From Bacteroidales bacterium (GTDB taxonomy: Bacteria > Bacteroidota > Bacteroidia > Bacteroidales > WCHB1-69): a stretch of DNA of 64,000 nucleotides. Each line of letters starts with the position of its first letter. Positions within the stretch are counted from its first letter, which is position 1. The notes beneath the pieces were generated by a model, which worked only from the letters and a program-made list of their open reading frames with translations, ran no database searches and was not told the origin of the DNA. The stretch lies in the NCBI GenBank assembly GCA_031253655.1, contig JAIRVY010000148.1:2121-66120 (forward strand), in the 5' to 3' direction. Positions 1-64,000 of the stretch are shown one piece after another. The translations under genes were made by a program, and so were the position numbers.

Positions 1-390
1 TGATTGAGTGTCTGTAATATATATAAATGAGAAGTAGTCTTTATTGTTTTTGGCAGTGGTAAATGTACCAATACTACTCCATAAGTTTGCTTTACCCACT
101 CGAAACGAATAAGTAGTATTAGGCGATAAACCTGTAACTACTGCTTTATGCACATTTTGATTGGAATTAGCATTTACAGTTTTGAATGGTGTAAATGCGC
201 CAGTACCGAGCGAAATTTGTACTTGCTCGCCTGTAGTATTGCTTGTGGTAAACCAGTTAAAAGCCATTTTGGTTTTTGGATCATCATAAATGTTCATTAC
301 AATATTGTAGGGAGTTTGAGCAAATACTGATGAACCAACACATAATATACTCGCCAATAATAATATTCTAAAAAATAATTTTCTGTCCAT
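1..390 (-). CDS. Secreted metallophosphoesterase, N-terminal part only (purple-acid-phosphatase-like Fn3 N-domain); runs off the window
   Basis: Hand translation from ATG (complement of 388-390) is open to base 1. It reads MDRKLFFRILLLASILCVGSSVFAQTPYNIVMNIYDDPKTKMAFNWFTT...VTGLSPNTTYSFRVG...FSFIYITDTQS: a signal peptide, a PAP-N-like domain, then the start of a metallophosphatase motif. It is missing from the ORF track because it has no stop in the window. Confidence 0.55.
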   Translation of the reverse strand, partial: MDRKLFFRILLLASILCVGSSVFAQTPYNIVMNIYDDPKTKMAFNWFTTSNTTGEQVQISLGTGAFTPFKTVNANSNQNVHKAVVTGLSPNTTYSFRVGKANLWSSIGTFTTAKNNKDYFSFIYITDTQS

Positions 391-393
391 AAT

Positions 394-1428
394 TTATTGT
401 TTTACGATTTTAGCGTTTCCAATAATTATCCCTTCCGAAAAAACATTAACAATATAACTGCCGTTTTCCAAATGACTTATATTGATTGATGTATTACCTA
501 TAGCATTATGTGCTATGAGTTTTCTGCCATACATATCGTACAGTTTTACTGTAATTTGTAGCGAATCTTTATATTCAATAAATAAAGTATCATTGACAGG
601 ATTAGGATGAATTTTCAGTAGGGGATTATCTATTGGGGTTATTCCTGCACCATCAGAATAGGTGAATATCATATAACCACTCAACCATCTATATTCTAAA
701 TTGGTTTCCACTTTAAAGAAAGTACTATCCACGGTATTGTCCCTGCTTTTCAGAATGCCGCCAGAATAACTTATGTCACTATTTTCAAAAGTTGGATTGT
801 TTAACGAAATAGCACATGAATATTCCCCTATTTCGTTTTTATACAGCGTAAGGGGTACATTCTGATGACTTCCACCAAAATTTCCTATATTATTTATACC
901 TGTCAAGTCTAGTTCCGTTAAACTATTGAAATAAAGATATATGTTTTCAAGTCGCGTACAATTTGTTACTACCAGTTTTTTAAAATATGGGTTGTGTGTA
1001 CAACTAATAAATTTCATTTGTTTACAATTTGCTAAATCTAATTCAGTAGTGTTACTTTCATCAAATCCAATGCTTTCCAAGGTTTCTAACTCCGCAAGTG
1101 AAACAATTCCAGTGAGTCCTTTTTTACTCAAACTCAAGCTTGTAATCTTCTTGGGGGTTTCTTCTGTCCATTCGACAAATCCTCTCGACTCTCCCGTTTC
1201 GGGATTATAAAACATTGTCCATGATTCAGGGTTGTCAAAAGTTGCATTCAAACCATTGTTTTTAATTAAGTTATTAATTACTTGCACATCGTAAGGGTCG
1301 TAGATTTGAGCCTTTGTTGTGTTTACCATTACGCCTATAAAAGCGAAAACTAAAATTATTCTGCACATTACCGTGACTTTTTGCTGGCACTTACCATTCT
1401 CAAAAAGATTTAATTTTATTTGTTTCAT
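394..1428 (-). CDS. Leucine-rich-repeat protein with T9SS C-terminal sorting domain
   Basis: Signal peptide; LRR-like L..L.L..C..L repeats; C-terminal IHPNPVNDTLFIEY...YDMYGRKL...NGSYIVNVFSEG...KIVKQ, typical of type A T9SS tails. Confidence 0.75.
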   Translation of the reverse strand: MKQIKLNLFENGKCQQKVTVMCRIILVFAFIGVMVNTTKAQIYDPYDVQVINNLIKNNGLNATFDNPESWTMFYNPETGESRGFVEWTEETPKKITSLSLSKKGLTGIVSLAELETLESIGFDESNTTELDLANCKQMKFISCTHNPYFKKLVVTNCTRLENIYLYFNSLTELDLTGINNIGNFGGSHQNVPLTLYKNEIGEYSCAISLNNPTFENSDISYSGGILKSRDNTVDSTFFKVETNLEYRWLSGYMIFTYSDGAGITPIDNPLLKIHPNPVNDTLFIEYKDSLQITVKLYDMYGRKLIAHNAIGNTSINISHLENGSYIVNVFSEGIIIGNAKIVKQ

Positions 1429-1814
1429 TATAAAAATATTTTATTTGTTTAACGAATACTTACTGAATTTGGCACATTCAAGTCACAAATGCAACTTTTT
1501 TGTTTCGGCGAAATAAGGAGAAATATTCAATTGGAGTCATAAATCCTAATTATTAACCAATTTTTATTTGTCTGTGTGTAATTTTAAAAATTTCATGTTA
1601 ATTTACACCCGATTTAGAAATTTTAATTTTCGCGTATAATATAAAAACAAATTAGTACGAAATAGTACAAAAAAAGACAATATAAAATAGCGATTTACTG
1701 CTATTCTTGATTATCATTTTTCCACAAAATATAGCCCAAATTTGGGTTAGCGCTCAAGGAAAGTTAGTGAAATGCCATAGTAATACGGCGTGGAGCAGCT
1801 TGCCAGAGCGATAG

Positions 1815-1861
1815 GCGTGGAAACCTGATAATCAGACAGGTTGTTTCCACGCTATTTTTTT
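1815..1861 (+). terminator. Intrinsic terminator with no upstream + strand ORF
   Basis: GCGTGGAAAC (1815-1824) pairs with GTTTCCACGC (1843-1852). An inner AACCTG/CAGGTT pairing is also possible. The stem is followed by TATTTTTTT. Confidence 0.7.
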
Positions 1862-1966
1862 GCCAGAATTTTCAGAAAAATAAGTTACAAACTAACAATA
1901 GCATTTTAACAAACCAAAAATTAATTAAGAAGTTGCGCCCGGCACGAATTTAGGGATCTAAAGTCA

Positions 1967-2335
1967 ATGAAAAAAATATCTAAAATATTGGAAGTGCTAC
2001 CTCTTTTCTGTGGCTTATTAATTAGCTCATCTTGCGACAAAGATGTGAAAAATCCATTTATCGGTACGTGGAGATCATCTACTACAGATTATGAAGAATA
2101 TACTTTTGAATCAAATAATAGTTTTGAAGTATTTTTTTCAGATATTTCAGCAACATTTACAGGTATTTACTATTTTGACAAACTTCCCGATGCCATAAAC
2201 AATAGTGCTATATACAGATTAACTTATCAGTTGGGAAGTCAAGATGTACAAATAGAGAAAAATGTTACTTTTCCAAACTCAAGAACAATGGTTATGGGAA
2301 ACGACACGGGAGGCACTACGTATCACAAACAATAG
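1967..2335 (+). CDS. Small lipoprotein, unknown function
   Basis: Signal peptide with lipobox-like LISSSC followed by DKD; 122 aa; no family recognised. Confidence 0.55.
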   Translation: MKKISKILEVLPLFCGLLISSSCDKDVKNPFIGTWRSSTTDYEEYTFESNNSFEVFFSDISATFTGIYYFDKLPDAINNSAIYRLTYQLGSQDVQIEKNVTFPNSRTMVMGNDTGGTTYHKQ

Positions 2336-2417
2336 AAGTTTTTGCAGAATATTGAATGAAACCTTTTAAATATAAACAAACTAGAAGTTGCTCCCGTTAC
2401 GTATTAGGGATTTAATT

Positions 2418-3050
2418 ATGAAAAAAATCTTACTTATTTTAGTTGCGGTAATTATCTTTGGGATTATCGCTCAAGCCCAAGATGTGATTGTTACAACTGA
2501 TGGGAAAAAAATCAATTCAAAAGTTATTGAGGTCAATGAAAACGACATTCGTTACAAACTTTTTGATAATCCATCAGGGCCTACTTACTTCCTGAAAAAA
2601 TCTGAGATTGCTTCCATTTTATATGAAAATGGGCATGTTGATGTTTTTAAAATTTCTCCACTCCCAACTTATTATTATCCGCATCAATATCCTAAACAAG
2701 ATTTGAAAAATGCAAAGGACTTGAGAAATTCTGGTGTCATTCTCTTTTCTGCAGGTATGGCATTCACATTTCCAATTGGACTTTCACTTCTTTTTACACC
2801 TAGCCGATACTATGATCCTTATTCTGGAAGTTATTATTATAATTACAGTCAGATGATTGCGGGTTTTTGTTTTATTGGAATTGGACCAGCTCTTACAGTA
2901 TCGGGAATTGTTATGTGGGCTGTAGGTCAAACACGAATGGATAGGATTAAAAGGTTTAACCCCAACGGTTTTTCATTATTTGAGAATGAAAAAGTTCAGT
3001 TTAACTTGGCAGTTGGTGGAAATTCTATGGGATTAAAATTGAATTTTTAA
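2418..3050 (+). CDS. Membrane protein, unknown function (start moved to ATG 2418)
   Basis: MKKILLILVAVIIFGIIAQAQ signal, then a soluble N-domain and a hydrophobic C-terminal half. The track start at 2388 is a TTG lying inside a conserved upstream motif. Confidence 0.55.
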   Translation: MKKILLILVAVIIFGIIAQAQDVIVTTDGKKINSKVIEVNENDIRYKLFDNPSGPTYFLKKSEIASILYENGHVDVFKISPLPTYYYPHQYPKQDLKNAKDLRNSGVILFSAGMAFTFPIGLSLLFTPSRYYDPYSGSYYYNYSQMIAGFCFIGIGPALTVSGIVMWAVGQTRMDRIKRFNPNGFSLFENEKVQFNLAVGGNSMGLKLNF

Positions 3051-3121
3051 AATAAACAGCCCTTTTTTATAAGAAAAAAAATATTTCTTTGCGCACGAAA
3101 TATTATTAATAATTATTAAGT

Positions 3122-3769
3122 ATGACTAATTCAATTTTAAGTTTATTTACCCCCAAAGAGCCTAAGTTTTGTGCGTTATTAAAACAAATGGCAGAGGTTT
3201 CTGCCGAAGCTGCCATTTTATTACTTGATTGCGTGAAAAATGTTGACTATGAAAAAGTAGTTGAGATTGCAAAACAGATTAAAGTGTATGAGAAGAAAGG
3301 CGATAATACTTTAATTACAATCTTCGATGAATTAAATTCAACTTTTATCACCCCTTTCGACAGAGAAGATATTCACGATTTGGCAAATCGTTTGGATGAT
3401 GTGATGGACTTTATTAACAGTTGCGCAAAAAAGATAATGTTATTTCGACCCAAACATTTGCCCGAAAGTGCTTTGAAATTAGCCCAATTGATAGATAATG
3501 CATCCGATATTGTTCTAAATGCCATAACACAATTGTCGAATATCAAAAAAAATGCAAAAAATATTAGCCGGTTGGTTAATGAATTACATGATATTGAAAA
3601 CAATGCCGATGAGGTTTATGAAGAATTTTTAAGTGATCTGTTTGCAAACGAGAAAGATAGTATTGAAGTTGTTAAATTGAAAGATATATTGCATGAACTT
3701 GAAAAAGCCACTGATGCAACCGAAGATGTGGGAAAAATAATAAAAACAATCATTGTAAAATACGCATAA
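3122..3769 (+). CDS. DUF47 / PhoU-like phosphate transport regulator (PiT accessory protein)
   Basis: 215 aa helical protein with FITPFDREDIHDL and a DATEDVG...IVKYA tail, typical of the DUF47 family. Its stop lies 3 nt before the PiT start. Confidence 0.85.
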   Translation: MTNSILSLFTPKEPKFCALLKQMAEVSAEAAILLLDCVKNVDYEKVVEIAKQIKVYEKKGDNTLITIFDELNSTFITPFDREDIHDLANRLDDVMDFINSCAKKIMLFRPKHLPESALKLAQLIDNASDIVLNAITQLSNIKKNAKNISRLVNELHDIENNADEVYEEFLSDLFANEKDSIEVVKLKDILHELEKATDATEDVGKIIKTIIVKYA

Positions 3770-3772
3770 GTT

Positions 3773-4789
3773 ATGACTTTTTTAATTATTATCATTGCTT
3801 TAGCGCTTATTTTCGATTTTATCAACGGCTTTCACGATGCGGCAAATTCCATTGCGACAATTGTTACTACTAAGGTGTTAACTCCTTTTCAAGCAGTTTG
3901 CTGGGCAGCATTTTTTAATTTCATTGCTTTCTTTGTTGCTAAGGATTTAATTGGAGAATTTGGGGTTGCCAATACGGTATCGAAAGCAGTAATTGAAGAT
4001 TTTGTTACCTATCCGGTTATTTTTTCAGGACTAATTGCTGCAATATCCTGGAATTTACTCACATGGTGGTGGGGTATTCCTTCTTCATCTTCCCATACAT
4101 TGATTGGTGGGTTTGCGGGCGCTGCTATTATGAGTTTTGGTTTTCAAGCCATTAAAAGTTCTATAATCTTAAAAATTGCTGCTTTCATATTTCTCGCTCC
4201 AATTATTGGAATGATCATTGCCATGACTTTAACTATGCTGATAAATAATATTTGTGTAAGGATGAATCCACATAAAGCCAATATCTGGTTTAAACATCTG
4301 CAATTAGTTTCTTCTGCCATGTTCAGCATCGGGCACGGATTAAATGATGCTCAAAAAGTAATGGGAATTATTGGTGCAGCCTTAATTGTTGCCTATAAAT
4401 CAGGATTTCATTTTGGCATTAGCAGCATTTCAGAATTACCTATGTGGGTAGCGCTTTCTTGTCACATTGCCATTGCATTGGGCACCATGTCAGGAGGTTG
4501 GCGAATAGTAAAAACAATGGGTACAAGAATTACGAGAGTTACACCTTTGGAAGGCGTTGCAGCAGAGACAGCCGGAGCCTTTACATTATACCTTATGGAA
4601 TTTTTAAAAATCCCTGTGAGCACCACACATACCATTACAGGCGCCATTATGGGAGTTGGAGCAACAAAACGCCTCTCTGCCGTGCGCTGGGGAGTAAGTA
4701 AGAGACTTTTGACAGCCTGGATACTGACCATTCCTGTGAGTGCTCTGCTTGCCGCATTGATTTACCTTGTGGTGAGTTTGTTTATGTAA
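3773..4789 (+). CDS. pit: Inorganic phosphate transporter, PiT (PHO4) family
   Basis: GFHDAANSIAT and GLNDAQKVMGII signature repeats; polytopic membrane protein. Confidence 0.9.
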   Translation: MTFLIIIIALALIFDFINGFHDAANSIATIVTTKVLTPFQAVCWAAFFNFIAFFVAKDLIGEFGVANTVSKAVIEDFVTYPVIFSGLIAAISWNLLTWWWGIPSSSSHTLIGGFAGAAIMSFGFQAIKSSIILKIAAFIFLAPIIGMIIAMTLTMLINNICVRMNPHKANIWFKHLQLVSSAMFSIGHGLNDAQKVMGIIGAALIVAYKSGFHFGISSISELPMWVALSCHIAIALGTMSGGWRIVKTMGTRITRVTPLEGVAAETAGAFTLYLMEFLKIPVSTTHTITGAIMGVGATKRLSAVRWGVSKRLLTAWILTIPVSALLAALIYLVVSLFM

Positions 4790-5187
4790 AAATAATTTTC
4801 GAAAATTCCAAATTGGCAGCCACTAACGAATGTGCTTGTTAAGTTTTTGAATTAATTCTCATATTGTGCCTCCTAAATATAAATCTTTTTTTAAAGGAGC
4901 CATGTTTTATATTGCGTTAGGCATGGGTGGTTCAGTTGAAAAGTGAAAAAAATAATCATAAATAATATATTTATTCATAACGAAACTTTTGTATTTTCGC
5001 CGAACTAAGAAAAAAGAATGAAAAAACGTTTTGAAGTAAATTATTAGATGAAGTTCAAAATACACTCACTGGAAAAATCGGAACGCCGGAACGTTACGGT
5101 AGAAATCTTATTAAGAGTTTTTACCGGATTGAGAGCAAAGGTGAAACTGCAAGTTGAATTACCCGATGTTTATGTAAATTTCTAATA

Positions 5188-6345
5188 ATGAGTAACAAAA
5201 CGGCACATACCGCTCACAAGAAACAGGTTAGTATTAAAGAAGTTTCTACAAAAAAAGAATTTAACATTTTTTTCGATTTTCCTTATCAACTGTTTAAAAA
5301 TGATAAGATGTGGATTCCACCGATGTTGGCTGAGGAAAAAGCAACTTTTAATCCTGAAATTAATCCGGCTTTTGAGCACTGTACCGCAAAAATGTTCTTT
5401 GCTTATAGAGGCAATGAGATAGTAGGAAGAATTGCAGGAATTATCAATCCGAAAGTGAACGAAAGGTGGAACCAGCGACGTGTGCGCTTTGGGTGGTTCG
5501 ATTTTATTAACGATAAAGAAGTGGCTCAGAAACTGTTACTTGCTGTTGAGGAATGGGGAAAATCAGAGGGGATGTCAGAAATCGTGGGTCCGCAAGGGTT
5601 TTGTAATATGGATAGAGCCGGAATGCTTATTGAGGGTTTTGATGTTGAACCTCCGGGGGGATGCTACTATAACCCACCCTATTACCCGCAAATTTTAGAT
5701 GAATTAGGCTATATAAAAGAAGTGGATACTGTTCAGTATGAACTGCCCGGATATCAAGAAGTTCCTGAAAAAGTGCAGAGAGTTAACAATCTGATTAAAG
5801 AAAAATATAACCTTAAAATTGTAGAGGGTTTGTCGAAAAAAGAAGTAATGAGACGTTACGGAGTGAAATTCTTTGAATCGTTGAACACAACCTACCAAGA
5901 CTTGTTTGGTTTTGTGCCGCTTACCGAAAAACAGATTCCCTACTATATTAAACAGTATTTTCCATATCTCAATCTAAAAATGTCCTGCTTTATAGTGGAT
6001 GAAAATGACGATATTGTAGGATTTGGAATCTCTATGCCATCGCATTCACAAGCACGCAAAAAAGGAAAAGGCAAACTTTTTCCTTTCGGTTGGTACTACC
6101 TTTTTAAAGCACTTAACAAATACGATAAGATAGACCTCTACCTTACGGGCGTTACGCCTGAATGGCAAAACAAAGGAATACACACCCTCTATCACGCAGT
6201 TTTGAATCAAAATTATATTGATTTGGGAGTAAAAATCGCTATCACCAACCCGCAACTGGAAAACAACGACGCACACTGGATATGGCTAAAATATAATAGT
6301 AAAGTGGTGATAAGGAGAAGAATCTATTTTCGTGATATTTATTGA
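5188..6345 (+). CDS. Hypothetical protein, possibly a GNAT-fold acyltransferase-like enzyme
   Basis: 385 aa soluble protein. N-terminal F..FPYQLF..D..WIPPM...NP.F.H...FFAY..NEIVGRIAGIIN resembles a family I recall being annotated as GNAT-like; not verified. Confidence 0.45.
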   Translation: MSNKTAHTAHKKQVSIKEVSTKKEFNIFFDFPYQLFKNDKMWIPPMLAEEKATFNPEINPAFEHCTAKMFFAYRGNEIVGRIAGIINPKVNERWNQRRVRFGWFDFINDKEVAQKLLLAVEEWGKSEGMSEIVGPQGFCNMDRAGMLIEGFDVEPPGGCYYNPPYYPQILDELGYIKEVDTVQYELPGYQEVPEKVQRVNNLIKEKYNLKIVEGLSKKEVMRRYGVKFFESLNTTYQDLFGFVPLTEKQIPYYIKQYFPYLNLKMSCFIVDENDDIVGFGISMPSHSQARKKGKGKLFPFGWYYLFKALNKYDKIDLYLTGVTPEWQNKGIHTLYHAVLNQNYIDLGVKIAITNPQLENNDAHWIWLKYNSKVVIRRRIYFRDIY

Positions 6346-6440
6346 TACCTTTCCGATGTTTTTATTACATTTTTTTTGTACTGAAAAATAATTTTAACGA
6401 TTTCTTTACGTTGTTGCAAAAGTAAAATGGCTACTACAAT

Positions 6441-7403
6441 ATGTTGAACAAACGATTTACTTTTCTTACGCTTTTTTGCTTGCTTTGCGGTCTTTCCTAT
6501 GCCCAAGAGTACTCTGCAAAAGCAAAATTGGATTCCGCACACATACTTATCGGCGATTATTTGAATATAAATTTAGAAGTTACCGCCCCCAAAGGTAAAC
6601 CTGTGTTCATCCCGCTACTAAACGATAAAATTCTTCAGGAAGCGGAAGCCCCATTCGATTGGATTTCCAGTTCCAATTTCGATACACTGTGGAATAATGA
6701 TTACTACATTATAAAACAGACAATTACAATAACTGCCTTTGATTCAGGAAGGTATGTATTTCCTGCCATTCCTGTATTCGACATTGATTCACAAATGGTT
6801 GCACACACCAATCCGCTCTATTTTGATGTTTCCACAGTTGCCGTGGACACAACCGCCGCTTTCAAGGATATAAAGGATATTTCAAGAATAAATTTTACAT
6901 TTCGCGAATTGTGGATGTATGTAAAAAAATATTCTTTGTTTATTTTGGCCGGTTTGCTAGTGCTTGGATTAATAATTTATCTTGTTTGGCGATATGTTAA
7001 AAAGAAGCAGACACAAAAACCATTACCTTTGGAGAAGCCCAAACCAAAAATCAAACCTCATATCACTGCTTTGAAAGAATTAGAGAAATTGCGACAAAAG
7101 AAACTGTGCGAACAAGGCAAAACCAAAGAATTCTACACCGAACTAACCGATATTATTAGAATCTATATTGAAGACCTGTGGAATATCGGCGCTATGGAGA
7201 TGGTAACTACAGAAATTATGGAAGCACTGAAAAAAATCTCCATTCATGAAGAAGTTTTGAAAAAAGTGCATCAGGCATTTTCTATTGCCGATTTGGTAAA
7301 ATTTGCTAAATACTCCCCCCTTCCCACCGACCACGACCTATCATTCAGAAATTGCAAGGAATTTGTAGAACGTACAGCGGAAGTAGCTATTGAGAATAAA
7401 TAA
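6441..7403 (+). CDS. BatD-like N-domain / DUF4381-like membrane protein
   Basis: Signal peptide, beta-rich ectodomain, one TM (LFILAGLLVLGLIIYLVW), then a C-terminal ALKELEKLRQKKL...ADLVKFAKYSP segment like the small protein usually found upstream of batA. Confidence 0.5.
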   Translation: MLNKRFTFLTLFCLLCGLSYAQEYSAKAKLDSAHILIGDYLNINLEVTAPKGKPVFIPLLNDKILQEAEAPFDWISSSNFDTLWNNDYYIIKQTITITAFDSGRYVFPAIPVFDIDSQMVAHTNPLYFDVSTVAVDTTAAFKDIKDISRINFTFRELWMYVKKYSLFILAGLLVLGLIIYLVWRYVKKKQTQKPLPLEKPKPKIKPHITALKELEKLRQKKLCEQGKTKEFYTELTDIIRIYIEDLWNIGAMEMVTTEIMEALKKISIHEEVLKKVHQAFSIADLVKFAKYSPLPTDHDLSFRNCKEFVERTAEVAIENK

Positions 7404-7482
7404 ATAATTAAGAATAATAAATTAAAAAAAAAGTAACTATTGAACTATTAAACTTTTATCTTTAATCCTTACACTTTACTCA

Positions 7483-8484
7483 ATGAACACAATAACCTCT
7501 TATTTTCAGGGTATAGAGTTTGCAAATCCCCATTATTTCTTGCTGCTGTTGTTGATTATTCCGGTGGCTGCGTGGCTCTACTTCTTTCGCAATAATATGC
7601 AAGCCTATTTTACTGTGCCAACATCTGAGAGTTTTAAAACAATTGCAAAAACTTGGAAAATACGTTTGCGTTGGCTACCTGTTTGCTTACTTCTTATCTC
7701 TTATGTAGTATTTATTGTTGCATTAGCGCGTCCTCAAACATCCTTCCGGCTCAGTGATGTTGAAGTGGAAGGAGTAGATATTGTACTTGCTTTGGACATT
7801 TCCGGCTCTATGAAGGCGATGGATTTTCGTCCTAACCGATTGGAAGCCTGTAAAAAAGTTGCCCAAGAGTTTATTTTGGGCAGACCTACGGACCGAATCG
7901 GATTAGTAGTATATGCCGGGGAGGCATACACGCAATGCCCTGTTACCAGCGATCATAATACACTTCTTGGGTTGTTGCAAAAAGTTAAGTTTGACATTAT
8001 TGAAGATGGTACAGCTATTGGCGATGGTTTGGGCACAGCCATTAACCGTTTGCGTGAAAGTGAGGCTAAAAGTAAAATCATCATTCTGCTTTCCGATGGT
8101 GTTAACAACAGAGGATATGTTGATCCCTATTCTGCTGCGGAAATTGCTAAGAATATGAACATTAAGGTTTATACAATCGGAGCTGGAACCAACGGGCAAG
8201 CTCCCTACCCTACACAATATGGAACAATGCTGATAAATACTGAAATAGATGAGCGTTTGTTACAAAGTATTGCCAATGAAACCGGTGGAAAATATTTCCG
8301 CGCTACCAATAACGATAAGCTGAAGGCGGTTTATGAAGAGATTGATAAAATGGAAAAAACTATCCTCAATGAAACCATTTTTGAAAATAAAGCCGATGCT
8401 TTTCTCACATTCCTGCTAACAGGAGTAATTTTGTTGATTATCTATATCTTGTTAAGATACACGATATTTAGAGTAAATCCGTAG
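7483..8484 (+). CDS. batA: VWA-domain membrane protein, BatA-like
   Basis: Two N-terminal TMs, MIDAS motif DIVLALDISGSM, a VWA fold and a C-terminal TM. Confidence 0.8.
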   Translation: MNTITSYFQGIEFANPHYFLLLLLIIPVAAWLYFFRNNMQAYFTVPTSESFKTIAKTWKIRLRWLPVCLLLISYVVFIVALARPQTSFRLSDVEVEGVDIVLALDISGSMKAMDFRPNRLEACKKVAQEFILGRPTDRIGLVVYAGEAYTQCPVTSDHNTLLGLLQKVKFDIIEDGTAIGDGLGTAINRLRESEAKSKIIILLSDGVNNRGYVDPYSAAEIAKNMNIKVYTIGAGTNGQAPYPTQYGTMLINTEIDERLLQSIANETGGKYFRATNNDKLKAVYEEIDKMEKTILNETIFENKADAFLTFLLTGVILLIIYILLRYTIFRVNP

Positions 8485-8500
8485 TTATTGGACCCGTATT

Positions 8501-9148
8501 CTAAGCATATTTTACGATAATTGTTTTGATAATTTTTCCAACGTCTTCCGTTGCATCCGTGGCTTTCTCCAGTTCATGTAAAATATCTTTTAACTTCACA
8601 ACTTCTATACTGTCTTTTTCATTGGCAAACAAATCTCTTAGAAATAGTTCATAAATTTCGTCTGCTTGATTTTCAAGTTCGTGCAATTCGTTAACCAACC
8701 GGCTCATATTCTTCGCATTCTTCTTGATATTTTTTAATCCGGAAACGGCTTGCAGCACAATATCAGAGGCTTTATCCACAATTTGGGCAAGAGCAAGGGC
8801 GCTTTCCGGTAAATATTTCGGATGAAACAACACAATTTTTTTTGCGCAACTATTCATATAATCCATTACATCATCCAGCACATTTGCCAAATCATGAATA
8901 TCCTCTCTATCAAAAGGAGTAATAAAAGTGGAATTCAATTCATCGAAAATCTTCACTAAAGTAATGTCGCCTTTTTTCTCATACACCTTAATTTGCCTCG
9001 CAATTTCTACGACCTCTTCGTATTCTAAATTCTTCACACAATCGAGCATTAATATAGCTGCCTCTGCCGATACTTCTGCCATTTGCCTAAGAAGAACACA
9101 AAACTTGGGCTCCTTTGGCACAAACATTTTAAAAAACGAATTATTCAT
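8501..9148 (-). CDS. DUF47 / PhoU-like protein, second (orphan) paralog
   Basis: 215 aa, gap-free alignment to 3122..3769 with 38 mismatches by hand count (~82% identity). No adjacent PiT gene. Confidence 0.85.
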   Translation of the reverse strand: MNNSFFKMFVPKEPKFCVLLRQMAEVSAEAAILMLDCVKNLEYEEVVEIARQIKVYEKKGDITLVKIFDELNSTFITPFDREDIHDLANVLDDVMDYMNSCAKKIVLFHPKYLPESALALAQIVDKASDIVLQAVSGLKNIKKNAKNMSRLVNELHELENQADEIYELFLRDLFANEKDSIEVVKLKDILHELEKATDATEDVGKIIKTIIVKYA

Positions 9149-9217
9149 ACTTTTTGAATATTTTTTTAGGCGGCAAAGAAATGTTTTTTTACTTACAAAA
9201 AGGTGAATATAAAAAAA

Positions 9218-10624
9218 TCAAGACAATTCAAACTCTTCTTTAAATCTCGGAATTACAACATTTTGGAATCCATTTTCAGTCATCAGATTAGCAAACGACA
9301 CCAGAGCATCATCTTCCCCGTGAATTACAAAAAACTTTCGTACTTTTTCCGGGATTTGTGTGCTCAGATATTGTTGTAGTTCAAGATAATCTGCATGCCC
9401 GGAATAAGATTGAATATTTGCTAATTTAGCCCGCACCTTATATTTACTACCGAAAATGGAAACCTCCTTATCGCCGCGCATAATTTTTGCCCCCAATGTG
9501 GATGGTGCACAATATCCTACAGAAAGAACTGTTGTTCGCGGATTGTCAATATTATTTGCCAAATGGTGTTTTACCCGCCCCGCCTCCATCATCCCAGATG
9601 CAGAAATTATAATGCAGGGTCGATTGTAGGTATTTAATCGCTTTGAATCCTCAATCGTTCTCACATAGTGCAAATTATCGAACCCAAACGGGTCGGGGTT
9701 GGTAAGAATAAACTGCTGCATCTCTTCATTAAAACTTTCCGAATGTAATCTAAAAATACCGGTCGCAGAAACTGCCAACGGACTATCTACAAAAATATCA
9801 ATGGAGGGTAGATTTCCATTTGATTTTAATCGATGAAGCGCATACACAATCTCTTGAGCTCTTCCTATCGCAAATGCAGGAATAATAAGTTTACCCTTTC
9901 TTTTAGCACAGGCATCAAGCACAATCATCATCAATTCCTGTTCAGCATTTTCTACCGACTTGTGCAGGCGATTTCCATACGTTGATTCACACATTACGTA
10001 GTCTGCTTGAGGTAATGAGCTGGGGTCGGGTAATATTCGTTTATTGTAACGCCCCACATCACCGGTATAGAGCAATGTTTTTGTTTCATTATTTTCTACA
10101 AACGAAATATAAATGGAAGCGCCGCCGAGAATGTGTCCCGAATCGTAGAACTCAAAAGTTAAAGTAGGTGTTATTAAAAAAGGGGTCTTGTAGGGAACTG
10201 TAATAAAATGCCCTAAACAAGATATCGCATCTTGCATAGTGTAAAGCGGTTCCACAGGAGACATTTTCTGAAAGGCGAGTTTTTTATTGAATTGCGCAGT
10301 ATCTGTTTCCTGAATTTTTCCCGAATCGGGAAGCATAATCGCACACAAATCGCGGGTCGCCGGAGTACAAAAAACCTTTCCTTTAAATCCGTTTTTGTGA
10401 ATATATGGAATTAACCCCGAATGGTCAATATGGGCATGCGATAGTATAACAAAATCTATCTCATCCGGTTCAAAACTCAAATCGCGGTTCATAGCGTCTG
10501 TTTCCAATCCCTTCCCTTGATACATTCCACAATCAATCAAGATTTTAAGATTTTCATTTGTGGTTAATAAAAATTTACTTCCTGTAACCTCTCCGCCAGA
10601 TGCGCCGATACATTGAATTTTCAT
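9218..10624 (-). CDS. MBL-fold / beta-CASP metallo-hydrolase (RNA-metabolising type)
   Basis: HAHIDHSG motif near the N-terminus; 468 aa; layout consistent with a beta-CASP and C-terminal RNA-specificity region. Confidence 0.8.
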   Translation of the reverse strand: MKIQCIGASGGEVTGSKFLLTTNENLKILIDCGMYQGKGLETDAMNRDLSFEPDEIDFVILSHAHIDHSGLIPYIHKNGFKGKVFCTPATRDLCAIMLPDSGKIQETDTAQFNKKLAFQKMSPVEPLYTMQDAISCLGHFITVPYKTPFLITPTLTFEFYDSGHILGGASIYISFVENNETKTLLYTGDVGRYNKRILPDPSSLPQADYVMCESTYGNRLHKSVENAEQELMMIVLDACAKRKGKLIIPAFAIGRAQEIVYALHRLKSNGNLPSIDIFVDSPLAVSATGIFRLHSESFNEEMQQFILTNPDPFGFDNLHYVRTIEDSKRLNTYNRPCIIISASGMMEAGRVKHHLANNIDNPRTTVLSVGYCAPSTLGAKIMRGDKEVSIFGSKYKVRAKLANIQSYSGHADYLELQQYLSTQIPEKVRKFFVIHGEDDALVSFANLMTENGFQNVVIPRFKEEFELS

Positions 10625-10664
10625 ATATTATTATTTATCAAAATGATGCAACAAATTTTCTTAG

Positions 10665-13600
10665 CTATCTCGAAATCACCGCATCTATCCCAATCCCTTC
10701 AACAATTTCAAAGAAAAGTTTATCTGTTTTGTTAATTTCTCTAACAATATCAAATTTATTACACAGCGTTTCTGATTTGATATAATTTTCAAATCTGTGA
10801 AAAGCCTCGTCGGTTTCGGGGTGACTTTGAAGGGTAATGGAAATAGTATCTGTAACTTCTAAAGCGCTCTCTTTACGGTAGTTTTGGATACGATTTATTA
10901 ACTCGCGGACATAACCTTCCTCTTTCAATTCTTTGGTAATGGTAATATCTAACGCCACTGTTAATGCGCCCTGATTGGCAACCACCCAACCCGAAATATC
11001 TTCGGCAAAGATTTCTACATCAGTAAGAAGAATATCAACTTGCTCGTTGGCAATGTCAAGTATAATATGCTCCTCTTTTTCAATTTGTGCAATATCTTTT
11101 TGGGTAAATTCAGCCACTTTTGCAGCAATAGTTTTCATTATTTTTCCATATTTGGGTCCTAATGTTTTGAAATTGGGTTTTATTTTTTTAACCAAAATAC
11201 CCTCGCTGTCTTCCACAAATTGAATCTCTTTTACATTTACTTCATGTAAAATAAGCGGTTTTACTTTTTCTATCTGTGTAACAAAGTTTGAGGTTTCCAT
11301 CACCGGAATCATAATTTTTTGTAATGGCTGGCGTACCCGAATGTTCGATTTTTTACGCAATGAAAGTACCATAGAGCAGATTTGTTGCGCCAACTGCATT
11401 CTTTCTTCCAATGGTTTGTCTATCAGTATTTCATCCGCTTTTGGAAAATCGGAGAGATGAATGGATTCTACGTTTTCTTTTTGAGTAACCTTGTTTAAAT
11501 CTAAAAACAGTTTATCCATAAAAAACGGTGCAATGGGAGATGCCAACTTTGCGATGGTTACCATACAAGTGTAAAGCGTTTGAAACGCCGAGATTTTATC
11601 ATCAGTGTAATCGCCTTTCCAAAATCTTCTACGGCAAAGCCTTACATACCAGTTGCTCAAATATTCATCTACAAATTGTTGAATATCTCGACCGGCTTTT
11701 GTCGGTTCATAATCCGCGTAATTGGCATCGCTGTTTTTTATCAATGTATTAAGTTCCGATAAAATCCAGCGGTCAATTTCGGGGCGATTTGCCATGGTAA
11801 TTTCCCGTTCTTTGTATGTAAATTTGTCAATATTAGCATACAAAGCAAAGAAATTGTAGGTATTGTAAAGTGTTCCGAAGAATTTGCGTTGCACCTCTTT
11901 AATCCCTTCTTCATCAAATTTTAGGTTATCCCAGGGTTGTGCATTGGTAAGCATATACCAGCGGGTAGCGTCTGCTCCGTACTTTTCAATCGTATCAAAC
12001 GGGTCAACGGCATTACCCAACCGTTTCGACATTTTATTTCCCTCTTTGTCTAACACCAGCCCATTAGAGACCACTGTTTTAAACGCCACGTTGTTGAACA
12101 GCATAGTGGCGATAGCGTGTAAGGTAAAAAACCAGCCGCGGGTTTGGTCAACGCCCTCAGCAATGAAATCGGCGGGAAATTTTTTATCAAAAAGTTCCTT
12201 GTTTTCAAAGGGATAGTGCCATTGGCAATAAGGCATCGCACCGCTGTCGAACCAAACATCAATTAGATCCAACTCGCGTGTCATTTTTTTGCCGCTTGGG
12301 GAAACCAAAAATATTTCGTCCACGTAAGGTCTGTGAATATCAATCTTTCCGTAGTTTTCTTTACTAAAATCGTTGGGAACAAAATCTTTATAAGGATTTT
12401 CTTTCATTATTCCGGCTGTTGTCGCTTTTTCCATTTCGTGGTAAAGTTGCTCAATAGAGCCGATGCAAATTTGTTCTTTTTTGTCTTCGGTGGTCCATAT
12501 TGGAAGCGGGACGCCCCAAAAGCGAGTGCGCGACAAGTTCCAATCCACCAAATTTTCGAGCCAGTTTCCGAAACGTCCCGAGCCTGTTGCCGCCGGTTTC
12601 CACAAAATAGTTTCATTCAATTCCATCATTCGCTTTTTATAATCGGTGGTTTTAATAAACCAGGAATCCATCGGATAGTACAACACGGGCTTGTCGGTGC
12701 GCCAACAATGCGGATAATTGTGCGTATATTTCTCAATTTTAAACGCTTTGCCATGCTGTTTCAACCAAATTGCCAACTCCACATCTAATGTATCCTCATG
12801 TTTTTCATCCCCTTTTTCATAATCGTATTTGACAAATCTTCCTTCAACGGTTTTATACAAATCAATATTAACGCACTCATTTACAAACGTTTCATTCAAT
12901 TCTTCTATGCGGTAGAATTTTCCGGTTTTATCTACCATAGGTTGCCGATTTCCCAGTCTGTCAATCATAACCAACGGTGGAACTCCGGCTTCTTGCGCCA
13001 CGCGCTTGTCGTCGGCACCAAAAGTGGGGGCAATGTGTACAATTCCGGTGCCATCGCCGGTGGTAACGTAGTCGCCAACAATAACTCTAAAAGCACTTTC
13101 GCCCGGATTTACGTACGGGATAAGTTGTTCATACTCCAATCCTGTCAATTTTTCGCCGGTAGATTCTGCTAAAACTCTAAACGGAATATTCTTATCACCT
13201 TGTTTATAATTCTCAAAAGCCAACTCTGCATTTTTCTCAGGAAAAAAAGTGTGGAGCAGATTTTTAGCCAAAATTACCTGAATTTTATTTCCGGAATAAG
13301 AATTATAGGTCTCTACTAACAGATATTCAATCTTTTGTCCTACCGCCAACGCTGTATTGGAGGGCAATGTCCACGGAGTAGTTGTCCAAGCCAACATGTA
13401 AAGATTCTCAGGAATGGGGCAATCAGCAGGAAGATTAAAGGGGTAGGTTTTCAGGTTGGGTTGTTTTGTTTTCACTTTAAACTGCGCCACTACGGTAGTG
13501 TCTTTCACTTCTTTATAACATCCGGGCAGGTTCAGTTCGTGGGAACTCAGTCCGGTCCCTGCTGCAGGCGAATAAGGCTGAATAGTATAGCCCTTATATA

Positions 13601-14117
13601 ACAATCCTTTCTTGTATAATTCAGACAACAAATACCATACGGATTCAATATATTTATTATCAAAAGTGATATAGGGGTCGTTTAAATCCACCCAAAAGCC
13701 CATTCTTTTGGTAATGTCATCCCACAAATCCTTGTATTTCATCACCTCTTTTCGACAGGCATGATTGTACTCTTCCACCGATATTTTTTTGCCTATATCC
13801 TCTTTCGTAATTCCCAAAGTTTTTTCTACACCCAATTCAATGGGGAGACCGTGTGTATCCCAGCCACCTTTGCGTCCCACATACCTTCCTTTCAGGGTTT
13901 GGTAACGACAAAACAAATCTTTAATGGCACGCGCCATAACGTGGTGAATACCAGGCATTCCGTTAGCAGAGGGAGGTCCTTCATAGAAAACATATTCGGG
14001 ATTACCTTGGCGGGAGGTCAAACTTTTTTCAAAAATTTCATTTTTCTCCCAGTATTCTTTGATTTCTTTACCAATGAGCGAGAGATTAAGTATTTTGTAT
14101 TCAGCATATTTATTCAT
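10665..14117 (-). CDS. ileS: Isoleucine--tRNA ligase (long, type 2 form)
   Basis: PSANGMPGIHH (HIGH region), KMSKRLGN (KMSKS), CP1 editing region, 1150 aa. Confidence 0.95.
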   Translation of the reverse strand: MNKYAEYKILNLSLIGKEIKEYWEKNEIFEKSLTSRQGNPEYVFYEGPPSANGMPGIHHVMARAIKDLFCRYQTLKGRYVGRKGGWDTHGLPIELGVEKTLGITKEDIGKKISVEEYNHACRKEVMKYKDLWDDITKRMGFWVDLNDPYITFDNKYIESVWYLLSELYKKGLLYKGYTIQPYSPAAGTGLSSHELNLPGCYKEVKDTTVVAQFKVKTKQPNLKTYPFNLPADCPIPENLYMLAWTTTPWTLPSNTALAVGQKIEYLLVETYNSYSGNKIQVILAKNLLHTFFPEKNAELAFENYKQGDKNIPFRVLAESTGEKLTGLEYEQLIPYVNPGESAFRVIVGDYVTTGDGTGIVHIAPTFGADDKRVAQEAGVPPLVMIDRLGNRQPMVDKTGKFYRIEELNETFVNECVNIDLYKTVEGRFVKYDYEKGDEKHEDTLDVELAIWLKQHGKAFKIEKYTHNYPHCWRTDKPVLYYPMDSWFIKTTDYKKRMMELNETILWKPAATGSGRFGNWLENLVDWNLSRTRFWGVPLPIWTTEDKKEQICIGSIEQLYHEMEKATTAGIMKENPYKDFVPNDFSKENYGKIDIHRPYVDEIFLVSPSGKKMTRELDLIDVWFDSGAMPYCQWHYPFENKELFDKKFPADFIAEGVDQTRGWFFTLHAIATMLFNNVAFKTVVSNGLVLDKEGNKMSKRLGNAVDPFDTIEKYGADATRWYMLTNAQPWDNLKFDEEGIKEVQRKFFGTLYNTYNFFALYANIDKFTYKEREITMANRPEIDRWILSELNTLIKNSDANYADYEPTKAGRDIQQFVDEYLSNWYVRLCRRRFWKGDYTDDKISAFQTLYTCMVTIAKLASPIAPFFMDKLFLDLNKVTQKENVESIHLSDFPKADEILIDKPLEERMQLAQQICSMVLSLRKKSNIRVRQPLQKIMIPVMETSNFVTQIEKVKPLILHEVNVKEIQFVEDSEGILVKKIKPNFKTLGPKYGKIMKTIAAKVAEFTQKDIAQIEKEEHIILDIANEQVDILLTDVEIFAEDISGWVVANQGALTVALDITITKELKEEGYVRELINRIQNYRKESALEVTDTISITLQSHPETDEAFHRFENYIKSETLCNKFDIVREINKTDKLFFEIVEGIGIDAVISR

Positions 14118-14160
14118 AGAATGTGGCGTTTTTTAAAGATGCGAAAATAGGTAATTTTTT

Positions 14161-15801
14161 TTACTCATTTTTGCAACCTCTAAACATCCTTTTCCAGCGG
14201 ATTTTTCCTTCGCCAAAAGATTTATACTTATCTAAGGATAGCCAAACGAACCATACTTTTCCCGACACGTGGTCTTCCGGAACAAAACCCCAAACACGTG
14301 AATCTGAAGAATTATGGCGGTTGTCGCCCATCATAAAGTAGTAATTTTGAGCAAAAGTATATTCGGTAGTGGGTTTGTTGTCAATCAATATTTGTCCATT
14401 AATTATTTGTAAATCATGGAGTTCGTAATTACGAATAATTTTCTCGTAAAGAACAATCGTAGAGTCATTTAATTCAACAGTAGCCCCCTTTTGAGGAATT
14501 GTAATCGGCCCGAAATTATCTTTATTCCAATTATATCTACTATCGTGAGGAAAAATGCTTAAATCTTGTTCTCCTATCTTTTCCACATTTTTCTCCACAA
14601 TGAATCCCATTTTTTCAATTTTCTCTTTTTGAGCATTATTTAATGAGTAATCGGTGGTAGTACTCGATATTTTCCACATATCATCTTCATTAATATTTAG
14701 CGCCTTTCTTTTTTTTGAGTTAATTCCAATGCCGTTTGTATCGGTAACGCAATAAATATATTGGATTCTAAGAGGGTTTTGCATCGGTTCATCATCTATA
14801 TATATTTGTGTATTAATAATCTCAAACTTATCTCCGGGTAATCCTATAGCTCTTTTCACAAAAAATTCCCGTTTATCCACCGGCCTAGCGGTTACATGAT
14901 ATTCTTTTTTAACTACCTCCCTTCCTTTACCCATATAATAGGGTCCCGGATGTCTGGATGAAAAATAGTTAACACCTTCCATAGAATACTTATTCGCAAC
15001 TTTCATCAACTCTTTTCTCGGCGCGTTGGGGTTGAGCATAGTTTCAAACTCTCTTACAATGGCGTAATAACTCTCTGCTTGTCGTTCCAACACTACGGTA
15101 TCTCCATCTGAATAATTAAAAACTACTGCGTTTCCTCTTTCAACGTTATGAATCTTCGGAAATCGCAAATAAGGCAATTTCACCCATTCTACATAAGCCT
15201 TTGTGAATTTTGTGAGTGGGATGGAATGATGCACAAACGGTATTGCCAAAGGAGTGTTAGGAATTCGTGCGCCGTAAGTTACTTTGTTCACAGCTAGATA
15301 ATCACCCACCATCAACGAACTCTCCATAGATGAAGTGGGAATAGTGTATAATTCAAACAGAAAACTGCGTAGGATATAGGCGGCAGCTACTGCGAAAATC
15401 AGAGCGTCCATCCAGTCGCGTGCTGGGCTTTTCTTAAATTTCGGGAGTTTTTCAAAAGTGGTGTATTTCTCTTTTTTTGAAATTCCAAACCAGGGTAACG
15501 AGATAAAAAAGAAGAAAGTACCGGGGATTAGATACAGATAACTTGTTTTTCCAAACAGCCTGATTGTTTTCCATATCATTAAGAAAAACATAAAAAAACC
15601 TAAAAAGGGAAAGAGTATAACAAACAACCACCATTTAGGACGGGATAATATTTCTAACCAAATCCAACAATTATAAATAGGGATGAGTGATTTCCACGGT
15701 TTTTCTCCTGCTTTTTTGAATATATACCATAATCCTAACTGAAAGCCTATTACTGATATAATTGTTATTACAATCAACGAATTTGGGGTAAAAGAGAGCA
15801 T
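14161..15801 (-). CDS. lepB: Signal peptidase I with N-terminal multi-TM extension
   Basis: TIPTSSMESSLMVGDYL (catalytic Ser box), VKRAIGLPGD (Lys box), GDNRHNSSDSRVWGFV. Confidence 0.9.
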   Translation of the reverse strand: MLSFTPNSLIVITIISVIGFQLGLWYIFKKAGEKPWKSLIPIYNCWIWLEILSRPKWWLFVILFPFLGFFMFFLMIWKTIRLFGKTSYLYLIPGTFFFFISLPWFGISKKEKYTTFEKLPKFKKSPARDWMDALIFAVAAAYILRSFLFELYTIPTSSMESSLMVGDYLAVNKVTYGARIPNTPLAIPFVHHSIPLTKFTKAYVEWVKLPYLRFPKIHNVERGNAVVFNYSDGDTVVLERQAESYYAIVREFETMLNPNAPRKELMKVANKYSMEGVNYFSSRHPGPYYMGKGREVVKKEYHVTARPVDKREFFVKRAIGLPGDKFEIINTQIYIDDEPMQNPLRIQYIYCVTDTNGIGINSKKRKALNINEDDMWKISSTTTDYSLNNAQKEKIEKMGFIVEKNVEKIGEQDLSIFPHDSRYNWNKDNFGPITIPQKGATVELNDSTIVLYEKIIRNYELHDLQIINGQILIDNKPTTEYTFAQNYYFMMGDNRHNSSDSRVWGFVPEDHVSGKVWFVWLSLDKYKSFGEGKIRWKRMFRGCKNE

Positions 15802-15858
15802 ATTTATTGTTTTAAGATAAGGAAACGAAATTATTATCTGAAAAGTATAGTTGGTTCA

Positions 15859-17199
15859 TTAAAACTTAAACTGCATCCTGCATGTGAAAACACCTTCTTC
15901 TACATGTCTTTGATAATTGGCAACATGAATTTTTCCGGAAGATGGTTTTTCAGGAACGGGAATAGCATTTTTTGTAGAATTGAAAGGCAACTCGTAAAAA
16001 CAGAGTAAATGTAAGTAAGATGTAAATTTCACAAGAAATCCTGCGCCAAAGTAGTGATAAGGTAAATCTACCATGTTTGTGATGTTACTACCATTTAGTT
16101 GTGTATTTGGATTCAAAAAAGCATATTTTAATACGAAAGTAAGAGGCGTTTTGTATATATCCTGTACAAAATAAGTGTGTAAGCCCCAAAATTTACGAAG
16201 ATAATTAAATGGTGTATCTCCAAATTGCATAAATCCGGATTTAGGCGAACTAAAGTCATTTTCTGTAGAGGGTTGTGTTCCAAACAATACCTCACTGCGC
16301 AAGTTTGTAATTCCCCATGAAGTTTGAACTGAGAAGTTCGCGTCTAAACCATAGTATTGTCGAATATTTTTTTGAAAATTGGGAACATTTTCTCCAACCC
16401 ATTTTTTTTCCTGTGAGGCAACTCGTTTAACTTCATAAATCACAGAATCAGTGTTTCTTACTGTTCCATAATACATAGAAGCACCTATACCAAAAGTATA
16501 GTTTTTCCATTTTTTATTGTATTTCAACTGCCCAATAAAGTCCATTTTTCCGTTGTCGGGTAATGTAATTCCGTTTCCGCAGAAGGTGCCGGCTTCCAAT
16601 TTAAGTCCGTCCGGTTTTGAGCCTTTTGGCGAGGCAAGCGTTATCATAGCACCTAGATCTCTTTCATCAGGGAACAGTTTTTGGAATAAAACAGTTCTCT
16701 CGGGACTTTCCCTGCGGGAGGAGGAGTAGGAAATTTCGTCTCCAAAAGGCCGGTTAAAGATGCCTACAGTTAATGATGCCACCTTAAATCTTGACTCAGC
16801 TACTTTGAAATAGAGGTCTTTAATTATGATTCCTTTTTCGGTTAGGTCTAACTGAAAAGTTGCATTATACCAGTTTTCTTCATAAGAAATCTTGATGCGT
16901 CCTCGTCTAATACCAAAACGAAAAAAATCTCCTGATTTCCCATCTCTATCTTTATGATACGACGTTGATTTTCCTACTTTTGTTGTTGTAAACTCCTGCC
17001 CTACTTCAAATTGTCCTTGAATGTAGCCGGAAATCTTTAACTTTTGAAGTTTCTTAATTTGGATAAGGTTCTTATCTACGTCTTCTTTTATTTGGGATAA
17101 TTCTACCCTTAAAGAAATTGTGTCGGTTTGGGCAGAAAGAGGTTGAAAGCAGAAGAGCAGAAAAGCAGAAAGGCAAAAAGGCAAAAACTTAAAGTTCAT
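15859..17199 (-). CDS. Outer-membrane beta-barrel porin (porin O/P-like)
   Basis: Signal peptide, N-terminal coiled-coil segment, alternating beta-strand pattern, C-terminal ...RMQFKF. Confidence 0.5.
   Translation of the reverse strand: MNFKFLPFCLSAFLLFCFQPLSAQTDTISLRVELSQIKEDVDKNLIQIKKLQKLKISGYIQGQFEVGQEFTTTKVGKSTSYHKDRDGKSGDFFRFGIRRGRIKISYEENWYNATFQLDLTEKGIIIKDLYFKVAESRFKVASLTVGIFNRPFGDEISYSSSRRESPERTVLFQKLFPDERDLGAMITLASPKGSKPDGLKLEAGTFCGNGITLPDNGKMDFIGQLKYNKKWKNYTFGIGASMYYGTVRNTDSVIYEVKRVASQEKKWVGENVPNFQKNIRQYYGLDANFSVQTSWGITNLRSEVLFGTQPSTENDFSSPKSGFMQFGDTPFNYLRKFWGLHTYFVQDIYKTPLTFVLKYAFLNPNTQLNGSNITNMVDLPYHYFGAGFLVKFTSYLHLLCFYELPFNSTKNAIPVPEKPSSGKIHVANYQRHVEEGVFTCRMQFKF
17132..17188. 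repeat. Imperfect octamer tandem array GCAGAAAN, encoding the porin signal peptide on the - strand
   Basis: Five consecutive 8-mers at 17149-17188 (gcagaaga gcagaaaa gcagaaag gcaaaaag gcaaaaac), plus gcagaaag at 17132-17139. Confidence 0.8.
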
Positions 17200-17207
17200 A
17201 AATCTTA

Positions 17208-18833
17208 TTACAGTTTCGGACCAAACTCCCTCAGGCGTTTTCCTTCATCGGTATCAGTGAATTTTTCAAAGTTTTTTACGAAAAATTCAGCTACTTTGTT
17301 CACATTTTCTTTGAAAGCATCTTTATCTTTCCAGCTGTTTTCGGGATTTAATACCGCAGTATCCACACCATTAATTTCTTTTGGTATATTTAGCATAAAC
17401 GGTTTTACCAATACTTTTTCACAGTTCACCAACTCGCCATTTAATATGGCTGAGATGATAGTTCTCGTATCTTTTATGGAGATCCGTTTTCCGCCGGTGT
17501 TAAAACCACCGCCAATCCAGCCGGTATTTACCAAATAACAGGTAGAGTTGTGCGCTTCAATTTTTTTGGCAAACACTTCTGCGTATTTCGTGGGGTGCAA
17601 CATCAAGAATGCCGCTCCGAAACAGGAAGAAAATGTGGGTGTAGGTTCTTTAATACCGCGCTCTGTTCCTGCTAATTTTGCTGTATAGCCGCTTAGAAAA
17701 TAATACATTGCCTGGTCTTTCGACAAAATGGAAACCGGAGGTAAAACACCGAAAGCATCTGCCGTTAAAAAGATCACCTTACTGGGGTGATTGCCTTTCG
17801 ATTCCGGTTTTACAATATTATCAATATGATAAATAGGATAAGAAACACGGGTATTTTCGGTTTTCGTCTGTGAAGCAAAATCAATATTTCCTTCTTCGTC
17901 AATTACCAAATTCTCTAAAAGAGCATCTCTTTTAATGGCGTTGTAGATATCGGGTTCGTTTTCTTTGCTTAAGTTAATGCACTTGGCATAGCAACCACCT
18001 TCGTAGTTAAAGATTCCGTTGTTGTCCCAGCCGTGCTCGTCATCGCCTATCAATGCTCGGTTCGGGTCGGCGGAAAGGGTAGTTTTTCCGGTTCCGGATA
18101 ATCCGAAGAAAATAGCCGTATTGCCGTCTTTTCCTTGATTGGCAGAGCAGTGCATAGAAGCAATTCCTTTAAGCGGGAGGAAATAGTTCATTACAGAGAA
18201 GATACCTTTCTTCATTTCACCGCCGTACCAGGAACCACCGATAAGCGCCATTTTTTCTGTAAGATTGAAAGCAATAAACACTTCGCTATTGAGATTCCAC
18301 TCTTTCCAATTCGGGTTAGTAGTTTTACAACTGTTGAAAACAACAAAATCGGGAGTAAAGTTTTCTAACTCTTTCTCTGTGGGGCGAATGAACATATTTT
18401 TTACAAAATGTGCTTGCCAAGCCACTTCGGTTACAAAGCGAACTTTCATTCGGGTGTCGGGGTTAACGCCTGCAAACAGATCCATTACATAAATATTTTT
18501 ATTGCTTAACTGCCCTTGGCTCAATTTTTTAAGTTCTTTCCATTGTTCAATGGCGAGTGGTTTATTATCCGGTGATTTCTTTACCGGATCGTGCCACCAA
18601 ACGTTGTTTCTGGTTTCATCATCCACCACAACATATTTATCTTTTGGAGAACGGCCAGTAAAGATTCCGGTATCCACCGTTAATGCACCCGATTTTGTAT
18701 GATAGGCACGTTCAAAGCCGGTCAGCTCGGGATTAGTTTCATGTTTATACAATTCTTCATAAGATAAATTGTAAAAAATTTGTTTCGAATTGGTAATTCC
18801 GATAGCATTTAATTGTTTTGCAATGTTTTCCAT
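17208..18833 (-). CDS. pckA: Phosphoenolpyruvate carboxykinase (ATP)
   Basis: [16 protein letters not shown] kinase-1a loop; 541 aa; end-to-end resemblance to ATP-PEPCK. Confidence 0.95.
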
Positions 18834-19251
18834 ACTTACATTAATTTATTGATTATTATTATATTAAAGTTAATTATTAAGTTAAAAAAAAAGTTTGCGA
18901 ATATTCATAAATTATTCGAATAACGGATAGTTTTCAAAAATAAATATTTCAATTGCATTTAATAATGTTTCCCCATTAATTCTAAACTCCCTTGAAACTC
19001 TCGCCCTTTTAATTGATTTTTCATTTTTTACAATTTTCGATTTTCAGAATAGAAACCAATTATGGATAGTTGTACAACCATACGTGTTAACAATGAGTGG
19101 ATTAAAGTAATAAAGCCGTGAATAAGATTGTTTATTGCAGAGAGATTGTTATCTCAAATAAATGAATTTGTACCATAAAAACGTGTGTTATGTTATTTGA
19201 AAAACATTTTTTGAATTATTACGTTTATTAATCTGAAATAATATAATATTG

Positions 19252-20283
19252 ATGATTTTGTTTAAACAACGTGTTGCTTTTCTATTAGTTTTTCTCATTC
19301 TGACTTCTTCAGCAATGTTTGGGCAAGATGAGCATTACTCGCAGTTTTACGCCAATCCTGTCTATTTGAATCCCGCTTTTACAGGAACGGCAAATTGTCC
19401 CCGTTTTACATTGAATTTCAGAGATCAGTGGCCCTCTATACCCGGCAATTTTATCAATTGTTCAGGAAGTTACGACCAATTTATCCATCTTATTTCCAGT
19501 GGAATTGGTGTATTGTTTTCTGCAGATATAGAAGGGGGCGGAATATTACAAACCTACCAGGCAAATGCCATCTACAGTTTCAGAGTGCAAGCCGCAGAAA
19601 AATTGAACTTTCAATTTGCTTTGCAGGGAGGTTTTCTGGGCGCTTCATTGAACTGGAGCAAGCTTCAAACTGCCTCTGATTTGCTGAATACCTGGGCGCA
19701 GAATGACTTTCCGCAAGAGATGGAAAACGGACTTGCAAAATCGCAGTTTGATGCGGCATTCGGTTGGATGGGATATACTCCTTATCTCTATTTTGGCATG
19801 GCTATTCATCATTTACTCCCCTTAGAAAAAAGTTTTATTGGACATTTTTCAAACTTCATTAATTCAAAATGGAGCCCCAGATGGACAGCGCACCTTGGAG
19901 GAAAGATTACCTTTAAACAAAAAATAAGAAATAAGGAAAGTTTTGGTGACTTTTTTCTGTATCCCAATATTATTTTTATCAGTCAGGAGAATTTTCATTA
20001 CCTGCACGAAGGGGCCTACTTTAAAATTTACCCGTTTACTATTGGGACATGGATCCGGCACAACTTTAAGAATTTAGATGCTTTTATTTTTTCTTGCGGC
20101 TTGGAATATAATAATTTCCGTTTTGGCTATTCTTACGATTTCAACCTAACCGCGCTGGAACGTACCGGCGGGGCGCACGAGGTTTCCATACAGTATATTA
20201 TTCCCTGCAGCAATGAATTAAGTAATAAGGCACAACAGAAAAAGAAGTTCAGAAACGCAACTTTAGATTGCCCGTGCTATTAG
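19252..20283 (+). CDS. PorP/SprF-family T9SS membrane protein
   Basis: DEHYSQFYANPVYLNPAFTG N-terminal signature; beta-barrel-like sequence. Confidence 0.8.
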   Translation: MILFKQRVAFLLVFLILTSSAMFGQDEHYSQFYANPVYLNPAFTGTANCPRFTLNFRDQWPSIPGNFINCSGSYDQFIHLISSGIGVLFSADIEGGGILQTYQANAIYSFRVQAAEKLNFQFALQGGFLGASLNWSKLQTASDLLNTWAQNDFPQEMENGLAKSQFDAAFGWMGYTPYLYFGMAIHHLLPLEKSFIGHFSNFINSKWSPRWTAHLGGKITFKQKIRNKESFGDFFLYPNIIFISQENFHYLHEGAYFKIYPFTIGTWIRHNFKNLDAFIFSCGLEYNNFRFGYSYDFNLTALERTGGAHEVSIQYIIPCSNELSNKAQQKKKFRNATLDCPCY

Positions 20284-20356
20284 AAAAGAAGAATGTTTTA
20301 CATTTTTTATAATAAAAAATCAATTGCTTCGTTACAAAATATAAATTTTTAAGAAA

Positions 20357-21847
20357 ATGAGAGAATCATCAACAACATTGTGGCTAATTATTATTGCATT
20401 ATGTACTTTTTGGGCATGTAAAAACAACCAACAATCTTCCACTACCGGATGGAAATACAATAATCCCAAACAGGGCGGATTTGAGGTAACTCCCTATATA
20501 GAGCAAGCCACTGGTCCAGGGTTGGTGCTCATCCCCGGCGGCACATTTACTATGGGAAATATGGATCAGGACGTAATGTTCGATTACACCAACATTCCAC
20601 ATAAAGTTTCCATTGCTCCTTTTTATATGGATGAATGCGAAGTAAGTAATCTTGACTATCTGGAATATCTGAACTGGCTGAAAATAGTATTTGTAGATAT
20701 AAAAGAAGGGTTAGAAGGGGTTTACGAAAGAGCACTACCGGATGTTAAAAGTTGGAGGCGTCCTGCTGCTTTTATGGAAGATTGGGTTGAAAACTACTTC
20801 CGCTCGCCCGCATATCGCTATTATCCTGTAATTGGCGTGAGTTGGATTCAAGCCACGCAGTACGCAGAATGGCGCTCCGATCGCGTGAATGAAAAAATAT
20901 TAGCCGATTTGAAACTGGTAGAATGGACTCAAAAACCATCACCTTCGGGACACTTTACTACGGATGCTTACTTGAACTATGAAACCTACGAAATGCAAAG
21001 CGATAAAAGGATGCAATATATAACCACGGGAGATTACCGAAATGTTACTATGGAAGATGGAATACTATTACCCAAATACCGACTACCCACCGAAGCAGAA
21101 TGGGAATATGCCGCACTGGGATTGGTAGGAAATTCTGATGGGGAACAAGTACTTGAAAGATATACGTATCCATGGAACAATAAATCATTACGCTCGGACA
21201 GTAAAGGTAGTTTAGGAAAATTCCAAATGAACTTTAAAAGAGGAAAAGGCGATTATTCAGGCGTGGCTACTATGCCCAACCCCGGAAACATCTTTACTGC
21301 AGACGTAAGAAAAGATATTCCGAACGACTTTGGTTTGTACCACATGGCAGGAAATGTTGCCGAGTGGGTATTGGATGTGTATCGTCCTAGTGGAACTTCA
21401 GAACTTTCTCAATATAACCCATTTAGGGGCAATGTATATATGGAGAAAAAGAGAAATCCCGATGGAACGCTCATGGAAAGAGACAGTATCGGTCGTATTC
21501 CTACGATTATGGAAAGCGATGCAGCAAATGAAAGAAGAAGCAACTACAGGTCTTCCTATAATGTTAACTATAGAGATGGTGATTTACAATCGCTTATCAG
21601 TACAGATGTTGCTAACGCCGACCCCATAAATACTACCGAATATATGTATCGAAAAAATTTGAATACAGCTTATTCCTATTCATTAATAGGAGATAATGTG
21701 AGAGTTATTAAAGGAGGCTCTTGGGCAGATATCCCTTACTGGGCGCAACCCGGAAATAGAAGATTTCTATCAGAAGATGAATCTGCCGACTGGATAGGGT
21801 TTCGTTGTGCAATGTCGCGGCTCGGAGATATTAACTATAAAAAGTAA
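20357..21847 (+). CDS. gldJ: GldJ-like gliding/T9SS lipoprotein (SUMF1/FGE-fold)
   Basis: Lipobox (FWAC), then TGWKYNNPKQGGFEV...GPGLVLIPGGTFTMG...FYMDECEVSN and C-terminal GGSW...GFRC. The gldJ-murF adjacency is as I recall it in Flavobacteriia. Confidence 0.7.
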   Translation: MRESSTTLWLIIIALCTFWACKNNQQSSTTGWKYNNPKQGGFEVTPYIEQATGPGLVLIPGGTFTMGNMDQDVMFDYTNIPHKVSIAPFYMDECEVSNLDYLEYLNWLKIVFVDIKEGLEGVYERALPDVKSWRRPAAFMEDWVENYFRSPAYRYYPVIGVSWIQATQYAEWRSDRVNEKILADLKLVEWTQKPSPSGHFTTDAYLNYETYEMQSDKRMQYITTGDYRNVTMEDGILLPKYRLPTEAEWEYAALGLVGNSDGEQVLERYTYPWNNKSLRSDSKGSLGKFQMNFKRGKGDYSGVATMPNPGNIFTADVRKDIPNDFGLYHMAGNVAEWVLDVYRPSGTSELSQYNPFRGNVYMEKKRNPDGTLMERDSIGRIPTIMESDAANERRSNYRSSYNVNYRDGDLQSLISTDVANADPINTTEYMYRKNLNTAYSYSLIGDNVRVIKGGSWADIPYWAQPGNRRFLSEDESADWIGFRCAMSRLGDINYKK

Positions 21848-21858
21848 TACACTTATCT

Positions 21859-23223
21859 GTGTTTCAAGAACTTAACAATATAGGGGAATTGTACAAACTG
21901 TTTGTGCAATTCCCTTTTGTTTCTACAGATACGAGAAATATAATTCCCAATTCTTTGTTTTTTTGTTTAAAAGGTGAAAAATTTGATGGGAATCAGTTTG
22001 TTGTCGAAGCACTTGAAAAGGGGGCGAGGTACGTAGTAACAGAAAGGAGATTTGAGATGGAAGATTTGCGATTTGAAATGAAAGATTTGAGAAAATTAGA
22101 ACCATCTGATATCGCAAAATCTCATATCGCTTATCGCATTATAGTGGTGGATGATGTGTTGGAGACGCTTCAGCAGTTAGCGGCGTATCATCGCAGGCAG
22201 TTGAAAACTCCAGTGATTGGAATTACTGGAAGCAACGGAAAAACAACTACAAAAGAACTGATAGCCGCAGTTTTATCCAAAAAGTATAAAACTACTTTTA
22301 CACAAGGCAATCTTAACAACCATATTGGCGTACCGCTTACCCTATTATCTACAAAAAAGGATGACGAAATTGCCGTAATAGAGCTGGGAGCAAACCACAC
22401 CGGAGAAATTGAAGAACTCTGCAAAATTGCCCAACCCGATTATGGAATTATTACCAACATTGGAAAAGCGCATTTGGAAGGTTTTGGTACTATTGAAAAT
22501 ATTATTGAAACAAAAACAGCCCTCTACCGCGCAGCCCCTATTCTGTTTGTAAATGCCGAAGATGAACTGCTGACTCATTTTATTAGCCGCCGGTTTCAAC
22601 CGGCGGAACATATAAGACGGGATGGTTTATTTTATTACGGAAAAAATACCGAATATAATGCTGAAATTGTGGAGATGAATCCCTGTTTGGTTATCAATTT
22701 GTTTGGAAATAAAATTCAAACCCAACTACCCGGCAACTACAACCTCCCCAACATTTTGGGAGCGACAGCTATTGGAGATTATTTTGGCATTTCAACACAA
22801 GATATTTGCGATGCTATCGCAGAATATAAACCCCAAAATCAGCGTTCACAGATTATTAAAACCACAAACAATACGATAATTGCCGATTACTACAATGCCA
22901 ACCCCACCAGTATGCAGGCAGCGTTGAACAATTTTATACAAATTGAAACACCCAAAAGATTGGCAATTCTCGGCGATATGCTGGAATTGGGCGAAAACAG
23001 TAAAATAGAGCATAAAAATGTGGTCAATTTTTGTAAAAATAATAGCATCGAAACCCTATTTATCGGTAGTGTATTTCATTCTCTAAAAGAGGAACATTTT
23101 CATTTCTTTATGAACGTTGAGGAATGTAATTATTACTTAAAAAGTCACAGTATTAAAGACAGTTTTATTTTGATTAAAGGCTCTCGCGGAATTCATTTGG
23201 AGGAAATAATATTATCTCTATAG
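21859..23223 (+). CDS. murF: UDP-N-acetylmuramoyl-tripeptide--D-alanyl-D-alanine ligase
   Basis: STDTRNI, GITGSNGKTTTKE P-loop, Mur ligase middle and C domains. Apparent GTG start. Contains a repeat-derived insertion at 22049-22140. Confidence 0.9.
   Translation: MFQELNNIGELYKLFVQFPFVSTDTRNIIPNSLFFCLKGEKFDGNQFVVEALEKGARYVVTERRFEMEDLRFEMKDLRKLEPSDIAKSHIAYRIIVVDDVLETLQQLAAYHRRQLKTPVIGITGSNGKTTTKELIAAVLSKKYKTTFTQGNLNNHIGVPLTLLSTKKDDEIAVIELGANHTGEIEELCKIAQPDYGIITNIGKAHLEGFGTIENIIETKTALYRAAPILFVNAEDELLTHFISRRFQPAEHIRRDGLFYYGKNTEYNAEIVEMNPCLVINLFGNKIQTQLPGNYNLPNILGATAIGDYFGISTQDICDAIAEYKPQNQRSQIIKTTNNTIIADYYNANPTSMQAALNNFIQIETPKRLAILGDMLELGENSKIEHKNVVNFCKNNSIETLFIGSVFHSLKEEHFHFFMNVEECNYYLKSHSIKDSFILIKGSRGIHLEEIILSL
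22049..22097. repeat. Imperfect heptamer tandem array (GATTTGA family) inside murF
   Basis: gatttga gatggaa gatttgc gatttga aatgaaa gatttga gaaaatt. Translated as RFEMEDLRFEMKDLRK (7-aa period). Confidence 0.8.
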
Positions 23224-23330
23224 AAAATCACCCTCCCGCCTGCTTTAACTTCTTAACTCCTAAATTTTTATTTTTCAGTGTGTAATTTTGAGAATTTTAT
23301 GTTTCTTTGCAGATTGTATATATACTATCA

Positions 23331-26300
23331 ATGTATAAAAAAGTAATTAAAAGGATTCTAAAAATTTTCCTCTGGTTCATAGGAATCATTATTACCCTTG
23401 ACCTCCTTTTGGTTACGCTGATACTTATTCCTCCCATTCAACAATTTACACTGCTGAAGGCATCAAGATTTCTCACAAACATTACCGGTGGAGAGATTAC
23501 CATTAATAAAATTTACCTCTCACCTACCCTGATACTCAATGCAAAAAATGTTGCCATCAAAGACCATCATGGGAATAATATGATTTTTGCCTCAAAACTA
23601 AAAGGCAGAATAAATTATGCCCAAACAGGCAAAGGAAGAATTACTTTATCCTTTGCAAAACTTGACGAGGGGGAAGTGGTTTTACGAAAATACTCCGGAG
23701 AAGAGAGCGTAAATATCGCCATTTGGGCGAAAGGATTTATAAAGGATGTTAATAAAGACCCTACATTTAAACTGTTGTTTGAAAATATAAATCTGGAGGA
23801 TGTTCGTTTTGCTTTGATTCTTGACGACAAAAGATTGTACAAAGAGGATAATACCATTGATTATGGTTACTTTGAACTGCAGCATATTCGTCTCAATGTG
23901 GAGAATTTTTTAGTATTTGGTCCAGATATTTCCTGCAAAATAAATTCTCTCACGCTGTCGCAGTACACCGGTTTTGAAATTTCAAATTTTACGGGAGATT
24001 TTCGTATCCATTCCCAGGGATTAACATTAAACGACTTGCATTTTTCTACGCCAAATAGTATCTTTTCCGGTGATTTTGCTTTCAGATACAACGATTTTCC
24101 AGACTATGCCGATTTTGTAAACAATATCTATTTTGATACCCAAATTAAAAGTGCAAGTATTGATTTTAAAGATATTACTTACTTTGCCCCTGCTATTGAA
24201 GGGATGGATAATACGCTCGTTGCATCCGGATATATTGGCGGTACTGTAAACCACCTTCAAACCAAAGATATCTATTTCAAATACAACACCCAAACGTATA
24301 TTACCGGAGATTTTTCCATTAAAGATGTGATTGATTTCAAAAATAGCAGTTGGAATATGTGGATAAAAAACTCAAATATTAACCTCTCCGACCTTACTCA
24401 ATTCAAACTACCGAAAGGAAAAACTTTATCTTTTTCCGAAACAATTCGAAAAATTAACTATTCTAAAATTTGCGGATTTTTTAACGGGACTTTAACGAAT
24501 TTTATTACCAATCTTGAGGCTGAAACCAATTTGGGAAAGGTGGAGTGTTCGGTAAATACTACGTCCCAAAATAACAATATCTATTACACTGGAGGAGTTG
24601 CCTGTAAAAAATTAAACATCGCAAAACTATTAAACCAGCCTGAATATTTGAATCAAATTGACTTAAAAAGTTCTTTTGAAGGAGAAGCAAATTTGGACGA
24701 TGGTATTACAGGGTTATTTTCTTCTATGGCAATTAAAGTTCGAGGGGCTATTTCTGATGTAGATATTTTAGGTTATCCGGTGAAAGATGTTAATTTTTCG
24801 GGTAATTACAACAAAAAGAATCTCAATCTGGCGCTACAATGCGCTGATTCGATTATTTCGTTTAAAGTAAAAGGAAATCTTAATTTTACCAATGGTGTTC
24901 CCAATATCGAAACAACATTAACAAAAGCAAATATTAAACTTTATGACCTTATTGCTCATTATCCTCATAAAATTGATTCTGCCACCGCTCAAGGATTTGA
25001 AGCCGTTATTTTGAAAATTAAACATATACCTAATTTAGAACTTGTTATGGATTCCATTACCCTGGTGATGAGAGGAAACAACTTTGATAATTTTAACGGT
25101 TATTTGGGTATTGATAATGCGAAACTTACTAATGGCGTGAAAGCTTCACGAATCGACTGGTTTCGCTTAAATGCCATGAACCCGCCTAACTCTCCGCATC
25201 AATATATCGTCCATTCCAACGCGGTTAATCTGTCGCTGAAAACGAATTATGATTTCCAAGATGTTAAATCTGTTTTTATTAATGCTGCATATCATTATCT
25301 TCCGAGATTGTTTGACAAGAACGGAACGTTTGCTGCTGAACACGAAATAAATTCCACCCATCCCAACCCTTTTCTTGATCTCGATATTCAATTGTTTTAT
25401 TCCAGAAATCTTTTCGAACTGATTCTTCCAAAATTAGATATTTCAAGAAATACAACCGCTCTTGTTCATTTTGGAAAAACTAAAAAAGAACATAATATCC
25501 AAATTTATTCTCCCCAAATCATTTACTCAGGATTGGGAAAGGTAAACAATCTAACACTCTTCGGTGCACCGGATGAACAACAATATTTAGTTTTTGAATT
25601 GAAATGCGACTCTTTAATTACGTATCAGAAAGCAGAACATCTCTCTTTTTCCAAAATAAGCATTCAAACAAAGAATAACAATGAAGAAGTGAGGTTTAAC
25701 CTGGGATGGAAAAATCCCAAATCAATATCAATTAGCGAATTAAATAACCTAAGCGGCTTTTTTTGGCTAGACTCTGTAAATAACGCTACCCTCAAAATTA
25801 ATGATTCAAAGATCTTTCTTCGAGAATCGCTGTGGCAATTTACCGGCGAAAAAAACACACTGAAATTTGGGGATAGAGGCTACTTCTTCGATAACTGTGT
25901 GTTATCATCCACATTAGGAAAACTAAGTATTAATGGCGAAGTGTCAAGGTATTCCGATAAGGAGTGTAATATTCTTTTAGAAGACTTTGATATTTCATTA
26001 TTAAATAATATCACCGCAACTAAAGGGTTTAGTTTTGGGGGAGATATGGTGCTCGATGCTAAAATTGCCGCCAAAAATGAGAAAATTTTGGTTGACGGAA
26101 AAGTCTTAGTGAAAGGATTTATTTTTAACGAAGAAACTTTTGGCAATCTGTTTTTGGATGCCACTATTTTGAATCAGGATAATCTTTATTTTTTCGGCGG
26201 GATATTACCCAATACCGATAATCCTGTTTATCTTTCAACGTTTTCCTATATCGATTATTTCACGCTCCAAAATAGAAATATAGATTTAAACGGGAATTAT

Positions 26301-27923
26301 AATGTCAAACAGAAAGAACTTAGAGTTCAAGCGATGATGGACACTTTGAGAATCGGTTTTTTGTCTCCTTTTTTAGCTTCATTTAGCAATTCAGTAACAG
26401 GTTATGCTTCGGGCCAATTGAACTTTGTAATGAATCCCGATTCACTATATTTCGATGGTAAAGTAAACGTGAAAGAAGCACAATTAGGTATTACTCCGCT
26501 TAATACCAACTATTATCTCACCAACCAGGAGATTCTTTTCAACCGCGAGGGAATTAGTTTTAACAATGTGGTTTTCAAAGACAAATTTAACAACGAAGCC
26601 AAACTGTCGGGAACAGTACACCACAAAAAATTCAAAGATTTTAATATTGATTTAAACATCTCTGCACCGAAAATTTTAGCGATGAATACAAAAAGAAGCA
26701 TGGATGATTCCTTTTTTGGAGATGGAATAGTTTCGGGTGATATTTCCATAAAAGGAGATACCAAACAACTCAACTTTACCAGTCACAATATTAGAACTTT
26801 GCCCGGCTCTATCATTACATTTCCTTTATCCTCTGCAAGTTCCGTATCTACATCGAGAGGAATCTATTTTATTCAAAGTAGCACATCGCAAAATAAAAGT
26901 GCCGAAAAAGTAAAACCATCCTCCACAGTGATGAATTTCGACTTTACATTTGATATTACCAAAGATGCTGACGTGGTATTGGATGTTGATCCTATTGATG
27001 GAGTGTTGCGTTGTAAAACAACCGGCAAATTGCATTTAACCTACAACACTTTCACAGATATTTTAGACCTTGACGGCATTCTCTCCATCGTAAGTGGCAA
27101 ATTTCACATGTCGTTAAGAAATTTCTTCCCTAAAGATTTTGCCATTGTAGAGGGAGGCACCATCTCTTTTATAGGTCCACTTACTTCCGCACAAATCAAT
27201 GTTCAGGCACTTTACCAAAAAGCATCTTCACTCAATTCTTTAAGCCCAAATCTAACTTATATTGGACGTACGGAGGTTTCGGCATATTTAGGATTGAACG
27301 GAAATTTAATGAATCCAACTCCAAATTTCATTTTCGCCTTTCCAAGATTAACTAACGATGACTTGTTTAATGTTTTTGCTTTATTAGACACGACAAACAC
27401 TCAAAATACTATCCGGCAATTTTTTACTTTTGTTTTCTTGAATACATTTATTGCCACAGAGTCGGGTACATTCGACCCACAAAATACTATTAATACAGGA
27501 GCGGGCTTTGTATCCGGGATGCTTTCTTCTTTTATTTCCAATCAAATTAATAATTTTAGTTTGGGATTTAATATCGACAAACAGGATAACTACCAGGAAT
27601 ATTCTGTGAATGCCCGTGCACAATTTTACAACAACCGAATTGAAATCAAGGTGGGCTTGGGGTATGCCGAAAACAGTGCCGCGAATTTTGATAACAATAA
27701 TAACGTGGTTGGCGATGTGAGCATTGAGTATCTATTGAATCCGGACGGAAACTGGCGCATCAGAGCTTTCTATTTTAACGATAAAACCGGTACTGTTGAT
27801 AACATCTGGAGGCCGCAACAAGGAGGAGGTGTGGGGATTACTTTCCAGCAGGAGTTTGATAACCGGAAAGACTTTTCAAAAAACTGGTCACCGAAGAAGG
27901 TAAATACTAAACAAAAAAAATAA
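23331..27923 (+). CDS. TamB-like translocation/assembly module protein (start moved to ATG 23331)
   Basis: N-terminal TM anchor, ~1500 aa beta-rich protein, C-terminal DUF490-like region. The track start at 23307 is TTG. Confidence 0.65.
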   Translation: MYKKVIKRILKIFLWFIGIIITLDLLLVTLILIPPIQQFTLLKASRFLTNITGGEITINKIYLSPTLILNAKNVAIKDHHGNNMIFASKLKGRINYAQTGKGRITLSFAKLDEGEVVLRKYSGEESVNIAIWAKGFIKDVNKDPTFKLLFENINLEDVRFALILDDKRLYKEDNTIDYGYFELQHIRLNVENFLVFGPDISCKINSLTLSQYTGFEISNFTGDFRIHSQGLTLNDLHFSTPNSIFSGDFAFRYNDFPDYADFVNNIYFDTQIKSASIDFKDITYFAPAIEGMDNTLVASGYIGGTVNHLQTKDIYFKYNTQTYITGDFSIKDVIDFKNSSWNMWIKNSNINLSDLTQFKLPKGKTLSFSETIRKINYSKICGFFNGTLTNFITNLEAETNLGKVECSVNTTSQNNNIYYTGGVACKKLNIAKLLNQPEYLNQIDLKSSFEGEANLDDGITGLFSSMAIKVRGAISDVDILGYPVKDVNFSGNYNKKNLNLALQCADSIISFKVKGNLNFTNGVPNIETTLTKANIKLYDLIAHYPHKIDSATAQGFEAVILKIKHIPNLELVMDSITLVMRGNNFDNFNGYLGIDNAKLTNGVKASRIDWFRLNAMNPPNSPHQYIVHSNAVNLSLKTNYDFQDVKSVFINAAYHYLPRLFDKNGTFAAEHEINSTHPNPFLDLDIQLFYSRNLFELILPKLDISRNTTALVHFGKTKKEHNIQIYSPQIIYSGLGKVNNLTLFGAPDEQQYLVFELKCDSLITYQKAEHLSFSKISIQTKNNNEEVRFNLGWKNPKSISISELNNLSGFFWLDSVNNATLKINDSKIFLRESLWQFTGEKNTLKFGDRGYFFDNCVLSSTLGKLSINGEVSRYSDKECNILLEDFDISLLNNITATKGFSFGGDMVLDAKIAAKNEKILVDGKVLVKGFIFNEETFGNLFLDATILNQDNLYFFGGILPNTDNPVYLSTFSYIDYFTLQNRNIDLNGNYNVKQKELRVQAMMDTLRIGFLSPFLASFSNSVTGYASGQLNFVMNPDSLYFDGKVNVKEAQLGITPLNTNYYLTNQEILFNREGISFNNVVFKDKFNNEAKLSGTVHHKKFKDFNIDLNISAPKILAMNTKRSMDDSFFGDGIVSGDISIKGDTKQLNFTSHNIRTLPGSIITFPLSSASSVSTSRGIYFIQSSTSQNKSAEKVKPSSTVMNFDFTFDITKDADVVLDVDPIDGVLRCKTTGKLHLTYNTFTDILDLDGILSIVSGKFHMSLRNFFPKDFAIVEGGTISFIGPLTSAQINVQALYQKASSLNSLSPNLTYIGRTEVSAYLGLNGNLMNPTPNFIFAFPRLTNDDLFNVFALLDTTNTQNTIRQFFTFVFLNTFIATESGTFDPQNTINTGAGFVSGMLSSFISNQINNFSLGFNIDKQDNYQEYSVNARAQFYNNRIEIKVGLGYAENSAANFDNNNNVVGDVSIEYLLNPDGNWRIRAFYFNDKTGTVDNIWRPQQGGGVGITFQQEFDNRKDFSKNWSPKKVNTKQKK

Positions 27924-27932
27924 CCATATTCT

Positions 27933-29027
27933 ATGAATAACAAAAATTTTTTCACCATTATTGCTTTTTTAGGGGTCTTAATCTTCTTAGGATACTTGTT
28001 TTCTAATATTCTCATATTTATATTGTTAGCAATCATTTTTGCCGCGGTAGGTTCCCCTCTGATGCAATTGTTGCAAAAAATAAAAATTAAAAACACAACC
28101 TGTTCTTCCTCCCTTGCCGCATCCATTACTCTCCTGGTACTACTTGGAATAATATCGCTGATTCTCTATATTTTAATTCCTTTCGTAGTCAAAGAGATTG
28201 AATTTGTTTCTTCCATAGACCCAACACTTTATACATTAGCCATTGAGAACTGGTTGCATCAGGCAGATAAATTATTATATGAATATGGCCTATTGAATGA
28301 CAATGAACATCTGGGCGACCTTCTTTTAGCTCAAATGAAATCTACTTTAGGCTCCATTAGTGTGTCCGGCATTATGGGGAATATAATATCCTTTGCCGCT
28401 GCACTCTTTATTTTACTCTTCTCCGTAATATTTCTATCCTTCTACGCATTGAAAGATAAAGAGTTCTTTTTCAAGATGATACGCAGCGCTATTCCTGTAA
28501 CTTTCAGAGAAAATTATGACCGAATTATTACTCAAACAAGAGTTCAAGTGGCACGTTATTTTAATGCGGTATTGCTAGACAATATTATTCTGGGAACTGC
28601 CATTGGCATTGCCTGCTATTTTGCAAAAGTACCCAATGCTTTGTTAATAGGTGTTTTAGCCGGAATTTTTAATATTATCCCGTATATTGGTCCTTTTATT
28701 GCCATGGGGCTGGGATTAGTCGTCTCTATTACTTCTCTTCTGCCAACCAACCCTTCGGCAGAGGTTCTTTCTTTACTTTTCTGGAAAATGGCAATCATTT
28801 TTACTGTGTTAAAAGCTCTAGATACATTTGTGTTGACCCCTGTAATCTTCGGGAAAAGCATCAAGGTGCACCCTGTTGAAATTTTTATCGTCATACTGCT
28901 GGCAGGATATCTGGGAGGAATCATAGGAATGATATTTGCCGTTCCCGCTTACTCGATGATAAGAATTGTGGTTAATGAATTTTTTGGTAATTATTATTCC
29001 ATTGAGAAGAATGAAGGAAAAAGTTAG
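27933..29027 (+). CDS. AI-2E (PerM/UPF0118) family transporter
   Basis: Polytopic membrane protein with the NIIPYIGPFI motif characteristic of the family. Confidence 0.8.
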   Translation: MNNKNFFTIIAFLGVLIFLGYLFSNILIFILLAIIFAAVGSPLMQLLQKIKIKNTTCSSSLAASITLLVLLGIISLILYILIPFVVKEIEFVSSIDPTLYTLAIENWLHQADKLLYEYGLLNDNEHLGDLLLAQMKSTLGSISVSGIMGNIISFAAALFILLFSVIFLSFYALKDKEFFFKMIRSAIPVTFRENYDRIITQTRVQVARYFNAVLLDNIILGTAIGIACYFAKVPNALLIGVLAGIFNIIPYIGPFIAMGLGLVVSITSLLPTNPSAEVLSLLFWKMAIIFTVLKALDTFVLTPVIFGKSIKVHPVEIFIVILLAGYLGGIIGMIFAVPAYSMIRIVVNEFFGNYYSIEKNEGKS

Positions 29028-29032
29028 AAAAT

Positions 29033-30277
29033 ATGTTTGATTTAGATAAATTTCAGGAGATTTGGCAAACCATTACCCGTAATAAAACAAGGAGTTTTCT
29101 CACGGCATTTGGCGTTTTCTGGGGTATGTTTATGTTCATCGGAATGCTGGGAATTGGACAGGGGTTTGAAAATGGAATGAAAAGAGCAGTAAGTAATGTG
29201 GCTACTAATTCTATGTTCGTCATTGCACGCACCACAACTATTGAATATAAAGGATTTAACGCCGGAAGATATTGGGATATGTCACAAGATGATATTGATA
29301 TTTTGGAAAGAGAAATCCCTGAAATAAAAACCATTACCGGAATGACTATGTATGGAAGTCACAAAGCATCCTTTAATGATAAAAACTGCGAAGTTTCTGT
29401 ACAAGGCATCGATTATTTATATTATCAAATTGACAATCAAGATATAACATCAGGAAGAGGGATAAGTTTTTTGGATGTGGCGGAGAAACGAAAGGTGTGT
29501 GTATTAGGGAATGGTGCCGCCGACCAACTATTTCCGCAGGGAGAAGACCCCGTTGGAAAAATGATTAAAGTGGGACCGGTATATTTCACGATTATAGGCA
29601 TTGTGAAACCCCGTGGAAATATTAATTTCGGTGGCGATGCCCGTACTACCACTTTTATCCCCACCTCTACGGCACAGCAATTAAGAGGCGGCGGAAAAGT
29701 AGTAGATATTATTGCCATAGCAGTTCCTGACAACATAAAAATTAAGAAAATAGAGGATAAAGTGAGAAATATCTTACGTATTAAACACCTCATCTCTCCT
29801 TTGGATAACAACGCGGTAATGATTCTTAATATCCAGGAAATGTTTTTAATGTTCAACTATCTGTTTATAGGCATTGCATCTCTCATCTGGATTGTAGGTA
29901 TGGGAACTTTATTTGCCGGCGTTGTAGGAATCAGCAATATTATGTTGGTAACCGTGAAGGAAAGAACCAACGAAATCGGCATAAAAAGGGCGCTTGGGGC
30001 TAAACCAAAAGTAATTACCCGACAAATAATGATGGAGAGTTTGACCCTTACTTTTATCGCTGGATTTATGGGTATGTTTTTCGGTATTCTGGTACTTGTC
30101 TCAACCGAACAGATTACTCAGTCCTCAGACAGTATGTTTACTAACCCAACTATTTCATTTACAATTGCAATCGTGGGTACTATAATCATTGTTTTATCCG
30201 GTTTGATTGCCGGTATCATACCCGCTAAAAACGCTATGCGTATTAAAGCGATAGATGCACTAAGAGACGAAAAATAA
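29033..30277 (+). CDS. ABC transporter permease, MacB/FtsX type
   Basis: N-terminal TM, periplasmic MacB-like domain, then the FtsX 3-TM bundle with ERTNEIGIKRALGAK. Confidence 0.8.
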   Translation: MFDLDKFQEIWQTITRNKTRSFLTAFGVFWGMFMFIGMLGIGQGFENGMKRAVSNVATNSMFVIARTTTIEYKGFNAGRYWDMSQDDIDILEREIPEIKTITGMTMYGSHKASFNDKNCEVSVQGIDYLYYQIDNQDITSGRGISFLDVAEKRKVCVLGNGAADQLFPQGEDPVGKMIKVGPVYFTIIGIVKPRGNINFGGDARTTTFIPTSTAQQLRGGGKVVDIIAIAVPDNIKIKKIEDKVRNILRIKHLISPLDNNAVMILNIQEMFLMFNYLFIGIASLIWIVGMGTLFAGVVGISNIMLVTVKERTNEIGIKRALGAKPKVITRQIMMESLTLTFIAGFMGMFFGILVLVSTEQITQSSDSMFTNPTISFTIAIVGTIIIVLSGLIAGIIPAKNAMRIKAIDALRDEK

Positions 30278-30311
30278 TCAATTATTAATAAAAAATAAGA
30301 ATTATAAGAAT

Positions 30312-30971
30312 ATGAATATAGTAAATTTGGGTGAGTTAAATTCACTTTTTAATCAATTTATTTCCGAAATTAGAAATATTGAAATTCAGAACGACACTAT
30401 GCGTTTTAGAAGAAATTTAGAGCGTATCGGGGAAATTTTTGCGTACGAAATCAGCAAAACGATGAATTATGAAAAAAAAACTATTGTTACTCCTTTGGGT
30501 GAAACGGAAATGAACCTCCTTAAGCAACAACCTGTCTTAGCCACTATTTTAAGAGCCGGTTTGCCGCTACATCAAGGATTTCTAAATTATTTCGACTGCG
30601 CCGAAAACGCTTTTGTATCCGCTTTCAGAAAACATGATTTAGAAGGCAATTTTGAAATACAAATTGATTATATGTCATCTCCGGTTCTCAAAAACAAAAC
30701 ACTCATTATCATCGACCCCATGTTGGCTACAGGAAAATCAATGGTATTTGCGTTTAACGAATTACTTACGATGGGAAATCCAAAGCATATTCATATTGTT
30801 TCTGCCATTGCCTCTGCAGATGGGATTGAATATGCTCAGAAATATTTGCCTATCAAAAAGTGCACTTTGTGGATAGGTGCTCTGGATCAAGAACTTACTG
30901 CCCAATCATATATTGTTCCGGGATTGGGAGATGCCGGCGATTTAGCATATGGGGCAAAATCCGAACTATGA
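30312..30971 (+). CDS. upp: Uracil phosphoribosyltransferase
   Basis: IIIDPMLATGKS PRPP loop and VPGLGDAGD. Confidence 0.9.
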   Translation: MNIVNLGELNSLFNQFISEIRNIEIQNDTMRFRRNLERIGEIFAYEISKTMNYEKKTIVTPLGETEMNLLKQQPVLATILRAGLPLHQGFLNYFDCAENAFVSAFRKHDLEGNFEIQIDYMSSPVLKNKTLIIIDPMLATGKSMVFAFNELLTMGNPKHIHIVSAIASADGIEYAQKYLPIKKCTLWIGALDQELTAQSYIVPGLGDAGDLAYGAKSEL

Positions 30972-31061
30972 TTTTTTACATTCAATACTGAAAATAATAT
31001 GCCTTTCAATAATAATTTTATCATATCGAAGTTTTAATAGTTTAATCCTAATTATATTTTT

Positions 31062-34000
31062 ATGAAAAACACAAAACCAACTCTTTTTTTTGTTTTCTTA
31101 TTTTTTTTGTTTTCTGCCTTATATGCAATTCCTGCAATCCCTTATCCTGTTACTTTTACCCAACCGGACGGGAAGGAGTTGACAGTGATGCTTAGAGGTG
31201 ATGAGCGCATTCACTGGCACGAATCCCTGGATGGATACACTCTATTGTATAACAAAGTAGCGTTTCTTACTTATGCTTATTTGGACGATGAGGGTAATTT
31301 GCAACCCTCAGAATTTATTGCCACTGACATTGAGAACAGAGATATTGTTGTTAATTCTTTCTTAAATACAATTGATAGGAATTTGTTTTACAGTGATTTA
31401 CAAAAAGATGTGATGAAAAAAGTATGGGAAATCGAGGATGATTATGAAACAAGAAGCAATAGGGCATTAGAAGGGCAATACAAAACCTTATGTGCTTTTG
31501 TGCAATTTCCTGAAAAAGCAATGATAAAAACCATTTCACAGTTTGAAGGATTGATGAATCAATTGGGCTATACAGGGAATGGCACCGGTAGTGTTCGTGA
31601 TTTCTTTAAAGAATCCTCTTATAATAAATTTGATTTAATAATCACCTTATGTGGCATCTATACTGCACCGCAAAGCGAAAGTTATTATGCTGGAAATGAC
31701 GGCGTTCAAAATTGTCAGGTACTTGCAAGATGGACGGCTCTACAAGTTGCGGCTGAGCCTGATATAAATTTTGCAGATTACGACAGCAATAACGATGGAA
31801 AAGTGGATGGTTTTCATTTCATTTTTGCCGGTAAAGGGCAGGAGGCCGGCGGAGGAGCCGGAACAATCTGGTCGCATAAATGGCAGTTCTCTCCTGCCGT
31901 TATTAAAAATGGAAAATCTATCAGCATTTATTCCTGTTCGCCCGAACTCTACTCAAATATAATTACTACAATTGGCGTTATTGTTCATGAAATGACCCAC
32001 GCTTTTGGCGCACCCGACTTTTATGATACAAATTATGGCACCGGTGGTCAATATGATGGAACAGGTAATTGGGATGTTATGGCAAGTGGAAGTTGGAACG
32101 GATACCCGGGTGGAAACAGACCAGTCCATCACAACATGTACACAAAAATACAGTTTGGCTGGGTAACCTCCACACTTCTAAATTTTCCTATTACCATTTT
32201 TGATATGCCAAACTCGGCAGAAAACCCTGTGGCATATAGAATAAATACAGGCAACGGCAATGAACACTATTTACTGGAAAATAGACAAAAAATTAAGTTT
32301 GACACCGATTTACCCGGAAGTGGTTTACTTATTTATCACGTTCATACCAACGTAGGAACTTCCGGTATTAATGACACACATCCCCAAAGGATGTACCCTG
32401 TTTGCGCCAGTTCAGCAGTAGCTATTCCTGTAGCAGGAACAAGCAATTATGGAAATATAAACAGTGCCGGTTGCACTTTTCCGGGAACCAGTGGAAAAAC
32501 AGCATTTAACGGCACTTCAACTCCACGAATGTTTCATTGGACTAATACCGTTATAAGTGATAAACCTATCACGGATATTACCCAAAATACTTCTGCAAAA
32601 ACCATTTCATTCAATTTTATGGGTGGAGGCATAATAACACCAGTTATTGATATTACGGGCGTACCCACTTCGGCTTTAGTAGGCTTACCGCTTACCCTTA
32701 CCGGTACAGTGATTCCAAACGATGCAACTTTTAAAACCATTCTATGGAGCGTAATTAACGCAGGAACAACCGGGGCAACTATTTCCGGAAACACGCTCAA
32801 TAATACGGGAACTGGAACAGTTAGTATTAAAGCAACTATAGAAAATGGGGCTGCCTTTGGAACAAGTTTTACAAAAAACTTTGATATTTTGGTAACTAAA
32901 TCATCTCAAACTCCTCCATCTGCACCTACATTACTTCACACAACTCCTACATCCATTACGTTGAATAATATTCCCGGATGCGAATATAGAAGAGATAGTG
33001 GGGATTGGCAAACTTCTACAGCATTTGAAGGACTTACTATTAACACAACCTACAACTTTCAGGCACGCAAGTATGAAACACCTACTCATTTTGCCTCAGA
33101 TCCGAGTCCCGAATCTCAATTTACTACTGCATTGATTCCGGTTACTCATATCACAGATATCCCTTCCATTGCTTATGTTAAAGTCCCGTTTACACTTAAC
33201 GGCACAATCCTTCCAAGTAATGCCTCTTACCAAGCTATTATCTGGAGTATTTATGAAGACTATAATACCAATACAACAATAACTGATGATGTTTTCTTCG
33301 CTAATGCTACCGGATTTGTTACCATTGAAGCTACTATTATAGATGGTATTGAGTTAGGAATTAATTACTCGCAACAGTTTGAAGTTACTGTTATCAAATC
33401 AACTCCTATACCACCTCCCGCTCCTATCCTTTTTAGCAAAACAAAAACAAGTATTACACTTAACGAAGTGACTGGATGCGAGTTTAGAATGGACGATGGG
33501 AATTGGCAAATTTCAAACTTTTTTGAAGGACTAGAAATTAATACGACTTACAGTTTTCAGACAAAAAAAATTGAAACAGAAACTCACATCGCTTCAGAAC
33601 CAAGTGCAAAAGCATTTTTTACTACAGACTCTATTAAAAAATTCAGTATTACGGCATCCGTAAACAATGCTTTATTCGGTACGATAACGCCCAATGGAAT
33701 AATTACTGTTGATGAAGAAGAAACACTTTCTTTCAATATTGCTCCTTTAGATAAATATAAAATTTCTAATGTGTTGGTAAATAACGAAAATAAAGGCGAA
33801 TTAACTACCTACACATTTGAAAATATTCAATCCAATGGAACAATCCATGTCATTTTTACGGAAAAGGTGGGTATTAGAAATAATGAACTTTCTAACATCA
33901 ATGTTTTCAGCCACCAAAATCGTATATTTATCAAAAATGAATCAAATGTGCCCATCAAATCGGTTGAAATTATTGACATGATGGGACGTTTGATATATCA

Positions 34001-34124
34001 AAATGAAATAAATAGTATTGAAACCGTCATTCCTCTTTATGTAGAGACAGGTGTTTATCATGTGATTTTGTATAACAAAGATTTAACCCCTTACAGTATT
34101 TTTAAATTATTGATAACTAAATAG
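31062..34124 (+). CDS. M6-family (immune inhibitor A-like) metalloprotease with Ig/Fn3-like modules and T9SS C-terminal domain
   Basis: HEMTHAFGAPDFYD zinc motif; conserved N-terminal M6 domain; two ~165-aa internal modules; T9SS-tail-like C-terminus. Confidence 0.8.
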   Translation: MKNTKPTLFFVFLFFLFSALYAIPAIPYPVTFTQPDGKELTVMLRGDERIHWHESLDGYTLLYNKVAFLTYAYLDDEGNLQPSEFIATDIENRDIVVNSFLNTIDRNLFYSDLQKDVMKKVWEIEDDYETRSNRALEGQYKTLCAFVQFPEKAMIKTISQFEGLMNQLGYTGNGTGSVRDFFKESSYNKFDLIITLCGIYTAPQSESYYAGNDGVQNCQVLARWTALQVAAEPDINFADYDSNNDGKVDGFHFIFAGKGQEAGGGAGTIWSHKWQFSPAVIKNGKSISIYSCSPELYSNIITTIGVIVHEMTHAFGAPDFYDTNYGTGGQYDGTGNWDVMASGSWNGYPGGNRPVHHNMYTKIQFGWVTSTLLNFPITIFDMPNSAENPVAYRINTGNGNEHYLLENRQKIKFDTDLPGSGLLIYHVHTNVGTSGINDTHPQRMYPVCASSAVAIPVAGTSNYGNINSAGCTFPGTSGKTAFNGTSTPRMFHWTNTVISDKPITDITQNTSAKTISFNFMGGGIITPVIDITGVPTSALVGLPLTLTGTVIPNDATFKTILWSVINAGTTGATISGNTLNNTGTGTVSIKATIENGAAFGTSFTKNFDILVTKSSQTPPSAPTLLHTTPTSITLNNIPGCEYRRDSGDWQTSTAFEGLTINTTYNFQARKYETPTHFASDPSPESQFTTALIPVTHITDIPSIAYVKVPFTLNGTILPSNASYQAIIWSIYEDYNTNTTITDDVFFANATGFVTIEATIIDGIELGINYSQQFEVTVIKSTPIPPPAPILFSKTKTSITLNEVTGCEFRMDDGNWQISNFFEGLEINTTYSFQTKKIETETHIASEPSAKAFFTTDSIKKFSITASVNNALFGTITPNGIITVDEEETLSFNIAPLDKYKISNVLVNNENKGELTTYTFENIQSNGTIHVIFTEKVGIRNNELSNINVFSHQNRIFIKNESNVPIKSVEIIDMMGRLIYQNEINSIETVIPLYVETGVYHVILYNKDLTPYSIFKLLITK

Positions 34125-34239
34125 TTCGTTTTTTACTCAAATAAATCAGTAGTATTTTCCGTCCAACGATGAAAAAAAATTGCATTTCAGTAATAATTAT
34201 ATAATATCAAAGTTTTTATTTTAGCCCTAATATTTTTTT

Positions 34240-36801
34240 ATGAAAAACACAAAATCAACCCTTTTTTTTGTTTTAACATTTTTTTTCTTTTCAGCCTTAT
34301 ATGCAATTCCTGCAATACCTTATCCGATTACTGTTACCCAACCGGACGGGAAGGAGTTGACCGTGATGCTTAAAGGTGATGAGCGCATTCACTGGCACGA
34401 GTCAATGGATGGCTACACCCTGTTGTATAACAAAGAGGCATTTCTTACTTATGCTTATTTAGACGATGCGGGCAATTTGCAACCCTCAGAATTTATTGCC
34501 ACAGCTATTGAAAATCGAAATATTTTCGTTAATTCATTTCTAAACACTATTGATAAAAATTTGTTTTACAGTGAAATACAAACACAATTGATGAAAAAAA
34601 TATGGGAGATCGAAGACAATTTTGCAGGAGGAGACGAGAGGGCATTATCCGGACAATATAAAACCTTGTGTGCTTTTGTGCAATTTCCTGATAAAGAAAT
34701 GAAAAAAACCATTTCACAGTTTGAAGGATTGATGAATCAACTTGGCTATACAGGAAACGGCACGGGTAGTGTTCGAGATTTCTTTAGAGAATCCTCATAT
34801 GGAAAATTTGATTTAATCATCACGTTATGTGGAATTTACACCGCACCGAAAACTGAAACTTATTATGCAGGTGATCCCGGTGATGGTACCGCAAACTGTC
34901 CTGAACTTGCAAGATGGCTTGCTCTACAAGTTGCTGCAGAACCGGATATCAATTTTGCTGATTATGATTCTAATAACAACGGTAAAGTGGATGGATTTCA
35001 CTTCATTTTTGCAGGGGTAGGGCAAGAGACCGGAACGTGCAACTCTTGTATTTGGTCGCATATGTCTATTGTCTATCCAGCAGTTACTAAAAACGGAAAA
35101 AAAATCGATACATATTCCTGTTCGCCTGAATTATATTCCGGTTCTACAATTACAACAGTTGGTGTTATAGCTCATGAGATGTCGCATGCTTTCGGTGCGC
35201 CCGACTTTTACGATACTAACTACCAAGTCGGCGGACAATATACCGGAACAGGAAAATGGGATTTGATGGCAGATGGCAGTTGGAATGGATCTCCGGGGGG
35301 GAATTGTCCCGCGCATCACAATATGTACACCAAAGTTCAGTTTGGTTGGGTTACTCCTTATATTTTAACTGCGCCTACAACAATCCCACAAATGCCCTAT
35401 TCGACTGAAAGCCCTGCGGCATTTAGAATTAATACAGGCAACGGCAATGAACACTATTTGCTGGAGAATCGTCAAAAAATTAAGTTTGATTACAGTGTGC
35501 CCGGAAACGGACTGATTATTTACCATGTGCATAACAGTGTGGGTTCTTACGGTATAAATAACACCCACCCACAAAAGATGTATCCCGTGTGTGCCAGCTC
35601 AGTTACACCTATTCCGGGAACTGGCGCTGCCTCAGTTCAGTATGGAAATATTAACTCCGCAGGATGCCCCTTTCCCGGAACAAGCGGCAATTCATCCTTT
35701 GACGAAAATTCAACACCAAGAATGTTCCACTGGACGAACACTGTAATTACCGGAAAACCCATTACGAATATTACCAACGATGCTTCTACCAGATTCGTTT
35801 CATTCGATTTTATGGAGGAAAGCGATAATCTGTTTTTTATTACCACAAAACCAAATGCATCAGATCGCGGAACAACAACAGGCACAGGATGGTACACCGA
35901 CAACAGTTCAATTACCGTAAGTGCCACACCTAAAGCCGATTATAAATTTTCAAACTGGACGGAGTCCGGAAATATCGTTTCTGAAGCTCCAAACTATACT
36001 TTCACTATCTTTGAAAGCGCCAAATTAGTTGCTAATTTTACAAGCAGTAATGCTCAATTATCGGATTTATGGGTTTCAACAGGTAATTTAGTCCCTGCCT
36101 TTAATACAAATACAACCAATTATACGGTTACTGTTTCCAAATCCGTAACCTTTATTACTATCTCGTGTACCACAGCAGATCAGTTCGCTACCGTTGAAGG
36201 AGCCGGTGTAAAAACGTTAGAAATTGGTAATAATATCTTTACAATTACTGTTACCGCAGACGACAAAATTACCACGAAGCAATATACGGTGAATGTAATT
36301 AGAGAGAATGAGAATAAATATACAATCACTTCAAGTGTTGAGGACAATGTTGGCGGTACTATTACCCCGAATGGTGAAACAATTGTATCGGAAGGCGCAA
36401 ATCTCACTTTCACTATTACCCCATTTGATAAATATAAAATTTTCAATGTGTTGGTTAATAACGAAAATAAAGGAGATATAGAAACTTATACCTTCGAAAA
36501 TATCAAATCAGATGGAACTATCCATGCAATTTTTATTGAAGATGTAGGTGTAGATGGGAGTATCCCATGTAACATCCTTGTTTACAGTAATCAAAATTGT
36601 GTGTATATTAAAAATAAATCTAATATTACGCTTAATTCCGTAGAAATTACAGATATGATGGGGCGTATTGTTTACAAAAAAGAAATATCTAATGAAGTAA
36701 CAAATATTCCATTATGTGTAGTAACAGGTATTTATCACGTAAAGTTATTTTGCAATGATTTAACCATCCCAAATATATATAAAATATTGATAATCAGATA
36801 A
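34240..36801 (+). CDS. M6-family metalloprotease paralog with a different middle region and T9SS C-terminal domain
   Basis: HEMSHAFGAPDFYD. The N-terminal ~530 aa closely parallel 31062..34124. The middle holds an InlB-B-repeat-like module and a cadherin-like module (LSDLWVSTGNLVPAFNTNTTNYTVTV). T9SS tail. Confidence 0.8.
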   Translation: MKNTKSTLFFVLTFFFFSALYAIPAIPYPITVTQPDGKELTVMLKGDERIHWHESMDGYTLLYNKEAFLTYAYLDDAGNLQPSEFIATAIENRNIFVNSFLNTIDKNLFYSEIQTQLMKKIWEIEDNFAGGDERALSGQYKTLCAFVQFPDKEMKKTISQFEGLMNQLGYTGNGTGSVRDFFRESSYGKFDLIITLCGIYTAPKTETYYAGDPGDGTANCPELARWLALQVAAEPDINFADYDSNNNGKVDGFHFIFAGVGQETGTCNSCIWSHMSIVYPAVTKNGKKIDTYSCSPELYSGSTITTVGVIAHEMSHAFGAPDFYDTNYQVGGQYTGTGKWDLMADGSWNGSPGGNCPAHHNMYTKVQFGWVTPYILTAPTTIPQMPYSTESPAAFRINTGNGNEHYLLENRQKIKFDYSVPGNGLIIYHVHNSVGSYGINNTHPQKMYPVCASSVTPIPGTGAASVQYGNINSAGCPFPGTSGNSSFDENSTPRMFHWTNTVITGKPITNITNDASTRFVSFDFMEESDNLFFITTKPNASDRGTTTGTGWYTDNSSITVSATPKADYKFSNWTESGNIVSEAPNYTFTIFESAKLVANFTSSNAQLSDLWVSTGNLVPAFNTNTTNYTVTVSKSVTFITISCTTADQFATVEGAGVKTLEIGNNIFTITVTADDKITTKQYTVNVIRENENKYTITSSVEDNVGGTITPNGETIVSEGANLTFTITPFDKYKIFNVLVNNENKGDIETYTFENIKSDGTIHAIFIEDVGVDGSIPCNILVYSNQNCVYIKNKSNITLNSVEITDMMGRIVYKKEISNEVTNIPLCVVTGIYHVKLFCNDLTIPNIYKILIIR

Positions 36802-36859
36802 CATTGAGTAATTCACACTTAAACGACTATTAATTTTATAAAATTATGAACTGTTTACC

Positions 36860-39160
36860 ATGAGAAAAAAACTCCCTTCTCCTTTATACTTTCTCCTTTT
36901 TGCTTTCTTCTTTCTCCCCTTTTCCTCTTTCTCGCAAACCTACAATGAAGACGACAAAGAGGGCTTGCGTATCTTTCTGCGACAACCCTCCGTAATTGCG
37001 GGCGATATTAATGCACAAAGATTAGGACTGCAAATAAGCGATACAATAAATTGGATGATGGATGAATTGTGGGTAGCTAAAGTTACTGCACTTACTTGGA
37101 ACAGTGATATACCTAAACGATTGATAGAAATATACGGTAATAATATGGGATGGGATTACAAAGGGCTTGCAGGCTACTTAGATTGTAGTTTGTGGACTTA
37201 TTTGACAAGGATGCGTTGCACTGCGAATAATTTGACAACCCTGATAGCTAACAACAACACCGCATTAACACATTTGTACTTCCGATTTAACAAGCTTACA
37301 TGCATTAATGTAAGCAATTGCCCTGCCTTGGAAGTATTGTGGTGTAGTTCCAATCAATTAACAACACTCAATATTTATAACTGCCCGGCTCTAAAGTCTC
37401 TATGGTTTGAAAAAAATTTATTAACAACACTTAATGTTAACAATTGCACAGAATTGAATTGGGTAGATTGTAAAAATAATCAATTTATCATTCTTGATGT
37501 TGGCAATATTCCGGCTTTATCGCATTTAGAATGTAGTAGTAATTTTTTATCTTCCATAAACCTTAATGCAAGTTCTGCCTTATCCTACTTGGAAATCAAC
37601 AATAACCTTTTAACAACCATTGATATTAGCAATAATAGTTTATTATCAGAGTTACATATTAATAACAATCAAATTACGCATCTTGCCCCACATTCCGAAT
37701 CTTTAGCACATTTGGAATGTAGAAACAACAATCTTGTTTCTCTTGATGTAAATAACAGCCCAAACTTACTGCATTTAGATTGCAGAAACAACAACCTAAA
37801 CTCTATTGAATTAAGTAATAATAGTAAGTTACAGCAACTCTATTGCGAAAACAACGAACTAACCTCCCTTGATATAAGTAATAGTAAAAACCTGCAAGAA
37901 CTGTATTGTGATAATAACGAATTAACCGCGCTTAATGTAAGCAATGCTACAAAATTAGAAGAGTTACTATGTAAAAACAACCAACTCACCACGCTCGATG
38001 TAACCGATTGTCATGCCTTAACCCATTTAGATTGCAGAAACAACAGTTTAGCTTCTATTTCCAACATTCATAATAAAAACAACTTAAAAAAACTGATTTG
38101 CGACAACAATCAATTAACTACCCTTGATGTGAGCAACTGCACTAAATTGGAAGAGTTGTCGTGCGTAAACAACCAATTAACCTCTCTTGATGTAGCAAAA
38201 TGTAAATCTATTGTTCATATCGATTGTAGAGATAATCGGTTAAACTCCTTGGATATCAGTAGCGTTGGAGGAACTTATCTGTTGCACGCCTTGTGGTGTA
38301 GTTATAATCAAATGTTTTTTTCGGGCATTCCTCCCACCATCCCTTATCCGTGGGAGTATGTGTATTGGCCCCAAAATACCATAGAGGGCGGCAAAATTGA
38401 TTATGATACCGGCATTGATCTCAGTAAAGAATACTTGGTGGAAGGCAATTATACCCACTTCTCGTGGTTTGATATTACCAACGAGGAAGAACAGCCGATA
38501 GAACTACCGAATGACTACGGCTTTTTCTCACTTACAGAAGAACATATTGGAAAACGCCTGCGCTGCAAAATGCACAACGCCACTTTTCCATGGCTAACCG
38601 GCAATAATATTTTGGTGTATGAGGTAACAATAAAACAGTTTTGTGAAGCGGTGAACAATCTTGAGGCGGAGAAACACCCTTATAATTCTATTCTACTTAC
38701 ATGGAGCAAACCCGAAAGCAATTTTACGGTAGCCGGATACAGCGTTTATAGAAATGAACAATTATTAAATAATGAATTATCGTCTATCTGTTCTTCCTTA
38801 GATGAAAATTTACCTGATGGGAATTATGATTACTATGTAGAAACACATTACACAAACGGTTGTATTTCAGAAAAATCGAATATTGTTACCGTAACAGTTG
38901 GGGTTGGAATAGAATCAATTAAGAATTACGAATTACGAATTACGGTGTACCCGAATCCAACTACCGGTCAATTGAAAATTGACAATGGACAATTAACAAT
39001 TGAAAAAGTGGAAATTTACGATATTTACGGTAGAAAAGTTCTTGAACCACCTCTTACGGTCTTACGGTCTTACGATCTTACGGTCTTACACCACGGTATC
39101 TACTTTATAAAAATAACAACAGAAAAAGGAACAATTACCAAAAAAATGATTAAACAATGA
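36860..39160 (+). CDS. Leucine-rich-repeat surface protein with Fn3-like domain and T9SS C-terminal domain
   Basis: About 16 LRR units (NN.LT.LD..N...L..L.C); C-terminal VYPNPTTGQL...YDIYGRKV...GIYFIKI...KKMIKQ. Confidence 0.8.
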   Translation: MRKKLPSPLYFLLFAFFFLPFSSFSQTYNEDDKEGLRIFLRQPSVIAGDINAQRLGLQISDTINWMMDELWVAKVTALTWNSDIPKRLIEIYGNNMGWDYKGLAGYLDCSLWTYLTRMRCTANNLTTLIANNNTALTHLYFRFNKLTCINVSNCPALEVLWCSSNQLTTLNIYNCPALKSLWFEKNLLTTLNVNNCTELNWVDCKNNQFIILDVGNIPALSHLECSSNFLSSINLNASSALSYLEINNNLLTTIDISNNSLLSELHINNNQITHLAPHSESLAHLECRNNNLVSLDVNNSPNLLHLDCRNNNLNSIELSNNSKLQQLYCENNELTSLDISNSKNLQELYCDNNELTALNVSNATKLEELLCKNNQLTTLDVTDCHALTHLDCRNNSLASISNIHNKNNLKKLICDNNQLTTLDVSNCTKLEELSCVNNQLTSLDVAKCKSIVHIDCRDNRLNSLDISSVGGTYLLHALWCSYNQMFFSGIPPTIPYPWEYVYWPQNTIEGGKIDYDTGIDLSKEYLVEGNYTHFSWFDITNEEEQPIELPNDYGFFSLTEEHIGKRLRCKMHNATFPWLTGNNILVYEVTIKQFCEAVNNLEAEKHPYNSILLTWSKPESNFTVAGYSVYRNEQLLNNELSSICSSLDENLPDGNYDYYVETHYTNGCISEKSNIVTVTVGVGIESIKNYELRITVYPNPTTGQLKIDNGQLTIEKVEIYDIYGRKVLEPPLTVLRSYDLTVLHHGIYFIKITTEKGTITKKMIKQ
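36877..36932. repeat. Pyrimidine-rich heptamer-periodic tract (TTCTCCT family) encoding the LRR protein signal peptide
   Basis: ttctcct ttatact ttctcct ttttgct ttcttct ttctccc cttttcc tctttct, read in a 7-nt phase. Confidence 0.7.
38917..38944. repeat. Heptamer tandem array AATTACG x4 (first copy AATTAAG) just upstream of the T9SS tail
   Basis: aattaag aattacg aattacg aattacg, encoding IKNYELRIT directly before VYPNPT. Confidence 0.85.
39052..39091. repeat. Octamer tandem array TCTTACGG x5 inside the T9SS tail
   Basis: tcttacgg tcttacgg tcttacga tcttacgg tcttacac, encoding LTVLRSYDLTVLH. Confidence 0.85.
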
Positions 39161-42100
39161 AAAAACATCTATCCATTTTTATTGCCATTGTATTTTGTAC
39201 CACAACTTTATGGGCGCAAACTTGGGTGGGGCTTACAGACACTGTGCCTGCCGAACCGGAAATCACACTTATTAATTCCACAAACCAACAGGTAAGTTTC
39301 ACAGTGGAGTTGTCGGGTTTTTATGCCACTTCTACTACCGAAAAAGGGATTACCTACCAGCGCCTTTCCATTCCGGGTTGTGGAGTGGCTGGAGAGGTGG
39401 GCACACCCGAAATGCCGATAATAACCCAACGAATTGCCATTCCCAAATGCAGCGGGGTAAACTATTCGGTGCAGATTACCGCTAGCCAAACACTGCAGGG
39501 ATACAGGGTATATCCTGTTCCCGAACATGAAACCGACTCTTCCGGCAGGCTCTCTGAGGTGTTTGCTATAAATGAGTTGGCATATCAAACCAACGCCTTT
39601 ACGCCGGTGGAGAGTTATGCCGTACTGGAAAGCGGCGCGTTGCGCAACCAACATTTTGTACAGTTAGAACTGCATCCCCTGAAATTTAATCCTGTAACGG
39701 GTCAGTTGCAGGTGGCTACCCAAATGAGTATTACTTTATCTTTTGTGAATCCTACCACAAGCGTAAATGTAAATACCGGTATCTTTAACAATGTAGCCAC
39801 GAACACTTTTTTAAACTATCAAGACCAAGGGATTAAAGCCTCTATTAATGACAGGGCTTTTGAAAAAGCAGGATTCACGCATGGGAGTGTTGATTGGATA
39901 AGAATTAATAATCCGTCAGATGTAGAAAACATTGTAGCGGACTATTTAATAATTTGTGCTGATGCATTTTTTCCGGAGGACGCTCCTAACGAAGAAATTT
40001 TACGTATTGCCCACCATAGAGCCACCTATAATGGTTTTGATGTAATGATACTTAATGTGGAGGATATTCTTAATGAAAAAGTTGGTTTTTACTATGAGCC
40101 TCAATCTGCAAATCCCGCAGTAAAGAATGCCCGGCGTATTCGCACGTGCATTCGTATGATTTACGAAGGGCAAAACGCCCAACACACCTACGATGGGCAT
40201 TTGGGCTACGTGCTGCTGGTAGGAGATGTGGATGCGGACAATACAGGAATGCCGAGTTCGAGTGCAACAGAAGGTACTGATTATTACTTTTCCTGTATTA
40301 CAAAAAATGAATATGGGATTTATGATAATGTGGGGGATTTGTATGTTGGTCGCTTTTGTGTGCCCAATAACATTTTGCCCAACGATGGTTTGCAAAAACT
40401 CTACAATATGGTAGAGAAAACCATCTTTTTTGAATCGGAAGCCAGTTTTGGCGGGTGGAGAAATAATGTCTTGTCGGGAAACGGAGACCCACCGCCCTGG
40501 GCTCTTTATTATAATTGGCTGCAAAATGAGTACATGCCATCCATAATTCACACTCAAAATTTGAAGGTTGTAAACTATTATGATGGTTACCAACAACAAC
40601 CGGTAGAAGTTTTCCGGCAAGATGTTTTGGATTTATTTAATTTTGGTGGTTCTTATCTGGGCTTTCACACACACGGCTACCCTGATGCATGGAATATGGG
40701 GCTAACCACAGATTATATATTACCCCGTCTCAATAATACTCATAAAACCCCTTTATGCGTTTCCACTGCCTGTTGGGTGGGCAAAATAGAAGAAGACTGT
40801 TTGGCAGAGCGTCTTACTCATACTTTTCCGGATAAAGGTTTTGTTGCTATGGTGGGCTCTGCTATACTTGTTATACAACCACCTCAAGAATACGGTAAAT
40901 ATTATGACATTGCAGATCTTTTTCCAAATGCCATTTATCAAAACCTATCACACATTGTGGGCGAAGCCTATTTAGAGTCAAAATTAAAGGTTTCCTCAAC
41001 AAATGGTTTTCATATTTTCGGTGACCCTGCCCTCAATATTATGGCTGATGGTTTTGAAGTTACGCACGATATAACAGTAGATTCGCTTACCGATATTTCA
41101 AGCAGAGTGCGGGTGCGCAACGGCGCTACCTTAACCTTTACCGCAAATGCAGTTGTAAATTTTCATACATACGGTCAATTGATTATTGAACATGATGGAG
41201 CACTGCAAATTGAAAACCACGCGCAATTTAACGGAAATTTTGCCGGTAATGAGCCGCTTATCCACATTAAAGGCGGAGAATTTATTGTGGGAGAGGATGT
41301 GGTGTTTCAGGATTTACACGGGGGGATTTTGTTGGAAAATTATAAAGGTAAAGAAGAAAATATTATTTATGATGATAACAAACAGTACTATTTAGAACAT
41401 ATTACCTTTAATAACTCGCCACTTATGCATCAGGGGACGAGACTACATGTTGAAAATTGCACCTTTAATCCCGGAAGTAATGTAAAATCTGATATAGGAA
41501 CTTGTAGAATTTATTATTGTAATTTTATTAATACTGTGATTTTGGCAAATCACTCTTTAGTATCAACAATTTCTGAAAATGTGAACGAAAAGCCTTTAAA
41601 TATAGGACAAATTGTAGTTGGTGGCTCTCAGTTTATCGGAACTAATAATAATACTGCATTAAAACTGATTTCTACCAACGAGCATGAGATACATGGTAAT
41701 ACAATTTCTGGGTATGAAACTGGTATTTCGTTAACCAATAGCGGAAATACCACACATCTAACAAATAATACCTTCGTTGGAAATGACATCTCGAATTGTT
41801 ATACGGGCTTTGAATTATTCAATTCACGTTCAATTATTGCAAGGAATAATATTCATAATAATGTTCACGGAGTAAAACTTTTTAACAACAGTTATACCGT
41901 ATTTGGATGGGGACAAAGTGAGCCGCATATTATTCAAAATTGCGATTCTATAGAACTATATGCTTCCGAAAACTCTTTCCCAACCTATTTTCGGTACAAT
42001 AAAATTTCTGATGTAAACAATCAAGGTTACTCTAAGGATATTCCTCTGTTTTGGTGGGACGTGGACTATCCAAACCCGGATAAAAGAGATGTTACTTATA

Positions 42101-43026
42101 ATTGTTGGGGAAATAATTTCGTACCTCAATATCATCTTTATCCTTCAGTTCTTGAATGGGACCCAGTTTGGGATTGTAGTAGTATATCCGGTTCGCCCAA
42201 ACAAGGCGATGACGAAGACCTTTACTTTGCCGCATTAGATTATTTCGCCAATGATGAATACGCCAACGCCGAAGCCACATTTAAAGAACTCATCCAAACC
42301 TATCCTCATAGCCGCTTTGCTATTGCTGCACTGCACGAACTGTTTGCATTAGAGCACTATACAAACCGCGACTTTTACAGTTTAAACAGTTATTATATTA
42401 CTTTTACACCAACTGACAGTAACTTGTTTAACACGGCAGATTTTTTGGCAACGCGCTGTATGGTAAAAGAGCGCGACTGGCAACCCGCAGTGGACTGGTA
42501 CGAAAATCGCATTGAAAACCCGCCCAGCTACCAAGACAGCGTGTTCGCCGTAATAGATTTGGGAGATATTCACTTAATGATGGAAGCAGACACCCTTTCA
42601 GGCGGTAAATCGGGGCACTACTGTCACTATCGTCTACCGAACATAAAACCCAAAAACAGAACGCACTACGAAGAAAACAAATCTTCTTTGTTGGCAACAC
42701 TGCCGCAAATAAAGAAACCAAAGACCGAAACTCCGCAAACCGACTACCGCTCATCGCACACCGCAAAGGGCGCGTTAGGAGAGTGTGTTCCTAATCCTAC
42801 AAGTGGAGATGCAACTATTTCTTATGAAATTTTTACCGGCGGGGTCGTAGAGATTCAATTTTTCAACAGTATGGGACAATTGGTGAAAAGTTTACCGCAG
42901 GGAAATTTATCAAAAGGAGATTACAGGGCAACAATCTCCGTTGTGGAAATGCCTGTGGGCGTTTATCATTATACTCTTGTGGTAATTGGGGAAAGAGTGG
43001 ATAGTAAAAAGATGGTAGTGAATTAA
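39157..43026 (+). CDS. C25 (gingipain-like) cysteine peptidase with beta-helix repeats, TPR-like segment and T9SS C-terminal domain
   Basis: Gingipain-propeptide-like N-domain, YVLLVGDVD, candidate catalytic GFHTHGYPDAW (His) and VSTACWVG (Cys), parallel beta-helix-like repeats, T9SS tail ECVPNPTSGDATISY...GVYHYTLV. ATGA overlap with the upstream LRR gene. Confidence 0.75.
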   Translation: MKKHLSIFIAIVFCTTTLWAQTWVGLTDTVPAEPEITLINSTNQQVSFTVELSGFYATSTTEKGITYQRLSIPGCGVAGEVGTPEMPIITQRIAIPKCSGVNYSVQITASQTLQGYRVYPVPEHETDSSGRLSEVFAINELAYQTNAFTPVESYAVLESGALRNQHFVQLELHPLKFNPVTGQLQVATQMSITLSFVNPTTSVNVNTGIFNNVATNTFLNYQDQGIKASINDRAFEKAGFTHGSVDWIRINNPSDVENIVADYLIICADAFFPEDAPNEEILRIAHHRATYNGFDVMILNVEDILNEKVGFYYEPQSANPAVKNARRIRTCIRMIYEGQNAQHTYDGHLGYVLLVGDVDADNTGMPSSSATEGTDYYFSCITKNEYGIYDNVGDLYVGRFCVPNNILPNDGLQKLYNMVEKTIFFESEASFGGWRNNVLSGNGDPPPWALYYNWLQNEYMPSIIHTQNLKVVNYYDGYQQQPVEVFRQDVLDLFNFGGSYLGFHTHGYPDAWNMGLTTDYILPRLNNTHKTPLCVSTACWVGKIEEDCLAERLTHTFPDKGFVAMVGSAILVIQPPQEYGKYYDIADLFPNAIYQNLSHIVGEAYLESKLKVSSTNGFHIFGDPALNIMADGFEVTHDITVDSLTDISSRVRVRNGATLTFTANAVVNFHTYGQLIIEHDGALQIENHAQFNGNFAGNEPLIHIKGGEFIVGEDVVFQDLHGGILLENYKGKEENIIYDDNKQYYLEHITFNNSPLMHQGTRLHVENCTFNPGSNVKSDIGTCRIYYCNFINTVILANHSLVSTISENVNEKPLNIGQIVVGGSQFIGTNNNTALKLISTNEHEIHGNTISGYETGISLTNSGNTTHLTNNTFVGNDISNCYTGFELFNSRSIIARNNIHNNVHGVKLFNNSYTVFGWGQSEPHIIQNCDSIELYASENSFPTYFRYNKISDVNNQGYSKDIPLFWWDVDYPNPDKRDVTYNCWGNNFVPQYHLYPSVLEWDPVWDCSSISGSPKQGDDEDLYFAALDYFANDEYANAEATFKELIQTYPHSRFAIAALHELFALEHYTNRDFYSLNSYYITFTPTDSNLFNTADFLATRCMVKERDWQPAVDWYENRIENPPSYQDSVFAVIDLGDIHLMMEADTLSGGKSGHYCHYRLPNIKPKNRTHYEENKSSLLATLPQIKKPKTETPQTDYRSSHTAKGALGECVPNPTSGDATISYEIFTGGVVEIQFFNSMGQLVKSLPQGNLSKGDYRATISVVEMPVGVYHYTLVVIGERVDSKKMVVN

Positions 43027-43056
43027 TTATTTTTTTCTCCCCCAATAAAAAACATT

Positions 43057-44325
43057 ATGCTCCACCTACAAACACTGCGTGAAAACCCCGAATTAGTTGT
43101 TGAAAAACTTTCCGTAAAGAATTTTGATGCCCTACGAATCGTAGAAGATATTCTTGTTTTAGATGTTGAAATAAGAACACTAAAAAAATTGTTGGATGAT
43201 AATTTAATGTTGCAAAACAAACTTTCTAAAGATATTGGATTGTTGTTCAAAAACGGAAAAACTGATGAAGCAAATCGCTTTAAGGAAGAGATTCTCCTTT
43301 TGAAAAATGAGGAAAAAGAGAGACTTGAATCCCTGCTGTTAAAAGAAAACGCAGTTCACGAATTGCTTGTTTTACTGCCAAACCTCCCACATCATAGCGT
43401 TCCGTCAGGAAAAACTGCCGATGATAACGAAATTGTTTTTTCCGAAGGCGATGCCACCTCCCTTGAAAATGCTTTATGCCACTGGGATTTAGTTAAAAAG
43501 TTTGATATTATTGATTTTGACTTAGGTACAAAAATCACCGGCGCAGGATTTCCTGTGTATAAAGGAAAAGGAGCACGTTTGCAACGGGCATTGATTAACT
43601 TTTTTTTAGATTCTGCCGTAAATAATCATTACACCGAAATACAACCTCCTTACTTCGTGAATAAAGGTTCGGCATATGCTACCGGACAACTTCCCGATAA
43701 AGACGGTCAAATGTACTACATTTCTTTGGATGATTTCTATATAATACCCACGGCGGAAGTCCCTGTTACTAACATTTACAGAGATATGATTCTCAAGGAA
43801 TCCGATTTTCCGGTTAAACTTTGTGCATATTCTGCTTGTTTTCGCCGAGAAGCCGGCTCTTACGGAAAAGATGTACGCGGGTTGAATCGCTTGCATCAAT
43901 TCGATAAAGTGGAAATTGTACAAATTCAACATCCGGAAAAATCGTATCAAGCATTGGAAGAGATGATAAGTTATGTAACTTCTCTTATACAACAATTGGA
44001 ACTTCCTTTTAGAATTGTGAAACTCTGTGGAGGCGATATGAGTTTTACCTCTGCCTTAACCTACGACTTTGAGGTGTTTTCCAAAGCGCAGCAACGCTGG
44101 TTGGAAGTAAGTTCTGTTTCCAACTTTGAAGCATTTCAGAGCAACAGAATGAAACTTCGTTTTAAGGATGAAAACGGAAAAACAAGATTAGCTCACACCC
44201 TCAACGGCAGCGCATTAGCATTGCCCCGCATTTTGGCCGCTTTGTTGGAAAACAACCAATCCGCTGCCGGAATTGTCATCCCCAAAGCACTGCAAAACTA
44301 CACCGGGTTTAAAATAATTGATTAA
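43057..44325 (+). CDS. serS: Serine--tRNA ligase
   Basis: N-terminal coiled coil; class II motifs FRREAGSYGKDVRGLNRLHQFDKVE and GSALALPRILAALLEN. Confidence 0.95.
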   Translation: MLHLQTLRENPELVVEKLSVKNFDALRIVEDILVLDVEIRTLKKLLDDNLMLQNKLSKDIGLLFKNGKTDEANRFKEEILLLKNEEKERLESLLLKENAVHELLVLLPNLPHHSVPSGKTADDNEIVFSEGDATSLENALCHWDLVKKFDIIDFDLGTKITGAGFPVYKGKGARLQRALINFFLDSAVNNHYTEIQPPYFVNKGSAYATGQLPDKDGQMYYISLDDFYIIPTAEVPVTNIYRDMILKESDFPVKLCAYSACFRREAGSYGKDVRGLNRLHQFDKVEIVQIQHPEKSYQALEEMISYVTSLIQQLELPFRIVKLCGGDMSFTSALTYDFEVFSKAQQRWLEVSSVSNFEAFQSNRMKLRFKDENGKTRLAHTLNGSALALPRILAALLENNQSAAGIVIPKALQNYTGFKIID

Positions 44326-45563
44326 TGCCTAAAAATAAAACTACCTTCAGCATCTTCATCATCGGGGCGCTCTTCCTTGTGTTCGGGTTTGTAACCTGGT
44401 TAAACAGTGTATTGATACCCTTTTTAAAAACCGCCTGCGAGCTCAGCGACACAAAAGCCTCTTTGGTGCCTTTTGCATTCTATTTTTCCTACTTTGTGAT
44501 GGCAATCCCCTCCTCAGCCATCTTAAAAAGAACAGGGTTTACTAATGGAATGGCTTTGGGTTTAATAGTTATGGCAATAGGCTCACTGTTGTTTGTTCCG
44601 GCAGCCATCGAAAGAAATTATTTGTTGTTTTTAGTGGGTCTTTTTACTCAGGGGACAGGTTTGGCACTGTTACAAACTGCTACTAATCCGTACGTTACGA
44701 TTGTTGGACCTATCGAATCCGCAGCGCAGCGCATCAGCATTATGGGAATTTGTAATAAAATTGCCGGAATGATTGGCGTTATGGCACTCTTCACCGCCCT
44801 TTTTTCAAGTACAGAACATCTGTTGGTTAATTTTAACTCCGTTTCCGATGTCGTTTTAAAAGACAAAATATTACAACAACTCTCTAACAGCGTAATTTTT
44901 CCATATTTAATCATAACCACAGTATTAATTGGGTTGGTGTTGTTTATTAAAATGGCAAAACTCCCTGAAATTTATGAGGAAGAAAATGAAGATACAAAAT
45001 CAGAACATAAGTCAATTTTCTCCTATCCCTATTTGTGGTTTGGCGTAGCTGCGATCTTCTTTTATGTAGGCGTTGAGGTAATAGCTATTGACTTTCTGAT
45101 TATTTATGCAAACGAATTACAAATCTCAACGAATATTTCAAGATATTACCCCATTGCCGCTTTGTTCGCTTTGGTAATTGGATACCTTATCGGGATAATA
45201 TTGGTTCCCAAACTGATTTCACAAAGGATTTCATTAATTATTAACGCTTCACTTGGTTTATTACTCGTTATTATTGCTTTGGGTACAAATGGACTAACCT
45301 CTATTTATGCAATTCTTGGGCTTAGTTTTGCACACGCAATAATGTGGCCGGTCATTTGGCCTCTTTCCATTCACAATTTAGGAAAACATACAAAACTCGC
45401 TTCTGCTTTTCTAATTATGGCAATTGCAGGTGGTGCAGTTATGCCTTTGATTTTTGGTAGAATATCAGATATTTTTTGCGTTCAATATGCCTATACAGTG
45501 ATGTTGCCCGCATATCTCTATTTAATCCTGTTTGCCACATACTTATGTAAAATAAAAAAATAA
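44325..45563 (+). CDS. Sugar MFS transporter, FucP/GluP (FHS) family
   Basis: 12-TM protein with the N-terminal FGFVTWLNSVLIPFLK motif typical of glucose/galactose/fucose permeases. Its start overlaps the serS stop (TAATG). Confidence 0.8.
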   Translation: MPKNKTTFSIFIIGALFLVFGFVTWLNSVLIPFLKTACELSDTKASLVPFAFYFSYFVMAIPSSAILKRTGFTNGMALGLIVMAIGSLLFVPAAIERNYLLFLVGLFTQGTGLALLQTATNPYVTIVGPIESAAQRISIMGICNKIAGMIGVMALFTALFSSTEHLLVNFNSVSDVVLKDKILQQLSNSVIFPYLIITTVLIGLVLFIKMAKLPEIYEEENEDTKSEHKSIFSYPYLWFGVAAIFFYVGVEVIAIDFLIIYANELQISTNISRYYPIAALFALVIGYLIGIILVPKLISQRISLIINASLGLLLVIIALGTNGLTSIYAILGLSFAHAIMWPVIWPLSIHNLGKHTKLASAFLIMAIAGGAVMPLIFGRISDIFCVQYAYTVMLPAYLYLILFATYLCKIKK

Positions 45564-45568
45564 GAATT

Positions 45569-47200
45569 ATGAAAAAACTCATTTTCATCCCACTCATTTT
45601 TCTAACTATTTCATTATTTGCGCAAAACGATTTCGAAATTGCTAAAAATGTGGACATTTTTGTTTCTATATTAAAAGAACTGAATGCTAAATATGCCGAC
45701 GAAATTAATTCTACCAACTTGGTTACCAAAGCCATAAACGGAATGTTAGAAAGTTTGGACCCCTATTCTGTCTATTACCCTGAATCGAAAATCGAGGAGT
45801 ATAGATTGATGACTACCGGACAATATGGCGGGATTGGCGCTATAATTCAACAATACGGCAATAACGTTGTGATTTCAGAGCCTTATGAAAATACACCTTC
45901 CCACAAAGCAGGACTACGCGCAGGGGATATTATTCTGAAAATAAACGGACAAAATGTACAGAATAAAAATTCTGAAGAGGTTAGTATCATATTAAAAGGA
46001 CAACCCGGAACAACTTTAAACATTGAAATTGAACGCCCTACGGATAGAAAAAAACATACATTTTTCGTGAAACGAGAAGAGATTAAGTTCCCTCCCGTAC
46101 CTTTTTACGGAATCTTAAAAGATAGAGTGGGATATATAAACCTTAATCAGTTTACTGAAAAAGCAAGTGCTGAGGTAAAAGATGCTTTTATGAAACTGAA
46201 AGAGCAGGGAATGAAATATTTGATTTTGGACTTGAGAAACAACGGCGGTGGCCTCCTTACCGAAGCCGTGAATGTAATGAATCTTTTTGTGGACCAAAAT
46301 GTGAAAATCGCCGAGACAAAAGGGAAAATTAAAGAGCAGAATAATGTTTTCAAAACGCGTAATGCAGTTGTTGACAGGGATATACCTATTGTGGTTCTGA
46401 TAAACGAAACCAGTGCTTCCTCTTCCGAAATTGTGGCCGGCGCAATGCAGGATTTGGATAGAGGAGTGATTGTGGGTAAAAAATCGTTCGGAAAAGGTTT
46501 GGTGCAAAACATTGTGCCATTGAGTTATAACACATCTTTAAAACTCACTGTGTCAAAATATTACATCCCCAGTGGACGCTGTGTGCAAAGTATTGAATAT
46601 TTTAGCAAAGATACTTTGGAGGCTGCCCCGTTGATTCCCGATTCCTTAGCCACACCCTATAAAACAAAAAATGGTAGAACTGTTTACGACAAAGGAGGAG
46701 TGGAACCTGACGTAGTTACCCCTGATTCTATTCCCGGCAATATTCTCTTTGCTTTGGTAGTGAACAACATTATTTTCGATTTCTGTAATCAATATGCTGC
46801 CGACCACGAGGCAATTCCTCCGGCTAAAGAATTTTATCTCTCTGAAAATGAGTTTAATCAGTTTATGAAATTTGCTTTAGGTAAAAACTTTGAGTACAAA
46901 ACAGCTACAGAAGAGTTGTTGAAAGAATTAAAAGAGGTTGCCACCGAAGAAAAATATTTTACCGCAATTGAACCCATTTACAATGAGATTTTTAACAGAA
47001 TTGAGATAGAAAAAAACAACGATATTTACAAATATAAGGAAGAGTTGTCAGAATTTATTGCCAACGAAATCGTGGTCCGTTATTATTATCAAAAAGGAAG
47101 AATTGAACACCAACTCGGAACCGATCCTGATGTAAATACCGCCATTGAAATCCTTTTAAATCCAGCAAAATACAAAGGAATTTTATCAGGAAAGAAATAG
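45569..47200 (+). CDS. S41-family C-terminal processing peptidase
   Basis: PDZ segment (GLRAGDIILKING), NETSASSSEIVAGAMQD (Ser) and GKKSFGKGLVQ (Lys). Confidence 0.85.
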   Translation: MKKLIFIPLIFLTISLFAQNDFEIAKNVDIFVSILKELNAKYADEINSTNLVTKAINGMLESLDPYSVYYPESKIEEYRLMTTGQYGGIGAIIQQYGNNVVISEPYENTPSHKAGLRAGDIILKINGQNVQNKNSEEVSIILKGQPGTTLNIEIERPTDRKKHTFFVKREEIKFPPVPFYGILKDRVGYINLNQFTEKASAEVKDAFMKLKEQGMKYLILDLRNNGGGLLTEAVNVMNLFVDQNVKIAETKGKIKEQNNVFKTRNAVVDRDIPIVVLINETSASSSEIVAGAMQDLDRGVIVGKKSFGKGLVQNIVPLSYNTSLKLTVSKYYIPSGRCVQSIEYFSKDTLEAAPLIPDSLATPYKTKNGRTVYDKGGVEPDVVTPDSIPGNILFALVVNNIIFDFCNQYAADHEAIPPAKEFYLSENEFNQFMKFALGKNFEYKTATEELLKELKEVATEEKYFTAIEPIYNEIFNRIEIEKNNDIYKYKEELSEFIANEIVVRYYYQKGRIEHQLGTDPDVNTAIEILLNPAKYKGILSGKK

Positions 47201-47303
47201 CAGAATCATCAGTTAAATTATTAGAAAAATCTTTTCTTTTCGCCGCTGTTATTAATCATCATTTTCTATGAAATATTACAAAATTTTAGGATTATTGTTA
47301 TCG

Positions 47304-47712
47304 TTTCCTGACTTCGTCAATGCGTAAACCAAAAATTTTCATCAAAAAGGATTTCAATTCGCTTATGGCGTTTCATAATCATTGTTCTTGATAAAATTTG
47401 GTTATTGAGAAGCATCTTAATTTTGATTGTTGTAATGGTTCTTGCCATATTCAAAACTTTATCCACACTCATATTAATGTGGGATGGTATGCTGTATAAA
47501 TCTGTTCAACTGCCAACTCGGTATTTGTTAAATAGCCCTTCAAGCCATCCCATTGCGCGTCTTAATGATCTGTTTATTTTCTTCTTTACAAACATGAAGC
47601 GAAAATAGTAATAAGAGCTTGTGTACCCCAAAACAGTGTACGCAAAAAGTATAATACACAAATTGTTAATTAGTTATAATTCTGGTTTCTATTGAGTGAC
47701 GAAGTCAGGAAA
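47304..47712. repeat. Perfect 16-bp inverted repeat pair flanking 377 bp of non-coding or decayed sequence
   Basis: TTTCCTGACTTCGTCA at 47304-47319 and its exact reverse complement TGACGAAGTCAGGAAA at 47697-47712. Confidence 0.7.
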
Positions 47713-47715
47713 AAT

Positions 47716-48018
47716 CTACTTCTTGACTAAACCCAGTAACAAATCTCTTTTGTTGGGTGAAACTTCAAAAATAACTGATATTTTTTCAGTATTATCAATG
47801 GTAGAAGCATCCACATATTTTTTTGGGTATGTGAATAAATATACAATATCAACATTTAAAGTTTCTGCGATTTTCGCAAGATGGTTTACTTTTAATTGCT
47901 GCTTTCCGTTCTCAATTTTATTCCAATTTGATGCATCACAATTAATAGCAAAGGCTATATTTTCTTGACTTACACCCTTTTCCTTTCTTATTTTTACGAT
48001 GTTATCAATTACATTCAT
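47716..48018 (-). CDS. XRE-family helix-turn-helix regulator (start moved to ATG 48018)
   Basis: MNVIDNIVKIRKEKGVSQENIAFAINCDASNWNKIENGKQQLKVNHLAKIAETLNV is a canonical HTH_3 pattern. Confidence 0.7.
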   Translation of the reverse strand: MNVIDNIVKIRKEKGVSQENIAFAINCDASNWNKIENGKQQLKVNHLAKIAETLNVDIVYLFTYPKKYVDASTIDNTEKISVIFEVSPNKRDLLLGLVKK

Positions 48019-48116
48019 AGTTACAAATTTAATCAATTGATTTATACAAATTTGTGAGTATTTATATAAATTATATGATTTATTGGAATGTTTTATATGA
48101 GTTTTACTCATTTATA

Positions 48117-48124
48117 TATTTTTG
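48117..48124 (+). promoter_or_regulatory. Candidate Bacteroidota -7 promoter box (TAnnTTTG)
   Basis: TATTTTTG, 52 nt upstream of ATG 48177. No clear -33 TTTG seen. Confidence 0.3.
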
Positions 48125-48176
48125 CAGTAAGAAATTTGTATCAATTACAGTTATTCATTTATCAATTCAAATCATT

Positions 48177-48641
48177 ATGAAACAAACTCTTACCCTTTTA
48201 TTATGGCTTTGCCTACCGTTTCTTAGCTTAGCCCAAAATCCACTAACTCGCGTGTACGAGTACGATGCAGCAGGCAATCGTGTTGTGCGAAAATTAATTA
48301 CATTAAAGGTACCCTCTACGCCGGCGGAAGATTCGGTGGAAGTTACAAGTGACGAGTTACTAGTTACGAGTTACATTTATTTTGTTGAAAAACTTGCCCA
48401 ACTTGAAATGAAAATCAACCCCAACCCATCTACTGAAAAGATTACGCTTTCTATTATCAATATGAATAAATTGCAAAGCGGACTACTGCAATTGTACTCT
48501 ATGAATGGACAGTTGCTTCAAACCCAACCCATCCATTCTGCTACAAGTGAAATTTCATTGGTAGGCTTTGTCACAGGCTCATATATCTTAAAAGTACAAA
48601 TAAATGATACCATCGAAAATTGGAAAATTATTAAACAATAA
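48177..48641 (+). CDS. Small secreted protein: YD-repeat fragment plus T9SS C-terminal domain
   Basis: Signal peptide (LSLAQ), YEYDAAGNRVVRK (YD/RHS repeat), heptamer-encoded linker, then KINPNPSTEKITLSI...YSMNGQLL...GSYILKVQ...KIIKQ. Confidence 0.6.
   Translation: MKQTLTLLLWLCLPFLSLAQNPLTRVYEYDAAGNRVVRKLITLKVPSTPAEDSVEVTSDELLVTSYIYFVEKLAQLEMKINPNPSTEKITLSIINMNKLQSGLLQLYSMNGQLLQTQPIHSATSEISLVGFVTGSYILKVQINDTIENWKIIKQ
48341..48375. repeat. Heptamer tandem array AGTTACN x5
   Basis: agttaca agtgacg agttact agttacg agttaca, encoding VTSDELLVTSY between the YD fragment and the T9SS tail. Confidence 0.85.
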
Positions 48642-48674
48642 CAAATAATCTTTACCACAAAGAACACAAACATT

Positions 48675-49481
48675 ATGAATAGAAAATCAAACAATTTATT
48701 TCAACGTGCACTAATAATTCTATTTTTGCACTTCATTTTTGCAAACACAATGTTAGCACAAATAAACACGAATCTTCCTGTGGGTGCTATTCCGGGCGCG
48801 ATTGACGTGTCTCCAATGGGTGCAACAACCTACACCGTTCCCATTGAAGTAGTACCCGGCACGCAAGGAATACAACCCAACCTTTCTATCGTTTACAATA
48901 GTTCTGGTGGTATGGGATTATTGGGCATGAAATGGGACTTGGTAGGGCTGAGCGCGATAACCCGAAGCGGACAACTACCTTATTTTAATGGCCACTTAAC
49001 TGCCATACAATTTAATAATAACGATCGGTTTAATTTAGACGGCAACAGATTGTGTAATATTGAAGGCAGCGCCTATGGTGCAGTGGGCACCAAATATGCA
49101 CTGGAAATGGAAGATTTTTCACGTATCGTTTCACACGGCGGCTCACTCGGACATCCCGATTATTTTACGACTTACACCGATGGACTTCCAACTCAAATGC
49201 ACCACTTCGCAACAAATAAACATAGTTTTTACACCCCACGAATGCAGGAAGTTGTTAAACCATTAGGTCTTGACCTTAGCAGTTCCTGGAATAAAGCGCT
49301 AATGCCTCATGTAGGAAGACACCCTGATGCATATCATAGATTTGTTCTTGACCAGATGACAAAGGCTTCAAATGCAGCTGGAGGCAATCAGGCAATATTT
49401 TTACAACTTTACAATAATATCGTAGTTCAACCGGTATTAGACAATCCATTAATGCTTAGAAAAGTGGGCTGGCTGAAGTAA
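48675..49481 (+). CDS. Collapsed polymorphic toxin: SpvB/TcaC-type N-terminal domain fused directly to an xHH-type HNH/EndoVII-like nuclease tip
   Basis: Signal peptide. PGAIDVSPMGATTYTVPIEVVPGTQGIQPNLSIVYNSSGGMGLLGMKWDLVGLSAITR is an SpvB-domain signature. C-terminal QMHHFATNKH...GLDLSSSWNKALMPHVGRHPDAYHRFV fits the AHH-like pattern (HH ... G-x-D-x ... N ... P ... H-x-G-x-H-x-x-Y). No FG-GAP or RHS shell lies between them. Confidence 0.6.
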   Translation: MNRKSNNLFQRALIILFLHFIFANTMLAQINTNLPVGAIPGAIDVSPMGATTYTVPIEVVPGTQGIQPNLSIVYNSSGGMGLLGMKWDLVGLSAITRSGQLPYFNGHLTAIQFNNNDRFNLDGNRLCNIEGSAYGAVGTKYALEMEDFSRIVSHGGSLGHPDYFTTYTDGLPTQMHHFATNKHSFYTPRMQEVVKPLGLDLSSSWNKALMPHVGRHPDAYHRFVLDQMTKASNAAGGNQAIFLQLYNNIVVQPVLDNPLMLRKVGWLK

Positions 49482-49520
49482 ATACAACAAAGAATATAAC
49501 AACATAATAAAATTAAACAG

Positions 49521-50120
49521 ATGAATTACTATTTATTTAGTGGAAAAAATGCCCCCAAAGTGGCAAGTGCTTTTGCTCCGGAAGGTACTAAGCCAATTTA
49601 TGAATTAATTCTCGAATTAGATAATTTGAATGAATTACCTTTTGAATTTGAGTTAGTAAAACTTACCGTTGGTAGAAATGGGCTTATCAAGAGCAATGAT
49701 TTATCAAATTTAGAAGTAATATGGTTGGATTATCAGCCCGACAATAAGATAGGTTCATTATTTTCTAAAAAAATAAAGACAATCATTACAGAACATTTAA
49801 CCGGTAATGAGGGGATTGATTGGCTTACGGCAAAAGTTAATGGTAATGGCGAGCAGAGAACTTATTATATTCCGCGTTTTGAAAAGATGCTGAATGTACT
49901 TAATTTTGAAAAATGCACCTATAATAAAATAGCAGGTGGAGTAATAATACCTTGTTTTTCATTAGAAAAAGTAAAAAATTACAGTATATTCCACCAGCCA
50001 GATTCTACAGAATTTTTATGGAAAATTCCTACTGGACTTTACATTAGCGAGACGCTTAAAAAGGCGATACAAAAAGAGAAGTGTACGGGAGTAAGTTTTG
50101 AGCGAACATGGGTATCTTAA
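49521..50120 (+). CDS. Putative cognate immunity protein (Imm11/DUF1629-like)
   Basis: Sits immediately downstream of the toxin tip. 199 aa cytoplasmic protein; the MNYYLF start and C-terminal ...CTGVSFE resemble my memory of DUF1629. Unverified. Confidence 0.4.
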   Translation: MNYYLFSGKNAPKVASAFAPEGTKPIYELILELDNLNELPFEFELVKLTVGRNGLIKSNDLSNLEVIWLDYQPDNKIGSLFSKKIKTIITEHLTGNEGIDWLTAKVNGNGEQRTYYIPRFEKMLNVLNFEKCTYNKIAGGVIIPCFSLEKVKNYSIFHQPDSTEFLWKIPTGLYISETLKKAIQKEKCTGVSFERTWVS

Positions 50121-50143
50121 GGAAATAACAATCTGAATTATTA

Positions 50144-50171
50144 ATAGCCTGCTTTCGAGTGGGCTATTTTT
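50144..50171 (+). terminator. Intrinsic terminator after the immunity gene
   Basis: ATAGCCTGCT-TTCG-AGTGGGCTAT: 10-bp stem with two G-U pairs and a UUCG tetraloop, followed by TTTTT. Confidence 0.6.
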
Positions 50172-50174
50172 AGT

Positions 50175-50390
50175 TTACAGAGCTGCGATATTTTGTTGAA
50201 CGTAATCTTTAAATCGTTTTTTAGATACAAATGTTTCTATCAGCTTTAGGAGTATTGATTTTTCCTCTGTATCCAACTCATTGATAAGTTGCAGTTGCTC
50301 CAGAGTATCATTATCTTTTCGCTTACCTCTCCGGGTACGCCGTTTTTCTCGTCAAAGAAAATCAAGTCATCTACAGACATTCCAAAATGT
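50175..50390 (-). pseudogene. 3' remnant of an XRE-type HTH regulator gene, frameshifted
   Basis: Hand translation gives ...FGMSVDDLIFFDEKNGVPGEVSEK, then a +1 shift near 50311-50320 into DNDTLEQLQLINELDTEEKSILLKLIETFVSKKRFKDYVQQNIAAL*. There is no N-terminal HTH. Confidence 0.4.
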
Positions 50391-50593
50391 TTGAGTAATA
50401 AACAACCAACCATTATCCTAATGGGAACGCTCGGAGTTCCTTTATCAGATTAGTATGCTTTAATTTTTTTTTTAAAATAGTTCCAATCAATTGTATTGGC
50501 TAATAAAACTAGTTCATGATTAAGATTTATCATATCTTCAAGCCGAACCCGAAAAAACTCAAATTGTTCTTTATTTTGTAATTTTCCTAACAT
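50391..50593 (-). mobile_element. IS5/IS1182-like transposase N-terminal (DUF772-like) stub with in-frame stop; no DDE domain
   Basis: MLGKLQNKEQFEFFRVRLEDMINLNHELVLLANTIDWNYF...AY*SDKGTPSVPIRIMVGCLLLKH matches the conserved N-terminus of IS5-group transposases. TAA at 50450-50452 interrupts it. Confidence 0.5.
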
Positions 50594-50749
50594 AATTTGC
50601 CACTTTTTAGACCACAAAGATACAAAAAATGGCGAGAAAAACAACACTTTTTATATATTATTTTACTAACAATCAAATGTTTATATCTTTTTTAAGGAGC
50701 GACTAATTAGTTTTTAAAGATTCTTCGTTAAAATGTTGTTGTAGTTCCT

Positions 50750-51673
50750 TTACAAGGCAAAATCATCTAACCGTTTCTTTAGTCCCTCATATTTAAGTTT
50801 ATAGATGGTAGTTTCTTTAAAATAGTGTTCAAAAAAATCGGGGGTTAAGTTTGCTAAAACTTCTTCCTGCTTCCCAACAAACGAAGGGCGTAACAAAATT
50901 GCCTTCTCATTAACGGGGGCATCTGCGTTGTTTGGGCAAACATTTTGACATTCATCGCAGCCAATTAGCCAGCCATATTTAGCTATTTTAGTAAAGTTAG
51001 TTTCATTTTTATTTAAGTTAATATTAGAAATACAAAGATTACTATCCACTTGATATGGGGCAACAATGGCCTTTGTAGGACAAACAGCGATACACTGTCT
51101 GCAACTACCGCAGCTACCGAGATTAGGATTATCATAAATATCAACTTCTGCATTTATTAACAGACACCCCAAATAGACAAAAGAGCCGAATTTTGTCTGA
51201 ATTATACCGTTTTTCCCATAATAGCCTATTCCTGCCTGCACCGCCCACGCTTTTTCCGAAATAACCGAGGAATCTACTGTAATCCTATAATTAACCAATC
51301 CATATTTTTCTTGCAAACTACACGCCAAATCTTCCAACTTTTCTTTCATAAAAATGTGATAGTCTTTAATTTGTGCATATTGCGAAATTTGAGATTTGAA
51401 ATTTGAGATTTGAGATTTGAGTTGTAGAAATTGGGTGTTGTAATTATAACCACAAACAATTACCGATTTACAGTGTGCCAATAACAATTCAGGGTGAAAC
51501 CTTTTATCAATATCTCGTTCCAAAAATTCTTTATTGGCGTGCAAATTTTGAGCTATTGCTTTTTCAAAACGCTCTTTTTCAACAGGTAAAGGTTTTGCTT
51601 TGGTAATGCCACATAAGGCGAAACCTTGTTTTCGAGCTTCTTCTTTAATAAAATCTGAATTAATCCGTATCAT
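50750..51673 (-). CDS. queG: Epoxyqueuosine reductase
   Basis: CGSCRQCIAVCP and CDECQNVCP ferredoxin motifs; cobalamin-domain-like N-terminal half. Carries a heptamer-array insertion. Confidence 0.85.
   Translation of the reverse strand: MIRINSDFIKEEARKQGFALCGITKAKPLPVEKERFEKAIAQNLHANKEFLERDIDKRFHPELLLAHCKSVIVCGYNYNTQFLQLKSQISNFKSQISQYAQIKDYHIFMKEKLEDLACSLQEKYGLVNYRITVDSSVISEKAWAVQAGIGYYGKNGIIQTKFGSFVYLGCLLINAEVDIYDNPNLGSCGSCRQCIAVCPTKAIVAPYQVDSNLCISNINLNKNETNFTKIAKYGWLIGCDECQNVCPNNADAPVNEKAILLRPSFVGKQEEVLANLTPDFFEHYFKETTIYKLKYEGLKKRLDDFAL
51386..51420. repeat. Heptamer tandem array (A/G)ATTTGA x5 inside queG
   Basis: aatttga gatttga aatttga gatttga gatttga on the + strand, encoding KSQISNFKSQIS on the - strand. 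Confidence 0.85.
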
Positions 51674-52917
51674 CGCGTATCTCGTTGTGGTTCAATAATA
51701 TATTTGCTAAATAGAAAATGTTTATTCACAAACTCTAATATCTCCACCGCCACTTCCGATTTTGGTTTACATTTGCCTTCAAATACTACCCCATTTTTTG
51801 CGAAAATCTTAACTTGATTGGTAACACTTTTAAAACCGGCACCTTTGTCTTTCAAAGAATTAAGGACAATAAAATCGGCATTTTTTTGTTGCAGTTTTTG
51901 TAGTGCGTTTGTCTCTTCGTTTTCGGTTTCCAAGGCAAAGCCAACCAAACATTGATTTTTAGTTTTTCTTTTCCCTAGTTCAAACAAGATATCTGTTGTT
52001 TTTTGCAAAGAGAGTTCCCAATCTTTATTTTTCTTTTTTATTTTTTCGGAGAAAACGATTTTTGGGGAGTAATCGGCAACTGCAGCCGCCATAATGATGA
52101 GGTTTGTATCTTTAGCATGAAACAATGTCTGATCCAACATATCCTTTGCCGTTTGTATATCAATTCTTATAATTGCTTTATTTACAGTTTGTAACGAAAC
52201 GGGGCCCGTAATAAGAATAACCTTCGCACCGTGATCTGCCAATTCTTCGGCAAGGGCAAATCCCATCAATCCTGATGAATGGTTTCCTATAAAACGTACA
52301 GGGTCAATCGATTCGTATGTAGGACCAGCAGTAACTACCGCCTTAACTCCTAAATATATTTTTTTTGCTGTAAAAAAATCTGTAACTATCTGAAAGATTT
52401 TTTCAGGTTCTTCCATTCTGCCTTTTGCAGAAATTCCGCATGCCAAGTCGCCTTCTGTGGGTTCAATTATGTGGCAACCTTGTTTTGTAAGTCGTTCTAT
52501 ATTACGCTGTACCGCGTCGTTTTCATACATATTAACATTCATAGTGGGAGCTATGAAAATCGGTTTCTTTACAGCCAACAACAAGGAGGAAAGCGCGTCA
52601 TCTGCAATGCCGTTGGCGAACTTTCCAATAATATTTGCCGTTGCGGGGGCTACTACTACTACATCTGCCCAATCGGCAATCGAAATATGTTCCACCGAAA
52701 ATGGCTCTTTCCTTACAAAACAATCCGAATAGACCGCATTTTGTGATAATGTTTCCAACGACATTAGTGTTACAAATTGCAGTCCGTTTTGGGTAATAAC
52801 CACTTTTACATTATGTCCAGCTTTTACAAATAAACGTATTAGCGACAAAGATTTATACGCTGCGATGCCGCCAGATATTCCGATAATGATTTTTTTTGAA
52901 GTCGTTTCCGGCTTCAT
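51670..52917 (-). CDS. coaBC: Bifunctional phosphopantothenoylcysteine decarboxylase / phosphopantothenate--cysteine ligase
   Basis: IIGISGGIAAYKS flavoprotein N-domain and a CoaB C-domain. Its stop overlaps the queG start (ATGA). Confidence 0.9.
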   Translation of the reverse strand: MKPETTSKKIIIGISGGIAAYKSLSLIRLFVKAGHNVKVVITQNGLQFVTLMSLETLSQNAVYSDCFVRKEPFSVEHISIADWADVVVVAPATANIIGKFANGIADDALSSLLLAVKKPIFIAPTMNVNMYENDAVQRNIERLTKQGCHIIEPTEGDLACGISAKGRMEEPEKIFQIVTDFFTAKKIYLGVKAVVTAGPTYESIDPVRFIGNHSSGLMGFALAEELADHGAKVILITGPVSLQTVNKAIIRIDIQTAKDMLDQTLFHAKDTNLIIMAAAVADYSPKIVFSEKIKKKNKDWELSLQKTTDILFELGKRKTKNQCLVGFALETENEETNALQKLQQKNADFIVLNSLKDKGAGFKSVTNQVKIFAKNGVVFEGKCKPKSEVAVEILEFVNKHFLFSKYIIEPQRDTR

Positions 52918-52923
52918 AACAGG

Positions 52924-53256
52924 TTATTTTACAGGAGATTTGAAGTAAATCTCATTGTTTTCAAATTCTTGAATTGCTAATACGGAAGGTTTTGGCAATT
53001 GCTCGTAAAAACGTGCCAATTCTATCTGTTCCTTATTTTCATGCGTTTCATCAAACGCATCATGAGAATGATGGGAAACAACGTCTTTCACGTTTTCATG
53101 AAAATCTTCTTTAAACTCAGAAGCGATTTGATTCGCTCTTTTCGACAGAATGGCTACGGTTTTATAAATATTTCCCGTTTCTTTGTCAAATGCTCTTAAA
53201 TCTCGCGTAATAGCAAAAGGATTAATTTTTACTCTGGTAAATTCATTCGCTTTCAT
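52924..53256 (-). CDS. rpoZ: RNA polymerase omega subunit-like protein
   Basis: NIYKTVAILSKRANQI resembles the omega core helix. The bamD-rpoZ-coaBC order is as I recall it in Bacteroidota. Confidence 0.6.
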   Translation of the reverse strand: MKANEFTRVKINPFAITRDLRAFDKETGNIYKTVAILSKRANQIASEFKEDFHENVKDVVSHHSHDAFDETHENKEQIELARFYEQLPKPSVLAIQEFENNEIYFKSPVK

Positions 53257-53265
53257 CCTGATAAT

Positions 53266-54216
53266 TTATTTTTTTTGTTCTTCTAATTTTTTTATTTGAA
53301 TTTCTGCATCGGCAGCAATTTTCTTACTCTCTGCTAAAAAACTACTTTCCGGATACAGCATTTGCAATTTTTCGCAGGCTTCCACACAATCTTTATATCT
53401 GTAGTATTTTTTATGTTCCACGCTTTTTCGTGCGAAATCGTAATTGTTTTTTATTAATATGGACAGCACTTCCGATGTATATTTTGAGAAGGAGTAATTT
53501 TTTAAAAAATTATTAACCATTATTTGAGTGGCTTCATAATTCTCTGTATCGTAATACATTTTAATATTTTCCATATCCTTTTTCGCCAACTTGTTGTGTA
53601 GATTGTCTAATATCTCATTACATTCTTCAATATGTTTACTATGAGGATATTGTTGGATAAACAGCTTTACTTCATCAATAGCGTAGCGGGTGGTATATTG
53701 GTCTAACTGATATTCGGGAGAGTTATAGTAGAGTGCTTTCACAGCATTCAGGGCAGCTAATTCCGTTCTTTCCGTTCCTGGGTATCTTCTCATATATTCC
53801 TTGAAATGGAATGCTGCCATTTGATAATCATTGTTTTGGAAATAAGAGTCGGCAAAATAGAAAAGTATCGTGTCTCCAATCGGAGTACCTATGGCTAAGG
53901 GATACAATTCTTCAAAAATGCGTGCTGCCGAAAGATACGCCCTTTTGTCGTAATAACTAACCGCCTTATCAAAAGATTGCCGAAAAGTCTCAAAATTTAC
54001 TTTCCCCTTACTTGTTTTAGATTTTTTTGCCTTCTTTTTTTTACTTTTTAAATCAATTGGGGAGACGTTTGATGTCAAAACCGGATATATTTCGCCTGAA
54101 TATTGATTGATTTTTTGGAAAGAAACACAGTTCTCGGAAGCAAACGCATCCCCGAAAAACAAGCATAAAATCAATAAAATCAACAGATTAAATTCTATTT
54201 GACGTTTTTTTTTCAT
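53266..54216 (-). CDS. bamD: BamD-like TPR outer-membrane assembly lipoprotein (ATG 54216 preferred over TTG 54225)
   Basis: Signal peptide, TPR-like YF.A...Y....Y..A...F repeats, genomic context. Confidence 0.6.
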   Translation of the reverse strand: MKKKRQIEFNLLILLILCLFFGDAFASENCVSFQKINQYSGEIYPVLTSNVSPIDLKSKKKKAKKSKTSKGKVNFETFRQSFDKAVSYYDKRAYLSAARIFEELYPLAIGTPIGDTILFYFADSYFQNNDYQMAAFHFKEYMRRYPGTERTELAALNAVKALYYNSPEYQLDQYTTRYAIDEVKLFIQQYPHSKHIEECNEILDNLHNKLAKKDMENIKMYYDTENYEATQIMVNNFLKNYSFSKYTSEVLSILIKNNYDFARKSVEHKKYYRYKDCVEACEKLQMLYPESSFLAESKKIAADAEIQIKKLEEQKK

Positions 54217-54244
54217 AGCGGGCAAATGTATACTTTTATCTGTT

Positions 54245-57016
54245 CTATTTTAAGTAGTTTTCCTCAAAAAATTGTCCATACATATTCCTGTCATCCGGTT
54301 TGGCGTAATAAATTGAATAATTTGTGGCAGAAATAGCATATACAATAATATTTTTCTCTTTTATCATATAGGAAAAAAGTTCATAGGTTGTCATAGCAGT
54401 ATGATAATTCATAGCATCCGTCTTTCCCTTAAATCTGGCAATCGTTACCAATTGTTGGTTTTGGTTAATATAAAAACTATTGATATTGAAGCGTTCCAAG
54501 CTGAAAAAAGTAGAGTTAAAAGTATCGATATCATATTTCAATTCGTTAACGGTTCTACTATGCACATCAACAAGCACAATGATATAGTGCATTTCATCAA
54601 TATTTGTGTTAAACGGCGATTCTTTCGGCATAGAAACAGTTCCACCTTCTGTTACGGGGTCTGACATAATTATTCCTTGCGTACTAGTTTCTGATGTTTT
54701 GGCGAGTGCGGAAAGTGTTGAGAGATAAATCTTTGCCAGTTCTGCTACCTCCTCTTTCGGAAATTCCTTAATAATTTGCTTAAGGGCATTTCTAAGAATC
54801 TCCTGGTCTTCTAATTGACCTACGGCAACCGCTCTCAGATAGGCTATTTTTGATTTCAGCGTAATTTCACGTGTTTGTCCAAGCAGTTCGTCAGCAAGTT
54901 GAACAGTAGATTCCCACTGTTTGGCTTTGTAGGCTTGATAAAGTTGCTCATACCTGCGTTCATTTTCTTTGGCAGTTTCCGCTAATTTTTTATAGTAGTC
55001 GGGGTCTAAAATCAACTTTGCATAATCAGAATCGGGATGATGGGTAAGGATGTAGTTTTTCGCCTCATTTGCCTTGATTGCATTTTTCAGTTTTGTATTA
55101 TTCGACCAAAGTATAAAGTAAGCAGGCAAAACCAAATCACTACCTGGAAAGCGCTGTATCAATTTTTGCAGCATCTCGTTTGAGCGTTTCAGGTCGCTCA
55201 ACTGGTCGAAATAGATAATTCCGGCATTGTACATTGCGCTAACAATCAAATTATTAGAAGAATCTATTGCTTGCGGAGTTAAAGGCAGGTCTTGGGTATA
55301 GTACTCCGGTTTTTTGGGGTCAGTTTCTCTTTTTTTTACAGGATTTCCAAACTCATCCAATTCTTCCTCTTCCTGTTTTTCAACTCCGGCGTTAAAGTCG
55401 GCCATATCTTCGAACGACATCACAGATTTATTGCTTATTCTCCAGTTGTCTTCCAATTTTCTGTTTCCAAAACGTCTGTAAAACTCCGTTATACCTTGCG
55501 CAACTAATCCCGGATTATAGAAATACCACTTATTGCTTTGTCCCTGTGTGTTTACATTCACATTTGCAAAGTTAAGTGCTGAACCTAGCACCAGCAATCT
55601 GTCTGCTTCCTCTTTAGCCAATCTTCTCTCCTCCTCCGTATAAATAGCAATCATCTTAGCTACCCAGGTTCTTCTTTCTGTGTCACTCATTTTAGCAATC
55701 CTTTGCAAACTGTCTTGCAACTGAATAATATTCAAATTATCCACTAAATCTCTCAAAATTGAGGATTTTTGGATAATAGCCTCGTGATTAGGAAAATTTT
55801 GCGGCAGCGACAATAAAGTTGTATCGTAATAGGCTTGTGCTTTAACATATTCCTCTTGTTGAAAAAAGATGTCGGCTAATGTTACTGCCGAAAAAGTCCT
55901 TTGGTAGTCGTTATTGGTAAAGGCTGTTACCGATTTGGCAAGATAATTAGCTCTTTCGGCTTCGTCTGAATCTATTCGCGCAATTTCAGAAATAGCATAG
56001 TAAATTTGGTCTTTATAATCTTCATTTTTAGAATCACCGAGCATTTTATTCAACTCCTTCAGAATCATTTTTTTAGACAATGATGTACCGTCATAATTAA
56101 CGGCTAAGTGCATTCTTGCACTAAACTCCATATCGTAATCCGGCGTTGCTTTAATAACTTTTCTGAACCAATACTGTGCGGCTTGTTTATCGTCTAATTT
56201 CTCATATAATTGACCTAAAATAAAATATAAACGCACTTTAAAACTCTTTTTGGGTTTATAATGCAGGGCTAACTTAATGAAATCAATAGCATCTTCAATT
56301 TCTCCGTTAGGTGCAAGCAAGTTATATTCTGCTTCTGCGGCATAGTATTGCAATTTAACATCCTTGGAAACCGATTTTTTTCCAAATTTCTTCTGAATCT
56401 TTACTTTGTTTTTAACATTTGCTTTAGAAGTGGTCTTTGAAGAAGAGGACTTGTTATTATTTTCCGAAATAAGTTGACTAATCTCTTCTAAATATATCTG
56501 TGCACGGACAAAATATCCCTGTTGCATTTCACAACGGGCGAGCCAAATAGTAGATTCCACAATGCTCCCCCATGGTTGATAAGAGCTGGTAATGTAGTTG
56601 AACACCCGCTTGGCTTCATTGTAGTCCTGTTTTAAAAAGTAGGCTTTTCCCATCATCATATAGGCATCGTCCATTGTCTTCACATACTCTATTCCGCGTT
56701 GCAAAATAGAGTGTTTAAAAACAGATTTTGATGCTTTTTCAATGGCTCTATCTAGAGATGGAAACGCGGATGTTAATTCGTTCTTTGGAGGGTAATAATA
56801 GATGGGAAGTACTTCTAAATAATTGTCTTTCTTCTTTTTCTGCAAATCATATCCCCCTTTCACCAGTGCATCTTTTCCGTTAAAGTTCACATTATACTTG
56901 GAGGTAACGGTATGGTATGCTCGGTTGGTAAAAGTATTTTTTCGGGTAGAGCAACCTGTGCCAAACAACAGCACTACGCTCAAAAAAACGCTCAAAAGGT
57001 TATTAGTTTGTTTCAA
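54245..57016 (-). CDS. porW: PorW/SprE-like T9SS TPR lipoprotein
   Basis: Lipobox LFGTGC followed by STRKNTFTNRAYHTVTSKYNVNFNG (SprE-type N-terminus); multiple TPRs; 923 aa. Confidence 0.7.
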   Translation of the reverse strand: MKQTNNLLSVFLSVVLLFGTGCSTRKNTFTNRAYHTVTSKYNVNFNGKDALVKGGYDLQKKKKDNYLEVLPIYYYPPKNELTSAFPSLDRAIEKASKSVFKHSILQRGIEYVKTMDDAYMMMGKAYFLKQDYNEAKRVFNYITSSYQPWGSIVESTIWLARCEMQQGYFVRAQIYLEEISQLISENNNKSSSSKTTSKANVKNKVKIQKKFGKKSVSKDVKLQYYAAEAEYNLLAPNGEIEDAIDFIKLALHYKPKKSFKVRLYFILGQLYEKLDDKQAAQYWFRKVIKATPDYDMEFSARMHLAVNYDGTSLSKKMILKELNKMLGDSKNEDYKDQIYYAISEIARIDSDEAERANYLAKSVTAFTNNDYQRTFSAVTLADIFFQQEEYVKAQAYYDTTLLSLPQNFPNHEAIIQKSSILRDLVDNLNIIQLQDSLQRIAKMSDTERRTWVAKMIAIYTEEERRLAKEEADRLLVLGSALNFANVNVNTQGQSNKWYFYNPGLVAQGITEFYRRFGNRKLEDNWRISNKSVMSFEDMADFNAGVEKQEEEELDEFGNPVKKRETDPKKPEYYTQDLPLTPQAIDSSNNLIVSAMYNAGIIYFDQLSDLKRSNEMLQKLIQRFPGSDLVLPAYFILWSNNTKLKNAIKANEAKNYILTHHPDSDYAKLILDPDYYKKLAETAKENERRYEQLYQAYKAKQWESTVQLADELLGQTREITLKSKIAYLRAVAVGQLEDQEILRNALKQIIKEFPKEEVAELAKIYLSTLSALAKTSETSTQGIIMSDPVTEGGTVSMPKESPFNTNIDEMHYIIVLVDVHSRTVNELKYDIDTFNSTFFSLERFNINSFYINQNQQLVTIARFKGKTDAMNYHTAMTTYELFSYMIKEKNIIVYAISATNYSIYYAKPDDRNMYGQFFEENYLK

Positions 57017-57249
57017 GATAGAGTTATTTTTTTTGATTAACGTATTTTAATGATTAATATTTTTTGGAAGGGTAATTTAGTTAAAAATAAACACTGTGAA
57101 ACTACAAGGCGACAGCTTTTTGTTTTATTAAGAGCAGGAGACTCAAAATAATTCATTTCTACTTATTAATTTTTCAAAAAGGTAAAGTTCCGTTAGAACT
57201 TTCTAAATAATCTTCCAAAAATTGCGAAAAGAATAATAATATCCCATCT

Positions 57250-58017
57250 CTACAACGTTGGTAAAACGATTACCCTGTTGTCTTTAACGCGTTCAATTTC
57301 AATATTATGTGCAGTTTTTATACGAATTTTATCAATAAAAACATCGCGCAAAAGGATTTCAAGATAGTGTGTCGACTCAAAGTTAATCTGTTCTAAGAAA
57401 CCATCCCCGCCTAGTGCTAAAAAATTGATAGTAACTATAGTGTAAACTTTGTCGTTCACAAGTGGAAGACCGCCAATGGTGTAGTTGGTAAGTCGCCCAT
57501 TTTGGTAAACGGTTTGTACGTTTGCCATCGGAGCGTTTCTTTTTTCCGAAAAAACGGTAAACATTTTTTTCAACTCGCTGCCTTTCACATATACAAAAGT
57601 TACGGTATTGTCGAAAGGTGAAATTAGAAATATATTGCCAATAGTTATTTCGCCTTGCGGTAATGGTGCCCTTATTCCACCGAAGTTTAACAGTCCCAAA
57701 TCTGCTTTTTCCATCTTTTTTCCGGTCAAATAATCATTTCCCCATTCAAAAAGCATATCAACCAATAAATTAGAGAGTGGACTCATCGGGGCAAAAGAGG
57801 TCATTACCTCCTTTGAGGTTCCAATTACCTGCCTCATTTTTTTCTCTTTTTCCACCTTAATATAATTTAGATAGGTTTCCACCGTCAAATCCGGATTATT
57901 GTCAAAGGTTGAATCCATTTTTACTACCTCATAATGGTAGTTATAATCTTTATTTTGTGCATAAATGCAAAAAAAAGAGGTAAAAAGTACAAGTGCGCAT
58001 AAAAAATGTTTCGTCAT
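57250..58017 (-). CDS. 5'-nucleotidase C-terminal-domain protein (substrate-binding domain only)
   Basis: Signal peptide; LLNFGGIRAPLPQGEITIGNIFLISPFDN and INFLALGGDGF resemble the UshA C-domain. Confidence 0.6.
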   Translation of the reverse strand: MTKHFLCALVLFTSFFCIYAQNKDYNYHYEVVKMDSTFDNNPDLTVETYLNYIKVEKEKKMRQVIGTSKEVMTSFAPMSPLSNLLVDMLFEWGNDYLTGKKMEKADLGLLNFGGIRAPLPQGEITIGNIFLISPFDNTVTFVYVKGSELKKMFTVFSEKRNAPMANVQTVYQNGRLTNYTIGGLPLVNDKVYTIVTINFLALGGDGFLEQINFESTHYLEILLRDVFIDKIRIKTAHNIEIERVKDNRVIVLPTL

Positions 58018-58064
58018 TTCTAAATCCTTTTATTTTTGCGGCAAAATTAAAAAAATTGTTTATT

Positions 58065-59171
58065 ATGATTAAGAAACTCCTCTTCGTTTTATTAAGTTTG
58101 TTCATTTTACAATACGTTTATTCTCAAAAAGCAGTTTACAAACCGCCTATTTCACCGGAATCAGCAATTATTAATCCCACTTTTTTCTATACACTGCCTA
58201 AAACGGCGTTCAAAGTAGATGTGGTAATTACCAAAAAGACCCAAATGAAAGGTTTGTTTGCCGATTATGCCGAGAAAATGCTGGGAATTACTAATTATTG
58301 CAAAGAAAACAGCAGTAATTTTACATTAAAAAGTTTTATTATCACCCCTTTTACTGTTCCGGATGAGTCTTTGCAATTTATGGTTGAACTATCCTCCGAA
58401 CAGGTGAAGAAAAACTTTTTACTTTCTTTATATAACAATAGCGGAGATGCTGGTTTTCGCGTATTTTCAAGATTGGAACAAAATAACGTTGATGTTTTGC
58501 CCGATTTCTTTAAGAATTATGCCGATGTATTGACAAAACAAGCCCACATTTCCTATACAGAAACTAGGATTGTTGACGGAGAAGTGATTCAAGTGCCTGT
58601 TTTTCAAACCCAAACTACCACAAAAAATATTAAACAACAAGCGGAGGAAGCGATAGAATTTATCGAAAAAGTTAGAAAAGACAGATATTCCATCCTTTCA
58701 ATGGAGCAGGAAACATCTTTGTCCAAAGAAGCATTTGAATATCTTGTGAATCAATTTAATGAATTAGAAAAAAAATATTTGGAACTATTTATCGGAATTA
58801 TTACTTTTGAAGATATTCACGAATCATTGGTTATTTATCCGGATAATGAAACCTTATTCTTGCCGGTTTGTTCTGTTACCCCCAATCTTGGTTTCAGTAC
58901 ATCTATGAGCAATACCAATTCCTGCGATTATTATCTTAAGTTCGTTCCGCAAACATCTAATAGTTTGAAAATAAATTATATAGAAAATAATAAAAATAAG
59001 AAAAGCAGCGGTTATAGAATTCGAAAATCTGTGCCTGTTTTAGTTTCTCTTGTTCATGGCAACAAAGAGTCGTTAATGGGAATATTTTCTATATATCAAT
59101 ATGGATTATTGGAAACTTTGCCTGCAAATATGGATTTATTTGAGATTGGGCAGTGGGGGTATATGTATTAG
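58065..59171 (+). CDS. Secreted hypothetical protein (possibly DUF4831-like; start moved to ATG 58065)
   Basis: MIKKLLFVLLSLFILQYVYSQ signal peptide; no catalytic motif recognised. Confidence 0.45.
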   Translation: MIKKLLFVLLSLFILQYVYSQKAVYKPPISPESAIINPTFFYTLPKTAFKVDVVITKKTQMKGLFADYAEKMLGITNYCKENSSNFTLKSFIITPFTVPDESLQFMVELSSEQVKKNFLLSLYNNSGDAGFRVFSRLEQNNVDVLPDFFKNYADVLTKQAHISYTETRIVDGEVIQVPVFQTQTTTKNIKQQAEEAIEFIEKVRKDRYSILSMEQETSLSKEAFEYLVNQFNELEKKYLELFIGIITFEDIHESLVIYPDNETLFLPVCSVTPNLGFSTSMSNTNSCDYYLKFVPQTSNSLKINYIENNKNKKSSGYRIRKSVPVLVSLVHGNKESLMGIFSIYQYGLLETLPANMDLFEIGQWGYMY

Positions 59172-59210
59172 AAAAAAAAATCGTGTAAACTTTTCATTTA
59201 CACGATTTTC
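59172..59210. terminator. Bidirectional intrinsic terminator between convergent genes
   Basis: ATCGTGTAAA (59180-59189) pairs with TTTACACGAT (59197-59206), 7-nt loop. Flanked by A9 on the left (a T9 tail for rpsU on the - strand) and TTTC on the right. Confidence 0.75.
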
Positions 59211-59230
59211 AACTTCATGATGTTTTTCTG

Positions 59231-59428
59231 TTATTCTTCGGCGGCTTTAGAAAGCATTTGTTGAACATAAATCGCTTTCAATTTTTGATCTCTCTTAATC
59301 ACAGATGGTTTTGAGAATTTTTGGCGGTTACGTAATTCGCGAACAACGCCGGTTTTTTCAAATTTTCTTTTTAATTTTTTCAAGGCTCTGTCAACGGTTT
59401 CGCCTTCCTTAACGCTTACAACAATCAT
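59231..59428 (-). CDS. rpsU: 30S ribosomal protein S21
   Basis: VKEGETVDRALKKLKRKFEKTGVVRELRNRQKFSKPS. Confidence 0.95.
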   Translation of the reverse strand: MIVVSVKEGETVDRALKKLKRKFEKTGVVRELRNRQKFSKPSVIKRDQKLKAIYVQQMLSKAAEE

Positions 59429-59478
59429 AAAAAATACCTCTTTCTTTTTTTAATTAATAACTGGATTTTTTGATGGCG

Positions 59479-59486
59479 CAAAAATA
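59479..59486 (-). promoter_or_regulatory. Candidate -7 promoter box for rpsU (TAnnTTTG)
   Basis: The - strand reads TATTTTTG, about 50 nt upstream of the rpsU ATG. Confidence 0.35.
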
Positions 59487-59623
59487 TATTTTTTTTTCAA
59501 TTAATACATTTTACTGTTTTCGTGGGCTAAATCTTTTCGTACCTCGTCTCTTTTTGCTCTATCGCTAATATGCTGTTATTTTCTGTTAATCTGCATCATC
59601 TGCGAACTAAAAGGGGAGACCGT

Positions 59624-60004
59624 TCATTTCCGTTGGCACGCTTTCGGCACTACACAAGTACCGGAAGCGCGGCATACCACCACAGGTGCTGCTAATACAT
59701 CGGCGGCAGAAGCGCTGATATCGGGGCGGGGCACAATTACTTTTTTAGCTTCAAACACCATTTTCCTAGAGCTGTTTCCCACGTGGGTAATCACCCCGGA
59801 GGCTTCAATATAATCGCCGGCATAAACAGGTGCTAAAAATTCCACGTTATCATAAGCGCAGAAAAGACCCTCGTCTCCGTCTTGCATTATTAGCAATTCG
59901 GTGGCAACATCGCCAAAAAGTTGCAACATTTTCGCGCCATCTACTAAATTTCCGCCATAATGGGCATCCGCGGAACTCATTCTCAATCGAATTAAAGATT
60001 TCAT
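59624..60004 (-). CDS. Hot-dog-fold protein resembling 3-aminobutyryl-CoA ammonia-lyase (Kal)
   Basis: [57 protein letters not shown] matches my recollection of Kal from the lysine fermentation pathway. Confidence 0.5.
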
Positions 60005-60050
60005 TATTTCAAAGTTTAAAAGTTAATAGATCTAAGATATTAAGGCTTAA

Positions 60051-60104
60051 GGTTTGAAAAGTTTGAACAGTTTGAATAGTTTGAGGAGTTTGAATTGTTT
60101 GTAT
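60051..60104. repeat. Nonamer tandem array (AGTTTGAAN x6, imperfect) in the spacer between the CoA-transferase and Kal-like genes
   Basis: ggtttgaaa agtttgaac agtttgaat agtttgagg agtttgaat tgtttgtat. Confidence 0.85.
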
Positions 60105-60125
60105 TTGCATAACAATCACTATTCG

Positions 60126-60782
60126 TTATTCACTACTCACTACCAAAAAATTTACCACAATTCCCGGGGTGTGCACATTTTCCATAAGGATTTCTCCGAC
60201 GGGGACTAATTCTTCTAATTCGGCAATAACAGTATCGCAAGCCATTGCCATAAGTGGGTTGAAATTTTGGGTAGTGCCTTTGTAATGGAGGTTTCCAGCG
60301 GTGTCGCCGATAGTGGCACCCAGTAGTGCAACATCACCACGAATCGCTTTCTCCAACAGATACTCTTTACCATCTAAGGTTACGATTTGTTTTCCTTCGG
60401 CAACAACAGTACCCAGACCTGTGGGGGTAAGAAAACCTCCTAAACCTGCGCCGCCGCAGTGAACTTGCTCTGCCAATGTACCTTGGGGAACAAAAACTAC
60501 TTCTATTTCTTTATTATTAAACTGCGCAATGGTCATAGGATTAGTTCCGATATGGGACACAAACACTTTTTTTACTTTTTTAGCGGCTATGAGTAGCCCG
60601 ATACCTTTATCGGGGAAAGCAGTATCGTTGCAAACAATCGTTAAGTCGCAGATATCGCTATTTGCTAGCGCTTTTAAGATTTTGTGCGGAGAGCCGGCAG
60701 CCATAAAACCACCAATCATCACAGTCATTCCGCTTTTTATTTTTTCTACGGCTTGCGTTGCCGTAAGGAGAGGTTTTTGCAT
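60126..60782 (-). CDS. 3-oxoacid/acetate CoA-transferase, subunit A
   Basis: SGMTVMIGGF and VPQGTLAEQVHCGGAGLGGFLTPTG are subunit A signatures. No subunit B gene is adjacent. Confidence 0.8.
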   Translation of the reverse strand: MQKPLLTATQAVEKIKSGMTVMIGGFMAAGSPHKILKALANSDICDLTIVCNDTAFPDKGIGLLIAAKKVKKVFVSHIGTNPMTIAQFNNKEIEVVFVPQGTLAEQVHCGGAGLGGFLTPTGLGTVVAEGKQIVTLDGKEYLLEKAIRGDVALLGATIGDTAGNLHYKGTTQNFNPLMAMACDTVIAELEELVPVGEILMENVHTPGIVVNFLVVSSE

Positions 60783-60888
60783 AAAAAATCATTTTTTATT
60801 AAGACAGCAAATAAACATGAAATTATTAAATTACACACAGCCAAATAAAAATTTTTAAATAATTAATAGAAGAAAATAACACTAATTA

Positions 60889-61650
60889 TTAAATCAATTT
60901 TGACTGCAGCCACAACTCCTCCTTTTCTTCTAACGTCATATCGGAAAGCTGTTTTCCCTGTTCTTTTGCTTTTTGCTCTATAAAATTAAACCGTTTTATG
61001 AATTTTCTGTTTGTTTTTTCCAAAGCATCTTCGGGATTAATATCCACAAAACGAGCATAATTAATTAGTGAAAACAGAATATCACCGAACTCTTCTTCCA
61101 TTTTTTCAGAGTTTTTATCTTTTTCTCGATTAAACTCGTTCAGTTCTTCCTGCACTTTATCCCATACCTGCTCAGTGTTTTCCCAGTCGAAGCCCACGCC
61201 ACGTGCTTTTTCCTGAATGCGATACGCTTTTACCATCGCAGGTAAAGAGTTTGGCACCCCGCCCAACACAGATTTGTTTCCCTCATTTATCTTAATTTTT
61301 TCCCAGTTTTCTTTAACTTCATCCGAAGAGCTCACATTTACTTTGCCAAAAACATGCGGATGCCGCCGAATTAGTTTTTCACAGATGCTGTTAATTACAG
61401 TTTCAATATCAAAAAGATTCAGGTCTTCACCAATTTTAGCATAAAAAATAATATGTAACAATAAATCTCCCAATTCTTTCTCAATATCGTTATATTTCTT
61501 GTCAATAATGGCATCAGAAAGTTCGTAGGTTTCTTCTATGGTCAAATAGCGGAGCGAGTCGAAGGTTTGTTTACTGTCCCAAGGGCATTTGACGCGCAAT
61601 TCGTCCATAATGTCAAGCAGTTTTGGAAAGGCGTGTAGTCTCTTATTCAT
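60889..61650 (-). CDS. mazG: Nucleoside triphosphate pyrophosphohydrolase MazG
   Basis: Tandem MazG domains: EETYELSDAI, EELGDLLLHIIFYA, EEFGDILFSLINYA. Confidence 0.9.
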   Translation of the reverse strand: MNKRLHAFPKLLDIMDELRVKCPWDSKQTFDSLRYLTIEETYELSDAIIDKKYNDIEKELGDLLLHIIFYAKIGEDLNLFDIETVINSICEKLIRRHPHVFGKVNVSSSDEVKENWEKIKINEGNKSVLGGVPNSLPAMVKAYRIQEKARGVGFDWENTEQVWDKVQEELNEFNREKDKNSEKMEEEFGDILFSLINYARFVDINPEDALEKTNRKFIKRFNFIEQKAKEQGKQLSDMTLEEKEELWLQSKLI

Positions 61651-61734
61651 ATTGTTTTGTTTAAATAAAAGTGCAAAATAATACTTTTAATTCATAAGTT
61701 GTTAAAATAAATATGTTTGAAATATTAATAAATG

Positions 61735-61742
61735 TATTTTTG
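61735..61742 (+). promoter_or_regulatory. Candidate -7 promoter box (TAnnTTTG)
   Basis: TATTTTTG 26 nt upstream of ATG 61769. A TTTG lies 15 nt further upstream, a shorter spacing than I recall for the consensus. Confidence 0.3.
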
Positions 61743-61768
61743 TGCCCTTATTGAAACACATATTATCA

Positions 61769-64000
61769 ATGAAAAAATTAATTGTACTTCTATTAGTTTT
61801 ATCTGTAAGCCTTAGTGCATTAGGTCAAAAAAAGATAACTGTAGGTGATAATGCTTTCGCAGGAAAACAGTTCGACAAAGCTCTTACTGCCTATAAAAAA
61901 GGATTAAAAAAGGTGAGCAATAATCCCATAGAGGTTAAACGTGTTAGATATCAAATTGCTGAGTGTTATCGTATTATGGGAGATTTAAAGAAGGGGGAAG
62001 CACAGTATGTTGCCTTGGAAAAGAAAAACCACCAAAAAGACGAGCCGCTACTTTACTTTCACTTGGGGAGTATTAACCATTTGAAAGGAGAATATGACAA
62101 AGCGCTGGAGTATTATCTGAAATACCAGGAAAGAGAACCCAAAGATGTGAGAATAGAGGCTCGCATTGAAGGGGTTAGAAAATCAAAAGGATGGATGGAG
62201 AATCCAACTAACTATGAGGTGGAAAACTTTAAAAAAATTAATACCAAACAGGATGAATGGGCGCCGAGATGGAGCACACAGGAAAAACAAAATCAAATGA
62301 TTTTTACCTCTAACAGAGAAGGTTCTACCGGAAAAGGAATTGACCAGTGGTCGGGAAAGGCATTTTCCGATATCTATAAAATTGAAAGACCCAGAGGAAA
62401 ATCGAATGACTGGGTGGGCGAATGGACAAATCCGTCATTATTTGATGAGGGGAAAGTCTTAAACACCGAATTTAACGAAGGGGAAGCCACAGGAAATAGA
62501 AAAGGTTCCGAAATTTTCTTTACCAAATGTCCCGTCGATAAAAAAGCACTAAAGGCGTGCTATATTTACGTTACTCAGAAAAAAGGACAAACTTTTGAAG
62601 AACCCAAATTGGTGGAACTTTGCGAAGATTCACTTGTAAATTGCGTACATCCCTCCCTCTCTTTGGATGAGCTTACGCTATATTTTGCCTCTGATATGAA
62701 AGGCGGGCAGGGAGGATACGACCTCTACAAAGCAACACGCTCCTCAAAAGGCGGAAAATTTGAAAAAGTAGAAAACTTGGGTTCATTAGTTAATAGCCCG
62801 GGAAACGAGTTATTTCCCTCAATAAGAGGCGATTCGGTGCTCTATTTCTCTTCTGATGGACTTCCCGGAATGGGCGGATTGGATATTTTTTACTCAGTGA
62901 TTAGAAATGACCAATTTCAAGAACCTCTAAATATGATGTATCCCATTAATACCTGCTGGGATGAAATTGGAATGATTTTTTATGACGAAGAAATTATTGA
63001 CCCAAAATCTAACGCCCCTTACTTAGAAATGGGGTTTTTCTCCTCAAACAGACCCGGCGGAAAAGGAGGAGACGACATCTATACTTTCCAATTGCGCCCC
63101 ACTGTGTTTACCCTTTCAGGAATTACGAGAGACGAAGGAAATCGGCAACTGATTGAAGGCGCCGAAATAGAAATTATTGGCTCGAACGGTACTACCTACA
63201 AAGCCTACACCGATTCGAAGGGATATTATGCGTTTGACAGGACTAAAATCCTGATGAATACTACTTATAAAATGAAAGTAAAAAAAACCGGATACTGGGA
63301 CATCCCGGATGTCGTGCAAACTACGATAGGTTTTAACTTAGATACCGATTTGAAGCAGGATTTCTTTCTGAATCGCATCCCCAAAGATCCCATTGTGATG
63401 CCCGATATATACTACGACGTGGATAAGTGGGATTTGAAACGCCAATATGAAGATTCTCTGATGTATCTTTTTTTTGTGTTAATGCAAAACCCGAATTTAG
63501 TAGTAGAGTTGCGTTCGCACACCGACAGTAGAGCTTCGGATGAGCATAACGATTTGTTGTCGCAAAGGCGCGCCCAATCGTGTGTGAATTTTTTGGTAAA
63601 AGAGATGAAAATTGATGCCGATAGAATTGTACCCAAGGGATATGGTAAAAGAAACCCCAGAAAATTGGAAAAAGATATGATGGTGCCTTATAACGGCAAA
63701 ATCTATCACTTCAAACGTGGGGTTACACTGGATGATACCTATATCAAAGCGTTGCCCAAAGACCAGCAGGAAGCAGCCCACCAATTGAACAGAAGAACCG
63801 AATTTTTTGTACTCAGAGACGATTATGTGCCAAAGAGTGATGAAATTGAGCCGGTTGCTATCACTAATACGGTTACGGTGGTGAAACAAAGAACTATCCC
63901 TGTGCAGATTAATGGCGATGTGATTACAGGAAACTGCAGAGTTAACGGAAAAAATGCAAATTTTGTAATCAGCAATAAAAAAACGGAAGATATTTTTATG
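61769..64000 (+). CDS. Multidomain OmpA-family protein (TPR, TolB-like repeats, CarboxypepD_reg-like, OmpA_C), partial at 3' end
   Basis: Hand translation is open from ATG 61769 to the window end (744 codons). Signal peptide; ELRSHTDSRASDEHNDLLSQRRAQS...NRRTEFFVL OmpA-C motif. It is missing from the ORF track because it has no stop in the window. Confidence 0.8.
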   Translation, partial: MKKLIVLLLVLSVSLSALGQKKITVGDNAFAGKQFDKALTAYKKGLKKVSNNPIEVKRVRYQIAECYRIMGDLKKGEAQYVALEKKNHQKDEPLLYFHLGSINHLKGEYDKALEYYLKYQEREPKDVRIEARIEGVRKSKGWMENPTNYEVENFKKINTKQDEWAPRWSTQEKQNQMIFTSNREGSTGKGIDQWSGKAFSDIYKIERPRGKSNDWVGEWTNPSLFDEGKVLNTEFNEGEATGNRKGSEIFFTKCPVDKKALKACYIYVTQKKGQTFEEPKLVELCEDSLVNCVHPSLSLDELTLYFASDMKGGQGGYDLYKATRSSKGGKFEKVENLGSLVNSPGNELFPSIRGDSVLYFSSDGLPGMGGLDIFYSVIRNDQFQEPLNMMYPINTCWDEIGMIFYDEEIIDPKSNAPYLEMGFFSSNRPGGKGGDDIYTFQLRPTVFTLSGITRDEGNRQLIEGAEIEIIGSNGTTYKAYTDSKGYYAFDRTKILMNTTYKMKVKKTGYWDIPDVVQTTIGFNLDTDLKQDFFLNRIPKDPIVMPDIYYDVDKWDLKRQYEDSLMYLFFVLMQNPNLVVELRSHTDSRASDEHNDLLSQRRAQSCVNFLVKEMKIDADRIVPKGYGKRNPRKLEKDMMVPYNGKIYHFKRGVTLDDTYIKALPKDQQEAAHQLNRRTEFFVLRDDYVPKSDEIEPVAITNTVTVVKQRTIPVQINGDVITGNCRVNGKNANFVISNKKTEDIFM

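What the first reader, a model, noticed from the sequence alone, without database searches (positions are those of the whole stretch)
22049..22140. In-frame insertion built from heptamer repeats inside the essential gene murF
Between the conserved ...GARYVVTE and RIIVVDDVLETLQQLAAYHR segments, MurF carries about 30 extra residues. They are encoded by seven phased 7-mers of the GATTTGA family (22049-22097, giving RFEMEDLRFEMKDLRK). A second short periodic stretch follows (atatcgc...catatcgc ttatcgc, 22108-22137). From memory, MurF proteins of other bacteria have only a short loop here. The same heptamer recurs in queG on the opposite coding strand (51386-51420), which implies a dispersed short-repeat family able to expand inside coding sequence while preserving the frame.
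Basis: partly seen in the sequence, partly recalled or inferred. Interest (0 to 1): 0.55.

Follow-up and report, generated by a model that had tools for sequence, protein, structure and literature searches.

The report
Heptamer-repeat hairpin fossil inside murF
The essential cell-wall gene murF carries a translated, partly decayed insert made of two inverted runs of a 7-base repeat, and related bacteria fill the same dispensable protein loops with such repeats, which in other genomes flank a small four-helix-bundle gene.

Summary
MurF (21859-23223) has a 32-residue segment (22045-22140) where short-loop orthologs have about 10 residues. It is not seven clean 7-mers. It is a 21-nt tandem duplication with 7-nt sub-periodicity, followed by a second arm that is its degenerate inverted complement. 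Clearer versions, (GMGATWT)n-spacer-(AWATCTC)n, occupy the same loop in five related metagenomic orthologs, with different copy numbers and, in three of them, a significant hairpin. Pure GATTTGA units would read TGA in frame, and that unit is always mutated. The same unit sits in a QueG loop (51387-51421), where orthologs differ by exactly 7, 14 and 21 residues, that is multiples of three units. In this Lentimicrobiaceae-like clade both loops are hypervariable and hold heptamer or octamer arrays and REP-like palindromes. In five genomes or genome pairs one repeat occurs at two separate sites. In a Prevotella MAG the MurF insert is a 41-nt copy of the arms flanking a PF05635 four-helix-bundle gene. 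All 12 PF05635 genes examined lie between heptamer arrays. The most likely reading is a neutral, translated passenger from a dispersed short-repeat family, resized by three-unit slippage and now decaying. It is a new variant of known kinds (STRR-type repeats, Rickettsia RPEs).

The parts
21859..23223 (+). murF coding sequence (UDP-MurNAc-tripeptide--D-Ala-D-Ala ligase), 454 aa, intact
   Evidence: ORF list. Pfam Mur_ligase, Mur_ligase_M and Mur_ligase_C. Matches to solved MurF structures with E = 1.5e-51. gldJ-like/murF synteny is kept in orthologs.
22045..22140 (+). In-frame insert, residues 63-94 (RRFEMEDLRFEMKDLRKLEPSDIAKSHIAYR), about 22 residues longer than the short ancestral-type loop
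   Evidence: Alignment with 75 orthologs and with PDB MurF. AlphaFold pLDDT is below 50 for residues 68-87. The same insert is present in the 82% ortholog L123.
22049..22097 (+). Left arm: GAGATTT/GATTTGA-type heptamers organised as a 21-nt unit x2 (22049-22069 and 22070-22090) plus a decayed unit. The in-frame TGA of the pure unit is replaced (ATGGAA, AATGAAA).
   Evidence: TRF period 21, score 68. Direct repeat D2 at 86%. Autocorrelation and shuffles. Codon view.
22103..22140 (+). Right arm: degenerate AWATCKC heptamers (ATATCGC, AAAATCTC, ATATCGC, TTATCGC), the inverted complement of the left-arm family, read as SDIAKSHIAYR
   Evidence: TRF period ~7. Inverted pairs I1-I3 and I5. Homologous to the KSQISNL/KSHISN arms of L124, L125, L126, L128 and L044.
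22582..22656 (+). Second variable site of MurF (residues 242-266). Relatives carry in-frame heptamer arrays here.
   Evidence: Indels against L123 at residues 242-247 and 263-266. pLDDT below 50 at 248-253. Arrays at this site in L001 (AATTCAA x4.9), L128 (GCAGAAA x3.3) and L275 (TGCGGTG x5.0).
50750..51673 (-). queG (epoxyqueuosine reductase) coding sequence, 307 aa
   Evidence: Pfam QueG_DUF1730 and Fer4_16. Homologs.
51387..51421 (-). In-frame heptamer array, (CAAATCT)5 on the coding strand, read LKSQISNFKSQIS. It runs into the native K-I-S-Q-Y-A codons.
   Evidence: TRF 5.0 copies, 92% matches. Translation. Ortholog loops of 11, 18 and 32 aa.
38917..39089 (+). Three in-frame arrays at and inside the T9SS C-terminal sorting domain of ORF 36860..39160: AATTACG x4 (38917-38944, NYELRIT), CAATTGA x5 (38969-39003, QLKIDNGQLTIEK), TCTTACGG x4.8 (39052-39089, LTVLRSYDLTVL)
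   Evidence: TRF. Sequence. Pfam Por_Secre_tail at residues 696-764. The octamer array is 36/38 identical to the MurF-loop array of L127.
48341..48374 (+). In-frame AGTTACG x4.9 array (EVTSDELLVTSY) just upstream of the T9SS sorting domain of ORF 48054..48641
   Evidence: TRF. Sequence. Pfam Por_Secre_tail at residues 121-188.
17148..17187 (-). Octamer array (AGCAGAAA x5 on the + strand) inside what reads as a signal peptide, MNFKFLPFCLSAFLLFCF, of ORF 15859..17199. The signal-peptide call is my reading of the sequence, not a prediction tool.
   Evidence: Period census. Sequence.

Best explanation
The segment is the translated, partly decayed remnant of a short hairpin-type repeat element. It consists of two inverted heptanucleotide arrays, (GAGATWT)n then (AWATCTC)n.

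The element became fixed in a dispensable surface loop of the N-terminal domain of MurF in an ancestor of this Lentimicrobiaceae-like subclade. Such arrays belong to genome-specific dispersed families. One unit turns up at several unlinked places in a genome, which points to copying from other arrays. The copying would be by template switching or gene conversion, helped by microhomology such as the native AAATC of the Pro-Lys-Ser codons.

Once in a gene, the arrays grow and shrink by slipped-strand mispairing. In an essential gene only net changes of three units (21 nt, 7 aa) survive. The TGA that GATTTGA gives in frame has to be removed by point substitution. This turns the heptamer array into a 21-nt higher-order repeat.

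In this genome the array has stopped changing. It evolves like ordinary coding sequence and encodes a disordered loop that is probably functionless.

Shown: the anatomy, the homology with cleaner arrays in orthologs, the removal of stops, the three-unit length steps, the clade-wide hypervariability of permissive loops, and the sharing of repeats between sites.

Inferred: the slippage and copying mechanisms, and neutrality.
For: Anatomy and chance.

Homologous inserts in orthologs. One search gives the codon-level DNA for L123, L124, L125, L126 and L044, and for L128. All show a left arm reading D/M-L/M-R-F/Y/C/S-E-I/M-C/E/K, with TGA always replaced by TGC, TGT, GAA or AAA, and a right arm reading KSQISNL. 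In L125 the 21-nt unit GAGATGTGAGATATGCGATAT occurs twice exactly. The L125 insert aligns to L044 (86.5% over 104 nt) and to L124 (89.9% over 69 nt).

Hairpin potential: RNA folding z-scores of -4.99 (L125), -5.44 (L044) and -2.95 (L124).

Dispensable loop: pLDDT below 50. Orthologs with a 9-10-residue loop or almost none. PDB MurF enzymes have a short loop.

Three-unit steps: QueG loops of 11, 18 and 32 aa, with about 4.5, 5 and 11 units at the DNA level.

Hypervariability confined to the clade: QueG NY..DYH distance has sd 8.7 (range 15-57) in the clade, against sd 1.6 (range 19-23) in the outgroup. MurF lengths are 410-504 aa in the clade (P0001-P0065), against 418-438 in the 51-55% identity group.

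One repeat at two separate sites:
- Window: GAGATTT/AAATCTC in murF and queG.
- L275 contig: TGCGGTG-type array in MurF site 2.
- L012: GAGTGAA in MurF and in both arms of a PF05635 cassette. This is a 41-nt copy that includes 13 non-repeat bases. GAGTGAAGAATTTGCT has 3 exact hits against 0.01 expected.
- L016: CAACTCT in the MurF C-terminal domain and just after the stop codon.
- Between genomes: the octamer array of the window CTD is 36/38 identical to the MurF loop of L127, with a shared variant unit.

Period bias: among stringent arrays in 1.5 Mb, period 7 gives 50, against 20, 11, 13, 14, 2 and 1 for periods 4, 5, 6, 8, 9 and 10.

Stability now.
Against: In the window itself the hairpin is not significant (z = -1.55), and no other copy of the insert exists in the 64 kb. 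The element nature therefore rests on orthologs.

The arrays in both genes start or end in phase with native AAATC(T/G/A) codons: P-K-S in MurF (L001, L275) and K-I-S in QueG. Independent local seeding could therefore give the same unit twice.

Arrays of any heptamer are common, as the scrambled controls show.

No PF05635 gene or intergenic GAGATTT array was found in the window or in the roughly 100 kb of close relatives' DNA examined.

Neutrality is inferred. The insert is slightly better conserved than the gene average between the two closest genomes.
Confidence: 0.62

Rival explanations
1. Purely local microsatellite. A chance duplication of native sequence (the AAATC of the Lys-Ser codons) seeded a heptamer array. 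The array expanded by polymerase slippage. An inverted arm arose by quasi-palindrome template switching. No dispersed family or transfer between loci is involved.
For: The arrays are in phase with native codons. Short-loop MurF has CCA AAA TCG/TCA. QueG ends in the native AAA ATT TCA/TCG (K-I-S). L001 has a mini-palindrome, AATCG..CGATT, at this spot. Heptamer arrays of arbitrary units are common: controls give 21 and 10 hits against 34. Period 7 dominates generally, as reported by Mrazek 2007 (cited in PMC4679880).
Against: One repeat occurs at two separate sites in five genomes or genome pairs. This includes a 41-nt copy with 13 non-repeat bases in L012 and a 38-nt octamer array with a shared variant unit in unrelated proteins. 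The same loops also hold REP-like palindromes that cannot arise by slippage.
Confidence: 0.2
2. Functional insert. Either the charged peptide (FEMEDLRFEMKDLRK) gives MurF a new interaction surface, or the mRNA hairpin regulates translation or stability of murF.
For: The insert is as conserved as the rest of the gene between the two closest genomes, or slightly more so: aa 91% against 82%, and no indel. Significant hairpins exist in three orthologs.
Against: Sequence, length and even repeat type at this loop differ freely among orthologs of 60-80% identity, and some have almost no loop. The region is predicted disordered. The hairpin is not significant in the window, L123 or L126. The conservation is not an outlier: 23% of 32-codon windows are at least as conserved.
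Confidence: 0.08
3. Contingency locus. The non-triplet repeat lets murF or queG switch on and off by frameshifting slippage.
For: A unit length of 7 would shift the frame with each single-unit change. Copy number differs between species.
Against: murF is essential (general knowledge of peptidoglycan synthesis). The window array is degenerate (2 x 21 nt at 86-90%). No length variants occur within clusters at 90% identity or more. All observed differences preserve the frame.
Confidence: 0.02
4. Assembly or gene-calling artefact.
For: The source is a metagenome-assembled contig, and repeats can be mis-assembled.
Against: An identical protein is present in JGI and NCBI records. The same insert occurs in an independent ENA assembly of a related organism (L123). 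Analogous arrays occur in many independent assemblies.
Confidence: 0.01

Closest known systems
Heptanucleotide long simple sequence repeats: cyanobacterial STRR (Mazel 1990, from memory), Mrazek 2007 LSSR, TAACTGA repeats of Beggiatoaceae, Cyanobacteria and five Bacteroidetes (PMC4679880), GGGAATC repeats of Xanthomonas including inverted pairs (PMC4692102)
   Same: Tandem 7-nt units. Period 7 is over-represented. Favoured units are lineage-specific. Occasional inverted pairs occur. Each strand has one cyclic 7-aa reading (LSVISYQ there, KSQISNL here), and stops restrict the other strand.
   Different: Those repeats are described as mainly intergenic. Here the arrays are translated inside conserved housekeeping enzymes, with the stop-bearing strand repaired into a 21-nt higher-order repeat, and they recur at the same loops across a clade.
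Rickettsia palindromic elements (RPE; Ogata et al. 2000, from memory; reviewed among prokaryotic MITEs in PMC10969869, which I listed but did not read)
   Same: Short palindromic selfish repeats inserted in frame into conserved protein genes at surface-compatible positions, and kept as extra peptide segments.
   Different: RPEs are 100-150 bp families with a conserved consensus, not tandem heptamers. Here the arms are microsatellite-like and change length in three-unit steps. The host is a free-living Bacteroidales lineage.
23S rRNA intervening sequences and PF05635 (23S_rRNA_IVP, TIGR02436 four-helix-bundle, Avd-like) cassettes
   Same: A stem built from inverted terminal repeats inserted into a loop of a functional gene product. 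All 12 PF05635 genes examined sit between heptamer arrays. In L012 the MurF insert is a copy of such an arm.
   Different: The window insert has no ORF between the arms and lies in a protein-coding gene, so it cannot be cut out of the RNA as an rRNA IVS is. No PF05635 gene with GAGATTT arms was found.
REP/REPIN-RAYT systems
   Same: Dispersed hairpin repeats, with a master gene flanked by inverted copies. A RAYT-like Y1_Tnp gene flanked by inverted REP-like palindromes was seen in relative L271. REP-like palindromes occupy the same MurF and QueG loops in other relatives.
   Different: REPs are unique palindromes, not tandem arrays. No Y1 transposase is associated with the heptamer arrays.
STRR arrays inside the cyanobacterial RNase P RNA gene (Vioque 1997, from memory)
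   Same: Heptamer arrays tolerated inside an essential gene product at a structurally permissive hairpin or loop.
   Different: That case is an RNA gene, not a translated protein loop.

Membership tests
Heptanucleotide tandem repeat (LSSR/STRR type) | At least 3 head-to-tail copies of a 7-nt unit at high identity | tested here: inconclusive
   murF in the window: only 4 of 7 phased units match at 6/7 or better, and TRF sees period 21 x2.0. The feature is met in orthologs at the same site (L125 8.3 copies, L126 5.1, L124 4.7) and in the window queG (5.0 copies, 92%).
Heptanucleotide tandem repeat (LSSR/STRR type) | Copy-number change between related genomes | tested here: met
   QueG loops of 11, 18 and 32 aa. 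MurF arms differ between L124, L125, L126, L044 and the window. No variation within clusters at 90% identity or more.
In-frame palindromic selfish element (RPE-like) | Inverted-repeat structure able to form a hairpin | tested here: inconclusive
   Significant in L125, L044 and L124 (z = -5.0, -5.4, -3.0). Not significant in the window (z = -1.55), L123 or L126.
In-frame palindromic selfish element (RPE-like) | In-frame insertion at a permissive surface position of a conserved protein | tested here: met
In-frame palindromic selfish element (RPE-like) | Many dispersed copies with a shared consensus in the same genome | tested here: inconclusive
   Only the unit is shared with queG in the 64 kb. 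Copies with non-repeat parts are shown only in L012. The whole genome was not available.
PF05635 (23S rRNA IVS-type) cassette | Four-helix-bundle ORF between the inverted arms | tested here: not met
   The spacer is about 10-30 nt. There is no PF05635 homolog in the window.
PF05635 (23S rRNA IVS-type) cassette | Arms built of inverted heptamer arrays | tested here: met
   Window and ortholog arms. For comparison, 10 of 12 PF05635 genes have clearly inverted arrays.
Phase-variable contingency locus | Within-population frameshifting copy-number polymorphism in a non-essential, usually surface-related gene | tested here: not met
   The genes are essential or housekeeping. There are no variants in clusters at 90% identity or more, though these have few members. 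All differences are in frame.
REP/REPIN-RAYT | Association with a Y1 (RAYT) transposase and a unique palindromic consensus | tested here: not met
   No Y1_Tnp gene was found next to the heptamer arrays. A RAYT-like gene with REP flanks exists in L271 but with unrelated palindromes.

The most novel reading that the evidence does not exclude
Heptanucleotide arrays, including the classic STRR of cyanobacteria, may not be plain slippage products. They may be the arms of a widespread family of IVS-like hairpin elements whose autonomous form carries a PF05635 (Avd-like four-helix-bundle) gene. That protein, perhaps with a polymerase or reverse transcriptase partner as Avd has in diversity-generating retroelements, would create, maintain or spread the arrays. 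Cargo-less arm pairs and single arms would then be copied into rRNA helices, operon spacers and, in frame, the permissive loops of proteins such as MurF and QueG.

The evidence does not exclude this. All 12 PF05635 genes examined are flanked by heptamer arrays. Eight of them were sampled only by protein similarity, from five phyla. In three 50-kb stretches the only period-7 arrays lie within 180 nt of that gene. In one genome the MurF insert is a 41-nt copy of the cassette arm.
Probability: 0.25. Interest if true: 0.85.

Novelty: new variant of a known kind. Interest (0 to 1): 0.6.

Why it matters
The finding shows that short non-triplet tandem repeats can colonise essential enzymes, and it shows what such colonisation leaves behind. 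The marks are frame-preserving three-unit steps, repaired stop codons and 21-nt higher-order repeats. It also shows that in one Bacteroidales lineage the permissive loops of housekeeping proteins turn over rapidly through repeat insertion. This affects annotation, alignment and phylogeny of these MAGs.

The side result matters more. A strict physical association between four-helix-bundle (PF05635, Avd-like) genes and heptamer arrays across phyla gives a concrete, testable handle on two open questions. One is where bacterial heptamer repeats come from, which I believe has been unanswered since about 1990. The other is what this very common protein family of unknown function does.

Tried and rejected
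- Genome-contig scan with MurF: one close relative only (L001), because the exact-peptide patterns were too specific.
- Extending the source contig with edge genes: returned short Logan contigs, so no more of this genome was gained.
- Protein search with (KSQISNL)x6: returned only 34-74 aa ORFs, which appear to be spurious calls over intergenic arrays. It gave no census of host proteins and no PF05635 link.
- Iterated HMM search for PF05635 in the 2.6 Mb of loci held at that point: 4 genes, none in the window or in close relatives' loci. The GAGATTT arrays of 34 viral-collection loci had none nearby.
- RNA-level ideas: no Rfam family and no tRNA in the window. The window hairpin is not significant.
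- Global specialness of GATTTGA: rejected by the scrambled controls.
- Within-cluster polymorphism: none; the length differences are start-codon calls.
- The Elhai 2008 paper on small dispersed repeats could not be retrieved.
Full report
**What is there.** The ORF 21859..23223 (+) is an intact murF. It has the three Mur-ligase Pfam domains. It matches solved MurF structures with E = 1.5e-51. It keeps every column that is invariant among 26 orthologs. It follows a PorP/SprF gene and a GldJ-like FGE-sulfatase gene, as in its relatives. Between GARYVVTE and IIVVDDVLETLQQLAAYHR it encodes RRFEMEDLRFEMKDLRKLEPSDIAKSHIAYR (residues 63-94, 22045-22140). Short-loop orthologs have 9-10 residues here (ENKQLPKSDR). 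A. baumannii MurF aligns about 9. The excess is therefore about 22 residues.

**Repeat structure of the insert.** TRF reports 22049-22089 as period 21, 2.0 copies, 90% matches. Autocorrelation is 0.50, 0.60 and 0.71 at lags 7, 14 and 21. A 21-nt duplication of this quality occurs once in the window, against 0.01 expected in shuffles. The second stretch (22103-22140) has lag-7 autocorrelation of 0.57. It is 76-83% complementary to the first stretch.

**What the orthologs show.** The closest proteins come from metagenomes. The named ones are Lentimicrobiaceae or Bacteroidales MAGs, and the window protein itself is in NCBI as a Bacteroidales MAG. Across about 75 orthologs of 59-82% identity this loop is hypervariable.

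At the DNA level, L123, L124, L125, L126 and L044 and L128 carry a homologous element. It has a left arm of GMGATWT units, a short spacer, and a right arm of AWATCTC units.
- L125 has about 8 plus 6 units. Its insert aligns to L044 (86.5% over 104 nt) and to L124 (89.9% over 69 nt).
- The right arm reads KSQISNL.
- The left arm is the strand on which the pure unit reads D-L-R-F-E-I-stop. In every case the in-frame TGA is replaced by TGC, TGT, GAA or AAA. The array therefore becomes a 21-nt higher-order repeat, which occurs twice exactly in L125.
- The arms fold into a significant hairpin in L125, L044 and L124 (z = -5.0, -5.4, -3.0). They do not in L126, L123 or the window.

The window insert is therefore a decayed member of this element. 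It is shared without any indel by the 82% ortholog L123. It is as conserved as the rest of the gene: 91% against 82% at the amino-acid level, and 92% against 85% at the nucleotide level. This is not an outlier.

**The loop is a hotspot, and so are others.**
- Other orthologs carry, at the same spot, an octamer array read NLTVLRSYDLTVL, or in-frame peptides that I take to be REP-like palindromes (EYPLQFLKGCPKGGVVN, CHSERSEES, HCGLDPQSP). The palindrome is confirmed at the DNA level only for L043, with GCTTCGATTTCGCTCAG..CTGAGCGAAGTCGAAGG.
- A second MurF site (window residues 242-266) holds heptamer arrays in L001, L128 and L275.
- A Prevotella MAG (L016) has (CAACTCT)10.4 in frame in the C-terminal domain, and the same array just after the stop codon.
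- AlphaFold gives pLDDT below 50 for residues 1-5, 68-87, 126-128 and 248-253. The second and fourth of these coincide with the two variable sites.

**QueG.** QueG behaves the same way. The window array 51387-51421 reads LKSQISNFKSQIS in the loop between NYN and ISQYAQIKDYH. The NY..DYH distance has sd 8.7 (range 15-57) in the clade, against sd 1.6 (range 19-23) in the outgroup. The loops of L270, the window and L269 are 11, 18 and 32 aa.

**Other permissive regions in the window.** T9SS sorting domains, their linkers and signal peptides also carry in-frame arrays. Stringent arrays in the window occur only at periods 7, 8 and 9. Over 1.5 Mb of MurF loci, period 7 dominates: 50 arrays, against 20, 11, 13, 14, 2 and 1 for periods 4, 5, 6, 8, 9 and 10. 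This agrees with published work on bacterial simple repeats (PMC4679880 citing Mrazek 2007; PMC4692102).

**Local expansion or dispersed family?** For local seeding:
- The arrays are in phase with native AAATC-containing codons, P-K-S in MurF and K-I-S in QueG.
- Arrays of arbitrary heptamers are common. (GATTTGA)3 gives 34 hits in the viral collection, and two scrambled controls give 21 and 10.

For dispersal, one repeat recurs at two separate sites:
- Window: GAGATTT/AAATCTC in murF and queG.
- L275 contig: TGCGGTG-type array in MurF site 2.
- L016: CAACTCT in murF and in the downstream spacer.
- Between genomes: the octamer array of a window T9SS domain is 36/38 identical to the MurF loop of L127, including a variant unit.
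- Prevotella MAG L012: the MurF-loop insert is a 41-nt copy (38/41) of both arms of a cassette 5.5 kb away. The copy includes 13 non-repeat bases. The 16-mer spanning the junction has 3 exact hits, against 0.01 expected.

I conclude that arrays are copied between loci and then resized locally by slippage. Microhomology with native sequence may guide where they land.

**The cassette link.** The L012 cassette holds a PF05635/TIGR02436 four-helix-bundle gene between pta and ackA. All four such genes in the loci already fetched lie between inverted heptamer arrays.

I then sampled eight more by protein similarity alone, from plasmids of Cyanobacteriota, Spirochaetota, Chloroflexota, Bacteroidota and Bacillota. 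All eight have period-7 arrays on both flanks. Six are clearly inverted, one is direct (Treponema), and one is weak. In three 50-kb stretches around them, the only period-7 arrays (3, 2 and 1) lie within 180 nt of the gene.

The cassettes sit inside apparent operons: hsdS-hsdR, RND adaptor-permease, and helicase-methylase. PF05635 is related to Avd of diversity-generating retroelements (PMC10053308). I found no paper linking it to heptamer repeats.

Most arrays have no such gene nearby. Cargo-less inverted pairs exist, including a perfect (GAGATTT)3/(TCAAATC)4 palindrome in L142. No PF05635 gene with GAGATTT arms was found, so for the window this link is an inference by analogy.

It combines features of heptamer SSRs (STRR type) and of in-frame palindromic elements such as Rickettsia RPEs, so I rate it a new variant of known kinds. 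The most interesting lead is outside the window: the strict association between Avd-like four-helix-bundle genes and heptamer arrays.

Noticed in passing
L012 4100-4616; L246 612-1036; L252 744-1240 and 1643-2123; L261-L268; L272-L274: Every PF05635/TIGR02436 four-helix-bundle (Avd-like, '23S rRNA IVS protein') gene examined (12 of 12, from at least 5 phyla) lies between heptamer tandem arrays, mostly inverted. In three 50-kb stretches these are the only period-7 arrays present. The cassettes sit inside apparent operons (pta-ackA, hsdS-hsdR, RND adaptor-permease, helicase-methylase). No paper describing this was found.
   Followed up: partly
window 60052-60101: Intergenic 9-mer array GTTTGAANA x5.6 (also scored as period 18 x2.8) between ORFs 59624..60004 and 60126..60782, both on the minus strand. 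Function unknown.
   Followed up: no
window 38917-39089 and 48341-48374: T9SS C-terminal sorting domains and the linkers just before them contain in-frame heptamer and octamer arrays (NYELRIT, QLKIDNGQLTIEK, LTVLRSYDLTVL, SDELLVTSY). Within the Pfam domain they do not lengthen it, as if they overwrite native segments rather than insert. The octamer array is 36/38 identical to the MurF-loop array of another species (L127).
   Followed up: partly
window 17148-17187 and 36872-36926; L124 2040-2143: N-terminal regions that read as signal peptides also carry 7-8-nt arrays (MNFKFLPFCLSAFLLFCF; KKLPSPLYFLLFAFFFLPF). This would be another permissive region. The signal-peptide call is my reading of the sequence.
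   Followed up: no
P0006, P0008, P0013, P0019, P0036, P0057, P0029, P0043, P0066 (MurF); P0164, P0177, P0133, P0137 (QueG); L043 6180-6230: Relatives carry in-frame peptides that look like REP-type palindromes in the same loops (EYPLQFLKGCPKGGVV, CHSERSEES, HCGLDPQSP, PRYARNDR, YLEPLFLKGT). In L043 the DNA is a 16-nt inverted repeat forming a 13-bp stem.
   Followed up: partly
L271 2300-3000 and 15287-16486: In a relative's QueG locus, a Y1_Tnp (RAYT-like) gene is flanked by inverted REP-like palindromes (CCCCCAATGAAGCGCAGCGATTGGGGG). Inverted 10-mer arrays (TTCTCTGTGA / CACAGAGAAC) form hairpins on both sides of ddl.
   Followed up: no
L016 11264-11336 and 11552-11662: A Prevotella MAG has (CAACTCT)10.4 in frame in the MurF C-terminal domain (SQPSTLN x3.5), and the same unit in two long arrays immediately after the stop codon.
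   Followed up: partly
L264 25-312 (= L272 25067-25354): Treponema saccharophilum plasmid: a 41-copy heptamer array (AGGAAAG) next to the four-helix-bundle gene. Here the flanking CGGAGAG arrays are in direct, not inverted, orientation.
   Followed up: no
L129-L162: (GATTTGA)n arrays occur in contigs of 24-70% G+C in the viral collection. Several high-G+C contigs carry many heptamer arrays of different units (L134, L145, L152, L162).
   Followed up: no

Follow-up and report, generated by a model that had tools for sequence, protein, structure and literature searches.

Heptamer and octamer repeats in the T9SS sorting tail of a Bacteroidales LRR protein: tolerated segments or a secretion switch?

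The locus described here centres on a gene for an LRR-repeat protein in a 64-kb stretch of DNA from a Bacteroidales bacterium, hereafter the window (the whole stretch that was analysed; Table 1). Its product, which is 100% identical to an entry titled 'MAG: LRR domain-containing protein [Bacteroidales bacterium]' (P0001), is composed of a putative signal peptide, an LRR region, an Fn3/Ig-like domain, a linker and a type A C-terminal sorting domain (CTD). The N-terminus (MRKKLPSPLYFLLFAFFFLPFSSFSQ) resembles a signal peptide as judged from the translation, and its hydrophobic core is encoded by a pyrimidine-rich array. At the extreme C-terminus, the CTD (aa 696-766) matches TIGR04183 over the entire model (positions 1-72 of 72) with 57.1 bits (cut-off 23) and PF18962 with 48.8 bits (cut-off 27), and this full-model match above the curated cut-off identifies it as a T9SS CTD. 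Type A CTDs (TIGR04183/PF18962) are cleaved by PorU. The tail carries the PNP, GRxV and GxYF motifs and, with 71 aa against 72 profile positions, has native length; as originally predicted, it equals in length the tail of the protein encoded at 394..1428 on the minus strand, both spanning the whole profile. It shares motifs, profile coverage and terminal site with typical type A CTDs and differs from them by inter-motif segments that consist of simple repeats. The downstream gene encodes a C25-family peptidase with a T9SS tail of its own; its ATG overlaps the TGA of the LRR gene (ATGA), and this gene order is kept in two homologous loci (L002 and L005).

Table 1. Genes, domains and repeat arrays of the LRR locus and a related array elsewhere in the window.
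Feature	Position	Strand	Basis
LRR-repeat T9SS cargo gene, 766 aa	36860..39160	+	ORF list; LRR_4, PF18962, TIGR04183 matches
Pyrimidine-rich array, CTCCTTT x6.6 (74% matches) or 21-nt unit x2.6	36872..36926	+	TRF
Slot A (array 1), AATTAAG + AATTACG x3, encodes IKNYELRIT, linker	38917..38944	+	TRF, sequence
T9SS type A C-terminal sorting domain, aa 696-766	38945..39157	+	TIGR04183, PF18962
Slot B array, CAATTGA x5 (78% matches), encodes QLKIDNGQLTIE	38969..39003	+	TRF
Slot C (array 2), TCTTACGG x4.8, encodes LTVLRSYDLTVLH, between YGRKV and GIYFIKI	39052..39091	+	TRF
C25-family peptidase gene with own T9SS tail	39157..43026	+	ORF, profile matches
Degenerate AGTTACG-like array, x4.9 (81-85% matches)	48341..48375	+	TRF; in ORF 48177..48641

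Two arrays at and inside this tail had been predicted from the letters, and TRF confirmed both in what is a bona fide CTD. The first (AATTAAG AATTACG AATTACG AATTACG; period 7, 4.0 copies, 95% matches, score 49), described earlier as four AATTACG units reaching the tail start, indeed ends exactly one base before the CTD, given that the V of VYPNP, residue 696, is encoded from 38945 onwards. The second, an octamer array (TCTTACGG TCTTACGG TCTTACGA TCTTACGG TCTTACAC; period 8, 4.8 copies, 93% matches, score 69), is found in the loop proposed earlier, the one that joins the YGRKV and GIYFIKI strands. The slot B array and the pyrimidine-rich array had been missed. A related array had also been placed at the tail junction of the small YD-repeat/T9SS-tail protein encoded at 48177..48641 (CTD from aa 80/81 to 154): an AGTTACG-like array is present there, but it ends about 40 nt upstream of the CTD start and not at the junction. 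Five arrays of period 7 or 8 with at least 3.5 copies and at least 85% identity were found in the window and none in 180 Markov-simulated 64-kb sequences (orders 1, 3 and 5), and TCTTACNNTCTTAC has four matches in the window against 0.24 expected. With tandem units of 5-11 nt beyond chance expectation, the arrays show a feature of long simple sequence repeats (LSSRs). Within the window, TCTTACGG and AATTACG arrays are confined to the LRR gene tail; perfect repetition extends over at most 21 nt (3 units) and 23 nt (2.9 units), and they are thus not the long and pure arrays regarded as hypermutable.

An AlphaFold2 model of the tail, built from a 7-sequence alignment (mean pLDDT 72), is beta-sandwich-like with six long strands. 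Slot A is predicted to be disordered (model residues 1-9, pLDDT <50), the slot B array would span strand 2 with the following turn and the first part of strand 3, and the slot C array a long coil that is the lowest-confidence part of the domain.

The tail belongs to a CTD subfamily of termite-gut-type Bacteroidales in which only three blocks are conserved, VYPNPTTG, VE[VI]FD[IV]YGRK and [DN]ISHLxxGIYF[IV]KI...KK[IV]IKQ (handles in L and P denote individual sequences below). Slots A, B and C are nearly always filled with an array of 7-8 nt units or with a hairpin-type repeat; the unit varies from gene to gene, and the length keeps the frame. Slot A contains AATTACG (window, L003, L004, L141), AAGGGAG (L002), AATGCAG (L005) or G[GA]AGTTA (L008, L009); slot B contains CAATTGA (window), five perfect TGTCAAT (L002, L010), four perfect AATTACG (L015, also L016), AGTGGACG (L005) or AAAGTTC (L009); and slot C contains TCTTACGG (window, L002, L009, L141), AGCAGAAR (L009), ATGTCCCCA (L004) or CAATTGT (L143). 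Hairpin-type elements replace arrays in L003, L005, L009 and L010. The slot C DNA of L002 is nearly identical to that of the window, the slot C peptide is conserved in P0121-P0124, P0130 and P0137, and slot B and C peptides have a fixed length on unrelated cargo (P0121-P0126, P0127-P0153). YELRIT-like and LTVLRSY-like peptides, whose recurrence in the T9SS tails of relatives had been suggested as a check, were found in 9 and 10 of 39 homologues. Literature searches returned no account of a T9SS CTD subfamily with inter-motif segments made of simple repeats.

In 161 kb of sequence chosen by cargo homology, 14 of the 20 arrays of period 7 or 8 fall inside a CTD or within 45 nt of it, a portion that makes up 4.8% of the set (p ~9e-15, for loci that are not independent). 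This corresponds to 14 arrays in 7.7 kb of tail against 6 in 153 kb elsewhere, about half of these 6 being intergenic. A search by tail alone yielded six proteins, a sample too small for statistics. The enrichment at tails that had been anticipated is therefore seen in this set, but the units are not specific to tails, and of the 6 T9SS-tail genes in the window only 2 have arrays of this kind.

Tail and cargo have had separate histories. The window gene and L004 share about 90% nucleotide identity in the gene body and 50-56% in the tail, whereas the window gene and L002 are 55-70% identical in most parts of the gene body, with up to 89% in the Fn3-like region, and reach 90% over the latter half of the tail, where third codon positions are 92% identical. 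The tail phylogeny is thus uncoupled from that of the cargo. Its break points lie close to slots A and B, and half-tails broken near slot C also exist, one truncated after VEVFDI (L015) and one an orphan C-terminal half (L017). The arrays move together with the tail module, which recombination exchanges between genes. Inside each array the units have been homogenised at a constant array length.

The same units occur outside tails; statements on whole genomes rest here on relatives, the source genome being covered by the 64 kb of the window. Arrays of NNTCTTAC with 2.5-23 units were found at >118 loci, spread over Chitinophagaceae, Sphingobacteriales, Saprospiraceae and MAGs of termite-gut Bacteroidales; Danxiaibacter flavus has dozens, and several of the termite-gut MAGs have 5-7 apiece. 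In 0 of 168 cases was a PNP motif present ahead of the array. This genome scan ruled out the octamer as a tail-specific unit: it forms a repeat family that extends across Bacteroidota and is mostly intergenic, and its intergenic copies have a fixed position and orientation, starting at stop codons. These stop-codon arrays can be written as (GUAAGACC)n. Octamers embedded in tails run the other way round from the post-stop arrays. Intergenic arrays are also formed by CGTAATT and CAATTGA, and the cytoplasmic queG contains an in-frame 7-nt array of 5.4 copies, which adds no length to the protein (DUF1730, aa 58-135, corresponds to profile positions 1-77).

With units of 7, 7 and 8 nt, the three tail arrays are non-triplet repeats inside an ORF, and a change in unit number alters the product, as in phase variation by simple sequence repeats (SSRs). 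The gain or loss of one unit had been predicted to remove the final tail strands, and in-silico alleles differing by one unit bear this out: their products of 702-761 aa lose the GIYFIKI...KKMIKQ end. Frameshifts arising in slot A terminate within the slot B array, which in the window has stop codons in both alternative frames. The arrays make the tail a frameshift hot spot. Reading frames were called in 39 homologues by regular expressions, then by eye and with precomputed PF18962 hits, and 37 tails are in frame. In the two exceptions a change of length in slot A shifts the entire tail into another frame: L141 lacks exactly one AATTACG unit (3 units against 4 in three homologues) with the CTD intact in frame 3, and slot A of L142 has 49 nt against 42 nt in L002 with the CTD intact in frame 2. 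Relative to their homologues these are different genes or lineages and not the on/off pair of one strain, and both come from a single assembly (ERZ27257342). Programmed ribosomal frameshifting was considered as a means to read the L141 tail, but no slippery X XXY YYZ heptamer is found at the junction. Two further candidates for slippage off-alleles were discarded, L009 being broken by a 1-nt indel in a G-run upstream of the arrays and L015 having the second half of its tail deleted and followed by tsaD. An additional frame break upstream of a tail gene was noted in L143/L144; it lies away from any array and hence says nothing about slippage.

Copy numbers of the in-frame relatives that could be scored by DNA or peptide are otherwise uniform, with 4 AATTACG units in slot A (window, L003, L004), 5 heptamer units (11 aa) in slot B, and 5 octamer units in slot C (window, L002, L009, and also L141). 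None of the 39 homologues is an out-of-frame allele at a CAATTGA-type slot B or at an octamer slot C, and no pair of alleles differing in copy number was found for one strain or population. The arrays of P0003 are identical in three independent assemblies, a sample biased by retrieval through exact protein identity. Searching the out-of-frame tail of P0146 against 1.84 billion representatives returned only a chimeric ORF (P0154) that contains a piece of tail out of frame and an unrelated repeat protein, with no further clean off-alleles.

The reading that we favour, and consider somewhat the more probable, is that the arrays are lineage-typical simple-sequence repeats of 7-8 nt residing in sequence-tolerant segments of one T9SS CTD subfamily. 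Slots A, B and C would accept almost any array or hairpin-type repeat as long as the total length keeps the frame, and this tolerance fits the expected removal of the tail after export. As shown by the native length of the tail, the arrays encode ordinary tail segments and not insertions. Their homogenisation may proceed through slippage or misaligned repair. The repeats would owe their presence to the tolerance of these segments and the spread of the tail family, and not to selection for switching. A tail-less product would retain the putative signal peptide but not the T9SS export signal and should stay in the periplasm; such an off state would be a mutational effect of the hot spot, whether or not it is exploited.

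Some observations speak against this reading. The density of arrays in tails is far above that elsewhere, an enrichment that simple neutrality fails to explain, although shared ancestry of the tails could account for it. The small vocabulary of units common to different slots, genes and even families is unlike random local slippage. Moreover, two recent and undecayed out-of-frame alleles in a small sample would call for frequent slippage or else for weak selection, and they also fit real phase variation.

Cyanobacterial STRRs provide a heptamer comparator. The units seen here share with these, and with the LSSRs of prokaryotes (Mrazek et al., 2007) as far as summarised in PMC4679880, including the TAACTGA repeats of Beggiatoaceae, Cyanobacteria and Bacteroidetes, a unit size of 7-8 nt and, as far as relatives show, occurrence at many loci in distant lineages, mostly intergenic copies, variable copy number and no known function. 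In contrast, the arrays in the window are part of an ORF, which they keep in frame, at three fixed positions within one domain and with locked length, and their units (AATTACG, CAATTGA, TCTTACGG) differ from those described. Rickettsia palindromic elements, as Ogata and colleagues are said to have found in 2000, are inserted in frame in protein-coding genes. What is common is that repetitive DNA is tolerated in ORFs at structurally permissive sites, and slots of orthologues do contain hairpin-type elements, such as GCGGGTCAAGCCCGC (L003, L009) or an element of about 100 nt (L005). The occupants in the window, however, are direct tandem arrays and not palindromes, and the domain is not lengthened relative to its profile; an added peptide segment is present only where orthologues bear hairpins, as in L005, in which some 25 additional residues separate profile positions 1-34 of the tail from positions 36-75.

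A true contingency locus is possible but rather doubtful. Slipped-strand mispairing at the junction array, and possibly at the other two, would then reversibly cut the tail off and turn surface display on or off in a subpopulation, leaving transcription and the cargo frame unchanged. LRR/Fn3-type surface proteins, to which the cargo belongs, are a class that is often phase-varied. The removal of the tail by a one-unit change, the exact minus-one-unit allele of L141 and the 7-nt length difference of L142 with both CTDs intact, and the strong enrichment at tails of the subfamily are all as expected for such a locus, and the homogenised units imply that slippage-type events occur over evolutionary time. 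With the SSR contingency loci of Haemophilus influenzae and Neisseria, heptamer SSRs at hmw1A/hmw2A among them, the tail arrays share non-triplet units within an ORF of a surface protein, a frame shift on unit change and natural out-of-frame alleles that map to the repeat. However, the published phase-variable heptamers of H. influenzae comprise 13-38 units (PMC2651432), whereas the arrays in the window have 3-5 units, at most 3 of them perfect, and are interrupted. They also lie at the 3' end, where a shift would remove only the export signal and not the whole protein; Lin and Kussell tied phase variation to an enrichment of repeats at N-termini and saw C-terminal frameshifts as weakly selected (PMC3315296). 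The uniform copy number of in-frame relatives, slots B and C devoid of mapped out-of-frame alleles, the common assembly of L141 and L142, and the identical P0003 arrays from a biased sample in place of an on/off pair of one strain weigh further against it, as do similar arrays in queG, signal peptides and intergenic DNA, where switching would be senseless, and the many orthologues whose slots contain non-repeat sequence or hairpins. The secretion switch postulated in the original prediction thus stands in so far as a frame change in the junction array that disconnects the tail happens naturally; reversible and selected phase variation is a hypothesis that goes beyond this. A broader scheme appears unlikely, in which an active, sequence-selective process of Bacteroidota propagates a small vocabulary of 7-8 nt units, the octamers at stop codons of many ordinary genes being one of its products and one T9SS tail subfamily its coding niche, and in which the junction array acts as a reversible switch of the secretion signal, so that cargo is made but not exported.

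Still less probable is a role of the arrays as nucleic acid, either as binding sites for a protein or RNA regulator or as recombination hot spots for the swapping of tails, with their coding capacity incidental. The recurrence of few units across slots, genes and intergenic DNA, the fixed position and orientation of intergenic octamers at stop codons, and the tail break points near slots A and B and, in the half-tails, slot C would agree with it. But orthologues differ in the unit that a given slot contains, which speaks against a specific binding site, tail octamers are oriented opposite to the post-stop arrays, and recombination could equally use the DNA of conserved motifs, e.g. GTGTACCCGAATCC. 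An RNA element or structure was rejected, since Rfam gave no match and the RNA fold is unremarkable (z = +1.57). Chance similarity or an assembly artefact is hardly credible: apart from the arrays being short and the window stemming from a metagenome-assembled genome nothing was found in its favour, and against it stand the empty simulations, the same arrays in independent JGI and ENA sample assemblies, array lengths (28-40 nt) far below the assembly k-mer in ENA record names (k141), and an independent Logan contig (L001), retrieved by exact look-up of the small tail protein, that is 100% identical to window positions 47582-50414 including the AGTTACG-like array and thus free of variation. Exact-protein look-ups of the LRR protein and SerS gave no matches.

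If the junction array does switch, this would be phase variation of a secretion signal and not of expression, and no account of phase variation at this level in the type IX system was found in the literature. Should the array not switch, the tail subfamily still represents a natural mutagenesis experiment, in which dozens of tails have kept only three short motif blocks and tolerate nearly any peptide encoded by repeats in between, and it makes testable which parts of the type A signal serve recognition and PorU cleavage. As a by-product, an undescribed and sharply positioned repeat family emerges at Bacteroidota stop codons. More generally, simple repeats and hairpin elements can persist in frame where the encoded segment is presumably discarded after export.

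The tail of the LRR protein spans the whole T9SS type A sorting domain (TIGR04183, 57.1 bits, residues 696-766 on profile positions 1-72 of 72; PF18962, 48.8 bits), and both arrays that the original prediction had placed at and inside this tail were recovered by Tandem Repeats Finder, array 1 with period 7 (4.0 copies, 95% matches) and array 2 with period 8 (4.8 copies, 93% matches). Since position 38945 is the first base of codon 696, the V of VYPNP, the end of array 1 is the tail boundary, as had been claimed, and array 2 is flanked by YGRKV and GIYFIKI. A third array, missing from the original prediction, lies within the tail (slot B, see the table). AlphaFold2 modelling of the 85 C-terminal residues, on a shallow alignment of seven sequences (mean pLDDT 72), predicts array 1 to be a disordered linker that leads into strand 1. 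In this model, strand 2, a turn and the beginning of strand 3 are encoded by the slot B array, and array 2 forms a long coil from KVL to GIYFIKITT, the domain's lowest-confidence part, which would roughly fit the loop proposed for it. A further array of the gene, likewise missing from the original prediction, codes for the hydrophobic core of the putative signal peptide and has no counterpart in the signal peptides of the orthologues. The arrays of the window exceed chance: five period-7/8 arrays with at least 3.5 copies are present against none in 180 Markov simulations, and TCTTACNNTCTTAC has four matches against 0.24 expected. A scan of 36500-40000 matched no Rfam family, and the RNA fold of the tail is not unusual (z = +1.57). 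At 31062-43026, four T9SS cargo genes follow one another on the same strand: two for paralogous M6 metalloproteases, the LRR gene, and one for a C25 (gingipain-family) peptidase, the start of which overlaps the stop of the LRR gene (ATGA).

Repeat arrays and slot units in the window and in related loci (L handles)
Feature	Position	Strand	Unit or content
LRR cargo gene	36860..39160	+	766 aa; LRR_4 repeats, full-length T9SS type A sorting domain
Signal-peptide array of LRR gene	36872-36926	+	CTCCTTT-type, 7 nt x6.6 or 21 nt x2.6
Array 1 (slot A)	38917-38944	+	AATTAAG AATTACG AATTACG AATTACG
Slot B array	38969-39003	+	CAATTGA x5, 78% matches
Array 2 (slot C)	39052-39091	+	TCTTACGG TCTTACGG TCTTACGA TCTTACGG TCTTACAC
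Signal-peptide array, ORF 15859..17199	17146-17187	-	AAAGCAGA-type, 8 nt x5.2
queG array, gene 50750..51673	51384-51421	-	ATTTGAG x5.4, in frame, encodes LQLKSQISNFKSQISQ
Spacer arrays	window 60049-60101; L002 383-419; L005 5861-5892; L143 224-260		
Slot A	linker before VYPNP		AATTACG (window, L003, L004), AAGGGAG (L002), AATGCAG (L005), G[GA]AGTTA (L008, L009)
Slot B	YPNPTTG to VE[VI]FD		CAATTGA (window), TGTCAAT x5 perfect (L002, L010), AATTACG x4 perfect (L015; also L016), AGTGGACG (L005), AAAGTTC (L009)
Slot C	GRxV to ISHL/GIYF		TCTTACGG (window, L002, L009, L141), AGCAGAAR (L009), ATGTCCCCA (L004), CAATTGT (L143)

The LRR protein is 100% identical to P0001, an NCBI entry from a Bacteroidales MAG, and shares 54-73% identity with the homologues P0002-P0005, among which P0003 and P0004 are true orthologues, as a C25-peptidase gene lies downstream of them too. 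The related loci all come from JGI or ENA gut-type metagenomes; for one of these, MAG naming (Th196P3bin138 from Ga0099364) points to termite hindguts. For each orthologue, the final 330 nt were read by codons and scanned for arrays, and we extended the comparison to 15 further loci obtained via the Fn3-like domain of the cargo. In all loci compared, three segments that precede or separate the conserved blocks VYPNPTTG, VE[VI]FD[IV]YGRK and [DN]ISHLxxGIYF[IV]KI...KK[IV]IKQ hold short tandem arrays or hairpin-type repeats, with units that vary between genes. Hairpin elements stand in place of arrays in L003, L005, L009 and L010; these are REP/MITE-like and are read in frame in slots B and C (L003, ~2180-2330; L005, 11850-12000; L009, 2600-2740; L010), with GCGGGTCAAGCCCGC (peptide GQARND), TTCCCCTCCAATGAATTGGAGGGG and a ~100-nt element (peptide VIPN...SRNEESH) as examples. 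The same tail peptides recur at fixed length on unrelated cargo (P0121-P0126, P0127-P0153; e.g., TTGQLTIDNGQLTI, VLEPPLTVLRSYDLTVLHPGIYF), and recurrence of YELRIT- and LTVLRSY-like peptides was found in 9 (NYEL-type) and 10 (LTVLxSY-type) of 39 homologues. Tail fragments with a break near slot C were also seen: an orphan C-terminal half-tail downstream of an unrelated Cys-rich ORF (L017, 211-324), a tail ending after VEVFDI and followed by tsaD (L015, 2030-2066), and a LolE/FtsX-like ORF continuing into an out-of-frame tail (P0154). The small T9SS-tail gene of P0125 (L143, 273-1578; L144) lies directly upstream of the ribosomal-protein gene row rplV-rpsC-rplP and overlaps a 276-aa secreted-protein ORF in a different frame; its frame break is common to two samples and lies away from any array.

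Within a 161-kb pool of homologous loci, selected by cargo homology and not by repeats, tails +/-45 nt make up 4.8% of the sequence but contain 14 of the 20 period-7/8 arrays, in line with the suggested enrichment (binomial p ~9e-15, for loci that are not independent because they are homologous). The most suitable reading is that arrays abound in this tail subfamily; in the window, only two of six tail-bearing genes have period-7/8 arrays. The array predicted at the small T9SS-tail protein is real (48341-48375), but it is degenerate and stops ~40 nt short of that protein's tail rather than at the junction. At that locus (48177-50120), the small ORF, in which a T9SS tail accompanies a YD-repeat fragment (YEYDAAGNR), precedes one ORF of SpvB/AHH-nuclease type and one for an Imm11-like immunity protein. 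The arrangement resembles an orphan Rhs-type toxin/immunity module, and a Logan contig from SRR14710925 matches the region with 100% identity.

The repeat units are not specific to T9SS tails, although inside the window the TCTTACGG-type octamer and AATTACG form arrays only in the LRR gene tail. Scanning one genome per species for TTACGRTCTTACGRTCTTAC gave at least 118 loci; those among the matches listed (arrays of 2.5-23 units) include dozens in a Danxiaibacter flavus isolate, and further ones in other Chitinophagaceae, in Sphingobacteriales and Saprospiraceae, in several termite-gut Bacteroidales MAGs and in a few other phyla. Among the matches listed, none of 168 NNTCTTAC arrays follows a PNP motif, and the open frames around most of them are too short for genes; intergenic CGTAATT and CAATTGA arrays exist too. 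Read along the preceding gene, the octamer is (GTAAGANN)n and begins where ordinary genes have their stop codon, 50 distinct ones among the matches listed (L023-L140), such as enolase-, ThyA-, FtsX/LolE-, GuaA- and FtsK-like genes (e.g., L067 2547-2616(-), L054 5153-5259, L106 5789-5970(-)). Of these 50 genes, 33 end in TAA, the last one to three sense codons (...RP*, ...RQ*) are frequently part of the array, and the 8-nt period puts a TAA into each of the three frames within 24 nt; our literature searches found no description of such arrays. The AGCAGAAR unit in slot C of L009 (119-148) is that of the window's signal-peptide array at 17146-17187. Four further arrays (units GTTTGAA[N]A, AGTTCAAA, TAATGAT, which separates two ETF-domain genes (PF01012), and TAAAYYY) fill short intergenic spacers immediately 3' of stops or 5' of starts. 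The queG product is epoxyqueuosine reductase, a cytoplasmic housekeeping enzyme, and the last unit of its array overlaps what we take to be the conserved IS.YA motif of the family.

Despite its arrays the tail is not lengthened, and in queG DUF1730 likewise keeps its native length (residues 58-135 on profile positions 1-77), which indicates that arrays overwrite segments and are not inserted into them, probably through misaligned repair or slippage balanced by length selection. Where members were compared, all units of one array carry the identical change: CAATTGA to CAATTGT turns QLTIDNGQLTI into QLSIVNCQLSI, still 11 residues, and the arrays thus evolve in concert at constant length. A perfect CAATTGA array would bring TGA into this frame, and the GGA codon in QLxIDNGQL is an interruption avoiding it. 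DNA identity of the window's gene to L004 is ~90% in the gene body vs 50-56% in the tail. Compared with L002, the body is mostly 55-70% identical, rising to at most 89% within the Fn3-like region, while the tail's second half is 90% identical (92% at third codon positions). Tail and cargo histories are thus uncoupled, and recombination must exchange tail modules.

The original prediction held that gain or loss of one unit severs the tail. In silico, such a change in any array yields proteins of 702-761 aa that lack the terminal motifs; the slot B array has stops in both alternative frames, so every frameshift at the junction array, slot A, terminates within it. Tails are in frame in 37 of 39 homologues. 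In L141 (P0146), slot A has three units instead of the four in the window, L003 and L004 (...GAATC AATTACG AATTACG AATTACG GTGTATCCGAATCC), with flanks conserved in the alignment, and a cargo in frame 1 is followed by a complete stop-free tail (end KKIIKQ*) in frame 3. In L142 (P0149), slot A measures 49 nt against 42 nt in L002; its cargo reads in frame 1, its intact tail in frame 2. The proposed disconnection thus occurs naturally at slot A, and the events must be recent, since the out-of-frame tails are undecayed. The causes of the other broken genes lie outside the arrays. These two off-type alleles would also suit a selected, reversible secretion switch, but both come from one assembly, copy number does not vary among the in-frame relatives, and the 39 homologues include no out-of-frame allele at slots B or C; we therefore consider such a switch the less likely reading. 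No two of the alleles found form an on/off pair from a single strain, and the three assemblies with P0003 are identical, a sample biased by their retrieval through exact protein identity.

The T9SS tail is the export signal of its cargo, and a C-terminal frameshift here is therefore not mild. Lin and Kussell (PMC3315296) attributed an excess of simple repeats at the two ends of genes to biophysical causes, tied phase variation to the N-terminal enrichment and considered selection on C-terminal frameshifts weak. While the published phase-variable heptamers of H. influenzae comprise 13-38 units (PMC2651432), the longest perfect run here is three. Among prokaryotic repeats of 5-11 nt, heptamers form the most common class, and families such as TAACTGA, without known function, occur in Beggiatoaceae, Cyanobacteria and Bacteroidetes (PMC4679880); our literature searches found no description of repeats in T9SS tails or of phase variation via them. 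The arrays are lineage-typical simple-sequence repeats in three segments where a recombining subfamily of T9SS tails appears to tolerate them, and they code for a native-length, presumably cleaved-off peptide. On balance we lean towards tolerated repeats that also create a hot spot: they would make the tail, slot A above all, prone to frameshifts through which a cargo may lose its export signal.

Follow-up and report, generated by a model that had tools for sequence, protein, structure and literature searches.

A gene in this Bacteroidales contig joins the N-terminus of an SpvB-type RHS toxin directly to an AHH nuclease tip. It raises the question of whether it derives by deletion from a full-length toxin, the tip and immunity gene being kept, or is a compact secreted nuclease whose export relies on a small T9SS-tagged protein encoded just upstream. 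Both readings were put forward in a preliminary description of the locus. We analysed it within a 64,000-nt stretch of contig JAIRVY010000148.1 (assembly GCA_031253655.1), called here the window. Our analyses argue for the first reading as regards the fused gene: the locus is rather likely to be a degenerate copy of a toxin cassette that collapsed recently and is kept mainly for its immunity gene. The small upstream protein, for its part, belongs to a conserved family.

A three-gene unit with a fused second gene

As first described, three ORFs follow one another on the plus strand, at 48177-48641, 48675-49481 and 49521-50120. They code for a YD-hairpin/T9SS protein (hereafter the mini-protein), the fusion and a putative immunity protein. 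The mini-protein gene sits 33 nt 5' of the fusion gene, and the immunity gene starts 39 nt 3' of the latter. The features of the locus are as follows.

47716..48111, minus strand: XRE/Cro-C1-type HTH regulator, 131 aa (Pfam HTH_19 E=3e-10, HTH_3 E=5e-9)
48117..48124, plus strand: putative -7 promoter match TATTTTTG, found by eye, 53 nt 5' of the mini-protein ATG
48177..48641, plus strand: intact 154-aa YD-hairpin/T9SS mini-protein (TIGR04183, PF18962)
48675-49481, plus strand: 268-aa fusion ORF, SpvB N-terminus and AHH tip
48675..48758, plus strand: predicted signal peptide of the fusion, aa 1-28, MNRKSNNLFQRALIILFLHFIFANTMLA then Q (sequence features, conserved N-terminus, AF2 helix)
48759..49181, plus strand: SpvB/TcB-type N-terminal fragment, aa 29-169, cut mid-domain (Pfam SpvB, YenB/TcB match)
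49181..49183, plus strand: deletion or recombination junction, codons D169/G170 (ends of blastn homology)
49182..49481, plus strand: AHH-family nuclease domain of HNH/EndoVII type, complete (aa 170-268), and stop codon (PF14412)
49521..50120, plus strand: putative cognate Imm11-type immunity gene, 199 aa, without signal peptide (Imm11 score, synteny)
50143..50173, plus strand: intrinsic-terminator-like hairpin and T-run (11-pair stem, loop of 4, then TTTTAGTTT)
50450..50647, minus strand: IS5-family transposase N-terminal remnant, 65-aa ORF (NF033578 E=5e-7, profile positions 1-37 of 419)

The divergent XRE regulator reported earlier is present on the minus strand. We rejected it as a conserved neighbour of the cassette, as phmmer searches against all fetched loci gave weak matches only, in L059 and L049/L050. 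The good terminator noted after the immunity gene corresponds to the hairpin at 50143-50168, the sole such site in 47000-51000, which closes the three-gene unit. Flanking IS debris was found on the downstream side, in the form of the IS5 scrap; NCBIfam scans of small ORFs gave no family match in the upstream interval (47200-47700) or in 50246-50453. The Bacteroidetes -7 promoter consensus is TAnnTTTG, and TATTTTTG is a lead only as the promoter of the mini-protein gene. A scan for sigma-70 promoters, a model that does not apply to Bacteroidota, showed no enrichment over shuffled sequences.

The 268-aa protein starts with a basic region, a hydrophobic core and an A/Q site, conserved in P0002, P0012 and the full-length relatives, and its AF2 model has a helix at aa 3-25. 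The signal peptides of this protein and of the mini-protein are thus predictions drawn from sequence, homologues and AF2 N-terminal helices. In the NCBI annotation, the fusion gene is called as a 243-aa protein beginning after the signal peptide and is labelled only 'AHH domain-containing protein'.

An SpvB-type N-terminal domain, as previously proposed, is present but truncated. Pfam SpvB (PF03534) matches aa 47-105 (E=6e-8, 32.7 bits versus a cutoff of 22). The match covers only profile positions 3-62 of 287, whereas relatives cover 3-183 to 3-248. The N-terminal fragment also aligns to residues 31-95 of YenB/TcB (E=0.007). Many SpvB-N proteins are 55-70% identical to it and go on as YTDDGxIIEYGNT...; homology to them reaches aa 169 and then ends. 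The absence of the FG-GAP/RHS cage and RHS core was also borne out: the FG-GAP, RHS_repeat and RHS profiles do not match the 268-aa protein, which contains no YD motif either. In the AF2 model the tip folds with pLDDT of 70-93, but the N-terminal fragment has pLDDT <50 over aa 27-114 and is not confidently folded. A Foldseek search of the whole model against the PDB returned nothing at E<=0.001, the low-confidence N-terminal part having probably spoiled the query.

The tip matches AHH (PF14412) at aa 168-240, over profile positions 12-95 of 111 (E=4e-9, 36.8 bits versus a cutoff of 22.3), in agreement with the AHH-like HNH/EndoVII pattern first noticed. All the AHH motif residues are present: M175-H176-H177, N206, H212, H216 and Y220-H221. 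Among 151 relatives, H176, H177, N206, H212, H216 and Y220-H221 fall in columns at least 90% conserved. As a word-indexed search with the tip alone gave a single match, an exhaustive search of representatives was used instead; it yielded 797 representative relatives, in which the domain is always C-terminal. By these sequence criteria the tip is a complete AHH-family domain, with a predicted HNH/EndoVII fold and putative nuclease activity.

The 199-aa protein narrowly misses the Imm11 (PF07791) threshold, with 21.9 bits, 0.2 under the cutoff of 22.1 (E=1e-4, profile positions 99-190 of 194). Its assignment as putative cognate immunity protein is supported by synteny conserved at two levels of divergence, in keeping with its initial designation as an immunity candidate. 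In L051, the tip is 80% identical to that of the window and its neighbour 82% identical to the 199-aa protein. In L049/L050, the tip is 56% identical, and the neighbour (200 aa, with a Pfam Imm11 match in L049) 42% identical.

The junction and the origin of the fusion

The homology to relatives breaks sharply. In blastn comparisons, DNA homology of the N-terminal type stops at 49182 in L005 (73% identity) and at 49181 in L008, and homology of the tip and immunity gene to L051 (83% nt) starts at 49181 and runs to 50120. The end of one and the start of the other coincide within the same 2-nt position. At this point the window protein reads GLPTQMHH where, in the protein alignment, relatives read on YTDDGxIIEYGNT, and conservation of the tip family begins at L171/P172. 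The switch, initially placed at about residue 150 (nt 49130-49160), is therefore at aa 169/170, nt 49181/49182, and the tip comprises 99 aa rather than about 110. Microhomology at the junction amounts to approximately TGG, with about 3 nt shared.

Most complete SpvB ORFs next to mini-protein genes (29/37) are 1,980-2,205 aa long, so about 1,800 aa are missing from the fusion: the rest of SpvB, the FG-GAP propeller, the RHS shell, the RHS core and the pre-toxin linker. Full-length relatives carry SpvB, FG-GAP and RHS_repeat domains, FG-GAP being present in L005, L009 and L017. The same tip forms the C-terminus of SpvB proteins of 2,042-2,264 aa (P0247, P0230, P0235, P0292 and P0314), and in P0021 it follows the end of the RHS core (...NPLKYIDPTGQ) and about 170 further aa. 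Sequence comparisons thus define a conserved cassette of a mini-protein of about 155 aa, a toxin of about 2,050 aa and an immunity protein. The toxin is predicted to start with a signal peptide and an SpvB/TcB N-domain, to continue with the FG-GAP propeller, RHS shell and RHS core, and to end in a linker and the C-terminal toxin domain. Members of this cassette family are often decayed: the toxin is truncated at 441 aa in L001-3, and split by a frameshift or stop in L004, L014/L068 and L088.

For the 268-aa gene, the junction, the length of the relatives and the retained tip and immunity gene all favour the deletion-derivative reading, which does not hold for the 154-aa protein (see below). 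An illegitimate deletion of about 5.3 kb at microhomology level would have joined SpvB codon 169 in frame to the first AHH residue. The 268-aa product lacks the propeller, the shell and the autoproteolytic core and would be unable to encapsulate, deliver or release a toxin; its signal peptide would direct it to the periplasm, out of reach of the cellular DNA, and it would be tolerated. Selection would retain the Imm11-type immunity gene, which may guard against the same AHH toxin from neighbours, and the in-frame state would let the operon still be translated through to that gene. The collapse is presumably recent, as no part shows decay. Nevertheless, the undecayed look of all three genes also tells against a collapse. 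The dN/dS values against relatives (0.16 for the tip, 0.14 for the immunity gene compared with L051, and 0.19 for the N-terminal part) are averages over long branches, which neither date the deletion nor decide whether the fusion is functional. Similarly, a deletion that is in frame, falls 1-2 residues from the conserved start of the nuclease and spares the signal peptide might reflect selection for a working product.

The N-terminus may alternatively have recombined with a downstream orphan AHH/Imm11 cassette, an event we regard as possible but less likely than not, and as a variant of the collapse rather than its opposite. The AHH/Imm11 pair would then be a displaced module that lay downstream of a full-length gene with a different tip, and an illegitimate crossover would have taken out that entire gene, including the tip and immunity gene that belonged to it, as well as any cassettes lying in between. 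Such orphans exist: an AHH and Imm11 cassette with only an RHS-core stub is found in L049/L050 (P0051), and many short tip-bearing ORFs start within RHS-core sequence. Furthermore, the nearest relatives of the tip (L051) and of the N-terminal part (L005) are on different contigs. However, no trace of other cassettes is left, and since full-length SpvB-RHS proteins with this tip family exist (P0247 and others), deletion within a single gene is just as simple.

We consider it unlikely that the fusion is a functional compact toxin, that is, a Sec-exported AHH nuclease whose SpvB part of about 140 aa binds the YD hairpin of the mini-protein, the T9SS carrying or displaying the pair. The in-frame deletion with an intact signal peptide and a junction at the nuclease-domain boundary would fit this proposal, as would the conservation of every AHH motif residue, the intact mini-protein gene directly upstream and the T9SS genes and cargo of this genome (see below). 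Short forms of the tip with a signal peptide also occur elsewhere (e.g. P0195, 295 aa), and dN/dS is low, with the limits given above. Against it, the window fusion is the sole SpvB and AHH protein among 73 matches in the word-indexed search (5.8 billion clusters), and within the top 150 of the 797 tip relatives (1.84 billion representatives scanned) no other short protein carries SpvB-N. The SpvB domain is cut mid-fold and has no confident AF2 fold, and docking of the mini-protein on the SpvB N-terminus is pure conjecture. The fusion is also devoid of the shell, the autoproteolytic core and the region of about 170 aa that precedes the tip in native toxins, which leaves entry of the nuclease into a target cell unexplained.

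An assembly chimera, with N-terminus and tip from separate places joined by the assembler, is very improbable. In its favour, assemblies tend to break up at the repetitive RHS genes, most relatives are on contigs of 1-5 kb, and the Logan contig that spans the junction ends just inside both flanks. Nevertheless, the approximately 3 nt shared at the junction are far below any assembler k-mer, and the MAG contig is 103,634 bp long with housekeeping genes on both sides. Moreover, the Logan contig (SRR14710925_424919), from an independent assembly of run SRR14710925, is 100% identical to the window over 47582-50414, 2,833 bp across the junction, although it may share reads with the MAG. Barely credible is the idea of an established family of short SpvB-N toxins to which a length of 268 aa would be native. 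Many SpvB-N matches are only 150-450 aa long, but they come from short contigs or break off in frameshift-like sequence, run on into SpvB and FG-GAP sequence rather than toxin, and were rejected as contig-end or frameshift fragments. The gene is about 2,050 aa where the contig allows, and neither the word-indexed search nor the best 150 tip relatives yielded another direct SpvB-N/AHH join or a second SpvB-N::toxin fusion.

The mini-protein family

The T9SS tail proposed for the 154-aa protein was confirmed by matches above cutoff to TIGR04183 (E=1e-11, 44.7 bits versus 23) and PF18962 (E=5e-8, 33.5 bits versus 27). The protein begins with a predicted signal peptide (aa 1-19, likely cut before Q20), followed by a YD hairpin (YEYDAAGNR, aa 27-35). 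A Pro-rich, disordered linker at about aa 46-73 then leads to the C-terminal domain of T9SS type A (CTD, aa ~77-154). The AF2 model shows a hairpin at 24-29/35-43, pLDDT <50 for aa 46-73, and a CTD beta-sandwich at aa 77-153 with pLDDT >90. The YD motif scores 13.5 bits against Pfam RHS_repeat (PF05593), below the cutoff of 22.

The preliminary description took this motif for the only YD repeat left of a larger toxin. This is not the case: the 154-aa protein is complete and belongs to a conserved family of about 145-200 aa, defined here by a signal peptide, one YxYDxxGNR motif, a disordered linker and a type-A CTD. We found 310 homologues; the 120 listed are all 137-201 aa long and 43-76% identical, with near end-to-end matches and 100% query coverage. 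Residues Y27, Y29, D30, G33, N34 and R35 are invariant in 28 aligned members. The mini-protein gene is the first of the operon, and in 56/62 informative loci from termite-gut and other metagenomes an SpvB-RHS gene lies within 5 kb 3' of it. As the listed homologues match end to end and precede SpvB-RHS genes in most loci, the mini-protein is not debris of the collapse; the sequence data identify it as a conserved, uncharacterised partner of SpvB-RHS toxins. The member in the window has all the invariant residues, and the next gene carries the SpvB N-terminus. In the same MAG, a second mini-protein and SpvB pair is present (locus tags LBI45_08430 and LBI45_08095).

T9SS machinery genes are encoded in the same genome, the following in the window together with other cargo, and the remainder outside it.

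19249-20283: PorP/SprF (E=1e-44)
20357-21847: GldK/PorK-like gene, FGE-sulfatase domain
36860-39160: other T9SS CTD cargo

Tentatively, and with more doubt than confidence, we propose from these analyses that the mini-protein is an adaptor. Its YD hairpin would add in trans to the beta-sheet shell of the toxin, as in TcB and TcC, and the T9SS tail would export or tether the toxin of about 230 kDa. The toxin might thereby be taken over the outer membrane, or be held at the cell surface by a flexible stalk of variable length. The hairpin resembles the shell repeats of the partners only generically. A hairpin HMM was searched against 33 ORFs of 1,900 aa or more and gave only weak, generic YD matches in 29 of them, mostly at 46-81% of their length, from which no specific parent repeat or docking site can be inferred. 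The sound element of the compact-nuclease reading, itself a minority alternative, is the notion that the mini-protein serves toxin export, which would hold for the whole family rather than for this locus.

The locus itself thus represents ordinary decay, one more case of a polymorphic toxin lost with its immunity gene kept; the conserved partner is the interesting lead. For annotation the locus is useful because of its uninformative gene label and of an NCBI start that drops the signal peptide. The mini-protein family, with an SpvB-RHS gene next in about 90% of informative loci, provides a concrete adaptor candidate. It bears on how Bacteroidota export PAAR-less SpvB-type RHS toxins and on a possible role of the T9SS in interbacterial killing. 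If the adaptor proposal is true, the 268-aa fusion could be a natural minimal cargo with its docking site in aa 29-169, and a small substrate for piggyback-export tests.

Comparison with known systems

The closest counterparts of the full-length relatives are the TcdB/TcaC-type SpvB-RHS toxins (Zhang et al. 2012, PMC3482391), with the cocoon that TcB/TcC or YenB form in ABC toxins as the structural counterpart. The window shares with them the C-terminal toxin and the adjoining downstream immunity gene, and its full-length relatives have SpvB, FG-GAP and RHS repeats. In contrast, the fusion is devoid of the rest of SpvB, the FG-GAP propeller, the RHS repeats and the RHS core, which in such toxins has a DPxG motif for autoproteolysis, and a stump with a tip can form no cocoon. 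The window tip scores above threshold against the AHH model and has the conserved HH, N, H, H and Y-H residues of the [AG]HH, N, H, H, Y motif described for Tox-AHH (PMC3482391). However, M rather than A or G precedes HH, at a position that varies within the subfamily, whose signature is HHFATNK. Pairing of Tox-AHH with Imm11 in Bacteroidetes was listed in the same work, and an Imm11-like gene likewise lies directly 3' of the window tip, in a pairing conserved in relatives, although the protein falls just short of the Pfam Imm11 cutoff.

As with the orphan modules of Rhs/CDI loci, and with orphan immunity genes acquired there, a tip and its immunity gene persist although no full-length toxin is left to deliver, immunity being the likely benefit. 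Classical orphans keep an RHS-core stub and lack a start codon or signal peptide, whereas the window tip is fused in frame to the signal peptide and N-terminus of the gene itself, with no core stub left.

Eag (DUF1795) chaperones or adaptors are encoded upstream of T6SS PAAR-Rhs effectors. The mini-protein resembles them in being the product of a small accessory gene directly 5' of an Rhs toxin gene that plausibly ties the toxin to a secretion machine. Nevertheless, the two are unrelated in sequence and fold, and the mini-protein is itself a predicted T9SS substrate with a YD hairpin.

Lastly, gene adjacency has led to the proposal that the T9SS exports polymorphic toxins (PMC8125069, PMC7073777): TANFOR toxins neighbour T9SS cargo (Jana et al. 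2020, PMC7073777), and for Apibacter a passing remark mentions Rhs genes that adjoin genes with a type-A T9SS sorting domain (Steele & Moran 2021, PMC8125069). Beyond the latter remark, literature searches on the T9SS with Rhs, YD repeat or SpvB gave no description of the mini-protein. The likeness to Apibacter is that PAAR-less SpvB/TcdB-type Rhs genes adjoin a gene whose product bears a type-A T9SS CTD. Those reports rest on adjacency alone, whereas here the neighbour is a defined family whose mature part consists of one YD hairpin on a disordered stalk.

Organization of the locus and origin of the 268-aa protein

The locus at 48177-50120 consists of three tightly packed ORFs on the + strand, coding for proteins of 154, 268 and 199 aa and separated by spacers of 33 and 39 nt. 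They lie in an island flanked by housekeeping genes, an S41 peptidase gene ending at 47200 and queG at 50750-51673. Of the surrounding features reported in the preliminary description, the divergent XRE regulator, a terminator-like hairpin and, on the downstream side, an IS5 scrap were recovered.

Features of the island
47716-48111, - strand: XRE/HTH gene, divergent, upstream of the three-ORF unit
48177-48641, + strand: mini gene (154 aa)
48675-49481, + strand: fusion gene (268 aa)
49521-50120, + strand: putative immunity gene (199 aa)
50143-50168: terminator-like hairpin after the 199-aa gene, the sole such site in the region scanned
50450-50647, - strand: scrap of the N-terminus of an IS5 transposase (37 of 419 profile positions)

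In the source MAG (locus tags LBI45), the three cassette proteins are MDR0207196-98, and at least one further mini gene-SpvB pair (P0096/P0024) is present. At 48675-48752, the NCBI call of the fusion, MDR0207197.1 (243 aa), begins only at M26 and thus loses the predicted signal peptide; the JGI and Logan calls are 268 aa long, in agreement with the conserved N-termini of the relatives.

Profile scans agreed with the domains first proposed, i.e. a T9SS type-A sorting tail on the 154-aa protein (TIGR04183, E=1e-11) and SpvB and AHH segments in the fusion, in which no FG-GAP or RHS match was found. The SpvB match is short (aa 47-105, profile positions 3-62 of 287). The AHH nuclease match spans aa 168-240, with 36.8 bits for a cutoff of 22.3, and all the AHH motif residues are kept (H176, H177, N206, H212, H216, Y220-H221). 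The N-part aligns with the first ~65 residues of YenB, and aa 27-114 are not folded in isolation in the AF2 model.

The homologues of the fusion form two classes with no overlap. Those matching only the N-half, ~65 proteins with 37-70% identity, read YTDDGxIIEYGNT... where the window protein reads YTD-GLPTQMHH, and run on into the remaining SpvB domain and FG-GAP repeats. Four match only the C-half; the closest, P0021 (80% identity), is annotated 'RHS repeat-associated protein', and the end of its RHS core (...NPLKYIDPTGQ) is followed by about 170 aa and then by GGGLPTQMHH. At the DNA level, N-type homology (73% with locus L005) stops at 49182, and tip-type homology (83% with L051) runs unbroken from 49181 to 50120, where the immunity gene ends. 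This places the junction at D169|G170 rather than at about residue 150 as initially proposed, with no more than about 3 nt (TGG) common to both sides. An exhaustive search with the tip collected 797 representative relatives; the tip is C-terminal in every case, and homology invariably starts at L171/P172, right at the junction. Among the best 150 of these relatives, five proteins of 2,042-2,264 aa also carry an SpvB N-terminus, and the window protein alone has an SpvB part directly abutting the tip. As the two types of homology meet at the junction, the first of the two readings originally offered holds for the toxin gene, whose 268-aa product derives from a full RHS toxin by in-frame deletion. 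An independent Logan assembly (run SRR14710925) contains 47582-50414 at 100% identity, and so small a shared sequence makes an assembly chimera very unlikely. The Logan contig stops at both of these coordinates, barely inside the island flanks and beside the IS5 scrap, which may reflect repeated or strain-variable sequence on either side of the island.

On the Imm11 profile, the 199-aa protein reaches 21.9 bits (cutoff 22.1). In L051, where the tip is 80% identical to that of the window, the next gene encodes a protein 82% identical to the 199-aa protein; in L049/L050, a 56%-identical tip is followed by a gene whose product is 42% identical to the 199-aa protein and has a Pfam Imm11 match. With identities falling in parallel, toxin and neighbour co-vary as a module, which backs the putative immunity role assigned earlier to 49521-50120. 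L049 (1-16759) and L050 harbour an orphan AHH and Imm11 cassette with only an RHS-core stub and a small HTH gene, within a tandemly repeated element coding for a DnaG-type primase/Toprim protein and two tyrosine integrases.

The mini-protein family and its SpvB-RHS partners

The 154-aa protein, previously regarded as a remnant, instead belongs to a conserved family. We found 310 homologues; all 120 listed have 137-201 aa and 43-76% identity, and almost all of them align over their whole length. Termite-gut MAGs are the source of the closest ones, a single genome holding as many as five copies. In the family alignment, the YxYDxxGNR motif (Y27, Y29, D30, G33, N34, R35) is invariant, and so is the sorting tail. 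The AF2 model comprises a signal helix, a single beta-hairpin (24-29/35-43), a disordered segment (46-73, pLDDT below 50) and a confident CTD sandwich (77-153, pLDDT above 90). In the relatives the linker carries varying numbers of ELQVTSD-like repeats and resembles a stalk whose length can be adjusted; one to about six tandem heptads are seen in the alignment (P0098, P0140, P0168, P0090; window 48300-48380).

Loci were taken from species-representative genomes (44) and metagenomes (71), and their stop-to-stop ORFs were scored with HMMs constructed for this work. In 56 of the 62 informative mini-gene loci (those followed by 400 nt of DNA or more), an SpvB-N ORF lies downstream in the same orientation, no more than 5 kb away, at a median distance of 4 nt between stop-to-stop ORFs; the called SpvB start codon mostly lies at -22 to +33 nt from the mini gene. 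Among the complete SpvB ORFs, 29 of 37 have 1,980-2,205 aa, with SpvB, FG-GAP and RHS repeats, and every partner protein examined has a signal peptide. The association extends to distant mini-proteins (25-33% identity) in non-termite metagenomes, and was recovered in reverse from an SpvB protein (P0040/L124). True orphan mini genes are few (L015, L103). In several seeming exceptions, the mini gene is separated from an RHS gene of ~2,040-2,110 aa by small genes, one to three in number, for coiled-coil proteins with a relationship to the S74 endosialidase chaperone.

Small coiled-coil genes (C-terminal coiled coil)
L076: 2381-6094
L078: 889-2196
L099: 10410-11639
L102: 520-2336
L125: 3283-3990

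In this distant subgroup, these one to three genes either separate the RHS gene from the YD/CTD mini gene or immediately precede the RHS gene. Their products share a conserved C-terminal coiled coil (..LLQKVEELTLYxIEQQK..), and one matches Pfam Peptidase_S74. They may represent an additional cassette component.

Degenerate cassettes

Degenerate cassettes recur. L001-L003 hold a second genuinely truncated cassette, in which the SpvB gene after the mini gene breaks off at 441 aa and leaves a 428-aa SpvB/FG-GAP stump; the arrangement is identical in three assemblies. Elsewhere the SpvB-RHS gene is split.

Split SpvB-RHS genes adjoining mini genes (frameshift or in-frame stop)
L004: 10001-15956; 419 + 1,585 aa
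L014/L068: 10555-16829; 987 + 1,116 aa, mini gene also frameshifted
L088: 1011-7409; 345 + 1,787 aa
L124: 4001-8719

Among the degenerate copies found, only the window has a stump joined in frame to a toxin tip. The split often occurs after about 280-420 aa, and may reflect pseudogenes, sequencing errors or some regular feature. After the stump, L001-L003 (9444-12139 in L001/L002) code for an unrelated 261-aa secreted protein, with no Pfam match, and then a 61-aa ORF. P0073 (394 aa, JGI metagenome) is another N-terminal chimera, with a signal peptide and the first ~40 SpvB-N residues joined to CBM96/PKD-like domains and a T9SS sorting tail.

Proposed fate of the toxin and relation to known systems

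Our best reading is that a cassette of a known kind collapsed here recently, in an ordinary way. The roles of propeller, shell and core in toxin enclosure and release are known from Tc and Rhs cocoon structures. The fusion lacks the rest of SpvB together with the propeller, RHS shell, core and pre-toxin linker, which would normally enclose the toxin, cut it off and release it; without them, the 268-aa product should not be deliverable. Its predicted signal peptide would direct the nuclease to the periplasm, making it harmless to the host. The plausible gain would be the immunity gene, the last in an operon that stays intact and translated throughout. The dN/dS values of the cassette parts (0.14-0.19) show no sign of decay but cannot date the event. 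A less favoured alternative is a functional mini-toxin whose export is aided by the mini-protein. The in-frame, domain-exact junction speaks for it; against it stands the architecture, which is unique among the proteins found and includes no entry or release module.

Beyond this collapse, the analysis brought to light a conserved YD-hairpin/T9SS partner family that deserves attention as a concrete candidate for the toxin route to the cell surface. Our literature search found no description of the mini-protein as a one-hairpin YD protein, nor a mechanism for it. The window also encodes PorP/SprF, a GldK-like protein and further CTD cargo, and hence the host has a T9SS.

T9SS-related features of the window
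19249-21847: PorP/SprF gene (E=1e-44), then a gene for an FGE-sulfatase-domain GldK/PorK-like protein; only a partial core operon, as the next gene codes for a Mur ligase and not porL/M/N
31062-43026: run of large secreted proteins, likely T9SS cargo, with two M6 (immune inhibitor A-like) peptidases, an LRR protein with Por_Secre_tail, and a C25 gingipain-like peptidase with propeptide

All three elements are of known kinds, namely a TcdB/TcaC-type SpvB-RHS toxin, a Tox-AHH tip and an Imm11 immunity protein. The window tip and its 199-aa neighbour accord with the Tox-AHH/Imm11 pairing listed in Bacteroidetes by Zhang et al. 2012 (PMC3482391). In Apibacter, most rhs genes with SpvB/TcdB N-termini adjoin genes for T9SS type-A sorting-domain proteins, and a T9SS link was suggested for them (Steele & Moran 2021, PMC8125069); a similar neighbourhood argument was made for TANFOR toxins (Jana et al. 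2020, PMC7073777).

Follow-up and report, generated by a model that had tools for sequence, protein, structure and literature searches.

Coding-repeat contingency loci, for example the CTCTT repeats of Neisseria opa, are found in surface or restriction-modification genes and generate on/off alleles. Rickettsia palindromic elements are 100-150-bp palindromic units of fixed length which, in the description by Ogata and colleagues in 2000, are said to be translated in frame at surface-exposed permissive sites of housekeeping proteins. Among the long SSRs (LSSRs), heptamers are the commonest class in many bacteria and slippage has been proposed to generate them, according to the work of Mrazek, Guo & Shah (2007) as presented in PMC4679880 and PMC4692102. 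In the passages of these two sources that deal with long SSRs, the repeats are depicted as scattered in their phylogenetic distribution, as mainly non-coding and, as of 2015, as the object of little detailed work, and coding DNA is reported to avoid units whose length is not divisible by 3 (PMC4679880, PMC4692102). The TAACTGA arrays of Beggiatoaceae, Cyanobacteria and five Bacteroidetes are located mostly just upstream of start codons, and the stop-codon asymmetry of their two strands limits their overlap with genes (MacGregor 2015, PMC4679880).

The locus studied here carries a tandem heptamer inside the coding sequence of a conserved enzyme. It lies in a stretch of 64,000 nucleotides from a Bacteroidales bacterium, hereafter the window, which we compared with the orthologous loci of related uncultured bacteria.

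A heptanucleotide array in the QueG loop

An intact ORF of 307 aa at positions 50750-51673 of the window (minus strand) was identified as queG, coding for tRNA epoxyqueuosine reductase, from the ORF list and from Pfam and PDB matches. Pfam recognises in it the domains DUF1730 (PF08331, 4.5e-17) and Fer4_16 (PF13484, a double 4Fe-4S domain, 2.5e-16). Among solved structures it matches 5d08 (E = 3.8e-31) and 5d6s (E = 9e-29), from the B. subtilis and S. thermophilus enzymes, and it is 100% identical to the NCBI protein MDR0207199.1, labelled 'MAG: Bacteroidales bacterium'. Judged by these sequence matches, the ORF is a bona fide QueG. Around the array it reads ...NYNTQFLQLKSQISNFKSQISQYAQIKDYH..., and the stretch spanning the array is also given as ...VIVCGYNYNTQFLQLKSQISNFKSQISQYAQIKDYH....

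Read directly, the plus strand at 51386-51420 consists of the consecutive units AATTTGA, GATTTGA, AATTTGA, GATTTGA and GATTTGA. A pattern search found exact phased RATTTGA matches on this strand starting at 51386, 51393, 51400, 51407 and 51414, and TRF called an array at 51387-51421 with period 7, 5.0 copies, 92% matches and a score of 63. On the coding (minus) strand the five well-preserved units (51386-51420) read TCAAATY and encode LKSQISNFKSQI. At the 5' end of the array, on that same strand, lie two decayed units, CCAATTT and CTACAAC (51421-51434, minus strand); they were delimited by phasing from the 3' end and by comparison with the related loci L013-L016, and they bring the window array to the seven-unit length of L013 and L062. 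The minus-strand translation of the five copies plus the two decayed ones is LQLKSQISNFKSQI, within the intact queG. The initial annotation, made from the sequence of the window, had noticed five phased (A/G)ATTTGA copies read in frame on the opposite strand within this gene, and pattern search, TRF and ORF prediction all agree with it.

The 35 nt of five units are not divisible by 3; the reading frame is kept because the variable segment as a whole (51386-51439, minus strand) totals 54 nt, that is, seven units plus 5 nt. It is in this hypervariable loop segment (aa 79-96, NTQFLQLKSQISNFKSQI), the hot spot, that other lineages carry 7/8-nt arrays of different units. The five good units of the window are 33/35 identical, with two C-to-T variants among them. 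With these two variants and its two degenerate units, the window array is partly decayed, and it may be less active than the arrays of its relatives.

As in the LSSRs, a unit of 5-11 nt is repeated head to tail over a length greater than expected by chance: the period-7 local score of the queG array is 20, whereas the best scores of 100 Markov-shuffled versions of the 64 kb have a mean of 8.6 and do not go beyond 16. Over-representation of the GATTTGA-type heptamer as a word was considered and rejected, with 52 occurrences seen in the window versus 59 expected, so that what is unusual is the tandem arrangement alone. GC skew is flat across the window.

In the protein, the array is framed by two conserved anchors. 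The 5' anchor is the beta-strand VIVCGYNY (aa 71-78; 51440-51463, minus strand), defined by ortholog comparison and by the AF2 model; the 3' anchor, defined by ortholog comparison, is SQYAQIKDYH (aa 97-106; 51356-51385, minus strand), corresponding to the motif ISxYAxxxDYH, whose conserved I is provided by the last array unit. The array had initially been placed between the N-terminal region and the catalytic body of the enzyme; it is actually inside the DUF1730/cobalamin domain (Pfam match to residues 58-135), in a loop that leads, in the AF2 model, from the beta-strand (residues 70-77) to the helix starting at the conserved DYH. Residues 79-103 have pLDDT values below 50 and no secondary structure in this model, which is poor overall (mean pLDDT 61), and the array-bearing loop is probably unstructured. 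An alignment with QueG enzymes had been proposed as a check that the array is an insertion in a loop. The loop was corroborated. The net insertion was not, at least relative to B. subtilis QueG, in which chain residues 40-279 align with query residues 11-250 with a single gap, and whose loop MKDAPRSTRTERRGIFC has equal length and unrelated sequence. With the B. subtilis loop equally long, an insertion relative to all QueGs was rejected. The window loop is nonetheless ~5-10 aa longer than that of the shortest clade members and of other Bacteroidota; at this place, 9-20 residues without repeats are present in other Bacteroidota and in more distant QueGs. The array occupies, in frame, a permissive loop of a conserved protein, and the loop peptide is most likely a passenger without catalytic role, as far as comparison of the sequences indicates.

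Unit turnover and homogenisation at the queG site

A protein search retrieved ~70 QueG orthologs at 57-81% identity, nearly all of them from metagenomes; from their identifiers, we take the source samples to be termite-gut metagenomes. All parts of the ortholog alignment are conserved but the array segment, which varies in length from about 8 to ~50 residues and is rich in 7- or 8-residue periodic peptides of very different composition. Scanning metagenomes with the QueG alignment gave access to the DNA of 54 loci, in which we cut the segment between the FNY(N) and ISQYA codons. A clear 7-nt, sometimes 8-nt, tandem array is present in the loop segment of at least 29 of these ~54 loci. When genome contigs were scanned with the QueG protein on its own, all matches were distant relatives (28-36% identity) that lack arrays.

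About ten different unit types fill the queG loop. CTCAAAT is used in the window's clade; elsewhere the units are GCAGAAGA or CAGAAAAG, ACCCCAA, ACACGTT, GGAGAAG or AGAAAGG, GAGGTGG, TATGAGG, TGCGGTG, GGTAAGA or TATGCGG, GAGAATG, ATGCAGA, GCGGTAT, and AAAGGAGA or AAGGGGCG. All arrays are in frame, all segment lengths are multiples of 3, and the 5' boundary of the segment is fixed, directly 3' of AAT AT(G) or AAC A(CT). In a NJ tree of the flanking protein sequence, the CTCAAAT carriers (the window and L013-L016) are monophyletic and sister groups use other units, which implies that unit families are inherited and yet turn over. Many of the units at this site differ from each other by 1-2 substitutions (AATCTCA, AATCCCA, AACCCCA, AATCCGA). 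Such a series of related units would fit gradual change in place, without import.

Copy number at the orthologous queG site differs among related genomes. Within the CTCAAAT clade, L016 has 4 units, L013, L062 and the window have 7, and L014 has 13, the counts advancing by threes; in L015, with its 6 units, the frame is restored by an extra base in one of them (TCAAAATC). Every assembled queG allele is in frame, and the comparison of assembled genomes caught no slippage event directly. Unit identity to the consensus is 0.93-1.00 in L013-L016, whereas the third codon positions of the 150 nt on each side are 66-88% identical between the same genomes. Homogenisation of the arrays therefore outpaces neutral divergence, the synonymous sites of the flanks being less uniform than the units; as read from these alignments, this is the signature of slippage or unequal exchange. 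Homogenised 7-nt units are likewise, on comparative grounds, incompatible with selection on the peptide, which would at most keep a 21-nt period and leave synonymous sites free.

We consider the queG feature, with a probability of roughly 0.75, to be a coding heptanucleotide microsatellite that sits in a permissive loop and is resized by slippage. That a DNA-level process and not a peptide motif is at work had already been argued in the initial annotation, and the contrast in uniformity (93-100% for units against 66-88% for flanking third positions) now speaks for it. So does the 7-nt period, which lies below the codon level, each unit being read in three frames, and so do the unrelated units of the orthologs, which encode chemically unrelated peptides at one and the same site (ISNLKSQ, NPKPQTP, QKSRKAEE, GEGRKEK, RYEVCGE). 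Repeat-free orthologs encoding the same residues, which would have spoken for the peptide, were not encountered in the ortholog comparison.

Arrays in murF and at other tolerant sites

A second hot spot lies in murF (21859-23223, plus strand), which codes for UDP-MurNAc-pentapeptide synthetase as indicated by the Pfam domains Mur_ligase, Mur_ligase_M and Mur_ligase_C and by ortholog alignment. It is located between YVVTE and IIVVDDVL, where ordinary orthologs have nine residues (NKxLPKSDA) and where, in the ortholog alignment, many clade members have an insert of up to ~50 residues with heptad-like periodicity. In the window, all on the plus strand, seven phased GAGATTT-type units in the GATTTGA register (array 1, 22047-22095, coding strand; TRF and direct reading) are followed, after a short spacer read directly at 22096-22107, by GCATATC-type units (array 2, 22108-22142; TRF and comparison), the reverse complement of the GATATGC units of other lineages. 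Three copies of GATTTGA itself, at 22049, 22070 and 22084, share a single 7-nt phase on the murF coding (plus) strand, and array 1 has a higher-order 21-nt period. Both the queG and the murF arrays show GATTTGA on the chromosome plus strand, and their positions bear out the earlier observation that they are oppositely oriented relative to transcription.

We compared the DNA of the murF site in eight orthologs. On the murF coding strand of L092, L093, L095 and L096, a GATATGM/GGTATGC array is followed by a short spacer and an AAATCTC array; in the window and in L094, its 82%-identical relative, a GAGATTT array is followed by a spacer and a GCATATC array. The window composite is the exact reverse complement, unit for unit, of the L092/L096 type. 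Aligned with L092 and L096, it scores 49-66 as reverse complement and 23-31 in forward orientation, with shuffles reaching at most 26. The composite is quasi-palindromic (GAGATAT vs GAGATTT), which is why for L093 the forward score nearly equals the reverse one. Its inversion could have happened either in place or by re-insertion, both being compatible with the aligned units.

Other arrays are present in the window. In an LRR/T9SS protein, the hydrophobic signal peptide is written by a CTCCTTT array (36872-36926, plus strand), which corresponds to the GGAGAAA family in reverse complement. In and ahead of the T9SS C-terminal domain of the LRR/T9SS protein, TRF detected three arrays (38917-39089, plus strand): AATTACG x4, CAATTGA x5, in which an in-frame TGA is patched to GGA, and TCTTACGG x4.8. 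A second protein with a T9SS tail contains an AGTTACG x4.9 array (48341-48375, plus strand), its unit being one base from AATTACG. An 8-nt array at 17146-17187 (minus strand), AAAGCAGA-like on the plus strand and TTTCTGC-like on the coding strand, encodes FCLSAFLLFCF, the signal peptide of ORF 15859-17199.

We counted the arrays with 3.5 or more copies over 474 kb of sequence, comprising the window and the clade loci. Period 7 accounts for 53 of them and period 8 for 17, and no other period exceeds 6; the 503 kb surrounding distant queG genes, taken for comparison, hold 12 period-7 and 4 period-8 arrays. Confinement of the arrays to queG and murF would have refuted the original claim, and it is not observed: outside the queG loop, 61 more 7/8-nt arrays (at least 3 copies) occur in the 474 kb, both within ORFs and in intergenic DNA. 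Strikingly many of them sit directly upstream of the queG start codon (L035, L039, L040, L043, L046, L048, L049, L055, L057 and L063). The arrays occupy tolerant sequence: enzyme loops, signal peptides, linkers, C-terminal sorting domains and 5' leaders. A scan of viral contigs for (CTCAAAT)x4 produced 13 matches, unrelated and in part from giant-virus bins, which show only that such a microsatellite is used elsewhere.

Stop codons restrict which strand can be translated. No reading frame of TCAAATC contains a stop. GATTTGA, read in tandem, contains TGA in every frame, so that a coding strand can never carry three perfect copies. In murF array 1, ATTTGA is replaced by ATGGAA or ATGAAA in each unit where TGA would fall in frame; GATTTGA survives in murF only because each in-frame TGA has mutated away. 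The CAATTGA array at 38969-39003 has a similar patch, AAT TGA having become AAT GGA. Purine-rich units appear as charged loops (GEGRKEK, QKSRKAEE) in queG and murF, and their complements as hydrophobic signal peptides, namely CTCCTTT at 36872-36926 and TTTCTGC at 17146-17187. Readings on both strands would be expected of DNA-level arrays that arise or arrive blind to coding and are kept where one of the translations fits.

Origin of the units and relation to known systems

Some units recur at unrelated places. CTCAAAT, TATGCGG-type and GGAGAAG-type arrays are found at both the queG and the murF sites, in different lineages; TCTTACGG, GGAGAAG, GCAGAAA and TATGCGG form arrays at several unrelated sites, as does GATTTGA/TCAAATC in the queG and murF of the window. 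A purely local origin would explain the arrays by duplication and slippage in place and the reuse of units by coincidence or by convergence on stop-free, soluble translations, with no dispersal. It agrees with the mutational series that the queG units form (AATCTCA, AATCCCA, AACCCCA; and ATGCAGA, GCAGAAG, GCAGAAGA), with the large agreement between these units and the tree clades, with the fixed 5' boundary, where the ATG or ACT of the last conserved codons belongs to the first unit, and with the low complexity of purine-rich units, for which chance recurrence is possible. However, the queG and murF repertoires have three units exactly in common where ~0.1 would be expected, and the murF composite exists in both orientations, both of its units matching 7/7 only after reverse complementation. 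Moreover, the TCTTACGG octamer array of the window (39052-39089) is 36/37 identical to the array at the murF site of L111, including a variant third copy, although the two lie in unrelated genes of different genomes. We consider a purely local origin unlikely. A discrete selfish mobile element, similar to Rickettsia palindromic elements or MITEs, which inserted in frame and left the arrays as its body or footprint, appears quite improbable. The in-frame inserts in surface loops of housekeeping enzymes would suit it, as would the quasi-palindromic murF composite found in both orientations, the short perfect hairpin CCCCTTCAA-TTT-TTGAAGGGG at the murF site of L097 and the hairpins at the queG site (GGGCGTAAC..GTTACGCCC in L050, GGCGAAAAATTTTTCGCC in L039). 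Yet the queG array has neither inverted-repeat termini nor a recognisable target duplication nor a constant length; it consists of n copies of a 7-mer flush with conserved codons, and its copy number varies continuously among relatives. In our searches no transposase and no constant element boundary were found, and the murF hairpin occurs once in 112 loci by pattern search, which gives no evidence for a high-copy palindromic element.

Two further explanations attribute a function to the queG array. As an adaptive contingency (phase-variation) locus, a change of one unit would reversibly switch off QueG, which catalyses the last step of queuosine synthesis. The sequence itself offers this possibility, 7 not being a multiple of 3 and any one-unit change being a frameshift, and L015, with its 6 units and compensating 1-nt insertion, shows that off-frame steps have occurred; queG is, in addition, dispensable in model bacteria. 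Nevertheless, all six assembled alleles with the CTCAAAT unit are in frame, as seen in consensus assemblies that are blind to minority alleles; a similar array resides in the essential murF, where switching off would be lethal; neither gene belongs to the surface or restriction-modification class; and arrays also occur in the signal peptides and 5' leaders of many genes without functional theme. Five units, two of them variant, are moreover a weak substrate for slippage, and we hold the contingency explanation to be very unlikely. Selection could instead act on the peptide, the LKSQISN heptad with its hydrophobic a/d spacing forming a short amphipathic helix or coiled coil needed by QueG. L and I do alternate at 3/4 spacing in LKSQISNFKSQIS, and the conserved I of the ISxYA motif falls within the last unit. 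Against this, the ortholog loops are Pro-rich, Lys/Glu-rich, Cys-rich or non-repetitive and measure 8 to ~50 aa, a diversity on which we rejected peptide-level (coiled-coil) selection; the period is 7 nt and not 21 nt, with synonymous positions frozen, and AF2 predicts, with low confidence, no helix in the loop. Such selection is extremely improbable.

The coding-microsatellite reading remains our preferred one. In its terms, a TCAAATC tandem array (coding strand) fills the variable QueG loop from the VIVCGYNY strand to the ISxYAxxxDYH motif, as one instance of the 7/8-nt arrays that are by far the dominant repeat class in this uncultured Bacteroidales/Lentimicrobiaceae-like clade, at tolerant sites. 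The comparison of related loci shows that units are gained, lost and homogenised, most simply by replication slippage or unequal exchange. In coding DNA, all compared alleles preserve the frame, either differing by three units at a time (21 nt, 7 aa) or combining an odd step with a 1-nt indel, and stop codons filter which strand can be read. In part, the units may also have been imported from a small pool common to unrelated sites and genomes. The initial annotation had offered slippage or targeted insertion of a dispersed short repeat; the former is well supported, the latter indirectly, by the units common to several sites.

Whether such a shared pool exists, which would imply some copy-paste between sites, seems to us an evenly balanced question. 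Among 47 pairs of non-adjacent arrays that lie on the same contig in the related loci, 3 have an identical unit, a share possibly inflated by counting orthologous sites; with random heptamers of matched composition it would be 0.0011. Unit sharing in general is possibly inflated by base composition and by the requirement for stop-free, soluble translations. A pattern search for exact TCTTACG arrays among the fetched loci returned the known loci only. That a dedicated mechanism drives copy-paste between sites is doubtful. We mention in the same tentative spirit, and with the same reserve, an active sequence-specific copy-paste by which arrays built from a limited set of 7-8-nt units would be seeded, whatever their orientation, anywhere in the DNA, essential genes included. 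Candidate routes could be templated break repair, ectopic gene conversion, a reverse-transcriptase- or primase-like activity, or a minimal mobile repeat. If such copy-paste were true, bacteria would possess mobile repeats of a new, ultra-small class, and new loop, linker and signal-peptide sequence would arise from them continuously, with selection pruning only frame and stops.

Non-triplet repeats are expected to be purged from coding DNA, above all from housekeeping and essential genes, but here they are tolerated. The arrays persist across ~20-40% protein divergence while unit families turn over, with the frame and stop filters visible. They offer a natural system to measure how mutation writes new peptides into enzyme loops, linkers and signal peptides, to address why 7 nt is the preferred slippage unit in bacteria, and to find out whether short arrays spread between sites. 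Array loops also mark permissive insertion sites in QueG and MurF, and the arrays call for caution when genes are predicted, or alignment-based phylogenies built, from these metagenome-derived genomes.

Compared with coding-repeat contingency loci such as Neisseria opa with its CTCTT repeats, the queG array has in common a non-triplet unit inside an ORF, where slippage of a single unit shifts the frame; it differs in affecting housekeeping genes and in that the assembled alleles are all in frame. With Rickettsia palindromic elements it shares the translation of 'junk' in permissive loops that does not destroy the protein, but it is a variable-number direct repeat of a 7-mer, with neither a palindrome nor a fixed length. 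The likeness to the cyanobacterial STRR heptamers and the TAACTGA repeats lies in the few favoured heptamers used at many sites, in arrays placed just ahead of start codons, here that of queG in many loci, and in the stop-codon content of one strand that limits overlap with genes. By contrast, the units are others, many unit families coexist, and arrays are frequent inside ORFs, those of essential genes included; the five Bacteroidetes named in PMC4679880 are also taxa other than the window's clade. The LSSRs are similar in their head-to-tail 7-nt units beyond chance length, in heptamers being the commonest, in their sporadic distribution and in slippage as the proposed driver; unlike these mostly intergenic repeats, the arrays of this clade lie in frame in housekeeping enzymes, at a homologous loop across the clade. 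The queG case fits the heptamer-repeat kind known from bacteria, and what sets it apart is its occurrence in homologous enzyme loops, in frame, clade-wide and with many unit families.

Hairpins in murF and queG, and a second array site in murF

At the murF and queG hot spots, the loops in which 7/8-nt tandem arrays are held, some lineages carry short perfect hairpins that either replace the arrays or occur alongside them. Among the related loci from metagenomes (L-numbers), a hairpin is found at the murF hot spot of L097 (3165-3190) and others in the queG loop of L050, L039, L026 and L033. One example, CCCCTTCAA-TTT-TTGAAGGGG, is translated as YPLQFLKGCP and was found in six MurF proteins; further examples at these hot spots are GGGCGTAACGTGTTACGCCC and GGCGAAAAATTTTTCGCC. 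The QueG loops of L018, L019 and L064 contain PLFLKGT, and the murF hairpin peptide and these loops look related.

A second, separate MurF array site, (AAAGCACG)x3.5, lies at L112 2687-2714, in the murF of P0127. Across the clade, MurF length ranges from 410 to 504 aa. The window QueG (50750-51673, - strand) has 307 aa and, as in its whole clade, the HEAT-like C-terminal extension of Bacillus subtilis QueG is missing; the alignment with the B. subtilis PDB chain (437 residues) stops near residue 280.

T9SS genes and arrays in a sorting domain

The gene order PorP/SprF, FGE-sulfatase-domain protein, murF, adjoining a C25 (gingipain-like) peptidase, is conserved (window 19249-23223; also L092-L097, L111 and L112). 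The window region is rich in T9SS cargo, encoding two M6 peptidases, a C25 peptidase and TamB. An LRR protein in the window carries three different arrays (AATTACG, CAATTGA and TCTTACGG) at 38917-39089 (+), inside its T9SS C-terminal sorting domain, and the last two of them are kept in the L059 orthologue (2434-2553). This secretion signal domain is thus tolerant of repeat-encoded segments.

Arrays outside coding sequences

An array of a 9-nt unit (GTTTGAATA, 5.6 copies), which also has a higher-order 18-nt period, occupies the intergenic positions 60052-60101, upstream of the ORF at 59624-60004 (-). No other long array in the window has a period divisible by three, and this one is non-coding.

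In many lineages, 7/8-nt arrays with various units are located in the leader directly 5' of the queG start codon, within the 20-80 nt that precede it (L035, L039, L040, L043, L046, L048, L049, L055, L057 and L063). The window queG has no such leader because it overlaps coaBC by 4 nt. The queG-leader arrays resemble the TAACTGA repeats of Beggiatoaceae, known heptamer arrays found mostly just upstream of start codons (MacGregor 2015, PMC4679880), in that both are start-codon-proximal.
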